From IMG/VR virus record IMGVR_UViG_3300015157_000044: a stretch of DNA of 25,265 nucleotides; one strand, written 5' to 3'. Below the pieces are notes generated by a model, which saw nothing but the letters and a program-made list of their open reading frames with translations, made no database searches and was not told where the DNA came from. This document shows, one piece after another, positions 1 through 25,265 of this stretch (within the stretch, counting starts at the first letter, position 1; every line of letters starts with the position of its first letter). Origin of the DNA: a virus (lineage: Duplodnaviria; Heunggongvirae; Uroviricota; Caudoviricetes). The translations under genes were made by a program, and so were the position numbers.

Positions 1-430
1 GATTATCTGCTCCAACATCTCGTGTTGCAGCGGTCCCTAACTGGAGCGCATTTCGGAAGGCTGATACATCAGAAATATCAGATCCATTAGCCGATTTCTG
101 CATAGCTCCGGAGGCTTTATTTATCGTTTCTCCCAAACCAAGGTTTTCGAGAGCCGTTTTCACCGTGCCATCCGATTTGATATCGCCAAACGGATTCTTG
201 CGGCTTAACAGCAGCGCGCGAAGTGCGGTAAGTAACTGGTCGTGCCGCCCCTTCTCCAGGCTGGCACCGGATGCCTCCACAACGCTGCAAAGCTCCTCCT
301 GCAACATGTCAAAGTAGTCATCATCCAGATCGGTGGCAGGAGTGCCGGTCTGGGGGTTACCACGGGTAAAACCGTTCTTACCCGCGCCGAACTTATCCTT
401 CTGCGCGGTTTTCGTGTCTATACGATGCAT
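1..430 (-). CDS. Tail fibre protein, N-terminal part (5' partial; ATG at 430, gene runs off the window start)
   Basis: Manual translation of the minus strand from ATG 430 gives an open frame to position 1 ([55 protein letters not shown]...). It lies immediately downstream of the gp48-like baseplate gene, the usual tail fibre position. Not in the ORF track because it is truncated. Confidence 0.65.
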
Positions 431-433
431 GGA

Positions 434-1018
434 TTACTCCGGATATTTAAAAATTACGTAGGTATGCGACGGGCAGAGTTTGTTAAGCACGCACTCGACA
501 ACGGTGTCCCCCCAGATACGCAGTGCGGAATCACAGGGATCGCCACATGTCATCCAGATGGTGTTGGTGGCGGCTGGCATGTTGACCTGCCAGTAATACC
601 GCCATTCCGGCGCATTCACCGCGTCAGTACAGGCCGATGAGCAGGTGAAGGTGCTTTTGTCGTATCGCGTGATGGTGGCATCTGGCCTGCCCAGGGCAGC
701 AAGCTGTGCAAGATAAAAATCCTCGTTGATGCCGCCCGCCAGGTTAACCTTCGCATCCAGCCGTTGCTGACGCTGGCGAAGGGTCTGCGTTCCCGCCGGA
801 ATACATTCATCCGGCAGACCGCACAGACGCTCCCAACGGTTTATCAGTTCAGTGGTGGTGCGCGGATCCAGCTCCCGCATCAGGGCATCCGCACGCTGAT
901 GAACACGGGTTAATGACGGTGCCGCACCAGCAATCGCCGGATCGCTGGCTGACCACGCCGGACCGGGCGGCAGCAGTGCCGACAACAGACGGATGTAATC
1001 ATCGTTTGTCACGTCCAT
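434..1018 (-). CDS. Baseplate/tail protein, Mu gp48-like (DUF2313 / YmfQ-like)
   Basis: 194 aa ORF directly after the baseplate J-like gene with overlapping stop/start; size and position match the Mu gp48 family. Confidence 0.65.
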
Positions 1019-2067
1019 GAAATCGTCCCCAGAACCGCCAGTTCATTTTTTGCAATGGAGATATTGTCCGCCGGTGCAAGCAACTGATGGCTGTATTCCC
1101 CGTTCGCACCGGAAATCGCTTCACTGATACGTGACACCTTCAGTTCTCCCTGCGGATAACCATCACGCAGCAGGAACGAACGCAACTCGGCGGTGATGGC
1201 AGCCCGTATTTCCGGTGTGTCCGGCGTCACGCGGATATGAAAATCCACCGTATGTGCCACCGGCCTGAACACATACAAATCAGAGCCTGCCACCGGGGCC
1301 AGTGGCCCGATATGTTGTCTTGCCGCCGTTTCCGTTGATTCTTCCGGAATGGGATTAATCAGGTCACTGCTGGCAATCATCACACCGACAGTTCCCGTTC
1401 CCATCCAGTGACGGTATGTCCATGCGCGGGTAATGCCGGGCACTTCTTTAGCCCAGACGACATAGTCCCCGTCAGCCCCGCCCTGCGGCGTCCAGTAATA
1501 CCGCTCAATGACGCGGGCGCGCCACGTTTCCAGATCTTCAGTATCGAATCCGCCAGTCAGGGTATCTGCAACACCGGAAGACGGCAGACCATTCACCGGC
1601 GTGACCAGGATTAATGCCGTACCGTCGTCAGCGTTACCGACCGCGCCTGTAGTTGAGCAAGTGATCGGCACACGCAGGACACCACCGGAGCTGGTTGCAT
1701 CGGCAGTTGCCGTGTACTGAACCAGGTCATCGCGCTGAATCACGCTCCCGGCAGTCACCTTCAGGCCATCGCTGACACCTTCCCAGCGCATATACCCGCT
1801 GGCAGCCGTGGCCCCCTTGCGCGGACACCGTTTCATCGCAGCATGTCGCGTCAGCCAGGACTCATCGCACAGGTCAGGCAGCATATTCATTGCCAGATAA
1901 TCGATGTACCCGTAAACCGTATGCAGCGCTGCCGCATACACCTTTGCCCGCACGTCTTCATCCATGCGCCGGAGCGTGTCGCTGACGTCCAGCCTGGCGA
2001 ATAAATCGTTACGGAGCATACTGATATTTTCTGCCAGCGTCGGGCGCTGAAATTCACTGTCCGCCAT
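1009..2067 (-). CDS. Baseplate J-like protein (Mu gp47-like)
   Basis: 352 aa ORF in the conserved gp45-gp46-gp47-gp48 baseplate block; length and position typical of the Baseplate_J family. Confidence 0.75.
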
Positions 2068-2482
2068 GCGTTATCGCACTCCACAGATCATCAAAAGAAA
2101 TCATTACCGGTCCGTCACGACGCCAGAGAGTGATACTGTTACCCAGCTCATTAATCCCGGTGCGGCGGATATCCAGATCAATACGGGACACCACGCCGTC
2201 ATCAATCATCCATTGCAGGCATTCGCGGATATACCCCCTTACCGTCTGCACCAGCTGATTGGTCAGTTTGCTGCGCTGAAGCAGCCACAGTCGGGAGCCG
2301 TAACGGTCATTCTGTACCGCAGGCCAGGTATCCCCCCACCATCCCATCGGGACGTCGGCGTTGTCATCAGGCTCCGCCCGCCGCCAGGTGAACAGGGAAA
2401 TCACCACGGCGCGGGTCAGCGGATCCAGCTGTGCGCTGGCGCAGGTGCGTTTACCGTTCACCGTCAGCCACAGTTCCATCAT
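2054..2482 (-). CDS. Baseplate protein, Mu gp46-like
   Basis: 142 aa ORF between the gpV-like and J-like genes, overlapping both; typical size and position for the GP46 family. Confidence 0.6.
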   Translation of the reverse strand: MMELWLTVNGKRTCASAQLDPLTRAVVISLFTWRRAEPDDNADVPMGWWGDTWPAVQNDRYGSRLWLLQRSKLTNQLVQTVRGYIRECLQWMIDDGVVSRIDLDIRRTGINELGNSITLWRRDGPVMISFDDLWSAITHGGQ

Positions 2483-3027
2483 GCCTCCATCGCTTTATCA
2501 GGTTTGTCGGTGTTACTGCCCTGACCGTTCTCTCTGTGACGATGCCCGTTATAGGCAAGCCGCATCGCTGACATGGTGGTGCCGCTGGAGTCGCACAGGT
2601 CTTTCACCTGTCCTGTCACTTCCAGGTCCATTTCAAAACGTGCTTTAGGTGAATTGCGAAACGTGATCGTTTTACCTGCACCGTCCACCACGATCCCCTC
2701 CCGGGTCAGCGTCACGGACTGCCCCTGATCGTCATAGACAGCCACCTCACCCGTCTGCAGCCCTTTCAGGCGGTAACGCCGATCCGACACCATAACAACC
2801 ACCGCATGAGAACGGTCACCATCCGGAAACAACACCACCGCTTCCGCACCGCTGTTTGCCCTTGCGGTAAAACCGTAAGGTTCAAGATGTTCAACCCCGG
2901 CTTTGGGTTCACCGGCAATCAGGGACACATCCACGGTCTGACATTTCGTGGCGGCACTGATGCTTTTCACCACGGCCCGCCCAATCAGGCCGAGGAGTTG
3001 TCGCTGCATGGCTTCAATCGTCCTCAT
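2479..3027 (-). CDS. Baseplate assembly protein V / spike (Mu gp45-like)
   Basis: 182 aa ORF following the gpP-like gene with ATGA-type overlap; size and position of the gpV spike family. Confidence 0.65.
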   Translation of the reverse strand: MRTIEAMQRQLLGLIGRAVVKSISAATKCQTVDVSLIAGEPKAGVEHLEPYGFTARANSGAEAVVLFPDGDRSHAVVVMVSDRRYRLKGLQTGEVAVYDDQGQSVTLTREGIVVDGAGKTITFRNSPKARFEMDLEVTGQVKDLCDSSGTTMSAMRLAYNGHRHRENGQGSNTDKPDKAMEA

Positions 3028-4106
3028 CAGAACGGGTCCTCCTGTACTCTGGCTTTTTTCTTTTTCCGCGCGCCGGGGGCTTCGGGTTCAGGCAGATAAG
3101 CATCAGGTGGGCCGACACGGATTTCCGTCAGAGTGCCGTTCTGGTCCTGAGTAAACGTGACTTCCGAAACAAGCAGTTCGGTATTGTCGAAACCACAGAC
3201 CGGATCAAAGACAATCACCCGCTGGTTGGGCTGCCACAGCGTACCATTACCCTGTCGCCAGCCCTGCACCACATAGGTGGTTTCATCCGTCCGCGCCGCC
3301 CGTTGTCGGGCTTCAAAGTCCGCACGGGCAATACAGCCTGCCCCCGTAGCCTGCCCTGTCTGCCTGATATACATCGGACGGTAACGGGCAATAAATGCGT
3401 CCTCTGTGCGGGCCCGCAGCGCGGTGGTGGTGGCCTCACCGAAATCATCGTCGTTTCCGGCACGCTGCCCCGCCACCTGGTAAACAGAAAACCGCTCCCG
3501 GATACTCTTCTCCGTATCGCAGGAAAGGATGTTTTCCCCGAGTACCAGCGCAGTATGTGCTCGCGTTGAGCCAATACCGCCAATCACCAGCCTGCCGTGC
3601 GGGTCGTCGTAAGCCAGTGCCTGCTGCTGACCGAGTATTTTGTTGATTACCTCAATCACCGTTTCACCGTGATCAGGCTGGACATCAGGAATAACACCCG
3701 ACGGCGCACCGTTGTTCACCACCTCAATGCTGAAAGGCGCAGCAAGCGCCTGCGCAATCTGTACCAGCGATCGTCCGTTAAACTGTGTCGGTTCGGCTGC
3801 ACAGTCAATCAGGTCAGCGGTCAGACTGCGTCCGGCAATACCGGTGCTGACCGAACGGGCATCGTAACGAACGGGCGTCGCCTCCACCCAGCCGGTGATC
3901 ACCAGCTCATCACCAATCAACACCTCCACTTTTGAACCGTTTTTAATGCGCGGCTGAAGCGTGGTAATACCCTCATCTCCCGGCCACTGGCGGGTGATCT
4001 CCACACTGAAATCCCGCGCCAGCCGTTCAATACCGGCACCGATGCGCACCGATGTCCAGCCATTCCACTCCCGGCCATTTACCCGTAGCGTGACATTGTC
4101 GTTCAT
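3027..4106 (-). CDS. Tail/baseplate hub protein (Mu gpP / gp44-like)
   Basis: 359 aa ORF between the DNA circulation and gpV-like genes, in conserved Mu-like tail order. Confidence 0.65.
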   Translation of the reverse strand: MNDNVTLRVNGREWNGWTSVRIGAGIERLARDFSVEITRQWPGDEGITTLQPRIKNGSKVEVLIGDELVITGWVEATPVRYDARSVSTGIAGRSLTADLIDCAAEPTQFNGRSLVQIAQALAAPFSIEVVNNGAPSGVIPDVQPDHGETVIEVINKILGQQQALAYDDPHGRLVIGGIGSTRAHTALVLGENILSCDTEKSIRERFSVYQVAGQRAGNDDDFGEATTTALRARTEDAFIARYRPMYIRQTGQATGAGCIARADFEARQRAARTDETTYVVQGWRQGNGTLWQPNQRVIVFDPVCGFDNTELLVSEVTFTQDQNGTLTEIRVGPPDAYLPEPEAPGARKKKKARVQEDPF

Positions 4107-5431
4107 TGCACTGGCACCTTCAGAGGGATCACCGGCACAAAGCCAGGATGCGTAATGGCATTACGCCGGATAATGTCCGCGTCACGCGCCGCGTTATCAA
4201 ACCAGGTCGCCGCCAGCACCAGCGCGGGTAAAACCTCATCCGGCGTGCGCTGAATGATCCGTGCAGACTGTTCAAGGCGCGTGTTGATATCCGCATTCAG
4301 ATCTGCTTTCACCCGGCGCAGCGCCAGAAACAGCGCATCACTGGTTGTACGGGACAACTCCTTATCAATTGCCGTATTCAGTGTGTCGCGAATGTCGGTC
4401 AGTTCTTCCCACGTTGGCAGGTCAACCGTGTTTTTCACCGCCGGTGCATTGTTCAGTGCCGGATGCGTGACGGAAGGCCAGCCAGTGCTCTGCGCAGGTG
4501 TTGTTGCCTGCCCCACTGCGGAATTCTGCATCACCGCGGAAGTTGTTGGCGCAGGCAATCGGGTGACGGCATACGCCGCTTCGCTGATTGCGGTCGTACG
4601 AAGAGTGCTGGCAACCACATTACGCTGCTGCGTCGCCGTGGCGGTGGTTTTACTGTCCGTTTTCCAGACGCCGCGCGGTTGCAGATCGCTGCCGAGGCTG
4701 ACACCGGAAAGCGTTTTGATCATGGTGACCAGGTCGCTGGCGTTACCATAAAGGCGTTTCCCGGTACGCCACATTTTCTGCACCTGCTCAACGAAATTTT
4801 TGCCTGACGATGGTGGCGGCAGAAGTACCGAGATATCCCCCTGCAACAGCCTGGCAGCATCCGATACGGCAGAATCCACCACTTTCATCGCATCAGAAAT
4901 ATACCCAAGCATTGTGCCGGCATTACCAACGACGTCGTTCTGCACAAAATCCGCCACGCCATCGATACTGAAACCGCTGAAGCTGTCACTGATGCAGTCA
5001 TCCAGTGCAGAACAGGATGACATCAGCGTCTGCGCCGTCGCCGCACCTGATGTGGGGTAAGAGAGTTCTCCCGCTTCGACAAACTTCAGGTCAAAGCGGA
5101 CAATACGCCCTTCACTTTTCGATGTGCTGACCCGAACTTCCCCGTCAACACAGACGTTCATCTCACCGTATGTCGGATGGACAAGCGTGCCGGGACCGGG
5201 TTTATTCAGCGCGTCAATCAGGCGATCGCGCTGGTCAAAGCAGTCATCTCCCACCACATAAGCTGTGATGGACGGGCGGAAAGTGACTTTTCCCAGATCT
5301 TCGGTATAGGGCTTGTCGCGGTTCGGGTATTCATGTGTTTCCACACGGCGACCGGTTCCCGCACTTTCTTCTTCAACCTTAAACGGTACGCCGCGAAATG
5401 ACGCATCCTGAAGCCTGCCTTTCCACGTCAT
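4103..5431 (-). CDS. DNA circulation protein (Mu gpN / gp43-like)
   Basis: 442 aa ORF downstream of the tape measure gene; N-terminus (MTWKGRLQDASFRGVPFKVEEESAGTGRRVETHEYPNRDKPYTEDLGK) is typical of the DNA_circ_N family. Confidence 0.7.
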   Translation of the reverse strand: MTWKGRLQDASFRGVPFKVEEESAGTGRRVETHEYPNRDKPYTEDLGKVTFRPSITAYVVGDDCFDQRDRLIDALNKPGPGTLVHPTYGEMNVCVDGEVRVSTSKSEGRIVRFDLKFVEAGELSYPTSGAATAQTLMSSCSALDDCISDSFSGFSIDGVADFVQNDVVGNAGTMLGYISDAMKVVDSAVSDAARLLQGDISVLLPPPSSGKNFVEQVQKMWRTGKRLYGNASDLVTMIKTLSGVSLGSDLQPRGVWKTDSKTTATATQQRNVVASTLRTTAISEAAYAVTRLPAPTTSAVMQNSAVGQATTPAQSTGWPSVTHPALNNAPAVKNTVDLPTWEELTDIRDTLNTAIDKELSRTTSDALFLALRRVKADLNADINTRLEQSARIIQRTPDEVLPALVLAATWFDNAARDADIIRRNAITHPGFVPVIPLKVPVQ

Positions 5432-5444
5432 ATAAACTCCGGAT

Positions 5445-5503
5445 ACAAAAAACCCGCCAAATCTGCTTTGTCAGTTATTTACATCGCAGAAGATGTGGCG
5501 GGG
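5445..5503 (-). terminator. Terminator-like hairpin on the minus strand after the secreted-protein gene
   Basis: Inverted repeat CCCGCCA (5496-5502) / TGGCGGG (5451-5457) followed on the minus strand by a T6 run (plus A-run 5445-5450). The ~38 nt loop is long for a classical intrinsic terminator. Confidence 0.3.
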
Positions 5504-5521
5504 TTCTAATATTTTCAATTA

Positions 5522-6016
5522 CTATCTGAGTTGAACATCAATGGAATAAACATTACCACTCTTTATAAATTTAGAGTCCGTCCTTTCATCAAAGGATTCA
5601 AATGACTGTACCTTTGAAAACTTTTTCATTTTATTTTCAAAAATACTTTCATTAACACCAGTTAAATACTTGAATGCTCTACCAGCAAGGACCTCATTAC
5701 TTAAAGTTTTTGTGTTTTTATTGTCTTTGAAAAACCAAATAATAACCTTTTGTGGACATGATGGATTATAAACAGATATATAAAACTGCGGCTCATATTT
5801 TTCATCAGCGTCATCACTGAGCATTTCTTCAGAAGATAATTCTCTTCTGAATTCATATTGCCGCTTAGTTATTCCTTCATCCTTTATTATCTCTTGCTTA
5901 ACTGGTGCAATACCTATAGAAGAGATTAATTCTGACTCATTAAAGCTGAACTTACACTCTTCCGCAGCCAAGTTAAAAGATAAAAGTGCAGATATAAAAA
6001 AAACAAAGATACGCAT
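5522..6016 (-). CDS. Secreted hypothetical protein (single-gene AT-rich insert in the tail module)
   Basis: ORF 5522..6034 in the track; the likely start is ATG 6016 (GAAGGG Shine-Dalgarno 6 nt upstream), giving MRIFVFFISALLSFNLAA as a signal peptide. The gene is visibly AT-rich against GC-rich flanks and lies between the tape measure and DNA circulation genes. Mature part has two Cys. Confidence 0.6.
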   Translation of the reverse strand: MRIFVFFISALLSFNLAAEECKFSFNESELISSIGIAPVKQEIIKDEGITKRQYEFRRELSSEEMLSDDADEKYEPQFYISVYNPSCPQKVIIWFFKDNKNTKTLSNEVLAGRAFKYLTGVNESIFENKMKKFSKVQSFESFDERTDSKFIKSGNVYSIDVQLR

Positions 6017-6034
6017 AATCATCCCTTCAATCAT

Positions 6035-6115
6035 TTGTAAGGAATGATTATATTAACTACTTAAAGCTGAAAACCCAAATTATGCCAGACAAAAACACAT
6101 TAATCATTTTGTACA
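6035..6115 (-). promoter_or_regulatory. AT-rich intergenic region with candidate promoter for the secreted-protein gene
   Basis: Exact TATAAT on the minus strand (plus 6047-6052) about 30 nt upstream of ATG 6016; no convincing -35 box, so this is tentative. Confidence 0.25.
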
Positions 6116-7948
6116 CTACCTGAACCGCGTATAGCCAACATCATGGCTGACATCAAAACCGCTGGATCGCGTTTCCATAACCCGCATACCCGGAGGCGAA
6201 TTCACAAAAGATACCTTGATCTCACCATCAACTTTTGGCGCAGAAGCTTTGTTAATCATGAAGGGATTCGGGCCTGTGGCATTGGAGGCGTTGTTTGACT
6301 GAGCCGGATCCACCGCCGGATAAGGTGTGTATCCCCGCGCCGGTATTCCCGTCCCATAAGCATCATAAGCACCCGCGCCCCACTGCGCAGAGTTAATGGC
6401 ATCGACCGTGTCACCGGAACTGTCGGTAAACCACTCAATAATTGGCTTCAGCTTGTCCCACATATCCTGAAACCACTTAACAACCGGTCCCCAGTTATTG
6501 ATTACCATCCCCAGCGGCGACCAGGCAAAAACCTTCTTCAGAAGTTCCCAGCCAGCCTCAAAATAAGGACCAATGGTTTCCCAGAGCTTCTTGAAATAAG
6601 GTCCGACAACATCCCAGTTAGTGATAATTAATCCCGCAGCCAGGGCTATCGCCGTCGCAATCATTCCAATCGGCGTCATCGACATGATCCTGCTGACAAT
6701 ACTGATGGCACCGCCAACGCCCATCAATCCCAGTTTCAGAATCGCAAGACCGGCAGCAAGCCCGACGACGCCGCGAATAACCCGGGGATTTTCATCCGCA
6801 AACTTCGTGAATTTCTCCCCCAACTCCCCCAGCCATTGTGTGATATTTTTAGCGTCACCAGAAAATGCGCCGCCAATAGCCGCAAGGCCGTTAGTTGCGG
6901 TCCCCGTCATTGCCTCCCACAGGTTGGACAGCGTACCAAGCTGGGCCTGAACACGTTTATTCAGGCTGGCCTGTTTATTCATCTTCTGCTGGATCTGATC
7001 GTAGCCATCCTTTCCTTTATCGATTAGTGCATTGACCACCTGAAGGGTTTCGGCATCATCACCAAATATTGCCTTAAGTACACCTGTTCGCTTAACGTCG
7101 GTCAGTTTTCGCAGCTTTGCCAGTTGCCTGAACATGTTATCAAGACCGCCAAAACTACCTTTGCCGTCAGTAAAATCGAGCTGTACCCCGAGTTTCTGGC
7201 GGGCCATGACTTTATTGACGTCCCTGATTTTCTTAACGCTTAATCCGGACTGGATAACTTTTCGCAGGGCATTACCTGCTGACTCCCCGTTCATCCCCAT
7301 CTGATCCATCATGACGCTGATGGGGGCAAGGCTCTGTGCAGCCTGAAGACCGTCCTTGTTCACCATCTTCAGAACAGAACTGGTTTTAGTGAAGAAGGAC
7401 AACATGTTGGTATCGTCAACGCCCAGATAAAACGCCTTCTGGATAGTGTCGAACAGCCCCATCATGTCTTCTGACGCCGTTCCGGTAGCATCCTGCATCT
7501 TTGCAGCAAACTCAGCAGCCGCTTCCGGTGTTTTTTTCAGTTGTACCGCAAGATAAGCTGTCGCTTTACCCACACCACCCAGAATGTTTTCTGCCGGGAT
7601 CCCCTGACGCACCAGCATCTGCATCATGTTCTGGAAATCAGCCGTTGTACCGGGTAGCTGGTTACCCAGGCCAATAGCCAGTTTATTGATGTCCTGAAAG
7701 CTCTTTCCAACCTCGCCGTTCGCATCCATCATGGCGACTTTCAGCCCGGTAGCGGCGTTTTCCTGATCGGCATAAGATTTCAGGGAAAGCGTCAGCCCCG
7801 CTGCCAGTCCTCCACCAAGCGCCAGCCCACCCTGTGACGCTTCTTCCGCCTGGCGTTTAAATCCCCGGATTTTCTTTTGCATTTTCGACAGCGCGGGAGA
7901 AAGCCTGTCGACACCGGTGATCAACGCCTTAAGCTCAAATTCAGCCAT
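6116..7948 (-). CDS. Tail tape measure protein
   Basis: 610 aa ORF immediately downstream of the frameshifted chaperone pair; Ala/Gly-rich with hydrophobic segments in the C-terminal half, typical of tape measure proteins. Confidence 0.8.
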   Translation of the reverse strand: MAEFELKALITGVDRLSPALSKMQKKIRGFKRQAEEASQGGLALGGGLAAGLTLSLKSYADQENAATGLKVAMMDANGEVGKSFQDINKLAIGLGNQLPGTTADFQNMMQMLVRQGIPAENILGGVGKATAYLAVQLKKTPEAAAEFAAKMQDATGTASEDMMGLFDTIQKAFYLGVDDTNMLSFFTKTSSVLKMVNKDGLQAAQSLAPISVMMDQMGMNGESAGNALRKVIQSGLSVKKIRDVNKVMARQKLGVQLDFTDGKGSFGGLDNMFRQLAKLRKLTDVKRTGVLKAIFGDDAETLQVVNALIDKGKDGYDQIQQKMNKQASLNKRVQAQLGTLSNLWEAMTGTATNGLAAIGGAFSGDAKNITQWLGELGEKFTKFADENPRVIRGVVGLAAGLAILKLGLMGVGGAISIVSRIMSMTPIGMIATAIALAAGLIITNWDVVGPYFKKLWETIGPYFEAGWELLKKVFAWSPLGMVINNWGPVVKWFQDMWDKLKPIIEWFTDSSGDTVDAINSAQWGAGAYDAYGTGIPARGYTPYPAVDPAQSNNASNATGPNPFMINKASAPKVDGEIKVSFVNSPPGMRVMETRSSGFDVSHDVGYTRFR

Positions 7949-8108
7949 GTGTGCGTTTCTCCTGCTCTATCCTGTTTGCCTGACTGACCAGCAAGGGAAT
8001 TTCACTGATCGGCATATTCAGCAATTCGAAGGGATTAATGCGCCAGTAGCTGGCGCAGTCAAAGAAGCGATCAGTGAGGTATTCAGCCGTCAGGCCTGGA
8101 GGAAAAAA
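7941..8108 (-). CDS. Tail assembly chaperone, -1 frameshift extension (gpGT-like fusion C-terminal part)
   Basis: ORF 7941..8123 is in the -1 frame relative to ORF 8090..8359 and overlaps it at the slippery heptamer T TTT TTC (plus 8102-8108, GAAAAAA). It ends overlapping the tape measure start. Confidence 0.55.
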   Translation of the reverse strand, partial: FFPPGLTAEYLTDRFFDCASYWRINPFELLNMPISEIPLLVSQANRIEQEKRTHG

Positions 8109-8359
8109 CCAGCCACAAGCCACGCCGCTGCATTCAGGTCTGCCGGAGACATCTGGTCGACAGAGCTTTGCGGCACTTTCGCCAGCCGCACAATGTATTT
8201 CGACACCACATGCGCCAGAAGTCTGACGGACTCATCCTGATTCATCTGGTAGGGATACCCCAGCTCACGGACATCTTTCCCGGTGGGCTCATCAAACTCC
8301 AGTACGGAGAGTGTCTCGCCATGAGCGGTAATCGGTTTCTTTAACTCAAGCTCTTTCAT
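8090..8359 (-). CDS. Tail assembly chaperone (zero-frame product)
   Basis: 89 aa ORF between the tube and tape measure genes, with a slippery site near its 3' end; position is conserved for the gpG/gpE-type chaperone. Confidence 0.65.
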   Translation of the reverse strand: MKELELKKPITAHGETLSVLEFDEPTGKDVRELGYPYQMNQDESVRLLAHVVSKYIVRLAKVPQSSVDQMSPADLNAAAWLVAGFFLQA

Positions 8360-8715
8360 TACTGGTAATCCCCTTCTTCACCGTGGAACTCAAGATCGAC
8401 CGTGCCTTCTTCGGCATTATGGTTCGCTTCGCCGTGCAGCCAGGCAGACGACAGTACATAGACCTGACCGTTCGCCAGCTCGGCAGTGATGGTCATCTCA
8501 TCAGACGAGGTGATTTTGCTCACCGGAAAATTCTTCGGCACCTTGAAGGTCCCTTTGACATAAGGCGCACGGTGAGTTTCCTTGCGGTCCACTGAACCGT
8601 CCAGGCCGATGATGTCATCATTGACCGTCCTGTTCATGGGCACCTCAATGCCGCCGGTCAGCGATAGCTGCTGACCGTCAATTTTGAAATAACAGGTTCC
8701 CCCGATACGGGCCAT
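8359..8715 (-). CDS. Tail tube protein (Mu gpM-like)
   Basis: 118 aa ORF immediately after the sheath gene with a 1-nt overlap. Confidence 0.7.
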   Translation of the reverse strand: MARIGGTCYFKIDGQQLSLTGGIEVPMNRTVNDDIIGLDGSVDRKETHRAPYVKGTFKVPKNFPVSKITSSDEMTITAELANGQVYVLSSAWLHGEANHNAEEGTVDLEFHGEEGDYQ

Positions 8716-10211
8716 TATGCGGACTCCTCTGAATACTGAAGACGGAACTGGTTAACCACGGCAAAGACACGCAACTGGTTAACATAGTCAGGCGGGAACA
8801 GCGTGTTCAGGCGGTTCGGATCGCTGGCATCACGCTCCACAACCAGGTACTGCTTAAACAGTTCGTAGTTTTCCACGATCCCCGCACGCTCAAGCTGACG
8901 GTAGGTTGCCAGCAGTTCCCCTTTGATCACCGCCGGGGTGACAATCGCCTGACCGGGACCAAAGCGGGTACCGTCACTGGCAAGCTTGTGACGCCCGTAC
9001 TTACTGGTAATGACGGATTTCAGTTTGCGCAGTACATACGCGCTGGTATGCAGAGTCTCACTGTCGAGGTAGCTGTTATCCGCAACCCCGTAAGCGTTTT
9101 TCCTGTACGTGGTGACATCACGCTGAATGCGTAGTACCCCGCTTTCGACATACGCCGTTGCCACGCCATGAGACAGCAGGGTCTGTTGTTCGGTCATCGT
9201 GAACCGTTTCCCCTTCGGCGCAGGCAGCATACCCACCAGCTCACCGGTCTGCGTGGGACGTGCCGGATCGTTGCGAATAAACACCGCTGCGCGGGCGGTA
9301 CGGCTTGCCGCCAGTTCGTCGGCAGGCGTCTGGGTCTCTTTTTCGTACCCCGCCAGGGTAATGTGCTGCTGGTTAAACTGGTCACCTGCGGTCACCAGTT
9401 CTGACAGCGTGCCGATCTTTGCCGTATACACATGACCATACAGCTGACGCGCATAGCTCCAGCGACCGCTGGTATCGTTCATCTCGGTCACCAGCGTGTT
9501 AACGGAGGCCGTGTCGTTGAACGGCAGGCCGATATAATCAAACGGCTCATCCGCCATTGCAGCCACCGCGCCGGTGAGAACCGGAGCACCCGTTCCGGCG
9601 GTACCCGTCGCCACGGCAATCTGTACGCCCGCTGGCAGCACTTCGCCCCCACCAAAGCCGTAGTAATTGAGGCTGACAGGAATTTCATTCCCGCAAAGCC
9701 CCTTATGACGCGCGGTCAGTGTGACCACGCCTGCCGAAGATGAAGCCGTAAACGGCAGGGTCGGAACGGCATTGATGGCATCCTGGATACTGCTGGCAAT
9801 CGTCGTGACGTTATCGCCGTTGGTCACCGGAGCCTGCACGCGGGTACGTCCCACATAGATATTCACCGTGCCGCTTTCGGTTGCTTCCCCGGTCACCGTC
9901 AGCGTAACCGTTGCCGCCGCGCCTGTGGCTTCCGGAACGGCAATCACATACAGCTCACCAAACGGGTCGGTCTGGCGATAAGCCTCGACCATACGCGCCA
10001 GCTGACTTCCCGCACCACAAATCTGGCGTGCATAGTCTGCCGATGGCATCAGCACCAGACTGTTGGCAACAATCTCTGCACCGTTATTGGCATGACCAAT
10101 CAGCAGCGATGCTCCGCTGTCCTGTGCAGTATTCGCCGCCTGGTTATCCATTTCCGCATAAAACAACGGAACCAGCGTATTCGACGGAATGGTGTTAAAG
10201 CTTATCGTCAT
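8715..10211 (-). CDS. Contractile tail sheath protein (Mu gpL-like)
   Basis: 498 aa ORF followed by the tube gene; size and order are typical of myovirus sheath proteins. Confidence 0.8.
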   Translation of the reverse strand: MTISFNTIPSNTLVPLFYAEMDNQAANTAQDSGASLLIGHANNGAEIVANSLVLMPSADYARQICGAGSQLARMVEAYRQTDPFGELYVIAVPEATGAAATVTLTVTGEATESGTVNIYVGRTRVQAPVTNGDNVTTIASSIQDAINAVPTLPFTASSSAGVVTLTARHKGLCGNEIPVSLNYYGFGGGEVLPAGVQIAVATGTAGTGAPVLTGAVAAMADEPFDYIGLPFNDTASVNTLVTEMNDTSGRWSYARQLYGHVYTAKIGTLSELVTAGDQFNQQHITLAGYEKETQTPADELAASRTARAAVFIRNDPARPTQTGELVGMLPAPKGKRFTMTEQQTLLSHGVATAYVESGVLRIQRDVTTYRKNAYGVADNSYLDSETLHTSAYVLRKLKSVITSKYGRHKLASDGTRFGPGQAIVTPAVIKGELLATYRQLERAGIVENYELFKQYLVVERDASDPNRLNTLFPPDYVNQLRVFAVVNQFRLQYSEESA

Positions 10212-10365
10212 CGGTATTCACCTTTTTATTCACGCGCCGGATATCACCCGCTGCTTCACGGCGCAGCCAGTAGTTGTTCTCGTCAACATTTCGCCCTTCG
10301 GCGGGCAAAAGGTCGCCGCGGGCAGGATCAGGAACTGACCGCCCTTTAACAGGTTTGACAAACAT
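10195..10365 (-). CDS. Small conserved phage protein preceding the sheath gene (DUF2635-like position)
   Basis: Manually found 56 aa ORF (MFVKPVKGRSVPDPARGDLLPAEGRNVDENNYWLRREAAGDIRRVNKKVNTDDDKL), below the ORF-track cutoff. GAGGA Shine-Dalgarno 6 nt upstream of ATG 10365; its stop overlaps the sheath start. Confidence 0.45.
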   Translation of the reverse strand: MFVKPVKGRSVPDPARGDLLPAEGRNVDENNYWLRREAAGDIRRVNKKVNTDDDKL

Positions 10366-10373
10366 GAGGATCC

Positions 10374-10934
10374 TCAGGAAGGAAGGGTTATTTCGGTGTG
10401 ATGTTCGATATCGCCGTCAGGCCCGTTACCGGGATCGAGATAATCAACATCAATCGCCAGCGTTCGCAGTTCATCCAGACTGTTCAGGTCATCCTGCTGG
10501 CGGGTATCGTCTTCGGTCAGCTCGCTGATGACCGAAAAATCGAACTGATAAATCAGCTCATGACGATTCAGATCCAGCAGCGTGCCGCCGTCATAGTTAA
10601 TCGGGTTACCGCACTCTTCCGGGTTCCAGCCCAGCAGGGCCTTAAAGAGCATCTGCCGGACATCGTCCACCACATCATACGAAGCAAACTGACCGCGCTC
10701 ATCACGCCCGTTACTCAGTATGACAACCACGGAGAAGCCCTCTTTCAGCTCCTGCCAGTAGTCGGTCTGGCTTTTATTTTCTCCCGGAGAATCATCACCC
10801 GGTACCACATACGCCGCCGGGAGTCTCAGCTTTCCGACCTCCGGCAGATTTTTGAACTGTGCCGCGCCTGCCACCCGGTTTTCAAAATACGGGCAGCGGG
10901 CACGCAGCGCAGCAATAACAGGCGTCAGTTTCAT
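10374..10934 (-). CDS. Neck/tail terminator-type protein (Mu gp37-like)
   Basis: 186 aa ORF between the head-tail joining genes and the sheath gene, with ATGA overlap to the upstream gene; assignment is by position and size. Confidence 0.45.
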   Translation of the reverse strand: MKLTPVIAALRARCPYFENRVAGAAQFKNLPEVGKLRLPAAYVVPGDDSPGENKSQTDYWQELKEGFSVVVILSNGRDERGQFASYDVVDDVRQMLFKALLGWNPEECGNPINYDGGTLLDLNRHELIYQFDFSVISELTEDDTRQQDDLNSLDELRTLAIDVDYLDPGNGPDGDIEHHTEITLPS

Positions 10935-11437
10935 CTGTGTCGTCGCTCCGGCTTCAGTGATTTACGCAATTCCCGCGCCAGAAAATAGCGTGTCCAGCTG
11001 CGGTTCTTTTCAAGAGTTTCCACCATGAAGTTATTACGTGGAGCCAGTCGCCAGCCACTGCCACCGGATGCACCACGATGATGACTACGACGACGTTTTG
11101 CTCCTCCCCGGACACCAAAAAACAGAAACGCCGGATAGAAGTCACCAGAGATCATCCGGTTCCCCTTCCCGTTGCGCTGGTTAGGGGCAATGCGTGTCAT
11201 AAAACCGGCTCGCTTTTTACTGGCTCTCGGCACCATGTAACCAATCGAACGAGCCAGGCGTCCGGTCTGATAACCGGGGTTTTCACCCGGTGCCGACCGC
11301 GCACGGCGCATCACCAGCCGACGGGCATCACGCATATGACGCTGTCCAATCGTGACAAACGCCCGCCGGACACGGGCGCGGTTAAAGCGCATCTCCGCGG
11401 GCTGCTGAACATCAACGTGAAAAAAGGGAGTCGCCAT
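10931..11437 (-). CDS. Virion morphogenesis / tail completion protein (HK97 gp10-like), highly basic
   Basis: 168 aa Arg/Lys-rich ORF in the head-tail joining block. Confidence 0.45.
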   Translation of the reverse strand: MATPFFHVDVQQPAEMRFNRARVRRAFVTIGQRHMRDARRLVMRRARSAPGENPGYQTGRLARSIGYMVPRASKKRAGFMTRIAPNQRNGKGNRMISGDFYPAFLFFGVRGGAKRRRSHHRGASGGSGWRLAPRNNFMVETLEKNRSWTRYFLARELRKSLKPERRHR

Positions 11438-11822
11438 TGCTGCCTCCGTGACTCTGCGTAAATTCGCCCAGTTCCGTACACTCCAGCAGCAGAAAGCGCC
11501 GCGCCCCGTTCAGATCGCGCTGACGTTTCACCCGGTACACACTGTCATCACAGACCACCTCATAATCAGCAGTGATCCCGCGGCGGTAGCGAATGGTGAT
11601 GTAATGGGTGATGGCATCTCCGGTCTGCGCGGTTTCCTGCCAGGTGGTGGCACTGGTCTGGATAACCTTCGCCCATGCCCGGAACGCAACCGGGTATTGA
11701 GGCTCCACGCCAAAGTTATCCGCGGGCATATCCACCCGCTGGCGGATCAGGACGCGTTTATTCAGTTCGCCGGGGTCCGGCAGAATGTAGGTTGCGCTGG
11801 TCTGCGCCTGACGAGTTTTCAT
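11412..11822 (-). CDS. Head-tail adaptor / head closure protein
   Basis: 136 aa ORF following the gp6-like connector gene; size and order match the Phage_H_T_join family. Confidence 0.55.
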   Translation of the reverse strand: MKTRQAQTSATYILPDPGELNKRVLIRQRVDMPADNFGVEPQYPVAFRAWAKVIQTSATTWQETAQTGDAITHYITIRYRRGITADYEVVCDDSVYRVKRQRDLNGARRFLLLECTELGEFTQSHGGSNGDSLFSR

Positions 11823-12142
11823 TGCGGAAAGTACCTGTACGGGCCGACAAGCCAGCCAAAACTCTGCGGCATGTCGAGTTTCTCCACTTCCGTAACCGAC
11901 GAGCGGTTTTCGTAAAAATGGCTGATAAGCATCAGCATCCCCAGACGAATATCATCCGGCAGGTGCAGCCCGTCCGGATCGCTGTCCGGAATGGTTTCAT
12001 CCGGTGCATAGAGCTTCCGGTTCAGATACGTTTCCGTCCGCTTTTGTGCCGCACATGCCAGCAGTTGCAGATGGCGGTCATCAGTATCGAAATCCTCATC
12101 CAGCCGGAGTTGGGCTTTAATCTCTTCCATTGTCAGAAGCAT
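11819..12142 (-). CDS. Head-tail connector protein (HK97 gp6-like)
   Basis: 107 aa acidic ORF, first gene after the major capsid region; GAGGG Shine-Dalgarno upstream of the ATG. Confidence 0.6.
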   Translation of the reverse strand: MLLTMEEIKAQLRLDEDFDTDDRHLQLLACAAQKRTETYLNRKLYAPDETIPDSDPDGLHLPDDIRLGMLMLISHFYENRSSVTEVEKLDMPQSFGWLVGPYRYFPQ

Positions 12143-12368
12143 ACTCAGCCCTCTTTACTGGTCGTGGCTTTTTTCTCTTTTGCCGCTTTACTGCTTTTTG
12201 CACTGATTCCGCGCTCTGCTAACCCGGCCTGAAGTGCAATCTCCTGCACCCGGGGCAGGAAGCGCCCAGTCGTCATACTCACCGGCCAGAATGACCTCAA
12301 CACGCATACCGTCCGGTGACCATTTCAGATCTTGTTTCAGGATCATGATTCTTCACCCGTCAGAACAG

Positions 12369-12388
12369 GGGGCGCGGTTCCGCGCCCC
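12369..12388 (-). other. Stable GC-rich hairpin 8 nt downstream of the major capsid stop codon
   Basis: 9-bp all-G/C stem (GGGGCGCGG / CCGCGCCCC) with a 2-nt loop; no clear U-tract follows on the minus strand. Confidence 0.5.
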
Positions 12389-12395
12389 TGAGTGA

Positions 12396-13601
12396 TTACG
12401 CCGCTGCAATCTTCAGCAGTTTGATGGCCTGCGAATCGACCAGCATCCCGCCGGTGCGCTTGGTGGTATAAAAACCGACAAACGGTTTATTGGTGTACGG
12501 GTCACGCAGAATGCGGGTGCCGATACGGTCAACGATGGTGTAACCCCGTTTGAAGTTACCAAATGCAATGGCTTTCGCATCAGCGGCGATATCCGGCATC
12601 TGTTCGTTTTCAGCGATACCGTAACCCGCCAGAGAGGACGGCTGCCCCAGTTCCAGCCCCGGACGCCACAGATAGTTACCCTCGGTGTCTTTCAGCAAAC
12701 GGATGGCAAACAGGCTGTTGTTGTTCATCATGAACTTCGCGCCGGTGCGGTGTGCCTTTCGCAGCGTGTAAATCAGTTTGATAATGGCGTCTGCGGTCAC
12801 CGCGGTCGCTTCGCCGGATACAATATGCTGAAGTTTGCCGAACGCCCGGACCTTGTCGGTTTCATCAGTGGATTCATACGCCAGGAACCCTTTCGGCTTC
12901 TTGGTGCCATCGCCTGAGGTAAAGGCAATTTCTTCCTGTTCGGCAAATTCGGTTGCCAGCTCGCTGTTGATCCAGGCCTCCACGTTGAAGAAGGCATCGT
13001 CCAGCATTTTCTGGGTAGCCTGCGGGTTGCCGTAGATTTCCCCCATGAGAGGTTCAATCAGCTCCAGTCTGGAGGTGGCAGTCTGGGATCGCGTATCCGT
13101 TTCCCCCACCCATCCGGAAGCCGTACCGCCCAGATTCACCAGTTTTTTGTAGTCGGAACCGCCAACGGTGATCACCGTGGCTTCCTGACGCATCACCACT
13201 TCATCTTTCAGCAGGTTAAGAATGTTGCGATCCAGTTCTTCCGGCACGGCGTAGCCACCGTCTTCATCGGTACCCACCTGCAATGCCTTACGCTCCAGAT
13301 CGCGCAGACCGTCTTCACGGCCTTTACGCAGGAAGCCCACAAACGCTTCTTTATGCTCGGTGGCCAGTTTATTTTGCGCACCACCTGCCGGACGTTTCAG
13401 CTCAAGCAGCTCTTTTTCAAGATCGCTTTTGAGGTTTTCCAGCTCGCTGAGTTTCCCGTTCAGGGTTTCCACCTGCCCGGCAAGCTTGCCTTTTTCCTGC
13501 TCAATCGCATCCACGCGCTTGTCGTTCTTTGCTTTGAAGTCGTCAAACTTCTGCTGCAGCTCCTGCGCGACCTGTTCGACATCTTTAATATCAACCGCCA
13601 T
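12396..13601 (-). CDS. Major capsid protein, HK97 family (with N-terminal delta/scaffold domain)
   Basis: 401 aa ORF after the prohead protease gene; N-terminal ~100 aa is coiled-coil-like (KLAGQVETLNGKLSELENLKSDLEKELLELK), as in HK97-type capsid precursors. Confidence 0.85.
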   Translation of the reverse strand: MAVDIKDVEQVAQELQQKFDDFKAKNDKRVDAIEQEKGKLAGQVETLNGKLSELENLKSDLEKELLELKRPAGGAQNKLATEHKEAFVGFLRKGREDGLRDLERKALQVGTDEDGGYAVPEELDRNILNLLKDEVVMRQEATVITVGGSDYKKLVNLGGTASGWVGETDTRSQTATSRLELIEPLMGEIYGNPQATQKMLDDAFFNVEAWINSELATEFAEQEEIAFTSGDGTKKPKGFLAYESTDETDKVRAFGKLQHIVSGEATAVTADAIIKLIYTLRKAHRTGAKFMMNNNSLFAIRLLKDTEGNYLWRPGLELGQPSSLAGYGIAENEQMPDIAADAKAIAFGNFKRGYTIVDRIGTRILRDPYTNKPFVGFYTTKRTGGMLVDSQAIKLLKIAAA

Positions 13602-13615
13602 CGTATTTCTCCTGA

Positions 13616-14266
13616 TTAGAAGTTCAGATTTTTCAGTGCATTCAGTGCAGAGCCCACATCCTCAGCGTCGCGCAGGGACAGTGCGCCATAGCCCCCGGCC
13701 ATGAATGCTTTGGCCTGGGTACGGGAGAGTCCGACATCACGCAGGACTCTTTCGATTTTTTTCTGTTCGGGGATTTCCCCGCGGGCCAGTGCGTTCTTGA
13801 CGTCGCTGATCCGCGCCTCGTCGTTAGACGGGAACGTCACCAGGCTGACTTCCCAGAGGTCGATTTCTTTCAGCAGAAAGGCTTCTTTGCTCCGGTCGTA
13901 TTCCCAGTCTTTCAGGACGTACCCAATAGAAAGGCCGGTTAACGAACCGGCCTTCATGTGTGCATGTGCGCGTTTTGCGAGGGGATCATCATCAATAAGC
14001 AACCGTCCCCTGACGTAAAGCCCGACATCGTCTTCCTTCATTTCGGTGTAAACACCGATGGGTTCATCCATGCGGTGCTGCCAGAGCAGCGCAGGTAACG
14101 CTTTTCTGTCACTCCACGCCCGCAGGGAAGCAGCAAATGCCCCGGACATCACCACATCATCGTGGCTGTCCTTTACACCAAAGACGGAGCCATACCCTTC
14201 AAACTCACCGGAGTCACTGACAGATTTCAGACTCAGCGGTACATCAAGACGTTGTTTCGTCTGCAT
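13616..14266 (-). CDS. Prohead protease (HK97 family, S78/U35 type)
   Basis: ORF 13616..14302 in the track; likely start is ATG 14266 (AAGGA Shine-Dalgarno upstream), overlapping the portal 3' end. It sits between the portal and capsid genes. Confidence 0.8.
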   Translation of the reverse strand: MQTKQRLDVPLSLKSVSDSGEFEGYGSVFGVKDSHDDVVMSGAFAASLRAWSDRKALPALLWQHRMDEPIGVYTEMKEDDVGLYVRGRLLIDDDPLAKRAHAHMKAGSLTGLSIGYVLKDWEYDRSKEAFLLKEIDLWEVSLVTFPSNDEARISDVKNALARGEIPEQKKIERVLRDVGLSRTQAKAFMAGGYGALSLRDAEDVGSALNALKNLNF

Positions 14267-15485
14267 TGGCGTTATCCTTCTGCTTACCGGCTTTACTGCC
14301 ATCGGAGGGCTTCGTGGTCATGTTCATCGGTGTGAGATAGACATCACCACCGGGACGCGGATTCATATCTTCCAGGTCGCGGCAGTCATTGGGAGAGTAA
14401 ATTCCCCAGTTGATCCCGGTGGCGTAGGCTTCAAAACGGGACTTCATATCCCCGCGCAGTAACGCCCCGGCGTTAAATTTGGCGTAATAAACGCCCTGCT
14501 TACTTTTTCGTACCAGTCCGGTGTTGATCCGCTGTTCGATGCGGGTCAGATACGGCACCAGTGAATAGTTGATAAATCCCAGCCCCAGCTCTTCGATATT
14601 GTTGAAGGTGGCGCGATCGGTGTTCTGCACCATGTGCAACGGCACCCGGAACAGACGACAGATTTCTTCAAGCTGAAACTTGCGGGTTTCCAGGAACTGG
14701 CTGTCCTCGGCGTTCAGCGCCATCGACTTCCAGTCCAGCCCCATCTCAAGGATCATCGGGCGGTGAGCATTGCCAAGCCCGGTGTGACGCTCCTCAAAAT
14801 CTTTCTTCAGGCGCTCATAAGCCTGATCTGACAGCGTCTGCTCTGTACGCAACACACCCGACGTCACCGCGCCATTGCTGAACAGTCTGGCCCCGTGCTC
14901 TTCGGTCGCTGCCGCCAGCGATATTGCCTCGCGGGCATAGGCGATGGGATTCAGCCCCACCAGTCCGTCCAGCGTCAGCGTGCGCACATGCCAGATATCC
15001 TCCTGGCTCAGTACATCCGTGGAGCCATCCGGGAATGTGACCTGATAGACCGGCTCCCAGCGACTGTTAAGCTTCGGTACCACACAGCCGGGATCGACGG
15101 GCAGCAGTTCAGCCACTTCGCCAAATGCTTTCACTTTGTAGGCGTAAAAGTTTCCCCGCAGACACAGACAGGTGACCACCAGCTCCCAGAACTCCTGCGG
15201 CGTCATATAGCCATTGGGATGCGTGGAGATCAGCTTATGCAGACGTTCGCCAGTGGCTCTCTGCTTCAGGCTGCCGTTCAGGTGATACAGGTTGCAGGGC
15301 AACATCCCGACCGACTCCGCCAGCACCCTGACACAGGAAAAAACCGCCGTCAGTCGCATGGCCCGCTGGCTGCTGATCTGCTTTCCGGTATAGGTGTCGT
15401 AGGACAACCCGATAGCATCCGCCAGCTCTGCTGGCGTGGTCACCGGTGCGTCACTTTTTCGTTGAAATAATCCCGAAAAGAACAC
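14244..15485 (-). CDS. Portal protein (HK97 family)
   Basis: 413 aa ORF downstream of the terminase large subunit and upstream of the protease. Confidence 0.85.
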   Translation of the reverse strand: MFFSGLFQRKSDAPVTTPAELADAIGLSYDTYTGKQISSQRAMRLTAVFSCVRVLAESVGMLPCNLYHLNGSLKQRATGERLHKLISTHPNGYMTPQEFWELVVTCLCLRGNFYAYKVKAFGEVAELLPVDPGCVVPKLNSRWEPVYQVTFPDGSTDVLSQEDIWHVRTLTLDGLVGLNPIAYAREAISLAAATEEHGARLFSNGAVTSGVLRTEQTLSDQAYERLKKDFEERHTGLGNAHRPMILEMGLDWKSMALNAEDSQFLETRKFQLEEICRLFRVPLHMVQNTDRATFNNIEELGLGFINYSLVPYLTRIEQRINTGLVRKSKQGVYYAKFNAGALLRGDMKSRFEAYATGINWGIYSPNDCRDLEDMNPRPGGDVYLTPMNMTTKPSDGSKAGKQKDNANADETTS

Positions 15486-15667
15486 TATTTACCTCCGCCG
15501 ACAGACGACTGTGTACGGTCGAGATATCGCGCCACCAGCCACGACCAGAACAGGCACAACGCCCCGGCAACAACAAACCCCGCCGGGGGATAAATCAGCC
15601 AGGCACCATACGCCAGCAAAAGCGCCCCCAGCACGCCCACCAGAGGCGCGAGAATCAGCATGATCAT
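15485..15667 (-). CDS. Small hydrophobic protein (two predicted transmembrane segments)
   Basis: 60 aa ORF ([49 protein letters not shown]...) filling the gap between terminase large subunit and portal on the coding strand; its stop overlaps the portal start. Confidence 0.4.
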
Positions 15668-15678
15668 AATTACCTCAG

Positions 15679-17412
15679 TTAAAGCGAGCGGATCCCATAG
15701 GACTCAATGTGGTCAGACAGCGTGTCTTCTTTCTCGTACAGCATGGCTCTGCCAACCGCCATAATCAGCGCAACTGCACCATCGATTTTGTTTTCCGCCT
15801 GCTCTTTGACGGGCTTCACCACATCATCGTTACCCGGAATGGTTTTGCCGACCACGTTGCCGATACACCAGGTCATGATGGGATTGCCATCATGATGAAA
15901 GCGCCCCGATTCAATTGCCGCTTCCAGCTCTTTCATCGGGTCGGACATGTTGGTGTAGTTCTGAATGATAGTGATGGGGTTCAGGTCTTCATCAGCAAGG
16001 TCATGTGACAACCCGGTCGCCCCGAAGGGGTCGATGGGTGACTCACTGACCGGGCTGATTTTGTTCGCCGCTTTGGCCTCCTCGAGGATGTAGCGATAAT
16101 CCACCTCCGCACCATCGGTAACGGTCAGAACGCCCATTTCCACCCATTTCTGAAAGCGTTCGGCTGTCCGTCGATCTTCATTTTTCTCGACGCTGTACAC
16201 CGTGTCATACGGTACCCAGAAACGCGGGGCCACACTGTAGTAATGCGTTTTACCGTCAATCTCGCGGGTATAAAGTCGCGCCATACTGTTCATATCCAGC
16301 TTACGCGCCAGGTCAAAGGCCAGAATGCACGGCTGCCCCTCGAACTGCTCAAGGGTCAGTGATTTATCCTCGCAGCTCTGCCAGCTCACCAGATTGAAAT
16401 ACGCCGAACGCGCCGACACCCAGATATTGAGGTGTTTTGTTTTAAAGACGTTTGCCAGACGGGCGTTATTTTTCGCACGCTGCTGCTGACTTAACAAAAA
16501 TTCGCGATAAACCGACACGCCAATATTTGGATTGGCTTTTTCCAGCACCTGCGGGTCGGTCCAGTCATCGCCTTCGTCAACGGTATAGATGATCCCGAAC
16601 AGTTCATCGTTGGGTACCGACCCGTTGAGCATCTCGATAACTTCCCGCCGCTTGTCGTAGCACGGCCCCTCAATGTTGTACCCGGCAGTAGTAATGGCCC
16701 ACATCAGTGGCTGACGTCGCGCCCCCATCCCGGTAAGCATCGTGGTGTAAAGCGCATCGGTGGCGTGCTCGTGATATTCATCCACCACCGCACAGTGGGG
16801 TGATGAACCATCACCGGGGTTACCGATCAGCGGTTCAAAACGCGCACCATCCTCCGGACGGTTCATGTTTGAGGCGTTAACCTCAATCCCGAACGCTTCC
16901 GTCAGCATGGGTGTGCGTTTACACATCAGTCTTGCCGGACGAAAGACTTCCCATGCCTGTTTCTCCGTCGTGGCACCGGAATACACTTCCGCGCCGAACT
17001 CGTTATCACAGGCAAAACAATACAGGGCGACACCGGCAGAGATTGCCGATTTGCCGTTCTTACGGGGGATTTCGGTATACACCTCACGGAAGCGGCGCAG
17101 CCGGGAGCCTTTATTGACCCAGCCAAACGCGCAGCAGATCACAAAGAGCTGCCACGGCTCCAGCGTGATGGGCATCCTCTTGAATGCCCACTCACCCTTG
17201 GTGTGCGGCAACAGCTGAATAAATTTGGCGGCCCGTTCAGCCAGGTCCTTGTCGAAGCGGTAACGAAACGACTTACTTTTTTCCGCCATCAGGTCATCAA
17301 GATGGCGCTGGCAGGCCTGAATCACAAACTGGCAGGCCACAATCTTTCCGCGCACGACATCACGGGCATACTGATTGGCTGCATTTACGTTGGGGTAAGA
17401 TTTCCGGCTCAT
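15679..17412 (-). CDS. Terminase large subunit
   Basis: 577 aa ORF with a Walker A-like motif ([10 protein letters not shown]); ATGA overlap with the terminase small subunit stop; followed by portal. Confidence 0.9.
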
Positions 17413-17903
17413 GATTCGATAATTTTCAGAAACGGGTTAGTGGCTTTCTTCTGCCCCGCCAGGCCAATCAGACGCTGGCGGCTGCTGGGGTCGAGTCCGA
17501 GCATTGCCCCCGTGCTGCTCATCTCGGACTCCTGTTCTTTCTTGGCGGTCAGCTCCGGATTTTTGACCATACCGCCCATTGCACCGGTGATGGTGTTGCC
17601 CTGGCTGGCAATATTTTTCACGGCACGTCGCCAGAACTCATAGGCTACGCACCACCGCTCAAGCACCGCGAGGTCAGTCACGCACAGCAGGCCCTGACCG
17701 CAGAGTTCTTTGGTTGTCAGTTGCCACATGATCGTGGCGAGAGGGAGATTTTCTTCTGCGAACCACTCCGGTGGCTCAACGCCTTTGATGGGCGTAAAAA
17801 CAGGTTCATCTTTGTTCAGGGCTCGCTTGCCGGGGTTTCCGGCCAGCGCCTTGCGCGCCGTTGGCTTGGGGCGACGCCCGGAACGCCCCGCCGTTCCAGC
17901 CAT
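17409..17903 (-). CDS. Terminase small subunit (P27-family type)
   Basis: ORF 17409..17912 in the track; likely start is ATG 17903 with AGGAG 9 nt upstream. Located between the HNH gene and the terminase large subunit. Confidence 0.75.
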
Positions 17904-17953
17904 ATGCGGCACTCCTGGTTAAATTTCATTTTTCGCGGGTATAAAAAAACGAT

Positions 17954-18002
17954 GGGGCGGGCAGTCCGGAAGACGTCAGGCCGCAGGGATTTGACCCGCC
18001 CC
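17954..18002. other. Candidate cos / packaging-initiation region
   Basis: GC-rich inverted repeat GGGGCGGG (17954-17961) / CCCGCCCC (17995-18002) in the 116-bp gap between the HNH and terminase small subunit genes, where cos sites lie in HK97-like HNH-terminase phages. Confidence 0.3.
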
Positions 18003-18028
18003 TCCCCTCAGGCAGTTGAGAATTATTA

Positions 18029-18379
18029 TCACTTCAACCGTTCACGGGCCGTCTTCGCCTTATGACACGGCCAGCACAGACTCTGCAGATTACAGTCGGC
18101 ATCAGTGCCGCCATGCGCTTTAGGGATGATGTGGTCAACAGTTTTCGCCTCACGCACCACACCAGCACGCAGACATAGCTGACACAGGCCTTTGTCACGC
18201 TTCAGGACACGCACGCGGATAACATCCCACTTCGAACCATAACCGCGCTGATGACGAGATTGTCCTGGCTTGTATTGCTTCCAGCCTTCGCTTTTATGGC
18301 TTTCGCAGTAGCCTGACGGGTCCGTGGTTGTAGAGCGGCAGCCGCGAATACGGCAGGCCTTTGGGATTCGCGGGGGCAT
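18029..18379 (-). CDS. HNH endonuclease (terminase-associated)
   Basis: 116 aa ORF with Cys/His clusters (CRIRGC ... CQLCLRAG ... VDHIIPKAHGG ... CWPCHKAK) immediately upstream of the terminase small subunit. Confidence 0.85.
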   Translation of the reverse strand: MPPRIPKACRIRGCRSTTTDPSGYCESHKSEGWKQYKPGQSRHQRGYGSKWDVIRVRVLKRDKGLCQLCLRAGVVREAKTVDHIIPKAHGGTDADCNLQSLCWPCHKAKTARERLK

Positions 18380-18430
18380 TAATCTTTCCCCTTAATTTAT
18401 TACTATGAGGCAGACCACAGAGATCGTAAT

Positions 18431-18454
18431 AAAAAAACCGCCCGAAGGCGGTTT
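18431..18454 (-). terminator. Rho-independent terminator (minus strand)
   Basis: Stem CCGCC/GGCGG (18438-18442 / 18447-18451) with a 4-nt loop, followed on the minus strand by a T7 run (plus A-run 18431-18437). Lies 17 nt after the stop of the small gene at 18472. Confidence 0.65.
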
Positions 18455-18471
18455 AAAGTACGGTTCGCATT

Positions 18472-18669
18472 TTATCCTTTTAAAGCGAGCTGAATTGCAT
18501 CGGCCAGCTTTCCAATGCGCTCAGTTGCCTGATCTAAATCGCTATGCATTACTCCATTACCTGAGCTTGCTGATGCCTTAGCTATCTCAAGTGCAGCCTG
18601 AACTGCAAGTAAACGCTGTGTTTTTTCATCTGTACTAGCCATACCATTTTTAAAATAGTTCTCTAACAT
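18472..18669 (-). CDS. Small hypothetical protein downstream of the spanin genes
   Basis: ORF 18472..18708 in the track; likely start is ATG 18669 (AAGGGA Shine-Dalgarno), giving 65 aa (MLENYFKNGMASTDEKTQRLLAVQAALEIAKASASSG...). Followed directly by the terminator. Confidence 0.45.
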   Translation of the reverse strand: MLENYFKNGMASTDEKTQRLLAVQAALEIAKASASSGNGVMHSDLDQATERIGKLADAIQLALKG

Positions 18670-18760
18670 AATAATTCCCTTTCTTACCCTGCCGATATAG
18701 CAGGTCACGAAAAGTTAATGGGGATTATATTGCAGTTTTCAAGGTTATTTTCACAGCCCC

Positions 18761-19312
18761 TCAGGGAGAGGGGCTTCTGTGATACTGTTGCCGTTCCCGT
18801 TCTATCTGGCGTATTCCTGCGAGCTGATTATTCGCCCTGTCAATAGCTGTCAGTAGAGGTTCAATCCACAGCACGGCCTGGCAGTATGTCAACGCGCCGG
18901 TGGTAAAGGAGTCATTATCGGCTGAGTAAGGGTGCCCGGGATCGGAATGTATGGCGCCGGAACGTAAACTGTTCGCATATTCGAGCACCCCGTTAGCGAT
19001 ATCAGCAGGAACAGGAAAATCGCAATTTTTTTCACGATGGAGAATCTCCCTGTATTTAATAACCGTTTTTTCACCACTGTCACTAAGTAATGAGTTCAGA
19101 CTTCCAGTATATTCTGCTACCTGATTAAAGCGGCTAAAGTTGAATGCCTGTTCAGCTATCACTTTCCCTTGATATTCTGCTTCACCTACGGCTTTATCCG
19201 CACGTAACTTTTCTATCTGATATTTACTGTAGTAATGGTTTGCTGACCAGACGAGTCCACCAAAGATAGAAATGAAGAATGCAGCGATAACCAGCTTATA
19301 ACTCAACTTCAT
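18761..19312 (-). CDS. Rz: i-spanin (Rz-like)
   Basis: 183 aa ORF with an N-terminal transmembrane segment (LVIAAFFISIFGGLVWSANHY, cf. lambda Rz ...WAVNHY) directly after the endolysin gene with a 17-nt overlap. Confidence 0.7.
   Translation of the reverse strand: MKLSYKLVIAAFFISIFGGLVWSANHYYSKYQIEKLRADKAVGEAEYQGKVIAEQAFNFSRFNQVAEYTGSLNSLLSDSGEKTVIKYREILHREKNCDFPVPADIANGVLEYANSLRSGAIHSDPGHPYSADNDSFTTGALTYCQAVLWIEPLLTAIDRANNQLAGIRQIERERQQYHRSPSP
18889..19083 (-). CDS. Rz1: o-spanin (Rz1-like lipoprotein) embedded in Rz in an alternative frame
   Basis: ORF entirely inside Rz in another frame; lipobox LTGC after a hydrophobic stretch (KKIAIFLFLLISLTGC) and a proline-rich mature region (VPAPYIPIPGTLTQPIMTPLPPAR). 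The true start is uncertain. Confidence 0.6.
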   Translation of the reverse strand: MTVVKKRLLNTGRFSIVKKIAIFLFLLISLTGCSNMRTVYVPAPYIPIPGTLTQPIMTPLPPAR

Positions 19313-19772
19313 TTACCACCCCGCCAGCCTCTTTAAATCGGGCAATCAGGTCACCGATTTTATGTTCATACTGACCGTAACCTGCACCGGGTAATGACGC
19401 CCAGATATTGCTGCAACGAGCGATAGCCTGACGAATATCGCCGCAATCAATCATCGGTAAAGCACCACGCTCTTTAATCTGCTGCAGCGCTACAGCGTCC
19501 TGGCTTTCTGGAGAAAAATCTTTCAGGCCAAGCTGTTTACGGTAAGTATCCCACCAGCGTGAAAGAAGCTGGTAACGTCCAGCGGCTGTTGATTTGAGTT
19601 TGAGGTTTAGCATGACAAGTTTGCGAGGGTGATCGGAGTAATCAGCGAACAGTTCGCCACCAACAATAACGTCATAACCGTGGTTACGTGTCGGTTGTCG
19701 CCCGTTATCCGTTCCTTCTGACCATGCCACCATATCAAGGAAAGCTTTACGCTGGGAATTTAGAGCCTGCAT
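19296..19772 (-). CDS. R: Endolysin, lambda R-like lytic transglycosylase
   Basis: 158 aa; from memory the sequence (QRKAFLDMVAWSEGTDNGRQPTRNHGYDVIVGGELFADYSDHPRKLV...) is nearly collinear with phage lambda R. Sits between the holin and Rz. Confidence 0.9.
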   Translation of the reverse strand: MQALNSQRKAFLDMVAWSEGTDNGRQPTRNHGYDVIVGGELFADYSDHPRKLVMLNLKLKSTAAGRYQLLSRWWDTYRKQLGLKDFSPESQDAVALQQIKERGALPMIDCGDIRQAIARCSNIWASLPGAGYGQYEHKIGDLIARFKEAGGVVNEVEL

Positions 19773-19775
19773 AAA

Positions 19776-20111
19776 TTACTCCTTCGAGCTACCAAATTTA
19801 TTACCGATTACTCGCATTGCAGCCCCACGAATAGCATCGACACCGATCAGCCCCACGCCACCACCAATGGCAACAGAAAGCGATTTAGGCCATCCGACAT
19901 ACTCAAGCGCGGATGCAAAAGTCAGCGTCAGAGCACCACAGAGCAAAATCTCGAGCGTTTTTCGCTTCCAGCCACCACCACCACCAAAATAAGCAATACG
20001 CAAACCAGCCATAACGATCGACATAATCACTGCGCCAAGAGGCGTATCTCCACGCCACCAGCTCTGGAAAATCTCCAGCCAATCCGGCCATGTGTTTGGA
20101 TTATGGGGCAT
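19776..20111 (-). CDS. Putative holin
   Basis: 111 aa ORF with hydrophobic segments, ending 4 nt upstream of the endolysin gene; GAGGTGA Shine-Dalgarno upstream. Confidence 0.65.
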   Translation of the reverse strand: MPHNPNTWPDWLEIFQSWWRGDTPLGAVIMSIVMAGLRIAYFGGGGGWKRKTLEILLCGALTLTFASALEYVGWPKSLSVAIGGGVGLIGVDAIRGAAMRVIGNKFGSSKE

Positions 20112-20192
20112 GAATATCGTCTCTCACCTCGTAAGTTATGCAGGCGACATATAAAAAGTTAAATAAAATAGTTGAATCAGATTGAGACATGG

Positions 20193-20222
20193 AAAAGGCT
20201 CGCCTGTGCGAGCCTTTTATTT
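20193..20222. terminator. Hairpin terminator between the two-gene insert and the holin
   Basis: Stem GGCTCGC / GCGAGCC (20197-20203 / 20208-20214) with loop CTGT, flanked by AAAA on one side and TTTTATTT on the other. The U-tract is stronger for plus-strand transcripts (TTTTATTT) than minus-strand transcripts (TTTTCC). Confidence 0.5.
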
Positions 20223-20291
20223 AGGTAGAGTGTTATAATAAAATCAAATTTACATTATCTTCTTCCAAAAAGAAGATAATCATCATATCCT

Positions 20292-21581
20292 TCAGAGCTC
20301 CTGATAAGCAGGTTGCAATTTTTCACACCACTGCCTTAAAGTAGAAGCCCTTCTCTTTATTGTTTTGGAGCTGAGAGATATACATCTATCTTGCAAAAAT
20401 CGTTCAGCTGTAAGTGGATCGAGCTCAGAAAGATTTTTAGCCTGACTCCAGGTAATCCACGCCCACCCGCAATGACTTGTTTCAAAACCGCGTGCAGCGA
20501 TTCTTAGTCTCTTATCATAGTCAGATTCAACCAATTGCTGACCAAGAGCTGAAACAGAACCATTACTATTTAGTAACCCAAGTATTTTGGCCGCATGAAT
20601 ATAATACAATATATGTCGATTATCCAGACCAGTACTAATCAGGTTCAGATGCTTCTCTTGCCATTTTAATTCAACTATCTTAAACACTTGTTCAATTAGG
20701 TTAGCCTGCGGTACCTGATAACTACTAACAACTTGAGTAGCCATTTTAATCAATGTGCCAGAATAGAACTCAGCATCAGTTTTTCTGACTCTAAGAATAA
20801 TATCATCAGTCACATTACTTTTTAGTTCAAAACATGAACTTGTCTCTATCACACTTTCAAATAAAGCAGATAACATCTGAACATCGATATTATTCTGTTT
20901 AACAAAACCAATAATATCTTTTCTTGATAGAATCAGCTCATTTAGTTTTTTCAGCAATGGTTCAATTTGCTGCATTTTATCTGCCTTGAATGAAAGAACA
21001 AATGAACCAGGACGTCCAGATACTGGACTCATTACATCTTTTTCATCAAATGCAGCTAATATTGATGAATAGAAATCATTAAAACACTCAAAAAGCTTCG
21101 AGACGCCTTTTAAAACCAAGGGTTCCACAGAAGTTGCTGTTTTCTCCACATGAATCTCATGCGTAGAGAATTCTACCTCCTTTCCAATTTTACCATTAGG
21201 TAATACAGGAAGAACACTACTAATATATAAGTTAGGTTCTGGAATTTTTATCTTCTCATTTAACTCAGAAACATTTATTTTTATTTCATCAACATGATTA
21301 TCTTCATAGTAAATATTAAACTGATAGCAAAGCTTTTGTTCTTGATACACTAAAACACTTCTAATATCAATTCTTTTACGCTCGAAGTGCTCCAACCTAT
21401 CTTTTGAAATCGGTATGATAATCCATTTATCATAATCTTCTTCGTCGCCAATCCAATAGACAACAAACATGCTATTTATTTCATTAGACACAGAGAAAAG
21501 TTTTGGCTCTTCGAAGAACTCATAAATTTTTTGCATATATAATGTGCCGAACACACTATCTTCCAAAAAAATATTGCTCAT
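20292..21581 (-). CDS. Hypothetical protein, 429 aa (distal gene of the AT-rich two-gene insert; function unknown)
   Basis: Long AT-rich ORF with a GAGAGGTGG Shine-Dalgarno; its ATG overlaps the stop of the upstream gene (ATGA). No Walker A, HNH, or other motif recognised by eye. Confidence 0.75.
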   Translation of the reverse strand: MSNIFLEDSVFGTLYMQKIYEFFEEPKLFSVSNEINSMFVVYWIGDEEDYDKWIIIPISKDRLEHFERKRIDIRSVLVYQEQKLCYQFNIYYEDNHVDEIKINVSELNEKIKIPEPNLYISSVLPVLPNGKIGKEVEFSTHEIHVEKTATSVEPLVLKGVSKLFECFNDFYSSILAAFDEKDVMSPVSGRPGSFVLSFKADKMQQIEPLLKKLNELILSRKDIIGFVKQNNIDVQMLSALFESVIETSSCFELKSNVTDDIILRVRKTDAEFYSGTLIKMATQVVSSYQVPQANLIEQVFKIVELKWQEKHLNLISTGLDNRHILYYIHAAKILGLLNSNGSVSALGQQLVESDYDKRLRIAARGFETSHCGWAWITWSQAKNLSELDPLTAERFLQDRCISLSSKTIKRRASTLRQWCEKLQPAYQEL

Positions 21582-22018
21582 CTAACCACCTCTCTTATAC
21601 AGGTGAATTTTTCATGAACTCGAGCATCTTTACAAAGCCAAATGGTAAAATGAGTCGAATCAGGAGCTCCTGTTTTTAGCATTCTTCCATCCTGTGGATT
21701 CAACTCGCCTTTAGCAATAAACCTTTCACCTATTCCTTCAGGAAATTTATTAAATACATTTACCAGTGATGTTTCGTCCATGAACATAGAAACACCATAG
21801 CAGCATTTCAATTTTAACCCTTGGAACTTTTTCATTCTTTTTGGGTTTTCTTCTTTCATGTTTAAAAAACAAGCTTTCCCAGGTGGATTATTTCTGGCTA
21901 AGCGATAAAAAACCCCTTCAGCATCCAAGGACTCTTTTGGAGGAACATCTGCAGGAAAATAATCGGGAAAAATCTGTTGGGCAGAGTCTTCAAGAACCTG
22001 CTGTGCATTTTTAGTCAT
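21578..22018 (-). CDS. Hypothetical protein, ~146 aa (proximal gene of the AT-rich two-gene insert; function unknown)
   Basis: ORF 21578..22045 in the track begins at a TTG; the first ATG is 22018 (MTKNAQQVLEDSAQQIFPDYF...). Translationally coupled to the 429 aa gene. No recognisable motif. Confidence 0.65.
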   Translation of the reverse strand: MTKNAQQVLEDSAQQIFPDYFPADVPPKESLDAEGVFYRLARNNPPGKACFLNMKEENPKRMKKFQGLKLKCCYGVSMFMDETSLVNVFNKFPEGIGERFIAKGELNPQDGRMLKTGAPDSTHFTIWLCKDARVHEKFTCIREVVR

Positions 22019-22045
22019 ACAATACGCTACCCAAGTAATTAACAA

Positions 22046-22616
22046 AAATCTGCCAATTTATTGGATATACACGTCCCAAATCCCTTGGCATCGTATTGAA
22101 TATAACAACAAGCACATTAATCACATATGCAATAAAGGCATAAAAAACACAACATATATAGCAAAAAGAAATCAACAACAATATACGGGATGATGAGGTT
22201 TTTTTTATCTATATATAGTGGCTGGGCAAAAGAATTGTTATAAAGTTGGCGTCCCTTGCTCCCATGTAATCATATGAAACACAGGATATAATTCCTGAAG
22301 GTAATCACATACTTCCCTAGATACATAGATGAGAGACTAAAATAAAACCTACCGCCAAGAACTATGCTTTTTTCAACCAATCGTACTCTCTGCCCTGTCT
22401 AAAAGGCGGCCATTCAAAGCAAGTACTTATTCTTTTATGTTTATCAAGAAGCTACTAAGACTATTCAGAACTGATATTTGGATAACAAAATACCTACTTG
22501 ATGGCGGGTTCTTGAAGATTCTCAACGGCAGACATACAAAGCCCATCGTTGAGAAAATCTTATCCATATTTTTTGAAAAATGCAAGCATCATGTCGCCAT
22601 CTTCGGCGAAAATCAC
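22046..22616 (-). promoter_or_regulatory. AT-rich non-coding region between the Q-like gene and the insert; expected site of the late promoter and Q-utilisation elements
   Basis: 570 bp without a credible minus-strand ORF. Candidate sigma70-like promoter on the minus strand, TTGCAT (22580-22585), 17-nt spacer, TAAGAT (22557-22562), followed by inverted repeat TCTCAACG / CGTTGAGA (22547-22554 / 22520-22527). Assignment is positional and weak. Confidence 0.3.
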
Positions 22617-23369
22617 TTATCTCGTCACCTTTCTCAATTGTGCTTCAGCGTAAGATTCCTCCTGCCAGCACTTTGTAACCAGTTTATCAATGACATTTGC
22701 ATATCCTTTGTACCACTGATAATCAGTCAGGTCCGGTACCAGCTTCTGGACATGATGCCGCGCCAGTGTGGTTGGTAAACGACTAAACCGTTTTCCATTG
22801 CAACGCCCACAAATCTTATAAACAGGTGTGCCATGAAGCCGGGTCCTTTTTTCATCCAGGACAATACCTTTACCCTTACACCCTCTGCACGCTGTGCTGA
22901 CTTCTCCCTTACCATGACAATGCTGACATAGTTCCTTCACCCACTCTTCCTTGATAACAGATTCCCCGCTTCTGGAGTGTTTCACCACTTCGCGCAATAC
23001 ATTATGAAATCCAGTACCAGCACAATGCTCACAGCGAGCCTTACTTGCCGCAGACCTGGAATAATCAGCAAAGGCAAAATTCACAAGGTAAGGGATGATC
23101 TGTAACCGGGTTTCTTCACTCAATTTGTTCAATGTCGGGTTATCCAGTGCCATCGCGTAATTGAGCAGACCTTCAATCGCAAATTGAGGATCCTGAACAC
23201 CAACTTTTGCCAGGAATAAGGCAAACCCAAGCGGTGCTTTCGACTGCACCATCCCCTGCGCAGCCATCACATCCGTAATCGTTAAACCACCTGAGCCTGT
23301 CGCCGGTGCGTCATCGCTCAATTTTGGAGATTTTGGGGAGTAATATTTTGGTAAGGCTTCAAGGTTCAT
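22617..23369 (-). CDS. Putative late antiterminator Q-like protein with four CxxCxGxG zinc-finger repeats
   Basis: ORF 22617..23411 in the track; likely start is ATG 23369 (GGAGAA Shine-Dalgarno), giving 250 aa. Contains CEHCAGTG, CQHCHGKG, CRGCKGKG and CGRCNGKR. It is the last early-region gene before the late/lysis region. Confidence 0.5.
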   Translation of the reverse strand: MNLEALPKYYSPKSPKLSDDAPATGSGGLTITDVMAAQGMVQSKAPLGFALFLAKVGVQDPQFAIEGLLNYAMALDNPTLNKLSEETRLQIIPYLVNFAFADYSRSAASKARCEHCAGTGFHNVLREVVKHSRSGESVIKEEWVKELCQHCHGKGEVSTACRGCKGKGIVLDEKRTRLHGTPVYKICGRCNGKRFSRLPTTLARHHVQKLVPDLTDYQWYKGYANVIDKLVTKCWQEESYAEAQLRKVTR

Positions 23370-23382
23370 GCTCGTTCTCCAC

Positions 23383-24378
23383 TTACGCCAGTACGCCAAT
23401 TGCCAGCGCACGATCGATAAAACGAAATATCAGCTCCAGTTGGGAGCCATACATCTCTTCAAATGCCACGGTATCCGCATGCAGTTCGTCGTGATGCTTT
23501 CTGCACAAAGGCAACACAAAGAGGTCATGCGCTTTTGTACCCATTCCCCCCTGACCGTGGCCTATCAGGTGGTGGGGATCATCAGCAGGCTTTCCACAAC
23601 ATGCACACGGCTGTGTCTTAACCCAGCGCGTGTACTTTTCATTAACCCAGCGGCGACGTTTTGGGCGTAACATAAAAGACTCCGGCGACTCCGGATCCAC
23701 TTTCAGCGCCAGCACCTTTTTCGCCTTATCCTGGATGATGCTGGTGGCAGGAACCGAAGGCACAAGGTCACTTTCCCGGGTGACAGACGGCACAACAGGC
23801 TTCGGTAATCTCAGTGCCTTACGGGCTGCACTTTCCGGTAAGGCATCCGCCAGGTCATTACGAATCAGCCACCAGCACAGTTCCGGAATTGTCACAACGT
23901 GACTATCATCAAAACCGAGATCACGGCGCACAACAGATAACACCCAGCGGGCACAGTTATCCGTTGCCATTGATTCCAGCCGTTCCGTGAACTGATCGCG
24001 CAGCTGGTTATCGCAGTGCCAGCACAGACGAATTGCTCCCGGAGCGTGCCACATTGTGGTCATGTTCTCGCTGTGCCAGTCGGAATGAAGCCACTGGCAG
24101 CCTTTTTCACGAAGTAACCAACTTTCAAGACATTCCACGCCACCAGCACGACGGATCACTGCCTCATTGCGGAACACGGCCCGAACGGCAGGATCATCCG
24201 CCAGCGGTTGTGATGCCGCCGGAACGGCACCACTGGCGAAAGATGAATAACGTTCCGGCTCAGGCTCCAGCAGGACACGCCCCTGCATAAACAGGGGCAT
24301 CAGCTCTGAACCTGGTCTGAACAATACGATCCCCATACGCGGGGCAATTTCAGGGGTCAGTAGTGCTCTCACGGTCAC
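23383..24378 (-). CDS. DUF968-like prophage protein (YdfU-like) with C-terminal HNH-like Cys/His motif
   Basis: 331 aa ORF; C-terminus has CACCGKPADDPHHLIGHGQGG ... CRKHHDELH. Start codon appears to be GTG at 24378, adjacent to the stop of the KilA-N gene. Confidence 0.5.
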   Translation of the reverse strand: MTVRALLTPEIAPRMGIVLFRPGSELMPLFMQGRVLLEPEPERYSSFASGAVPAASQPLADDPAVRAVFRNEAVIRRAGGVECLESWLLREKGCQWLHSDWHSENMTTMWHAPGAIRLCWHCDNQLRDQFTERLESMATDNCARWVLSVVRRDLGFDDSHVVTIPELCWWLIRNDLADALPESAARKALRLPKPVVPSVTRESDLVPSVPATSIIQDKAKKVLALKVDPESPESFMLRPKRRRWVNEKYTRWVKTQPCACCGKPADDPHHLIGHGQGGMGTKAHDLFVLPLCRKHHDELHADTVAFEEMYGSQLELIFRFIDRALAIGVLA

Positions 24379-24379
24379 C

Positions 24380-25177
24380 TCAATGAACGGTATCGAGCAG
24401 CTTTAACAGCTCAGGGAATCGGGATTCGAAGAAATGCGGCTGCGTCTCGCGCGGATTTGCGGGACTGGTGATGTTCTTGCCGAACATGCAGCCTTTCGCT
24501 GTCAGCGACCAGAATTTTTTGATGTTGTTAATCGCGGTACGGCTGTATCGTTCGCGCTGCTCGACGATCCCCAGCTTCACCATCTGGTGATATGCCTGAT
24601 TAGCTGTCAGGCGGATACCATACTGCTTCAGCAGTGCACTCAGTGACAGCGTGGGGCGGCTTGAGCCATCAGGCGCGTCAGCAGGAGCATCAATGGCATA
24701 GCGCGGTGCCAGATTCGGTAAGCCAACAGCCTCCTGGAGTTTCTGACAGGCACCAAGCACTGAAGAGTTAGACAGGTTTAATTCCCGGCGCATAAAGTCC
24801 AGCAGAATCACACCAGCCTGCATCTTGTCAGCAGCCTGTCCGGATAATTTTTCCGGTACGCTGGTTACCATGTCGAAAGTACGGATCACCTTCAGATGGA
24901 ATGACGGGCTGATCCACATTGCATAGGCATACACCAGTTCTTTGCAGACATACGTCCCCTGGTTATTTCCGCCACGAATAACGTTAACTGACTCTATATT
25001 GACCGAGTTGCAAATCTGCAACTCGCTTATTAAACGTTCAGTTTGCTCATTGCGGAGCCAGAATGCAGGCTTATGCTTATCCAGAGAACCAGCAGCCCTG
25101 TGCAGATCGTTCAGGCTGTAACGCCCATAAGCATCACGACGAACTTCAATACCATCAATGACCATCAGATTATTCAT
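24380..25177 (-). CDS. KilA-N domain protein (antirepressor-like)
   Basis: 265 aa ORF with AGGAG Shine-Dalgarno upstream; N-terminal ~100 aa (MNNLMVIDGIEVRRDAYGRYSLNDLHRAAGSLDKHKPAFWLRNEQTERLISEL) is typical of KilA-N/APSES-type domains in prophage early regions. Confidence 0.65.
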   Translation of the reverse strand: MNNLMVIDGIEVRRDAYGRYSLNDLHRAAGSLDKHKPAFWLRNEQTERLISELQICNSVNIESVNVIRGGNNQGTYVCKELVYAYAMWISPSFHLKVIRTFDMVTSVPEKLSGQAADKMQAGVILLDFMRRELNLSNSSVLGACQKLQEAVGLPNLAPRYAIDAPADAPDGSSRPTLSLSALLKQYGIRLTANQAYHQMVKLGIVEQRERYSRTAINNIKKFWSLTAKGCMFGKNITSPANPRETQPHFFESRFPELLKLLDTVH

Positions 25178-25199
25178 ACTTCGTTTCTCCTCTTAATCA

Positions 25200-25265
25200 G
25201 GCGGCTGCACCCGCCGTTTTCTCGTACTTACTGATAGTGATCTCGACCTTCCCTTCCGGGATAAC
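25200..25265 (-). CDS. 3' end of an upstream gene (partial, unknown product)
   Basis: Open frame on the minus strand (...VIPEGKVEITISKYEKTAGAAA) ending at TGA (plus 25197-25199), just before the KilA-N ribosome-binding site. Confidence 0.35.

What the first reader, a model, noticed from the sequence alone, without database searches (positions are those of the whole stretch)
5522..6016. AT-rich gene for a secreted protein inserted in the middle of the tail module
A 164 aa protein with a classical Sec signal peptide (MRIFVFFISALLSFNLAA) and two cysteines in the mature part is wedged between the tape measure and DNA circulation genes, where conserved Mu-like tail modules have no gene. It is AT-rich, has its own intergenic spacers on both sides with a TATAAT element upstream and a terminator-like hairpin downstream, and has no obvious virion role. 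This is the signature of a lysogenic-conversion gene, for example a periplasmic superinfection-exclusion or host-interaction factor.
Basis: partly seen in the sequence, partly recalled or inferred. Interest (0 to 1): 0.6.

Follow-up and report, generated by a model that had tools for sequence, protein, structure and literature searches.

The report
Exported accessory protein in prophage tail operon
A small AT-rich gene for a protein exported to the periplasm sits in a swappable slot between two tail genes of an E. coli prophage; it is an optional passenger gene of unknown function, most plausibly a blocker of incoming phages, and is a fairly ordinary kind of prophage add-on.

Summary
Window 5522-6016 (minus strand) is a real 164-aa gene with a conserved cleavable signal peptide and two conserved cysteines. 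It has 31% G+C against about 55% in its flanks. It lies between the tape measure gene and the DNA circulation gene of an SfV-like prophage, which has an HK97-type head and a Mu-like tail.

About 1,096 of 5,426 complete E. coli genomes carry these flanks at about 97% identity, but only 85 carry this gene. Roughly half have an empty slot, as do phages SfV, SfII and SfI. Others carry one of at least four unrelated small genes, mostly membrane- or lipid-anchored.

The gene is therefore dispensable cargo, not a tail part. The family is tiny, restricted to Enterobacterales, annotated only as hypothetical, and has no informative sequence or fold match. Homologues down to 26% identity sit in this same slot in all but one case, and they diverge about twice as fast as their neighbours.

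A conserved intrinsic terminator follows the gene. The claimed promoter is not supported: the TATAAT is within chance, and distant orthologues start 10-17 nt after the tape measure stop. Expression in lysogens is therefore unproven. My best guess is a periplasmic superinfection-exclusion factor, held with low-to-moderate confidence. Interest is modest.

The parts
5522..6016 (-). Coding sequence of the 164-aa exported protein ('X'); the stop codon is at 5522-5524 and the ATG at 6014-6016.
   Evidence: PHROG 8976 matches full length at E 1.8e-105. dN/dS is 0.27 against phage SKA5. Homologues reach down to 26% identity.
5963..6016 (-). Signal-peptide-coding part (residues 1-18, MRIFVFFISALLSFNLAA). 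Cleavage is predicted after A18, which would give a 146-aa mature protein of about 17.1 kDa with pI about 5.2.
   Evidence: Hydrophobicity and the -3/-1 pattern are conserved across the family. AlphaFold pLDDT is low (54-59) for residues 1-20 and above 80 afterwards. The cleavage site is inferred, not predicted by SignalP.
6023..6028 (-). Shine-Dalgarno-like GAAGGG, 6 nt upstream of the ATG at 6016.
   Evidence: Read directly from the sequence.
6017..6115 (-). 99-nt AT-rich spacer (28% G+C) between the tape measure stop and the start of X. It contains TATAAT at 6047-6052 but no significant sigma-70 promoter.
5447..5503 (-). Intrinsic-terminator-like hairpin (stem arms 5496-5502 and 5453-5459, T-run 5447-5452), immediately upstream of the ribosome-binding site and start of the DNA circulation gene.
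   Evidence: Fold dG is -24.2 kcal/mol, z = -3.05. At the same position, 14 orthologous loci carry a canonical terminator, CCCGC-TTCG-GCGGG-T7 or a close variant. The empty-slot phages SfII and YeP1 carry one too.
5457..6123 (.). The variable cassette. Sequence homology to prophages with an empty slot or with other cargo stops at about 5456 on the left. It resumes at about 6121-6152 on the right, within the last codons of the tape measure gene.
   Evidence: slot sequences.
6116..7948 (-). Tail tape measure protein gene (610 aa), the upstream neighbour.
   Evidence: PF10145, E 9.8e-27; PHROG tape measure families.
4103..5431 (-). DNA circulation / baseplate hub protein gene (442 aa, Mu gp43-like), the downstream neighbour.
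   Evidence: PF07157, E 1.5e-34; phrog_184.
22617..23411 (-). Q-type antiterminator gene of the same prophage. It is relevant because it would allow late transcription to read through the terminator downstream of X.
   Evidence: PF03589 Antiterm, E 1.1e-53. Read-through itself is inferred from lambdoid biology.

Best explanation
X is a dispensable accessory ('cargo', moron-type) gene. It occupies a variable slot between the tape measure and DNA circulation genes of SfV-like temperate phages.

Its product is made with a cleavable Sec signal peptide and released as a soluble periplasmic protein of about 146 aa, probably with a C21-C87 disulfide. It therefore cannot be a part of the cytoplasmically assembled tail.

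The gene lies on the late-operon strand, upstream of a conserved intrinsic terminator. It is thus transcribed with the tail genes during lytic growth, when the prophage's Q antiterminator should allow read-through. In the E. coli lineage it may also be transcribed weakly from its AT-rich upstream spacer in lysogens, with the terminator insulating the baseplate genes.

The most likely activity is superinfection exclusion in the envelope: binding an incoming phage's tail tip or tape measure protein, or a periplasmic host factor needed for genome entry, so that DNA injection fails.

Shown here: the gene is real, under selection, dispensable, carries an export signal, is locked to this position, and sits in a slot with variable cargo. 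Inferred: periplasmic location, the disulfide, the expression mode and the exclusion activity.

Confidence splits into about 0.85 for 'optional exported cargo, not structural' and about 0.35 for exclusion as the activity. The figure given covers the whole statement.
For: - **Dispensable.** 1,096 of 5,426 E. coli genomes carry the flanks at about 97% identity, and 85 carry X. Plaque-forming or inducible phages SfV, SfII and SfI have an empty slot.
- **Variable slot.** Alternative cargo includes a 176-aa protein with an N-terminal membrane helix (178 genomes) and a 148-aa membrane-anchored OB-fold protein matching phrog_8545 'superinfection exclusion Sie-like' at E 1.5e-49 (72 genomes). It also includes a 225-aa lipoprotein with an LLGGC lipobox (55 genomes) and a bPH_1 protein (28 genomes). 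Four of the five cargo types, counting X, are envelope-targeted.
- **Real gene under selection.** dN/dS is 0.27 with the same dS as its neighbours. The signal peptide and both cysteines are conserved down to 26% identity. The AlphaFold model is confident (pLDDT 87.8, pTM 0.79).
- **Locked to the slot next to the tape measure gene.** This holds in all 58 IMG/VR loci that have both flanks, and in Atlantibacter, Yersinia, Pantoea phage AH07 and metagenomic loci.
- **Evolves faster than its neighbours.** X is 61/57/36/26% identical where the tape measure protein is 79/72/60/58%. This is typical of proteins in conflict interfaces.
- **Terminator and antiterminator.**
- **Precedent.** HK97 gp15 is a moron next to the tape measure gene whose membrane protein blocks genome entry, and escape from it maps to the tail region (PMC3594210, read).
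Against: - No experiment or homology ties X to phage exclusion. There are no hits in PADLOC, Pfam or NCBIfam, and no informative fold match.
- No supported promoter exists. Orthologues abut the tape measure gene tightly, so expression in lysogens, which classical exclusion by a prophage needs, is unproven.
- Positional conservation could simply reflect cargo being carried along by recombination in the conserved flanks.
- E. coli prophages with and without X have nearly identical tape measure proteins, so X is not matched to a particular tape measure variant.
Confidence: 0.4

Rival explanations
1. X is a late lytic-cycle periplasmic helper. It is expressed only with the tail operon, not in lysogens, and acts in the infected cell's envelope. 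It might block secondary adsorption or injection into the already infected or lysing cell, neutralise a periplasmic host factor, or tune lysis.
For: It lies on the same strand as the late operon. Its start is 10-17 nt after the tape measure stop, with its own Shine-Dalgarno, in Pantoea AH07, the Yersinia loci, L019, L071 and L073. The window has no significant promoter. The terminator is a feature of the slot, not of the gene.
Against: Closely related phages propagate without it. AT-rich composition, a variable slot and replacement by a Sie-like protein are the usual signature of prophage-expressed cargo. The E. coli lineage has a 99-nt AT-rich spacer that could hold a weak promoter.
Confidence: 0.25
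2. X is a lysogenic-conversion factor unrelated to phages. It would be a periplasmic protein that changes host physiology or host-animal interaction, for example stress, serum or antimicrobial-peptide resistance, or adhesion.
For: It is exported, AT-rich cargo in a prophage common in avian, bovine and human E. coli. Lambda Bor and Lom are precedents for such morons (PMC3594210). One signal-peptide-less homologue sits beside a pertactin-type autotransporter gene in a chromosome.
Against: The family also occurs in prophages of a plant-leaf Pantoea, the fish pathogen Yersinia ruckeri and environmental Yersinia, which argues against a niche-specific virulence role. It has no similarity to known virulence or resistance proteins. 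It is strictly linked to one phage slot.
Confidence: 0.2
3. X is a structural or assembly component of the tail, for example a tape-measure-associated or baseplate accessory protein.
For: It is located inside the tail module, is conserved in position across divergent modules, and is tightly coupled to the tape measure gene in some lineages.
Against: A conserved cleavable signal peptide sends it out of the cytoplasm, where tails assemble. It is absent from SfV, SfII, SfI, SfIV, phiP27 and YeP1 and from most prophages with about 97%-identical tail genes. It is replaced by unrelated proteins, one of them on the opposite strand. It matches no structural family.
Confidence: 0.03
4. X is a selectively neutral or decaying passenger ORF with no current function.
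For: It has no known domain, occurs in a small family, is frequently lost, and is less constrained than its neighbours (dN/dS 0.27 against 0.04-0.13).
Against: The reading frame, signal peptide, both cysteines and about 20 other positions are kept down to 26-36% identity across genera. dN/dS is well below 1. The predicted fold is confident and compact.
Confidence: 0.05

Closest known systems
HK97 gp15 moron (superinfection exclusion; Cumby et al. 2012, summarised in PMC3594210)
   Same: It is an extra, compositionally foreign small gene inserted in the tail operon directly next to the tape measure gene of a temperate coliphage. Its product is targeted to the envelope and it is dispensable for the phage. 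gp15 blocks genome entry in a way that depends on the incoming phage's tail region.
   Different: gp15 is a small inner-membrane protein of the YebO family, lies upstream of the tape measure gene, and is shown to be expressed from the prophage. X is a 146-aa soluble periplasmic protein with no sequence relation to it, lies downstream of the tape measure gene, and has no demonstrated promoter, expression or phenotype.
Periplasmic or envelope exclusion proteins of other phages (P1 Sim, T4 Sp/Imm, T5 Llp, phi80/N15 Cor, TP-J34 Ltp), recalled from general knowledge and not tested here
   Same: These are exported or lipid-anchored phage proteins that stop incoming phage DNA at the envelope.
   Different: No sequence or fold similarity was detected to any solved structure. 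None of them is encoded in a tape-measure/DNA-circulation slot.
PHROG 8976 (unknown function)
   Same: X is a full-length member (E 1.8e-105, positions 1-164 of 164).
   Different: The family carries no functional annotation, so membership explains nothing.
Variable cargo or defence hotspots between conserved phage genes (for example the P2 old/tin and Z/fun hotspots; bioRxiv 10.1101/2024.10.15.618418)
   Same: It is a fixed junction between conserved structural genes where unrelated small genes replace each other among near-identical prophages.
   Different: It belongs to a different phage group and a different junction. None of the cargo matches a known defence system in PADLOC. Cargo here consists of single small envelope proteins rather than multi-gene systems.

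Membership tests
Moron (Hendrix/Juhala definition) | An extra gene lies between two genes that are adjacent in related phages. | tested here: met
   SfV, SfII and SfI have about 60 bp in place of the 665-bp cassette, with flanks at about 97% identity. About half of the sampled E. coli prophages are empty.
Moron (Hendrix/Juhala definition) | Base composition differs from the surrounding genes. | tested here: met
   31.5% G+C against 52-56%. The same holds in orthologous loci (0.33-0.40 against 0.47-0.56).
Moron (Hendrix/Juhala definition) | A transcription terminator lies downstream. | tested here: met
   A hairpin plus T6 at 5447-5503, dG -24.2, z -3.05, with canonical terminators in all orthologous loci. 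Caveat: the terminator is also present in the empty slots of SfII and YeP1, so it belongs to the slot. Its activity was not tested.
Moron (Hendrix/Juhala definition) | The gene has its own promoter that allows expression from the repressed prophage. | tested here: inconclusive
   The consensus scan found none. TATAAT is expected by chance in 16% of shuffles, and the best -35/-10 match of 8/12 is reached by 92% of shuffles. Orthologues with 10-17-nt spacers have no room for one. Weak or non-canonical promoters cannot be excluded without RNA data.
Moron (Hendrix/Juhala definition) | The gene was acquired by horizontal transfer independently of its neighbours. | tested here: not met
   dS for X equals that of its neighbours (0.072 against 0.056-0.076). 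X identity falls in step with the flanking genes across lineages. This points to long co-inheritance with the module. By contrast, the bPH_1 cargo is 89% identical between hosts whose flanks are about 71% identical.
Sec-exported soluble periplasmic protein | An N-terminal signal peptide (positive n-region, hydrophobic core of 10-15 residues, small residues at -1 and -3) and no further membrane segments. | tested here: met
   MR + IFVFFISALLSF + NLAA. A18 (-1) is invariant among the 9 closer members, the pattern is kept in 12 of 13 members, and no other hydrophobic segment exists. There is no lipobox, because the cysteine is at +3 rather than +1. No SignalP run or experiment was possible.
Superinfection exclusion protein | The protein reduces infection by incoming phage at or after adsorption when expressed in the host. 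| not testable with these tools
   This needs plating and DNA-entry assays.
Superinfection exclusion protein | Sequence or structural homology to a characterised exclusion or defence protein. | tested here: not met
Tail structural or assembly component | Conserved presence in functional phages sharing the module, and a cytoplasmic location. | tested here: not met
   It is absent from SfV, SfII, SfI, SfIV, phiP27 and YeP1, and it carries a conserved export signal.

The most novel reading that the evidence does not exclude
The junction between the tape measure and DNA circulation genes of SfV-like prophages, with its conserved terminator, is present in about one in five E. coli genomes. On this reading it is a previously undescribed hotspot for single-gene, envelope-acting anti-phage cargo. 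X would be its oldest resident: a periplasmic protein with a new fold that has co-evolved with the tail module across Enterobacterales and blocks tape-measure or tail-tip-mediated genome entry.
Probability: 0.25. Interest if true: 0.55.

Novelty: new member of a known kind. Interest (0 to 1): 0.35.

Why it matters
If X and its slot-mates block phage entry, they would add a set of small, easily tested envelope-level exclusion proteins. These are carried by a prophage type found in about 20% of complete E. coli genomes, and in Shigella, Salmonella, Yersinia and Pantoea. That would bear on phage-therapy host range and on how myophage tape measure and tail-tip proteins cross the periplasm. Otherwise this is one more uncharacterised prophage passenger gene. 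The general phenomenon of morons in tail operons has been known since HK97 and lambda.

Tried and rejected
- **Family libraries.** Pfam, NCBIfam and PADLOC scans of X found nothing. A Pfam scan of all 12 aligned members at E<=10 gave only scattered noise. A profile search against PDB sequences gave noise only, with a best E of 0.013 over 40 residues.
- **Exhaustive profile search.** Searching 1.84 billion representatives gave 13 hits. One of them, P0023, is a 1,766-aa eukaryotic repeat protein with 13 weak stretches. I rejected it as a repeat artefact.
- **Promoter.** The consensus scan and the shuffle test gave no support. Aligning the upstream spacers of orthologues by eye showed unrelated spacer types and only weak, non-conserved -35/-10-like pairs, for example TTGACA-N15-TAATAT in L067.
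- **Deletion scar.** I tried to show that the empty SfII site is a deletion scar of an X cassette by gapped alignment. The alignment was uninformative.
- **Lipoprotein reading.** Rejected, because there is no lipobox and the cysteine is at +3.
- **Literature.** Searches for this slot, this family, phage SKA5 and phage AH07 found only genome announcements and general moron or hotspot papers.

Full report
**What is in the window**

All long ORFs of the window lie on the minus strand and form the late region of a temperate phage. In order they are:
- a Q-type antiterminator (22617-23411, PF03589) and a holin (19776-20111);
- an HK97-type capsid, then the sheath (8715-10211) and tube (8359-8715);
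- the tape measure protein (TMP, 6116-7948, PF10145);
- the ORF in question, called X here;
- the DNA circulation protein (4103-5431, PF07157);
- the Mu gp44-48-like baseplate genes.

The nearest named phages are Escherichia phage SKA5 (97% identical across the region, including X) and the Shigella serotype-converting phages SfV, SfII and SfI.

**The observation**

- **ORF and start.** The ORF runs 5522..6034 on the minus strand. The ATG at 6016 has GAAGGG 6 nt upstream, and it gives the 164-aa product that matches PHROG 8976 end to end.
- **Signal peptide.** The N-terminus (MR, then twelve hydrophobic residues, then NLAA) has the features of a cleavable Sec signal peptide. It is conserved in 12 of 13 family members. 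The alanine at -1 is invariant among the 9 closer members, and a cysteine sits at +3. There is no lipobox and no other hydrophobic segment.
- **Cysteines.** C87 is invariant and C21 nearly so. I infer a periplasmic disulfide, which is not shown.
- **Composition.** G+C is 31.5% in the ORF against 52-56% in its neighbours. This is one of only two AT-rich islands in the 25-kb window.
- **Terminator.** A long hairpin (CCCGCCA...TGGCGGG) followed by T6 lies at 5447-5503, directly before the ribosome-binding site of the DNA circulation gene. Its dG is -24.2 kcal/mol and z is -3.05.
- **Promoter.** 16% of shuffles of the spacer contain one. The best -35/-10 combination scores 8 of 12, which 92% of shuffles reach. 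The consensus scan found no promoter between 5300 and 6300.

**It is optional cargo in a variable slot**

A 2.2-kb query spanning the slot matches 1,096 of 5,426 complete E. coli genomes at about 97% identity in the flanks. Only 84-85 of them contain X.

In an evenly spaced sample of 50 of the 1,104 matching records:
- 4 had X;
- 23 had an empty slot (a span of 1,580 bp instead of 2,201 bp);
- 14 had other inserts;
- 9 matched only on the DNA circulation side.

Phages SfV, SfII and SfI have the empty form. The alternative inserts are:

| Cargo | Feature | E. coli genomes |
|---|---|---|
| 176-aa protein | N-terminal membrane helix | 178 |
| 148-aa OB-fold protein (PF12869), opposite strand | Membrane-anchored; matches phrog_8545 'superinfection exclusion Sie-like', E 1.5e-49 | 72 |
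| 225-aa protein | Lipoprotein, LLGGC lipobox | 55 |
| 125-aa protein | bPH_1 domain | 28 |

None of these matches PADLOC. Counting X, four of the five cargo types carry an export or membrane-anchor signal.

Homology between the variants stops at about window 5456, at the T-run of the terminator. It resumes within the last few codons of the TMP gene, at about 6121-6152.

**It is an old resident of this slot, not a recent arrival**

The family is very small: 11-15 clusters among 5.8 billion proteins, and 13 hits among 1.84 billion representatives. Every source names it 'hypothetical'. It occurs in Escherichia, Shigella, Salmonella, Atlantibacter, Yersinia and Pantoea. The exact window protein is recorded from E. 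coli.

Every homologue whose context I could read lies between a TMP gene and a DNA circulation gene, with one exception described below. This covers:
- metagenomic and Atlantibacter loci at 58-62% identity;
- Yersinia ruckeri at 36%;
- a 26% homologue;
- gene 16 of the temperate Pantoea phage AH07 at 43%;
- all 58 IMG/VR loci that have both flanks.

X identity falls in step with its neighbours but faster. It is 61/57/36/26% identical where TMP is 79/72/60/58% and the DNA circulation protein is 76/67/58/44%.

Against SKA5, dS for X (0.072) equals that of its neighbours (0.056-0.076). Its dN/dS is 0.27, against 0.04-0.13 for the neighbours. X is therefore a selected, fast-evolving gene that has been co-inherited with the module.

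The bPH_1 cargo behaves differently. It is 89% identical between E. coli and Edwardsiella phage EPP-1, although the flanks there are only about 71% identical. That pattern indicates recent horizontal spread.

The one exception is a homologue without a signal peptide next to a pertactin-type autotransporter gene in a chromosome.

**Expression signals**

The upstream spacer is 64-133 nt, AT-rich and unrelated in sequence among the Escherichia/Atlantibacter-type loci. In AH07, the Yersinia loci, L019, L071 and L073, X starts only 10-17 nt after the TMP stop, with a Shine-Dalgarno in between. There, it must be transcribed with the tail operon unless a promoter lies inside the TMP gene.

All 14 orthologous loci examined have a canonical terminator downstream: CCCGC-TTCG-GCGGG-T7 or a close variant, followed by the DNA circulation ribosome-binding site. 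The same element is present in the empty slots of SfII and YeP1 and after the bPH_1 cargo of EPP-1. It is absent from phiP27 and SfIV, whose TMP and DNA circulation genes are 15-24 nt apart.

The terminator is thus a fixed right-hand border of the slot rather than part of X. With a Q antiterminator encoded in the same prophage, read-through during lytic growth is expected. This is an inference from lambdoid biology.

**What the protein is**

AlphaFold2 with the 12-sequence alignment gives a confident compact alpha/beta model (pLDDT 87.8, pTM 0.79). Confidence is low only for the signal peptide.

- Foldseek against the PDB gives nothing at E<=1e-3.
- BFVD gives one full-length match: A0A8S5RVB8, 180 aa, E 5e-6, TM 0.59, from a gut virome contig. 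Its name could not be verified.

Function therefore cannot be read from homology.

**Interpretation**

The structural reading is effectively excluded. An exported protein cannot join cytoplasmic tail assembly. Close relatives make functional virions without it. The slot also accepts unrelated genes, one of them on the opposite strand.

What remains is an accessory periplasmic protein. I favour envelope-level superinfection exclusion for four reasons:
- its slot-mates are envelope-targeted, and one belongs to a PHROG annotated as Sie-like;
- it is persistently linked to the TMP gene;
- it evolves faster than its neighbours;
- HK97 gp15 is a precedent: a moron beside the TMP gene whose membrane product blocks genome entry in a tail-dependent way (PMC3594210).

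This remains a hypothesis at about 0.35. The main rivals are a late, lytic-cycle periplasmic function (favoured by the tight operon coupling and the lack of a promoter) and a host-physiology conversion factor.

**Novelty**

Morons in tail operons and cargo hotspots between conserved phage genes are well known. I found no paper on this slot or this family. It is best filed as a new, uncharacterised member of a known kind.

The most interesting by-product is the slot itself. It is a terminator-bordered junction, present in about 20% of complete E. coli genomes, that carries at least five alternative small genes, four of them envelope-targeted.

Noticed in passing
window 20292-22500 (minus strand): This is the second and only other AT-rich island of the window (32-37% G+C). 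It lies between the Q antiterminator (22617-23411) and the holin (19776-20111). It holds a 429-aa protein with DUF6575 and a sub-threshold DUF7226 match, plus a 155-aa ORF with no Pfam hit. The SfIV paper describes a moron at the equivalent position (PMC3851460).
   Followed up: partly
window 5447-5503; L002, L006, L015, L019, L022, L058-L075; L009 (SfII), L024 (YeP1), L021 (EPP-1): A canonical intrinsic terminator (CCCGC-TTCG-GCGGG-T7 or a close variant) lies just upstream of the DNA circulation ribosome-binding site. It is conserved across lineages whose flanking proteins are only 55-60% identical, and it is present even when the slot is empty. It is absent in phiP27 and SfIV. Why a late operon keeps a strong terminator between the tape measure and baseplate genes is unexplained.
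   Followed up: partly
L011 1096-1473 (E. coli) and L021 2292-2669 (Edwardsiella phage EPP-1): The bPH_1-domain cargo of the same slot is 89% identical at the protein level between an E. coli prophage and an Edwardsiella phage. The flanking tail genes are only about 71% identical in DNA. The cargo was therefore exchanged recently between divergent modules.
   Followed up: partly
L012 1143-1589 (E. coli WP8-S18-CRE-02): An alternative cargo on the opposite strand is a 148-aa protein with an N-terminal membrane helix and a tRNA_anti-like OB fold (PF12869). It matches phrog_8545 'superinfection exclusion Sie-like' at E 1.5e-49 and is present in 72 E. coli genomes.
   Followed up: partly
L071 4043-4594 (minus strand in the locus): In one IMG/VR prophage, an extra 183-aa ORF on the opposite strand lies between the X homologue and the DNA circulation gene. 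The slot can therefore hold more than one gene. The family of this ORF was not determined.
   Followed up: no
L006 9980-11778 (Atlantibacter prophage): Two extra genes (506 aa and 93 aa, with no Pfam or PADLOC hit) lie between the DNA circulation gene and the gp44-like gene. This suggests a second variable slot one gene further along the tail module.
   Followed up: no
L017 8001-8471: A 156-aa homologue of X (35% identity) lacks the signal peptide and the first cysteine. It lies outside any prophage, directly downstream of a 1,079-aa pertactin-type autotransporter gene, in an AT-rich patch of an unidentified enterobacterial chromosome that is not E. coli.
   Followed up: partly
window 18029-18379 (minus strand) and 18435-18454: An HNH endonuclease gene (PF01844) lies next to the terminase genes. 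A canonical terminator (AAACCGCC-TTCG-GGCGGTTT-T7) lies just upstream of it on the coding strand.
   Followed up: no
E. coli plasmid records NZ_CP081704.1, NZ_CP142787.1 and NZ_CP146678.1: A few copies of this tail module, with an empty slot or with the 176-aa cargo, are on records annotated as 44-64-kb plasmids. These could be phage-plasmids or unintegrated or misassembled prophages.
   Followed up: no

What the first reader, a model, noticed from the sequence alone, without database searches (positions are those of the whole stretch)
8102..8108. Programmed -1 ribosomal frameshift site in the tail assembly chaperone
The zero-frame chaperone ORF (8090..8359) contains the slippery heptamer T TTT TTC six codons before its stop. 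The -1 frame continues open for about 55 further codons to 7941, overlapping the tape measure start. This matches the conserved frameshift that makes the two chaperone forms upstream of tape measure genes (lambda G/GT, P2 E/E').
Basis: partly seen in the sequence, partly recalled or inferred. Interest (0 to 1): 0.4.

Follow-up and report, generated by a model that had tools for sequence, protein, structure and literature searches.

The report
Tail chaperone -1 frameshift site, SfV-like prophage
This is the usual programmed -1 ribosomal frameshift that lets a phage make a short and a long tail-assembly chaperone from one start codon, here in an SfV-like E. coli prophage; it is real and strongly conserved but ordinary, and public records simply fail to annotate it.

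Summary
On the minus strand an 89-aa ORF (8359..8090) lies between the tail tube gene and the tape measure gene and is a Pfam PF10109 tail assembly chaperone. It carries T TTT TTC (8108..8102) in the X XXY YYZ phase, with three sense codons before its TGA. The -1 frame then runs 53 codons to a TGA at 7943..7941 and overlaps the tape measure ATG by 8 nt.

The heptamer alone is not beyond chance. What is beyond chance:
- All 25 related loci examined (100% down to about 40% identity, including a betaproteobacterium, SfIV, a Salmonella phage and P2) keep T TTT TTN at the same G-F-F/L position, with a 41-57 codon -1 extension.
- The extension shows a protein-coding substitution pattern only in the -1 frame.
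- Half of the 22 loci checked for this have no start codon for it.
- Phage P2's annotated E/E+E' shift (T TTT TTG) sits at the same position of the same Pfam domain.

No convincing stimulatory RNA structure was found near the site.

Verdict: a new, unannotated member of a well-known kind, predicted to give G (9.9 kDa) and GT (139 aa, 15.8 kDa). Low interest.

The parts
8359..8715 (-). Tail tube gene (118 aa), immediately upstream of the chaperone gene; its last base overlaps the chaperone ATG.
   Evidence: PF10618 Tail_tube E=2.4e-33. Annotated as tail tube protein in SfV, SfI and E. coli RefSeq records.
8090..8359 (-). Zero-frame tail assembly chaperone 'G' (89 aa, 9.9 kDa); stop TGA at 8092..8090.
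   Evidence: Translation. PF10109 Phage_TAC_7 E=1.9e-16, residues 4-86 on profile positions 2-78 of 79. phrog_166 tail protein E=7e-24. Mass.
8102..8108 (-). Slippery heptamer T TTT TTC in X XXY YYZ phase. tRNA-Phe on UUU (P site) and UUC (A site) can both re-pair to UUU UUU after a 1-nt backward slip.
   Evidence: Sequence. Conserved as TTTTTTC/T/G at the same G-F-F/L position in all 25 related loci examined. U_UU.U_UU.C is a measured -1 shifter in E. coli: 0.12% alone, 0.9% with the IS911 stimulator, 7.6% with the IS3 pseudoknot (PMC4066793 supplement).
7941..8102 (-). -1 frame 'T' extension: 53 sense codons (PPGLTAEYLTDRFFDCASYWRINPFELLNMPISEIPLLVSQANRIEQEKRTHG) plus TGA at 7943..7941. Joined to G residues 1-86 it gives GT of 139 aa, 15.8 kDa.
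   Evidence: Matches phrog_32181 (unknown function) E=2e-41. Conserved motif FDCA.YWRINP..L....LL..QANRI across relatives. 681 synonymous vs 557 non-synonymous codon differences in this frame, against 110/1147 and 129/1128 in the other two.
6116..7948 (-). Tape measure gene (610 aa). Its ATG at 7948 overlaps the end of the -1 extension by 8 nt (ATGGCTGA). Shine-Dalgarno AGGAG at 7963..7959.
   Evidence: PF10145 PhageMin_Tail E=9.8e-27. The 8-nt overlap is conserved in 14 of the 22 loci; the P2 E+E'/T junction has the same 8-nt overlap.
8039..8057 (-). Conserved 8-bp hairpin UGCGCCAG-CUA-CUGGCGCA inside the T coding region, 44 nt 3' of the heptamer. Role unknown; too far away to be a classical -1 stimulator.
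   Evidence: MFE fold. It is the only element kept in the consensus structure of the 16 sequences aligned over 110 nt from the heptamer; no compensatory changes. Synonymous sites are almost frozen there (TGC 16/16, GCC 14/16, TAC 14/14, CGC 13/15) while flanking codons vary.

Best explanation

Most ribosomes translate the 89-aa chaperone G and terminate at TGA 8092..8090. A minority shift while holding tRNA-Phe on UUU (P site) and UUC (A site) of T TTT TTC. They slip back one base, re-pair both tRNAs on UUU UUU, and continue in the -1 frame for 53 codons. The product is GT (139 aa), which shares its first 86 residues with G.

By analogy with lambda G/GT and P2 E/E+E', the G part would coat the tape measure protein, whose gene follows with an 8-nt overlap. 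The T part would recruit the tube protein. Neither G nor GT would end up in the virion, and the fixed low GT:G ratio would be set by the shift efficiency.

What is shown here: gene identity and order, heptamer and phase, the open -1 frame, conservation of all three across distant relatives, a coding signature in the -1 frame, and frequent absence of any start codon for T.

What is inferred: that slippage is ribosomal rather than transcriptional, its efficiency, and the roles of G and T.
For: (1) Anatomy: searches show the order tube - PF10109 chaperone - tape measure, with the heptamer in phase three codons before the stop.

(2) Conservation: 22 loci from the window, E. coli and 20 genomes of other species (100% to 40% protein identity, including Derxia gummosa) all keep TTTTTTC/T at the same codon positions, with a -1 frame open 41-49 codons beyond the G stop. 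SfIV, Salmonella phage F1055, Pantoea phage AH07 and P2 do the same.

(3) The T peptides align with invariant A, W, P, L, A, R and I positions.

(4) The substitution pattern is protein-coding only in the -1 frame: 681/557 synonymous/non-synonymous against 110/1147 and 129/1128. Variable columns by codon position are 27/16/39.

(5) In 11 of 22 loci there is no ATG/GTG/TTG in the -1 frame between the upstream stop and 45 nt past the heptamer, so T cannot be started independently there.

(6) It is the only one of 19 in-phase heptamers in the window whose -1 product extends past the stop.

(7) In the P2 record, E+E' is annotated as a joined CDS with a -1 shift at TTTTTTG. P2 E hits PF10109 over the same profile positions (2-78). 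The products are 91 and 142 aa, against 89 and 139 here, and the overlap with gene T is the same 8 nt (PMC3091744).

(8) U_UU.U_UU.C promotes -1 shifting in E. coli reporters (PMC4066793).
Against: - There is no protein evidence (mass spectrometry or Western blot) for GT in this phage group.
- No public record annotates the shift.
- No conserved stimulatory structure lies 5-9 nt downstream and no conserved upstream SD-like element was found. The bare heptamer gave only about 0.12% shifting in a reporter, so the efficiency here is unknown.
- The T part is not recognised by the Pfam model of P2 E' (PF06528).
- A T6 run could in principle also allow RNA polymerase slippage, which would give the same protein.
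Confidence: 0.88

Rival explanations
1. Transcriptional slippage. RNA polymerase adds one extra U in the U6 run, and standard translation of the U7 mRNA yields the same G-F-F-P-P-G fusion.
For: The conserved element is a homopolymer of 6-7 T. The product would be identical to that of -1 ribosomal slippage, so sequence data alone cannot separate the two mechanisms.
Against: Efficient bacterial polymerase slippage is described for runs of about 9 A or T, and T5C5 gives none without a special nascent-RNA hairpin (PMC5009743). Here the run is only 6-7. What is conserved is exactly a phase-correct X XXY YYZ heptamer. The homologous P2 site is annotated as a -1 translational frameshift.
Confidence: 0.06
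2. Two separate genes. The downstream 60-codon ORF (8123..7941, GTG start) is translated on its own, as some records annotate it ('hypothetical protein').
For: Gene callers list it as an ORF with a GTG start. It is annotated as a separate CDS in vB_EcoM-689R6 and in one E. coli RefSeq genome.
Against: The GTG lies inside G with no Shine-Dalgarno in the 16 nt upstream. 11 of 22 related loci have no possible start codon in that frame, yet conserve the peptide. The heptamer is invariant at synonymous positions.
Confidence: 0.03
3. No recoding at all. The heptamer simply encodes the conserved Gly-Phe-Phe, and the open -1 frame is a by-product or non-coding spacer.
For: G-F-F is conserved at protein level. 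TTTTTTY is common in the window.
Against: Phe-Phe could be TTC TTC or TTT TTC preceded by GGC/GGA/GGG. Yet GGT TTT TTY, or GGN giving T TTT TTY, is kept in all loci, even in GC-rich Derxia. The spacer has a clear -1 frame coding signature and a conserved peptide motif.
Confidence: 0.03

Closest known systems
Phage P2 E / E+E' (-1 frameshift at T TTT TTG; Christie et al. 2002, Xu et al. 2004, as cited in PMC3091744)
   Same: - Same Pfam domain (PF10109) for the zero-frame protein.
- The slip site falls on the same G-F-F/L codons, at profile positions 77-78 of 79.
- U6-type heptamer.
- Product sizes are 91 and 142 aa in P2 against 89 and 139 aa here.
- The gene lies between the tube and tape measure genes of a contractile tail.
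- Same 8-nt overlap with the tape measure start.
- No obvious downstream structure.

   Different: - The last base of the heptamer is C, not G.
- Only 3 codons lie between heptamer and stop, against 6 in P2.
- The -1 extension is not matched by the P2 E' model PF06528; only a weak profile alignment was found (hhalign E=0.005, probability 7%).
- Pairwise BLASTP of the two fusions is not significant (E=0.63).
- The rest of the tail module is Mu-like, not P2-like.
Phage lambda G / GT (-1 frameshift at G GGA AAG; Levin et al. 1993; Xu et al. 2013, 2014, as summarised in PMC5009743)
   Same: The logic is the same. [quoted passage not shown] The long form is made at a low fixed ratio (about 1:30 in lambda).
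   Different: Lambda uses a different heptamer and has a non-contractile tail. No sequence relationship was tested or claimed here; this is functional analogy only.
Phage Mu gp41 (tail assembly chaperone reached by a -2 frameshift)
   Same: The neighbouring genes here are Mu-like: sheath, tube, DUF2635, DNA circulation, gp44-48 homologues. Mu gp41 also gives a weak PF10109 match (24.7 bits against a 25-bit cut-off).
   Different: Mu is reported to use -2, not -1 (PMC5009743; PMC2628397). Mu gp41 belongs to PF23746, which the window protein does not match. In the window the frame reached by a -2/+1 shift is open for only 2 codons.

Membership tests
Conserved tail-assembly-chaperone frameshift of tailed phages (Xu et al. 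2004 class) | Two overlapping ORFs located between the major tail/tube gene and the tape measure gene | tested here: met
   Tube 8359-8715 (PF10618), G 8090-8359, -1 ORF to 7941, tape measure 6116-7948 (PF10145).
Conserved tail-assembly-chaperone frameshift of tailed phages (Xu et al. 2004 class) | [quoted passage not shown] | tested here: met
   T TTT TTC at 8108..8102, three codons before TGA; a -1 shift enters the 53-codon frame.
Conserved tail-assembly-chaperone frameshift of tailed phages (Xu et al. 2004 class) | Site, phase and downstream frame conserved among diverged relatives; downstream part protein-coding but without its own start | tested here: met
   All 25 loci keep the site. Coding signature is seen only in the -1 frame, and 11 of 22 loci have no start codon.
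Conserved tail-assembly-chaperone frameshift of tailed phages (Xu et al. 2004 class) | Both products made in vivo and required for tail assembly | not testable with these tools
   Needs Western blot or mass spectrometry and genetics. No paper on this phage group reporting it was found in the held library.
P2 E/E+E' family | Zero-frame protein belongs to PF10109 (Phage_TAC_7) | tested here: met
   Window protein E=1.9e-16, 60.3 bits against a 25-bit cut-off. P2 E+E' E=1.8e-12.
P2 E/E+E' family | U6-type heptamer on the G-F-(F/L) codons at the C-terminal end of the domain | tested here: met
   Window GGT TTT TTC (residues 84-86); P2 GGT TTT TTG (residues 83-85). Both domain matches end at profile position 78 of 79.
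P2 E/E+E' family | -1 extension homologous to P2 E' (PF06528 Phage_P2_GpE) | tested here: not met
   No PF06528 hit for the fusion at E<=0.01, nor for 11 T peptides at E<=10. hhalign of the T profile against P2 E' gave E=0.005 but probability 7%. The T part is instead phrog_32181.
Mu gp41 type (-2 frameshift) | Protein in PF23746 (Gp41_Mu) and a -2 shift into the +1 frame | tested here: not met
   No PF23746 hit, whereas Mu gp41 hits at E=9e-35. The +1 frame is open for only 2 codons past the stop.
Stimulated -1 PRF of the dnaX / IS3 type | Stem-loop or pseudoknot 5-9 nt 3' of the heptamer and/or an SD-like element 6-17 nt 5' of it | tested here: inconclusive
   Only a weak 4-bp hairpin lies 5 nt downstream. 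The consensus folds keep a hairpin 44 nt away and long-range pairs with almost no covariation. SD-like GGAGG upstream appears only in some relatives such as L099.

The most novel reading that the evidence does not exclude
The nearly frozen 8-bp hairpin 44 nt downstream (8057..8039), and/or long-range pairing of the slip-site region with downstream sequence, could be a functional RNA element. The candidate pairs are U5CCU with the tape measure Shine-Dalgarno, and GCCUG 6 nt after the heptamer with CAGGC at about 7982..7978. Such an element might tune the frameshift level from a distance, or couple tape measure translation to chaperone translation. It would be a regulatory layer not described for tail chaperone frameshifts.
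Probability: 0.08. Interest if true: 0.4.

Novelty: new member of a known kind. Interest (0 to 1): 0.15.

Why it matters
Its main value is for annotation. The SfV, SfI, SfII and SfIV reference genomes, other phage records and over a thousand E. coli RefSeq prophage copies list only the 89-aa protein. Some add a spurious 60-aa 'hypothetical protein'. The 139-aa GT product is therefore missing from protein databases.

The result also shows that phages with Mu-like tail genes do not all use Mu's reported -2 shift. This lineage uses the P2-type -1 shift on a U6 heptamer, conserved from Enterobacteriaceae to a betaproteobacterium. It does not open a new question.

Tried and rejected
- **Natural fused genes.** I looked for these as independent support. 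Six apparent G-T fusion proteins (107-139 aa; the three that cover the whole fusion query are 137-139 aa) came up in the protein search. Their sequences show scattered indel scars, so they are assembly errors and carry no weight.
- **Stimulatory structure.** The local fold gives z=-2.1, mostly from the distant hairpin. A 200-nt fold gives z=-1.9. The RNAalifold covariation term is negligible.
- **Slip site pairing with the tape measure ribosome-binding site.** The slip-site windows rank high in several loci, but 26 of 370 windows do better in the window itself. The effect is expected from pyrimidine-rich against purine-rich composition, so I rejected it as evidence.
- **Homology of T to P2 E'.** BLASTP is not significant, Pfam gives nothing and hhalign is ambiguous.
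- **Solved structures.** No match for the G profile.
- **NCBIfam.** No model matches.
- **Literature.** Xu et al. 2004, Christie et al. 2002 and the SfV genome paper are not held. I could not check whether SfV is among Xu's 28 phages. Text searches for the heptamer with tail terms found nothing.
- **Promoter and terminator scan.** Nothing on the coding strand.

Full report
**Where the window comes from.** The region is 100% identical to a prophage in E. coli GPEC1405. About a fifth of complete E. coli genomes carry a close copy (1,063 of 5,426). It is 98.5-99% identical to the Shigella/E. coli myoviruses SfV, SfI, SfII, SKA5 and vB_EcoM-689R6. All genes of interest lie on the minus strand. The order is HK97-type capsid (PF05065), tail terminator, DUF2635, sheath (8715-10211), tube (8359-8715, PF10618), the 89-aa ORF (8090-8359), tape measure (6116-7948, PF10145), then Mu-like DNA-circulation and baseplate genes.

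**Checking the observation.**
- The minus-strand sequence ends the 89-aa ORF with GGT TTT TTC CTC CAG GCC TGA.
- T TTT TTC therefore sits at 8108..8102 in the X XXY YYZ phase, with three sense codons between it and TGA 8092..8090.
- After a -1 slip the frame reads CCT CCA GGC ... for 53 codons, to TGA 7943..7941.
- The tape measure ATG is at 7948, an 8-nt overlap (ATGGCTGA).

The motif alone is not remarkable: TTTTTTY occurs 24 times in the window against 13.6 +/- 5.3 expected. However, of 19 in-phase X XXY YYZ heptamers in about 7,700 codons, this is the only one whose -1 product outruns the zero-frame stop, by 50 codons. The +1 frame closes after 2 codons.

**What the gene is.** The 89-aa protein matches Pfam PF10109, 'Phage tail assembly chaperone proteins, E, or 41 or 14' (E=1.9e-16, 60 bits against a 25-bit cut-off, residues 4-86 on profile positions 2-78 of 79). 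It also matches phrog_166 'tail protein'. The -1 peptide matches only phrog_32181, of unknown function. This shows that gene callers often list it as an orphan ORF.

**Comparative evidence.** A scan of one genome per bacterial species returned 20 loci at 100% to 40% protein identity. They include Edwardsiella, Buttiauxella, Citrobacter, Atlantibacter, Scandinavium, Kluyvera, Erwinia, Pantoea and Kosakonia, and the betaproteobacterium Derxia gummosa. I added the window and an 82%-identical E. coli prophage, giving 22 loci.
- All 22 keep TTTTTTC (TTTTTTT in two) on the same G-F-F codons.
- All 22 keep the -1 frame open 41-49 codons beyond the G stop.
- The distance from heptamer to G stop varies from 3 to 14 codons. 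What is conserved is therefore the site, not the stop.
- The more distant SfIV and Salmonella F1055 chaperones (107-108 aa, T TTT TTT, 21 codons before the stop), Pantoea phage AH07 and P2 show the same layout.

The -1 peptides align with the motif (Y/F)FDCA.(Y/F)WR(I/L)NP..L....LL..QANRI and seven invariant positions. In the stretch overlapped by neither G nor the tape measure gene, variable columns fall 27/16/39 on codon positions 1/2/3 of the -1 frame. Pairwise codon differences are 681 synonymous to 557 non-synonymous in that frame, against 110/1147 and 129/1128 in the other two. The -1 frame is therefore translated.

In 11 of the 22 loci there is no ATG, GTG or TTG in that frame between the upstream stop and 45 nt past the heptamer. 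The GTG present in the window (8123) has no Shine-Dalgarno. The only route into the frame that all loci share is a shift at the heptamer.

**Mechanism.** The heptamer lets tRNA-Phe in both the P site (UUU) and the A site (UUC) re-pair with UUU UUU after a one-base backward slip.
- In E. coli reporters, U_UU.U_UU.C gives 0.12% shifting alone, 0.9% with the IS911 stimulators and 7.6% with the IS3 pseudoknot. H_HH.U_UU.Y motifs are among the most efficient in E. coli (PMC4066793).
- The predicted products are G (89 aa, 9.9 kDa) and GT (139 aa, 15.8 kDa).
- The roles of the two parts, G binding the tape measure and T recruiting the tube subunit at a low fixed ratio, are inferred from lambda (PMC5009743). 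They were not tested here.

**Stimulatory elements.** None is convincing.
- Locally there is only a 4-bp hairpin 5 nt downstream, plus an 8-bp hairpin (UGCGCCAG-CUA-CUGGCGCA, 8057..8039) that starts 44 nt after the heptamer.
- That distant hairpin is the only element kept in the consensus fold of 16 diverged sequences, without any compensatory change.
- Its synonymous sites are almost invariant while neighbouring codons vary freely. This hints at RNA-level selection of unknown purpose.
- A longer consensus fold pairs the slip-site region with the tape measure ribosome-binding site, and GCCUG with CAGGC, with almost no covariation. A duplex-energy control shows that the ribosome-binding-site pairing is not special.
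- Upstream SD-like sequences occur in a few relatives only.
- This absence matches what is reported for P2 (PMC3091744).

**Comparison with known systems.**
- *P2.* The P2 record annotates E (91 aa) and E+E' (142 aa, joined CDS, 'site of -1 translational frameshift'), with an 8-nt overlap onto gene T. The site is GGT TTT TTG on G-F-L. P2 E matches PF10109 over the same profile positions as the window protein. The two slip sites are therefore homologous in position.
- *The extensions differ.* P2 E' is PF06528, which the T peptides do not match. Profile comparison is ambiguous (E=0.005, probability 7%). BLASTP of the fusions is not significant.
- *Mu.* Phage Mu supplies the closest homologues of the surrounding tail genes, but it is reported to use a -2 shift (PMC5009743; PMC2628397). 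Its gp41 belongs to PF23746, so this locus is not of the Mu type.

**Rival explanations.**
- Transcriptional slippage on the T6 run would give the same protein. However, efficient bacterial polymerase slippage is described for runs of about nine (PMC5009743). I give it about 6%.
- Independent initiation of the small ORF, and 'no recoding at all', are each contradicted. I give each about 3%.

**Novelty.** None of the records inspected annotates the shift. These include SfV, SfIV, vB_EcoM-689R6, Pantoea AH07, Salmonella F1055 and three RefSeq E. coli genomes. Two of them call the -1 ORF a separate hypothetical protein. I found no paper in the held library describing it for this phage group. The key paper (Xu et al. 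2004) is not held, so prior mention cannot be excluded.

**Verdict.** The site is a strongly supported, still unannotated member of a well-known class, and of low interest beyond fixing the annotation.

Noticed in passing
window 5450-6115 (ORF 5522-6034, minus strand): A low-GC island (0.31-0.36 against about 0.53 around it) holds a 170-aa ORF wedged between the tape measure and DNA-circulation genes. It has no Pfam match and hits phrog_8976 (unknown function, E=2e-105). It looks like a moron-type insertion in the tail operon.
   Followed up: partly
window 8039-8057 (minus strand): A perfect 8-bp hairpin, UGCGCCAG-CUA-CUGGCGCA, lies inside the T coding region, 44 nt 3' of the heptamer. It is conserved in 14 of 16 diverged sequences. 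Its synonymous sites are nearly frozen while flanking codons vary. No covariation; function unknown.
   Followed up: partly
window 8108-8089 with 7984-7956 (minus strand): The consensus fold pairs U5CCU of the slip site with the tape measure Shine-Dalgarno (AGGAGAAG), and GCCUG (6 nt after the heptamer) with CAGGC. A duplex-energy control suggests this is a composition by-product.
   Followed up: yes
window 8102-8094 (minus strand): Right after the shift the -1 frame encodes Pro-Pro-Gly. From general knowledge this is an EF-P-dependent stalling motif. It is present in only 7 of 16 relatives; others have P-A-G, P-S-G or P-R-D, so it is probably incidental.
   Followed up: partly
public records: L001 2178-2360 (vB_EcoM-689R6), L006 878-1060 (E. 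coli NT1F10): The -1 extension is annotated as a free-standing 60-aa 'hypothetical protein' starting at an internal GTG. Other records leave the 140-nt stretch unannotated. No record joins it to the chaperone gene.
   Followed up: yes
proteins P0001-P0006 (metagenome assemblies): Apparent in-frame chaperone fusions of 107-139 aa are riddled with local frame errors at different places. They are assembly indel artefacts, not natural fused genes.
   Followed up: yes
L003 (SfIV) 2939-3354; L108 (Salmonella phage F1055) 417-835: A second, <50% identical chaperone/tape-measure cassette has been swapped into otherwise SfV-like phages. It has a longer G (107-108 aa), heptamer T TTT TTT 21 codons before the stop, and a T peptide of the same family. 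This shows mosaic exchange of the whole chaperone-tape measure unit.
   Followed up: partly

What the first reader, a model, noticed from the sequence alone, without database searches (positions are those of the whole stretch)
20112..22616. Sharp base-composition discontinuity delimits a ~2.5 kb foreign insert
By eye the G+C content drops from clearly above 50% in the structural and lysis genes to roughly one-third across 20112..22616, then returns. The boundaries coincide with the holin start on one side and the Q-like gene stop on the other, which points to horizontal acquisition of a discrete module rather than native phage sequence. No transposase or terminal inverted repeats were seen, so insertion was probably by illegitimate or homologous recombination at the cargo hotspot.
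Basis: seen in the sequence. Interest (0 to 1): 0.5.

Follow-up and report, generated by a model that had tools for sequence, protein, structure and literature searches.

The report
Foreign defence cassette in prophage Q–holin slot
The AT-rich 2.4 kb stretch is a real, horizontally acquired two-gene cassette in the well-known cargo slot between the late-gene activator Q and the lysis genes of an E. coli prophage. It is most likely a distant relative of the PD-T4-10 toxin–antitoxin anti-phage system, so it is an ordinary kind of feature carrying a poorly studied cargo.

Summary
Window 20112-22616 has 35.2% G+C against 53.8% for the rest, and it is the lowest-GC stretch of that length in the window. 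GC3 of its two genes is 0.28-0.29, against 0.43-0.67 in the flanking genes.

Comparison with phage SfV and with E. coli prophages that have 92-98% identical flanks puts the true junctions at 20131/20132, 20 nt upstream of the holin ATG, and at 22502/22503, 114 nt past the Q stop and inside the tR' terminator hairpin.

Relatives fill the same slot with:
- orf47 plus a DNA methyltransferase (1278 of 5426 complete E. coli genomes);
- one small ORF;
- csp genes;
- tRNAs plus stx2.

Only 3 of 5426 genomes carry this cargo.

The cargo is a self-contained cassette: a conserved extended -10 promoter, gene A (146 aa), gene B (429 aa, DUF6575) overlapping A by ATGA, and a strong terminator. A and B match PD-T4-10_A and the N-terminus of PD-T4-10_B. 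PD-T4-10 is a published toxin-antitoxin-like abortive-infection system.

Structure prediction adds two points. A has an ADP-ribosyltransferase-like fold. B ends in a FokI/BrxA-like double winged helix.

No transposase or terminal repeats were found, and spread by homologous recombination is supported. Verdict: a real feature and a new member of a known kind. The defence function is inferred, not tested.

The parts
22617..23369 (-). Late-gene antiterminator Q (250 aa from the RefSeq start; the mechanical ORF runs to a GTG at 23411). This is the upstream conserved flank of the slot.
   Evidence: Pfam Antiterm PF03589, E 1.1e-53. It is 95-98% identical to Q of SfV, Ayreon, a Stx2k phage and many E. 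coli prophages.
22503..22616 (-). Conserved Q-downstream leader. It is inferred to hold the late promoter PR' (candidate -35 TTGCAT at 22585-22580, 17-nt spacer, -10 TAAGAT at 22562-22557) and the 5' arm of terminator tR' (AACCCGCC, 22510-22503).
   Evidence: Homology to SfV and other Q-sharing phages runs to 22503 and then stops. The promoter hexamers were read from the sequence and are inference. GenBank annotates terminators at the matching position in SfV and Ayreon.
22480..22510 (-). Weakened remnant of tR' at the Q-side junction. The 5' arm is kept, while the loop and 3' arm are replaced or mutated.
   Evidence: Alignment. Predicted hairpin energy is -5.1 kcal/mol here against -14.0 for SfV tR'.
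20132..22502 (-). The foreign cassette proper (2371 nt), which replaces the 1589-nt orf47 plus DNA methyltransferase segment of SfV-type relatives.
   Evidence: BLAST breakpoints. It is 99.5-99.9% identical in the three carrier genomes and absent from the other 5423, where only 10 have short ~69% matches in other DUF6575 genes.
22081..22107 (-). The cassette's own promoter-like element. It is an extended -10 (TG at 22107-22106, TATATT at 22104-22099) followed by the conserved GATGCCAAGGGA (22092-22081), 66 nt upstream of the A start codon.
   Evidence: The motif TTTG[TC]TATATT-N6-[GA]ATGCCA[AG] is conserved upstream of A in all enterobacterial modules examined, including ones whose B is only about 47% identical. 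It occurs once per locus and once in the window, with 0 expected by chance.
21578..22018 (-). Gene A, 146 aa. It is a PD-T4-10_A-like putative antitoxin with a predicted ADP-ribosyltransferase-like fold.
20292..21581 (-). Gene B, 429 aa. It is a DUF6575 protein and the putative toxin or effector, with a C-terminal double winged-helix domain. Its ATG overlaps the A stop codon (ATGA).
20193..20218 (-). Intrinsic terminator of the cassette (AAAAGGCTCGC-ACAG-GCGAGCCTTTT). It is the only strong terminator between Q and the holin.
   Evidence: A perfect 11-nt inverted repeat (I22). Predicted energy is -12.8 kcal/mol for the stem and -17.6 with the A/U extension. It was the best hit in a hairpin plus U-tract scan of the whole interval.
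19776..20131 (-). Lambda-S-type holin with its ribosome-binding site. It is the downstream conserved flank, and its allele travels with the cargo.
   Evidence: Pfam Phage_holin_3_1, E 2.2e-27. It is 98.6-100% identical in cargo carriers but 92-93% identical in methylase carriers.

Best explanation
The low-GC tract is a horizontally acquired, self-contained 'moron' cassette (20132-22502, minus strand). It lies in the cargo slot between the late antiterminator Q with its late promoter and the holin of an SfV-like lambdoid prophage of E. coli. There it replaces the orf47 plus DNA methyltransferase cargo that most relatives carry.

The cassette consists of its own extended -10 promoter, two translationally coupled genes (A, 146 aa; B, 429 aa, DUF6575) and its own strong terminator. 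It is therefore built to be expressed in the lysogen without turning on the lysis genes. On induction, Q-modified RNA polymerase would read through it into S, R and Rz. The Q-proximal terminator tR' is weakened at the junction, so read-in from PR' may add to expression.

The gene pair is a divergent relative of PD-T4-10, a toxin-antitoxin-like abortive-infection system. The most likely working is that B is a growth-arresting effector held inactive by A. Infection by another phage would upset this balance, so the infected cell stops growing or dies before the invader multiplies, which protects the lysogen population.

Shown here:
- the composition and the junctions;
- the variable slot;
- the family matches;
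- strict A-B pairing;
- the conserved promoter motif and the terminator;
- the predicted folds.

Inferred:
- expression in the lysogen;
- the toxin and antitoxin roles;
- the defence phenotype;
- the trigger.
For: - **Composition and junctions:**
- **Variable slot with identical flanks:**. Frequencies are 3 against 1278 of 5426 genomes.
- **Family matches:** PADLOC PD-T4-10_A at 5.6e-10 (near full length) and PD-T4-10_B at 1.1e-7. Pfam DUF6575 at 7.8e-37, above the gathering score.
- **Published function of PD-T4-10:** Vassallo et al. 2022 (PMC9519451) describe two overlapping ORFs. B carries DUF6575 and is toxic, A neutralises it, and the pair gives abortive-infection protection against T-even phages.
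- **Pairing:** A lies immediately upstream of B in 17 of 17 related loci.
- **Context of relatives:** relatives sit in recognised prophage defence hotspots. These are after Q (Rahnella), between the lysis and packaging genes, between P2 gpA and portal (Pantoea) and next to a P4-type integrase.
- **Own control elements:** the promoter motif is conserved across modules and the terminator is strong.
- **Mode of spread:** the haplotype block indicates spread by homologous recombination.
Against: - No experiment exists on this variant.
- B matches only positions 26-120 of the 353-position PD-T4-10_B model, and the whole ~430-aa clade behaves the same way. The effector part may therefore differ from the tested system.
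- A has an enzyme-like ART fold, which is not what a simple binding antitoxin looks like.
- In distant relatives a DNA methyltransferase gene directly precedes A-B, and B ends in a FokI/BrxA-like DNA-binding domain. Both hint at a restriction-like logic rather than a plain toxin-antitoxin pair.
- The promoter and the terminator effects are sequence predictions only.
- AT-rich DNA in E. coli can be silenced by H-NS (general knowledge), so expression in the lysogen is not assured.
Confidence: 0.68

Rival explanations
1. The pair is the effector half of a restriction-modification-like DNA-targeting system. B would bind DNA through its FokI/BrxA-like winged helices and damage unmodified DNA through the DUF6575 part. 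A would regulate it. In the ancestral form a linked methyltransferase protects the host.
Against: In the window the cassette replaced the methylase rather than joining it. No nuclease motif or nuclease fold was detected in the DUF6575 part. In enterobacterial prophages the methylase is simply another tenant of the same slot. PD-T4-10 worked as a two-gene system without a methylase.
Confidence: 0.13
2. It is a plain addiction (post-segregational killing) toxin-antitoxin module that stabilises the prophage and has no anti-phage role.
For: It has overlapping two-gene toxin-antitoxin-like architecture. B of the related PD-T4-10 is toxic and A neutralises it. K-12 Qin carries relBE and hokD near the same Q.
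Against: The related system was recovered in a functional selection for phage resistance. Relatives recur in recognised defence hotspots of P2-like and lambdoid prophages. Stabilisation and defence are not mutually exclusive.
Confidence: 0.1
3. It is a lysogenic-conversion or virulence cargo acting on a eukaryotic host or competitor, by analogy with stx in the same slot. A would be an ADP-ribosylating toxin.
For: The same Q allele drives stx2 in a Stx2k phage. The fold of A resembles bacterial ADP-ribosylating toxins.
Against: A is 146 aa, which leaves little room for a delivery domain beyond the ART-like core, and secretion signals were not tested. It is strictly paired with a cytoplasmic-looking DNA-binding protein. 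No conserved catalytic glutamate was found. The family matches a defence-system model.
Confidence: 0.04
4. The tract is native phage sequence whose AT-richness reflects regulatory or structural constraints, not foreign origin.
For: Promoter and terminator regions after Q are AT-rich in all relatives.
Against: Coding GC3 is 0.28-0.29 against 0.43-0.67 in the flanks. The cargo is absent from 5423 of 5426 genomes, although 3894 have matches to the flanking Q-lysis query and 1278 carry the alternative methylase cargo. No deposited phage genome encodes B. The module has 33-40% GC in every host examined, whatever the flank composition.
Confidence: 0.02

Closest known systems
PD-T4-10 (Vassallo et al. 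2022, Nat Microbiol; PMC9519451), a two-gene toxin-antitoxin-like abortive-infection system from E. coli ECOR65
   Same: Two ORFs with overlapping stop and start codons, small A first and large B second. A matches the PD-T4-10_A model over nearly its whole length. B carries the DUF6575 domain that the paper names as the novel defence domain. Both occur in mobile-element or prophage contexts.
   Different: The sequence relation is distant, with E values of 1e-7 to 1e-10. B aligns only to positions 26-120 of the 353-position model and is longer (429 aa). Its C-terminal half is a double winged helix (weak DUF7226 match) that was not described for PD-T4-10. Function is untested here.
Lambdoid late-operon morons in the Q-S slot (stx1/stx2 in Stx phages; SfV orf47-orf48 methylase; cspB/cspF in Qin)
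   Same: Same position, immediately downstream of Q and PR'/tR' and upstream of S. In several cases it is the same Q allele. Composition is atypical, each cargo has its own terminator in front of S, and cargo is swapped between conserved flanks.
   Different: The cargo is a candidate defence system rather than a toxin, methylase or cold-shock gene. Here the junction lies inside tR' and weakens it, whereas SfV, Ayreon and the other relatives compared keep an intact tR' upstream of their cargo.
Prophage defence hotspots (P2 gpA-portal 'old/tin' locus, P4 hotspot; Rousset et al. 2022, cited in PMC9519451 and PMC11364771)
   Same: Relatives of this A-B module sit in the P2 gpA-portal hotspot (Pantoea), next to a P4-type integrase (Pectobacterium), and upstream of the packaging module of lambdoid prophages.
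   Different: The window's copy is in the Q-S slot of an SfV-like prophage, not in a P2 or P4 element.
ART-fold toxins of toxin-antitoxin systems (RES/ParT, MbcT, DarT)
   Different: In those systems the ART protein is the toxin. In PD-T4-10 the A protein is the neutralising partner. No sequence-profile match to any Pfam ART family was found and no conserved catalytic Glu is present.

Membership tests
Lambdoid Q-S slot moron | Located between the late antiterminator gene with its promoter and the holin gene, on the late-operon strand | tested here: met
   Order on the minus strand is Q (22617-23369), cassette, holin (19776-20111).
Lambdoid Q-S slot moron | Conserved flanks with different or no cargo in related phages | tested here: met
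   Five or more alternative slot contents lie behind the same Q allele. Frequencies are 3 against 1278 of 5426 genomes.
Lambdoid Q-S slot moron | Own promoter and terminator allowing expression from the repressed prophage | tested here: inconclusive
   A conserved extended -10 motif and a strong hairpin plus U-tract are present. Activity was not measured.
Lambdoid Q-S slot moron | Base composition different from the surrounding phage genes | tested here: met
   G+C 0.352 against 0.538. GC3 0.28-0.29 against 0.43-0.67.
PD-T4-10 defence system | Two adjacent, overlapping ORFs, with small A upstream of large B | tested here: met
   ATGA overlap at 21578-21581. A-B are paired in 17 of 17 related loci.
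PD-T4-10 defence system | A protein matches the PD-T4-10_A profile | tested here: met
   E 5.6e-10, HMM positions 24-147 of 148. 45 of 65 wider family members also match.
PD-T4-10 defence system | B protein carries DUF6575 | tested here: met
   Pfam PF20215, 127 bits against a cut-off of 26.6, positions 2-217 of 218.
PD-T4-10 defence system | B protein matches the PD-T4-10_B profile over most of its length | tested here: not met
   Only positions 26-120 of 353 match, at E 1.1e-7. The same holds for 7 relatives. It is therefore filed as a divergent relative, not a canonical member.
PD-T4-10 defence system | B is toxic, A neutralises it, and the pair protects against T-even phages by abortive infection | not testable with these tools
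   Known only for the ECOR65 system.
ADP-ribosyltransferase superfamily (protein A) | Split beta-sheet ART core fold | tested here: inconclusive
ADP-ribosyltransferase superfamily (protein A) | Catalytic motif (R-S-E, H-Y-E or the RES triad) | tested here: inconclusive
   R39 and S77 are conserved on strands 1 and 2, and H123 and W127 are invariant, but no conserved Glu is present. Their structural equivalence to ART catalytic positions was not verified residue by residue.
ADP-ribosyltransferase superfamily (protein A) | Sequence-profile match to a curated ART family | tested here: not met
   No Pfam or NCBIfam hit. No PDB sequence-profile hit.
Transposon or insertion-sequence cargo | Transposase gene, terminal inverted repeats, target-site duplication | tested here: not met
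   There are no such ORFs. No repeats lie at the 20132 and 22502 junctions.

The most novel reading that the evidence does not exclude
The PD-T4-10-type 'antitoxin' A may be an active, non-canonical ADP-ribosyltransferase-fold enzyme with a conserved R-S-H set of residues. It would keep the DNA-binding DUF6575 effector B, or B's target, switched off by covalent modification. That would make it an enzymatic (type VII-like) antitoxin, the reverse of DarT, ParT and MbcT, where the ART protein is the toxin. Infection would be sensed through loss of NAD+ or loss of A activity. In this prophage the cassette has also captured the constitutive late promoter by weakening tR', with its own terminator serving as the new tR'.
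Probability: 0.12. Interest if true: 0.7.

Novelty: new member of a known kind. Interest (0 to 1): 0.35.

Why it matters
The finding is a textbook-style example of how lambdoid prophages exchange cargo at the slot that also carries Shiga toxin genes. It has base-pair resolution of the junctions and a clear haplotype signature of spread by homologous recombination.

The cargo matters somewhat more. It belongs to a clade of roughly 430-aa DUF6575 proteins, found mainly in Enterobacterales in the searches run here. In RefSeq the pair is annotated only as 'DUF6575 domain-containing protein' plus 'hypothetical protein'. Against the PADLOC models the match is weak and partial, so it may escape coverage-based defence-system calling.

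The mechanism of PD-T4-10 is unknown. The predicted ART-like fold of A, the FokI/BrxA-like DNA-binding end of B and the conserved promoter motif all give concrete, testable handles on it.

Tried and rejected
- **RNA genes:** tRNA/tmRNA and Rfam scans of the whole window found nothing, so no RNA gene or tRNA-linked integration is involved.
- **Terminal repeats:** the repeat search found none at the junctions.
- **Consensus scans:** the generic promoter/terminator scan missed both the extended -10 promoter and the cassette terminator, because its rules require two hexamers and at least 5 T. They were found by alignment and by a custom hairpin scan.
- **Family libraries:** NCBIfam had no hit for A or B. 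PHROGs gave only one marginal hit.
- **Phage and plasmid records:** tblastn of B against 50,697 phage records gave no match. Plasmids gave five matches. The one examined, the best match in Rahnella, lies in a phage-gene context.
- **Solved structures:** profile searches of PDB sequences with the A and B alignments found nothing significant. Foldseek of the B model against PDB also found nothing significant, so the fold of the DUF6575 N-terminal and middle parts remains unassigned.
- **The original PD-T4-10 proteins:** I could not retrieve their sequences (RCO36089.1 and RCO36088.1) for a direct pairwise comparison.
- **Donor organism:** the nearest non-E. coli B homologues are only about 75% identical. 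The module is AT-rich in every host, so no donor can be named.
- **Small ORFs:** the + strand ORFs in the tract, and the small minus-strand ORFs at 22011-22181 and 22427-22585, were treated as spurious. They overlap the real genes or the conserved leader, and RefSeq does not annotate them at the matching positions in the carrier genomes.
Full report
**1. Setting**

The window is the late region of a lambdoid prophage, with all genes on the minus strand. From high to low coordinates the genes are:

| Feature | Coordinates |
|---|---|
| KilA-N protein | 24380-25177 |
| DUF968 protein | 23383-24378 |
| Q antiterminator (Pfam Antiterm) | 22617-23369 |
| The tract in question | 20112-22616 |
| Lambda-S-type holin | 19776-20111 |
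| Lysozyme | 19296-19772 |
| Rz with an embedded Rz1 | 18761-19312 |
| HNH endonuclease | 18029-18379 |
| P27-type small terminase | 17409-17912 |
| Large terminase | 15679-17412 |

Downstream of these come head genes and a Mu-like contractile tail. The closest deposited phage is Shigella phage SfV. Near-identical prophages occur in E. coli chromosomes.

**2. The observation**

G+C of 20112-22616 is 0.352, against 0.538 for the rest of the window. My arithmetic on those figures puts the deviation at about 18-19 binomial SD for 2505 bases. No other 2505-nt window is as low. The 500-nt windows outside average 0.540 with SD 0.051, and the five inside are 0.32-0.38.

The effect is strongest at third codon positions. 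GC3 is 0.28 (B) and 0.29 (A), against 0.43-0.67 in the neighbours.

The holin-side edge is abrupt, going from 0.52 to 0.30 within 100 nt, with a likelihood change-point at 20148. The Q-side edge is softer, with a change-point at 22581.

The lysis genes and Q are 0.46-0.51, not clearly above 50%.

**3. True boundaries**

BLAST against SfV gives homology over 19187-20131 (91%) and 22503-23600 (97.5%), with nothing in between.

- The downstream junction, 20131/20132, lies just before the holin ribosome-binding site GAGGTGAGAGA.
- The upstream junction, 22502/22503, lies 114 nt after the Q stop.

The retained 114 nt are shared with very many Q-bearing prophages and phages. Their homology to the window also ends at 22502-22534.

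In SfV, strain 165 and AR_0085 this leader ends in a hairpin, AACCCGCC-loop-GGCGGGTTTTTTT. GenBank annotates a terminator at this position in SfV and Ayreon, which is the expected tR'. In the window only the 5' arm, AACCCGCC (22510-22503), is intact. The predicted hairpin energy drops from -14.0 to -5.1 kcal/mol.

The foreign segment is therefore 20132-22502 (2371 nt). It replaces 1589 nt of SfV that carry orf47 and a DNA methyltransferase.

**4. Is the slot variable?**

Yes. Behind the same Q allele the slot holds:

| Slot content | Where |
|---|---|
| orf47 + N6/N4 DNA methylase | SfV, E. coli 165 |
| One 67-aa ORF only | GPEC1337 |
| Extra hypothetical genes + methylase, different holin | AR_0085, Ayreon |
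| cspF, cspB, ynfU | K-12 Qin |
| tRNAs + stx2A/B | phiSTEC1575-Stx2k |

The methylase cargo is present in 1278 of 5426 complete E. coli genomes. This cargo is present in 3. It is more frequent in draft assemblies, and all ten places shown have the same Q-A-B-holin order. No deposited phage genome encodes B.

The refutation condition, that all relatives carry the same two genes, is clearly not met.

**5. How it got there and spread**

There is no transposase or integrase gene, and no terminal inverted or direct repeats at the junctions.

Among the window and the three complete-genome carriers, the holin, cargo and leader are 98.2-100% identical. The adjacent lysin is 91-94%, Q is 95-99% and the KilA-N gene is 88-91%. 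One carrier also has different genes downstream of the lysis cassette (Rha regulator and S1 peptidase instead of HNH and terminase). The holin allele of carriers differs from that of methylase carriers (92-93%).

This is the signature of a block that moves between related prophages by homologous recombination in conserved flanking genes. The original event that created the junction inside tR' cannot be reconstructed. No donor is identifiable, because the nearest non-E. coli B homologues are about 75% identical.

**6. What the cargo is**

The cassette holds two genes:

- **A:** 21578-22018, 146 aa from the RefSeq start.
- **B:** 20292-21581, 429 aa. Its ATG overlaps the A stop codon (ATGA).

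B matches Pfam DUF6575 (E 7.8e-37, full length of the model) and, weakly, DUF7226 at the C-terminus. In PADLOC, A matches PD-T4-10_A (E 5.6e-10, positions 24-147 of 148). B matches PD-T4-10_B (E 1.1e-7), but only positions 26-120 of 353.

Vassallo et al. 2022 showed the following for PD-T4-10 (PMC9519451):

- It has two overlapping ORFs.
- B is toxic and A neutralises it.
- A could not be deleted.
- Loss of B abolishes protection against T4.
- Defence is by abortive infection.
- DUF6575 is named as a domain new to defence.

The whole ~430-aa clade of B, which is mainly Enterobacterales with a few Vibrionales and Alteromonadales, matches the PD-T4-10_B model only at the N-terminus. This is therefore a divergent sister group, not a canonical member.

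A lies immediately upstream of B in 17 of 17 related loci.

The module has 33-40% G+C in every host, including hosts whose flanks are 48-55%. AT-richness is a property of the module, not of a recent donor.

**7. Context of relatives**

The module recurs in prophage cargo sites:

- directly after a different Q gene in a Rahnella prophage, where it sits beside the orf47-like gene and the methylase;
- between the spanin and small-terminase genes in E. coli 155, ES4, Raoultella and Kluyvera;
- between P2 gpA and portal in Pantoea, the classic P2 defence hotspot;
- next to a P4-type integrase in Pectobacterium.

In Psychromonas, Rheinheimera, Vibrio, Photobacterium and a Bacteriovoracaceae MAG, a DNA methylase gene directly precedes A-B.

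**8. The cassette's own control elements**

Upstream regions of A from different contexts are unalignable except for one motif, TTTG[TC]TATATT-N6-[GA]ATGCCA[AG]. It occurs once per locus, 60-77 nt before the start codon, even where B is only about 47% identical. It reads as an extended -10 promoter (TGnTATATT) followed by a conserved element at the start site. In the window it lies at 22081-22107.

After B there is a perfect 11-nt inverted repeat with a U-tract (20193-20218). Its predicted energy is -12.8 to -17.6 kcal/mol. It is the only strong terminator between Q and S. Rahnella and the Enterobacteriaceae MAG have analogous hairpins after B.

This layout of promoter, genes and terminator is the defining layout of a moron.

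My inferences are these. The pair is transcribed in the lysogen from its own promoter, and possibly by read-in from PR' through the weakened tR'. Transcription stops before the holin. During lytic growth, Q-modified polymerase reads through to S, R and Rz.

**9. Structure-based hints on mechanism**

These results fit a DNA- or RNA-associated effector (B) controlled by a small ART-like partner (A). They do not establish chemistry.

**10. Verdict**

The feature is an ordinary kind of thing: a moron in the lambdoid Q-S slot, the same slot and Q allele that carry stx2 elsewhere. The cargo is a divergent and poorly annotated member of the PD-T4-10 family of toxin-antitoxin-like abortive-infection systems.

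The defence function, the toxin and antitoxin roles and expression in the lysogen are all inferred. I give about 0.9 to 'foreign cassette acquired by recombination' and about 0.65-0.7 to 'PD-T4-10-like defence system working as described'.

The most novel reading still open is that A is an enzymatic ART-type antitoxin.

Noticed in passing
window 5250-6250 (ORF 5522-6034, minus strand): A second low-GC patch (0.31-0.39) holds a 170-aa ORF between the tape-measure gene (6116-7948) and the DNA-circulation gene (4103-5431). It has no Pfam or PADLOC match. Only 84 of the 1093 E. coli genomes that match the query (the patch plus its flanks) cover at least 80% of it, so this is probably another moron slot inside the tail module.
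   Followed up: partly
window 18380-18760 (ORF 18472-18708, minus strand): A third variable slot lies between the spanin genes and the HNH/terminase genes (GC about 0.44). The window has a 78-aa ORF with no family match. Prophages carrying the same A-B cargo have other genes there instead: a GrlR-family regulator, Bor, a Rha regulator plus an S1 peptidase, or various hypothetical proteins.
   Followed up: partly
window 21983-22001 and 22504-22522: A 19-nt inverted repeat (17 of 19 complementary) pairs the conserved leader at the Q-side junction (the 5' arm of the tR' remnant) with codons 6-12 of gene A, 502 nt downstream. The window's leader is more complementary to A than the SfV leader is. 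It could be a long-range RNA pairing in read-in transcripts, or it could be chance (I3).
   Followed up: no
L016 4892-5452; L019 4837-5547; L020 281-994; L021 4793-5536; L022 472-1185: In the non-enterobacterial relatives (Psychromonas, Rheinheimera, Vibrio, Photobacterium, a Bacteriovoracaceae MAG) a DNA methyltransferase gene (Dam or N6_N4_Mtase family) sits directly upstream of A-B. This suggests an ancestral three-gene, restriction-modification-like arrangement.
   Followed up: partly
window 21578-22018 (protein A): The PD-T4-10_A-like 'antitoxin' has a predicted ADP-ribosyltransferase-like fold. It belongs to a large family (688 clusters at 50% identity) with no match in the Pfam or NCBIfam copies searched here. 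R39, S77, H123 and W127 are conserved. The PD-T4-10 paper reported no predicted function for either protein.
   Followed up: partly
window 18889-19083 within 18761-19312, minus strand: An embedded 64-aa ORF in another frame of the 183-aa Rz-like gene contains a lipobox-like LTGC motif, so it is the expected Rz1/LysC o-spanin. The window's Rz ORF (183 aa) is longer than the 130-aa DUF2570 protein of most relatives.
   Followed up: no
L039 (phage Ayreon) and L002 (SfV), Q-to-S interval: Each cargo unit in the Q-S slot of relatives is bracketed by annotated intrinsic terminators (three in Ayreon, two in SfV). The slot therefore looks like a string of terminator-delimited cassettes, and terminator hairpins may be recurrent crossover points.
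   Followed up: no

What the first reader, a model, noticed from the sequence alone, without database searches (positions are those of the whole stretch)
20292..22045. Two-gene cassette of unknown function in the Q-to-lysis cargo slot: candidate undescribed defence or abortive-infection system
Two translationally coupled minus-strand genes (~146 aa then 429 aa, ATGA overlap) lie exactly between the Q-like gene and the holin. This is where lambdoid phages carry accessory cargo, for example Shiga toxin genes in Stx phages. The cassette is much more AT-rich than the flanking phage genes, and it is followed by two hairpins before the holin. Neither protein shows a motif I can recognise by eye: no Walker A, no HNH, no signal peptide, no transmembrane segment. 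A small protein followed by a large one in a prophage accessory slot is a common layout for anti-phage systems and toxin-partner pairs, but the function is entirely inferred from context.
Basis: partly seen in the sequence, partly recalled or inferred. Interest (0 to 1): 0.85.

Follow-up and report, generated by a model that had tools for sequence, protein, structure and literature searches.

The report
PD-T4-10-like defence pair in prophage
Two overlapping genes inserted between the late-gene regulator Q and the lysis genes of an E. coli prophage are a divergent relative of PD-T4-10, a toxin-antitoxin-type anti-phage system already validated in E. coli, so the cassette is real and defence-like but is not a new kind of system.

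Summary
Two translationally coupled minus-strand genes (146 aa and 429 aa, ATGA overlap) sit in an AT-rich ~2.4 kb insert between Q and the holin, followed by two hairpins.

PADLOC profiles match both proteins to PD-T4-10 A and B. PD-T4-10 is a two-ORF toxin-antitoxin/abortive-infection system validated by Vassallo et al. 2022, and its mechanism is unknown. The match is distant: the B profile aligns only to the first ~120 residues.

The pair is strictly conserved as a unit. An A-family ORF precedes B in 60 of 60 testable IMG/VR prophage loci and in 11 of 11 other loci from five phyla.

Three results appear to be new:
- The small "antitoxin-like" protein is predicted to have an ADP-ribosyltransferase-type fold, with near-invariant Arg39, Ser77 and His123 across 142 diverged relatives.
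- The conserved core of the superfamily is A plus the N-terminal ~120 aa of B (the core of DUF6575). The C-terminal modules of B are swapped between lineages. Here the module is a BrxA-like tandem winged helix.
- Some relatives carry a CmdC-like SecB chaperone as a third gene.

Which partner kills the cell is unresolved. Verdict: a new variant of a known kind, of moderate interest.

The parts
21578..22018 (-). Gene A: 146-aa small protein of the PD-T4-10_A superfamily. It has a predicted ADP-ribosyltransferase-type fold. Arg39, Ser77, Gly111, His123 and Trp127 are near-invariant across the superfamily.
20292..21581 (-). Gene B: 429-aa large protein (DUF6575 family), translationally coupled to A through the ATGA overlap at 21578-21581.
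   Evidence: Pfam DUF6575, E 8e-37. 63 full-length homologue clusters. AlphaFold2 model with pLDDT 91.
21222..21581 (-). B-N domain (aa 1-120): beta-rich, the core of DUF6575. It is the only part of B that matches the PD-T4-10_B profile and the only part shared by all relatives. Proposed docking domain for A.
   Evidence: PADLOC PD-T4-10_B, E 2e-8, aa 23-120 against profile positions 26-120 of 353. Pfam DUF6575, E 1e-31 on aa 3-120 alone. Shared with the Oscillatoria, Rhodococcus and Firmicute partners. Its divergence tracks that of A.
20712..21221 (-). B middle region (aa 121-290): alpha/beta, with conserved T140-H141-E142, K147 and R190-x-G192-S193-F194. No solved structural relative was found.
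   Evidence: Invariant columns. The 'GSF' motif is shared with the Oscillatoria, Rhodococcus and L021 partners. Foldseek against the PDB found nothing below E 0.4.
20295..20711 (-). B C-terminal domain (aa 291-429): tandem winged-helix, BrxA-like or FokI-recognition-domain-like (DUF7226-like). It is the most conserved part of B within Enterobacterales.
20254..20280 (-). Hairpin 1 downstream of B: perfect 10-bp inverted repeat TTATCTTCTT/AAGAAGATAA, 12 bp including flanking pairs.
20193..20218 (-). Hairpin 2: GC-rich stem GGCTCGC-ACAG-GCGAGCC flanked by an A-run and a U-run. It looks like an intrinsic terminator and would close the cassette before the holin.
   Evidence: The strict terminator scan did not pick it up because it has only 4 U.
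22019..22503 (-). AT-rich non-coding leader that belongs to the insert. The last ~110 nt (22019-22112) are conserved with the Citrobacter and Pantoea cassettes. They contain an extended -10-like TGTTATATT (22099-22107) and a conserved hairpin plus U-run (22044-22090).
   Evidence: The insert boundary comes: only window 22504-22620 is shared with more than 1200 E. coli prophages. Alignments. Promoter function is inferred, not shown.

Best explanation
The cassette is a prophage 'moron': a self-contained two-gene toxin-antitoxin-type abortive-infection module of the PD-T4-10 superfamily. It was acquired horizontally and inserted between Q/pR' and the lysis genes.

Proposed mechanism:
1. A and B are made together from one coupled message, probably from the cassette's own promoter in the lysogen. 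The transcript ends at the hairpin terminator before the holin.
2. The small protein A docks on the N-terminal DUF6575-core domain of B and keeps B inert.
3. By analogy with the PD-T4-10 genetics, B is the growth-arresting effector. In this variant its C-terminal BrxA-like tandem winged helix would bind nucleic acid.
4. A is not a passive plug. It has an ADP-ribosyltransferase-type fold with near-invariant Arg39, Ser77 and His123. I therefore propose that it neutralises B enzymatically or in an NAD-dependent way. That would be a type-VII-like logic. Arg74 of B-N, which is nearly universal, is a candidate acceptor residue.
5. Infection by a foreign phage disturbs A or the A-B complex. B is released, and the cell stops growing before the invader completes its cycle.

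Shown: gene structure, family assignment, conservation of the pair, and the predicted folds.
Inferred: defence by this cassette, which partner is toxic, enzymatic neutralisation, and the trigger.
For: Family assignment:
- PADLOC matches A to PD-T4-10_A (E 5.6e-10, nearly full length) and B to PD-T4-10_B (E 1e-7).
- Pfam matches B to DUF6575. Vassallo et al. list DUF6575 among their new defence domains.

PD-T4-10 genetics: two overlapping ORFs; B is toxic; A neutralises it; A cannot be deleted; deleting B abolishes defence against T4; the phenotype is abortive infection.

The pair behaves as one unit:
- An A-family ORF sits directly upstream of B in 60 of 60 testable IMG/VR loci.
- The same holds in 11 of 11 loci from Enterobacterales, Vibrio, Cyanobacteria, Actinobacteria and Firmicutes.
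- Neighbouring replication, Q and lysis modules differ between loci.

Moron features: a GC drop, a conserved leader with a -10-like box, and a terminator-like hairpin. The cassette is present in only 3 of 5426 complete E. coli genomes.

A docks on B-N: their divergence runs in parallel. A/B-N identities are 66/61, 37/35 and 29/34%, while the C-terminal domain of B stays more conserved at 81, 53 and 48%.

A looks like an enzyme: ART-type fold. R39 is kept in 140, S77 in 142, H123 in 141 and W127 in 141 of 142 sequences at about 25% mean identity.

B C-terminal domain: BrxA-like and wHTH hits.
Against: - The homology to PD-T4-10 is distant. The B profile aligns only over positions 26-120 of 353, so the toxic determinant of PD-T4-10B may not be shared with this protein.
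- I could not obtain the canonical PD-T4-10 sequences for a direct comparison.
- Every structural neighbour of A that has a known role in a toxin-antitoxin pair is the toxin, not the antitoxin.
- Distant relatives with the order A-like, B-N protein, CmdC-like SecB chaperone look like toxin-antitoxin-chaperone operons. That would make A the toxin.
- A has no catalytic Glu, so ADP-ribosyl transfer is not assured.
- No promoter met the consensus scan criteria.
- Nothing here tests phage defence.
Confidence: 0.45

Rival explanations
1. Reversed polarity. A is the toxin: an ART-superfamily enzyme that acts on NAD+ or ADP-ribosylates a cellular target. B is its antitoxin. B-N neutralises A (and may help it fold), and the C-terminal winged helices of B serve for autoregulation or as the phage sensor. 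Infection inactivates or titrates B and frees A.
For: - Fold neighbours of A include the RES toxins, ParT, MbcT, Rhs Tre toxins, DarT and Scabin.
- A has a near-invariant polar triad.
- Relatives have the gene order A-like, B-N protein with a tail, CmdC-like SecB chaperone. This is the order toxin-antitoxin-chaperone seen in CmdTAC.
- The minimal Catonella pair has a B made of the B-N domain alone, with no room for an effector domain.
- DNA-binding domains are typical of type II antitoxins, as in Xre-RES (established knowledge).
- The CmdT correction shows that an ART toxin can be non-toxic when expressed alone.
Against: In PD-T4-10, B alone is toxic, A rescues it, A cannot be deleted and deletion of B is viable. 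This is the opposite of what the model predicts, unless that branch has changed. Within Enterobacterales, B is on the whole more conserved than A. A lacks the catalytic Glu of R-S-E and H-Y-E ARTs, and the Glu of the RES triad is only about 50% conserved.
Confidence: 0.27
2. The cassette is a plain addiction or selfish toxin-antitoxin module, or a late-expressed phage accessory function such as superinfection exclusion or lysis-timing control. It rides in a permissive slot and has no role in defence against other phages.
For: The cassette lies downstream of the Q/pR' region, so it would also be transcribed late under antitermination. Many toxin-antitoxin modules have no demonstrated defence role. 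No other defence genes are adjacent.
Against: Its only characterised relative is a defence system recovered by functional selection. The pair occupies at least three different accessory slots around the lysis cassette in unrelated prophages, and also sits on plasmids and chromosomes. That pattern fits portable cargo and does not fit a lysis function. No homologue occurs in 50,697 sequenced phage genomes, so it is not a core phage function.
Confidence: 0.15
3. It is an ordinary, canonical PD-T4-10 system that standard pipelines would already annotate, so nothing here is new.
For: Both PADLOC models hit.
Against: B covers only 27% of the PD-T4-10_B profile. Among 142 representatives of the A family, none scores better than 1e-14 against PD-T4-10_A, so the canonical system is a separate branch. 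RefSeq annotates the genes as 'hypothetical' and 'DUF6575 domain-containing'. I could not run PADLOC or DefenseFinder with their coverage rules.
Confidence: 0.08

Closest known systems
PD-T4-10 (Vassallo et al. 2022, E. coli ECOR65; RCO36089.1 and RCO36088.1)
   Same: Two overlapping ORFs, small then large. A matches the A profile nearly end to end, and the N-terminal domain of B matches the B profile. Both contain DUF6575. Both are carried on mobile elements in E. coli.
   Different: The similarity is distant (E 1e-10 and 1e-7). B is 429 aa against about 353 aa, and only about 95 profile positions align. This variant carries a BrxA-like tandem wHTH C-terminus, and it is not known whether PD-T4-10B has one. 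Function has not been tested here.
CmdTAC / PD-T4-9 (ART toxin, antitoxin, SecB-like chaperone)
   Same: It includes an ART-fold protein and gives abortive-infection defence against T-even phages. Distant relatives of this cassette carry a third gene that matches PD-T4-9_C (CmdC) at E 2e-18, in the same gene order.
   Different: The window has no chaperone gene; the holin follows B. A does not match the PD-T4-9_A profile, and B-N matches PD-T4-10_B but not PD-T4-9_B. In CmdTAC the ART protein is the toxin.
RES-Xre, ParST and MbcTA toxin-antitoxin systems
   Same: The best structural neighbours of A are RES-domain toxins (8gug, 9r35, 6d0h, 6fkg, 8qnl). The partner protein carries a helix-turn-helix-type DNA-binding domain.
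   Different: There is no Pfam RES hit. The conserved residues are R, S and H, not R, E and S. The gene order is reversed (ART-like gene first). In the PD-T4-10 experiments the ART-like partner behaves as the antitoxin.
Type VII toxin-antitoxin systems (HepT/MntA) and DarTG, which have enzymatic antitoxins
   Same: These are precedents for an antitoxin that is an enzyme with invariant catalytic residues and is encoded upstream of its toxin (established knowledge).
   Different: The folds are different (nucleotidyltransferase and macrodomain). As far as I know, no ART-fold antitoxin has been described. Enzymatic neutralisation is only a hypothesis here.
BrxA (DUF1819) of BREX, and the FokI DNA-recognition domain
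   Different: There is no sequence-level match. The Pfam hit is to DUF7226, just below its cut-off. The genomic context and partner proteins are different.
Lambdoid morons in the Q-to-S slot (for example stx)
   Same: Same position downstream of Q/pR'. Lower GC than the flanks. Own terminator-like hairpin.
   Different: The cargo is a toxin-antitoxin-like pair and not a virulence factor. No tRNA genes accompany it.

Membership tests
PD-T4-10 defence system | Two overlapping ORFs, a small A followed by a larger B | tested here: met
   146 aa then 429 aa, with an ATGA overlap at 21578-21581.
PD-T4-10 defence system | A matches the PD-T4-10_A profile | tested here: met
   E 5.6e-10 over profile positions 24-147 of 148. 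The score is low (37 bits), so it places A in the superfamily and not in the canonical branch.
PD-T4-10 defence system | B matches the PD-T4-10_B profile over most of its length | tested here: not met
   Only profile positions 26-120 of 353 align (E 1e-7). The middle and C-terminal regions give no PADLOC hit even at E 10.
PD-T4-10 defence system | B is toxic, A neutralises it, and the pair gives abortive-infection protection against T-even phages | not testable with these tools
   Known only for the ECOR65 system.
DUF6575 (PF20215) | Score above the Pfam gathering threshold | tested here: met
   127 bits against a cut-off of 26.6, aa 3-223. Most of the signal lies in aa 3-120.
ADP-ribosyltransferase superfamily (protein A) | Split beta-sheet ART fold | tested here: met
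ADP-ribosyltransferase superfamily (protein A) | Canonical catalytic triad (R-S-E or H-Y-E) at b1, b2 and b5 | tested here: not met
   Arg39 on b1 and Ser77 on b2 are present, but the b5 position carries the invariant His123 and not Glu. I inferred the spatial equivalence from topology and did not superpose the structures.
ADP-ribosyltransferase superfamily (protein A) | NAD+ binding or turnover | not testable with these tools
   This needs biochemistry.
RES domain toxins (PF08808) | Pfam RES match and a conserved Arg-Glu-Ser | tested here: not met
   No Pfam hit for any of the 19 members at E up to 10. Glu56 is conserved in only about half of 142 sequences.
Toxin-antitoxin-chaperone (TAC) systems | A SecB-like chaperone gene immediately downstream of the pair | tested here: not met
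   In the window the next gene is the holin. A chaperone is present only in the distant relatives L017-L020.
BrxA / DUF1819 | Tandem winged-helix fold and a sequence-family match | tested here: inconclusive
Phage moron (autonomous cargo cassette) | Foreign base composition, own promoter and own terminator, variable presence in otherwise similar phages | tested here: inconclusive
   The composition shift, the terminator-like hairpin and presence in 3 of 5426 genomes against more than 1200 that share the adjacent pR' region all fit. The promoter is only a conserved extended -10-like box and was not found by the consensus scan.

The most novel reading that the evidence does not exclude
PD-T4-10-type systems belong to a large, unrecognised superfamily, with at least 693 clusters of the small protein at 50% identity. 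Its conserved core is an ART-fold protein with an unusual Arg-Ser-His signature, paired with the DUF6575 N-domain. In this reading the ART-fold protein is an enzymatic antitoxin or switch that ADP-ribosylates its partner, or couples it to NAD+. That would be the first ART-fold antitoxin. The partner's C-terminus is a swappable module: BrxA-like wHTH, a beta-rich PDC-M63B-like domain, or a tail with a CmdC-like chaperone.
Probability: 0.3. Interest if true: 0.75.

Novelty: new variant of a known kind. Interest (0 to 1): 0.5.

Why it matters
PD-T4-10 is a validated anti-phage system with no known mechanism and no predicted domains. This cassette and its relatives provide concrete, testable handles:
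- a predicted ART-type fold with three near-invariant residues (R39, S77, H123) in the component that behaves genetically as the antitoxin;
- a defined docking domain, B-N, the core of DUF6575;
- evidence that the rest of B is modular, including a BrxA-like DNA-binding module and chaperone-dependent versions.

If the ART-like protein acts enzymatically on its partner, this would be a new class of toxin-antitoxin neutralisation. It would also be another link between NAD/ADP-ribose chemistry and phage defence.

On the practical side, the B profile match covers only about a quarter of the model. Coverage-filtered annotation pipelines may therefore miss this variant, and may under-count this defence family in prophages of Citrobacter, Klebsiella, Serratia, Pantoea, Proteus and E. 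coli. I did not test this.

Tried and rejected
- **NCBIfam and PHROGs:** nothing useful for either protein.
- **Sequence and profile searches of the PDB** with both families: no credible hit.
- **Pfam on all 19 close A homologues** at E up to 10: only noise.
- **Foldseek of the B model against the PDB:** nothing below E 0.4. The N-terminal and middle domains therefore have no assigned fold. The AFDB libraries were unavailable.
- **megablast and tblastn against 50,697 phage genomes:** no homologue of either protein.
- **Canonical PD-T4-10 sequences:** I tried to get them from the paper's supplement, but it holds only accessions and HHpred tables. I also screened 142 A-family representatives with PADLOC. 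The best E-value was 1e-14, so none is canonical. A direct comparison was not possible.
- **The genome-contig scan with the A profile:** only 3 loci.
- **The broad A alignment as a pattern query:** it was too divergent to use.
- **The profile search of the 5.8-billion-protein set:** few distant members.
- **Rfam:** no credible RNA family in 19700-22900.
- **tRNA scan:** no tRNA in the window.
- **Chance ORFs:** considered and rejected, given the long ORFs in AT-rich DNA and the deep conservation.
- **A is a RES-domain protein:** considered and rejected, because the Glu is not conserved and there is no Pfam hit.
- **The cassette is a TAC system:** considered and rejected, because the window has no chaperone gene.
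Full report
**1. The observation**

The window carries two minus-strand ORFs at the stated place. The large one is 20292..21581 (429 aa). The small one is 21578..22045 (155 aa from a TTG).

The first ATG of the small ORF, at 22018, gives 146 aa. RefSeq uses this start in a 99.8%-identical E. coli chromosome, where the genes are annotated 'hypothetical protein' (WP_032236482) and 'DUF6575 domain-containing protein' (WP_032236481).

The two genes overlap in ATGA at 21578-21581, and a GAGGTGG ribosome-binding site precedes the second start.

The upstream neighbour is a Q antiterminator (PF03589, E 1e-53). The downstream neighbours are a lambda-family holin (PF05106), a lysozyme and Rz.

GC content falls to 0.30-0.39 between about 20200 and 22600, against 0.47-0.55 on either side.

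Two hairpins lie between the large gene and the holin. One has a 12-bp stem at 20254-20280. The other is GC-rich, has an 11-bp stem at 20193-20218 and carries a short U-run. The fold z-score is -3.3.

**2. Context and boundaries**

The window is the late region of a lambdoid prophage integrated at a tRNA-Thr gene next to proA.

Only window 22504-22620 is shared with more than 1200 E. coli genomes. This stretch is the last bases of Q plus about 110 nt downstream, where pR'/qut is expected. The stretch from the holin start to about 22503 is found in just 3 of 5426 complete genomes.

The cassette is therefore a foreign insert of about 2.4 kb, including about 485 nt of AT-rich leader. The last ~110 nt of that leader are conserved with the cassettes of Citrobacter and Pantoea. 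They contain an invariant TTGTTATATTCA box (extended -10-like, 22099-22107) and a conserved hairpin with a U-run. The simple promoter scan found nothing there, so an own promoter is plausible but not shown.

**3. What it is related to**

PADLOC profiles match both proteins to the two components of one system. The small protein matches PD-T4-10_A (E 5.6e-10, profile positions 24-147 of 148). The large protein matches PD-T4-10_B (E 1.1e-7).

PD-T4-10 came from a functional selection in E. coli. The authors reported the following (PMC9519451):
- It has two overlapping ORFs with no predicted function.
- B is toxic, A neutralises it fully, and A could not be deleted.
- Deleting B abolished resistance to T4.
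- The phenotype is abortive infection.

The same paper lists DUF6575 among the domains newly linked to defence. The large protein here matches Pfam DUF6575 at E 8e-37.

The relationship is distant. The B profile aligns only with residues 23-120, and the rest of the protein gives no PADLOC hit even at E 10. None of 142 diverse representatives of the A family scores better than 1e-14 against PD-T4-10_A. The canonical system is therefore another branch of a wide superfamily. I could not retrieve the canonical sequences for a direct comparison.

**4. The pair is a unit and is mobile**

Full-length homologues of B (about 430 aa, down to 27% identity) occur across Enterobacterales and in one Vibrio. 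Homologues of A occur in the same taxa.

The contexts vary:
- In Citrobacter prophages the pair sits between Q and the holin, while the replication and lysis modules differ between loci.
- In Proteus and Serratia it lies between an N6_N4 methyltransferase gene and the lysis genes.
- In Vibrio fluvialis it is next to filamentous-phage genes.
- It also occurs on Rahnella, Pantoea, Oscillatoria and Rhodococcus plasmids.

A scan of IMG/VR gave 61 viral or prophage loci. An A-family ORF lies directly upstream of B in all 60 loci where this could be tested. The slots are Q-pair-holin (about 21 loci), methyltransferase-pair-holin (7-8 loci), and about 1.1 kb downstream of the lysis cassette (about 20 loci).

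Neither protein has a homologue in 50,697 sequenced phage genomes. This pattern is that of portable accessory cargo.

**5. Predicted structures**

- the Rhs toxins TreX and TreTu;
- Scabin, heat-labile enterotoxin, pertussis S1 and DarT.

Across 142 of these sequences, at about 25% mean identity, five residues are almost invariant: Arg39 (140 of 142), Ser77 (142), Gly111 (142), His123 (141) and Trp127 (141). Arg39 lies on strand 1, Ser77 on strand 2, and His123 at the start of strand 5. These are the three positions of the ART catalytic triad, but His stands where R-S-E and H-Y-E enzymes have Glu. I inferred this mapping from topology and did not superpose the structures.

No sequence method links A to any ART family.

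*Protein B.* The model has pLDDT 91 and three parts:
- a beta-rich N-domain (about 1-120);
- an alpha/beta middle region (about 121-290);
- a helical C-terminal region.

**6. Architecture of the superfamily**

In every locus examined, the gene after an A-family gene encodes a protein that starts with the B-N domain. What follows B-N varies:
- B-N alone (148 aa, a Catonella MAG).
- B-N with a tail of about 100 aa, followed by a third gene that matches the CmdC SecB-like chaperone of PD-T4-9 (E 2e-18). These are Firmicute-type metagenome contigs.
- B-N, the middle region and a beta-rich C-terminus. This form occurs in Oscillatoria, Rhodococcus and a Lachnospiraceae MAG. In the last, the C-terminus weakly matches PADLOC candidate PDC-M63B.
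- B-N, the middle region and the BrxA-like winged helices. This is the clade of the window.

Arg39, Ser77 and His123 are kept in the A-like proteins of all classes where the aligned region covers them.

Between the window and other members of its clade, the divergence of A tracks that of B-N (A/B-N identity 66/61, 37/35, 29/34%). The C-terminal domain is the most conserved part (81, 53, 48%). This is what is expected if A contacts B-N.

**7. How it most likely works**

I think the cassette is a toxin-antitoxin-type abortive-infection module. I am fairly confident of the family assignment (about 0.85) and moderately confident of a defence role (about 0.6).

The difficult point is which partner kills:
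- The only experiments, on PD-T4-10, say B is toxic and A is the antidote.
- The fold of A, the chaperone-containing relatives arranged like toxin-antitoxin-chaperone operons, the B-N-only partner in Catonella, and the DNA-binding domain on B all point the other way.

One reading fits both sets of facts. A is an enzymatic or NAD-dependent antitoxin that keeps B inactive through B-N, as the type VII systems HepT/MntA do with a different fold. B acts through its variable C-terminal module, which here binds nucleic acid.

I commit to that reading at 0.45 and put the reversed polarity at 0.27. The authors' correction on CmdTAC shows that single-gene toxicity tests in such systems can mislead. There the ART toxin is harmless when expressed alone, because it needs its antitoxin to fold.

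The phage trigger is unknown. Arg74 of B-N is an Arg in 8 of 9 divergent partners and a Lys in the ninth. It is a speculative candidate acceptor residue.

**8. Comparison with what is known**

The system works like PD-T4-10 and belongs to its superfamily. It fails one membership feature: full-length similarity of B. I therefore file it as a variant and not as a canonical member.
- Protein A has the ART fold but not the canonical triad, and it is not a RES-domain protein by sequence.
- The window cassette is not a TAC system, because it has no chaperone gene.
- The C-terminal domain of B is BrxA-like by fold only.

**9. Novelty and limits**

The cassette is not an undescribed system. I did not find the following points in the literature I could search, where DUF6575 and PD-T4-10 appear only in the Vassallo papers and one survey:
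- the ART-type fold and the Arg-Ser-His signature of the A component;
- the A plus B-N core with swappable C-termini;
- the chaperone-linked relatives.

All of this rests on predicted structures, distant profile matches and gene neighbourhoods. Nothing here tests toxicity, NAD chemistry or defence.

Noticed in passing
L017:4001-5521 and L019:4001-5545 (metagenome contigs): These are three-gene relatives: an A-like 152-aa gene, an overlapping 220-226 aa gene whose product starts with the B-N domain, and a gene that matches the CmdC SecB-like chaperone of PD-T4-9 (E 2e-18). The layout is toxin-antitoxin-chaperone-like and would make the ART-fold protein the toxin. L019/L020 sit beside rnpA-yidC-mnmE and dnaA; L017/L018 follow sugar-metabolism genes.
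   Followed up: partly
L007:4659-5681, L016:4262-5305, L014:4856-5569; also L042-L048, L074, L079: In Proteus, Serratia, Vibrio and about 8 IMG/VR prophages, an N6_N4 DNA methyltransferase gene (PF01555) sits immediately upstream of the pair. This could be a linked third component or just a neighbouring moron. The window has no such gene.
   Followed up: partly
window 22044-22112 (- strand): The leader has a conserved non-coding block shared with Citrobacter and Pantoea. It contains an invariant TTGTTATATTCA box, then a hairpin UGCCAAGG...UUGGCA followed by a U-run, about 30 nt before the start codon of A. It could be a promoter plus attenuator or terminator. There is too little covariation to judge: 5 sequences and 1 compensatory pair.
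   Followed up: partly
alignment A4: Proteus L007 ~5900-5915, Serratia L016 ~5480-5495; window ~22185-22200: About 150 nt upstream of the A start, several cassettes carry a short palindrome of the form CAC-ATATA-GTG (CCCACATATAGTGGG in Proteus). It could be an operator for the winged-helix domain of B. In the window the equivalent position is degenerate.
   Followed up: no
L055-L073, L080-L083 (IMG/VR prophage loci): A clade of the pair (47-48% identity to the window B) sits about 1.1 kb downstream of the lysozyme/lysis genes and not upstream of the holin. This is a second accessory slot on the other side of the lysis cassette.
   Followed up: partly
H33: NZ_CP130276.1 3519-4019 (4,020-bp Salmonella enterica plasmid): tblastn matches only the C-terminal part of B (aa 263-429, 42.5% identity, E 5e-36) on a tiny plasmid with no annotated gene there. 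The match ends one base before the end of the circular record, so it may run across the record start. Either the winged-helix module occurs separately, or the gene is split by the record boundary.
   Followed up: no
L021:666-1841 (Lachnospiraceae MAG): The partner of an A-like gene has the B-N domain. Its C-terminus weakly matches PADLOC candidate PDC-M63B (E 5e-5). This hints at a link between this superfamily and another candidate defence family.
   Followed up: no
window 22011-22181 (- strand): A 56-codon hydrophobic ORF with a TTG start overlaps the conserved leader and the start of gene A. RefSeq does not annotate it in the identical locus. It is probably not a gene.
   Followed up: no
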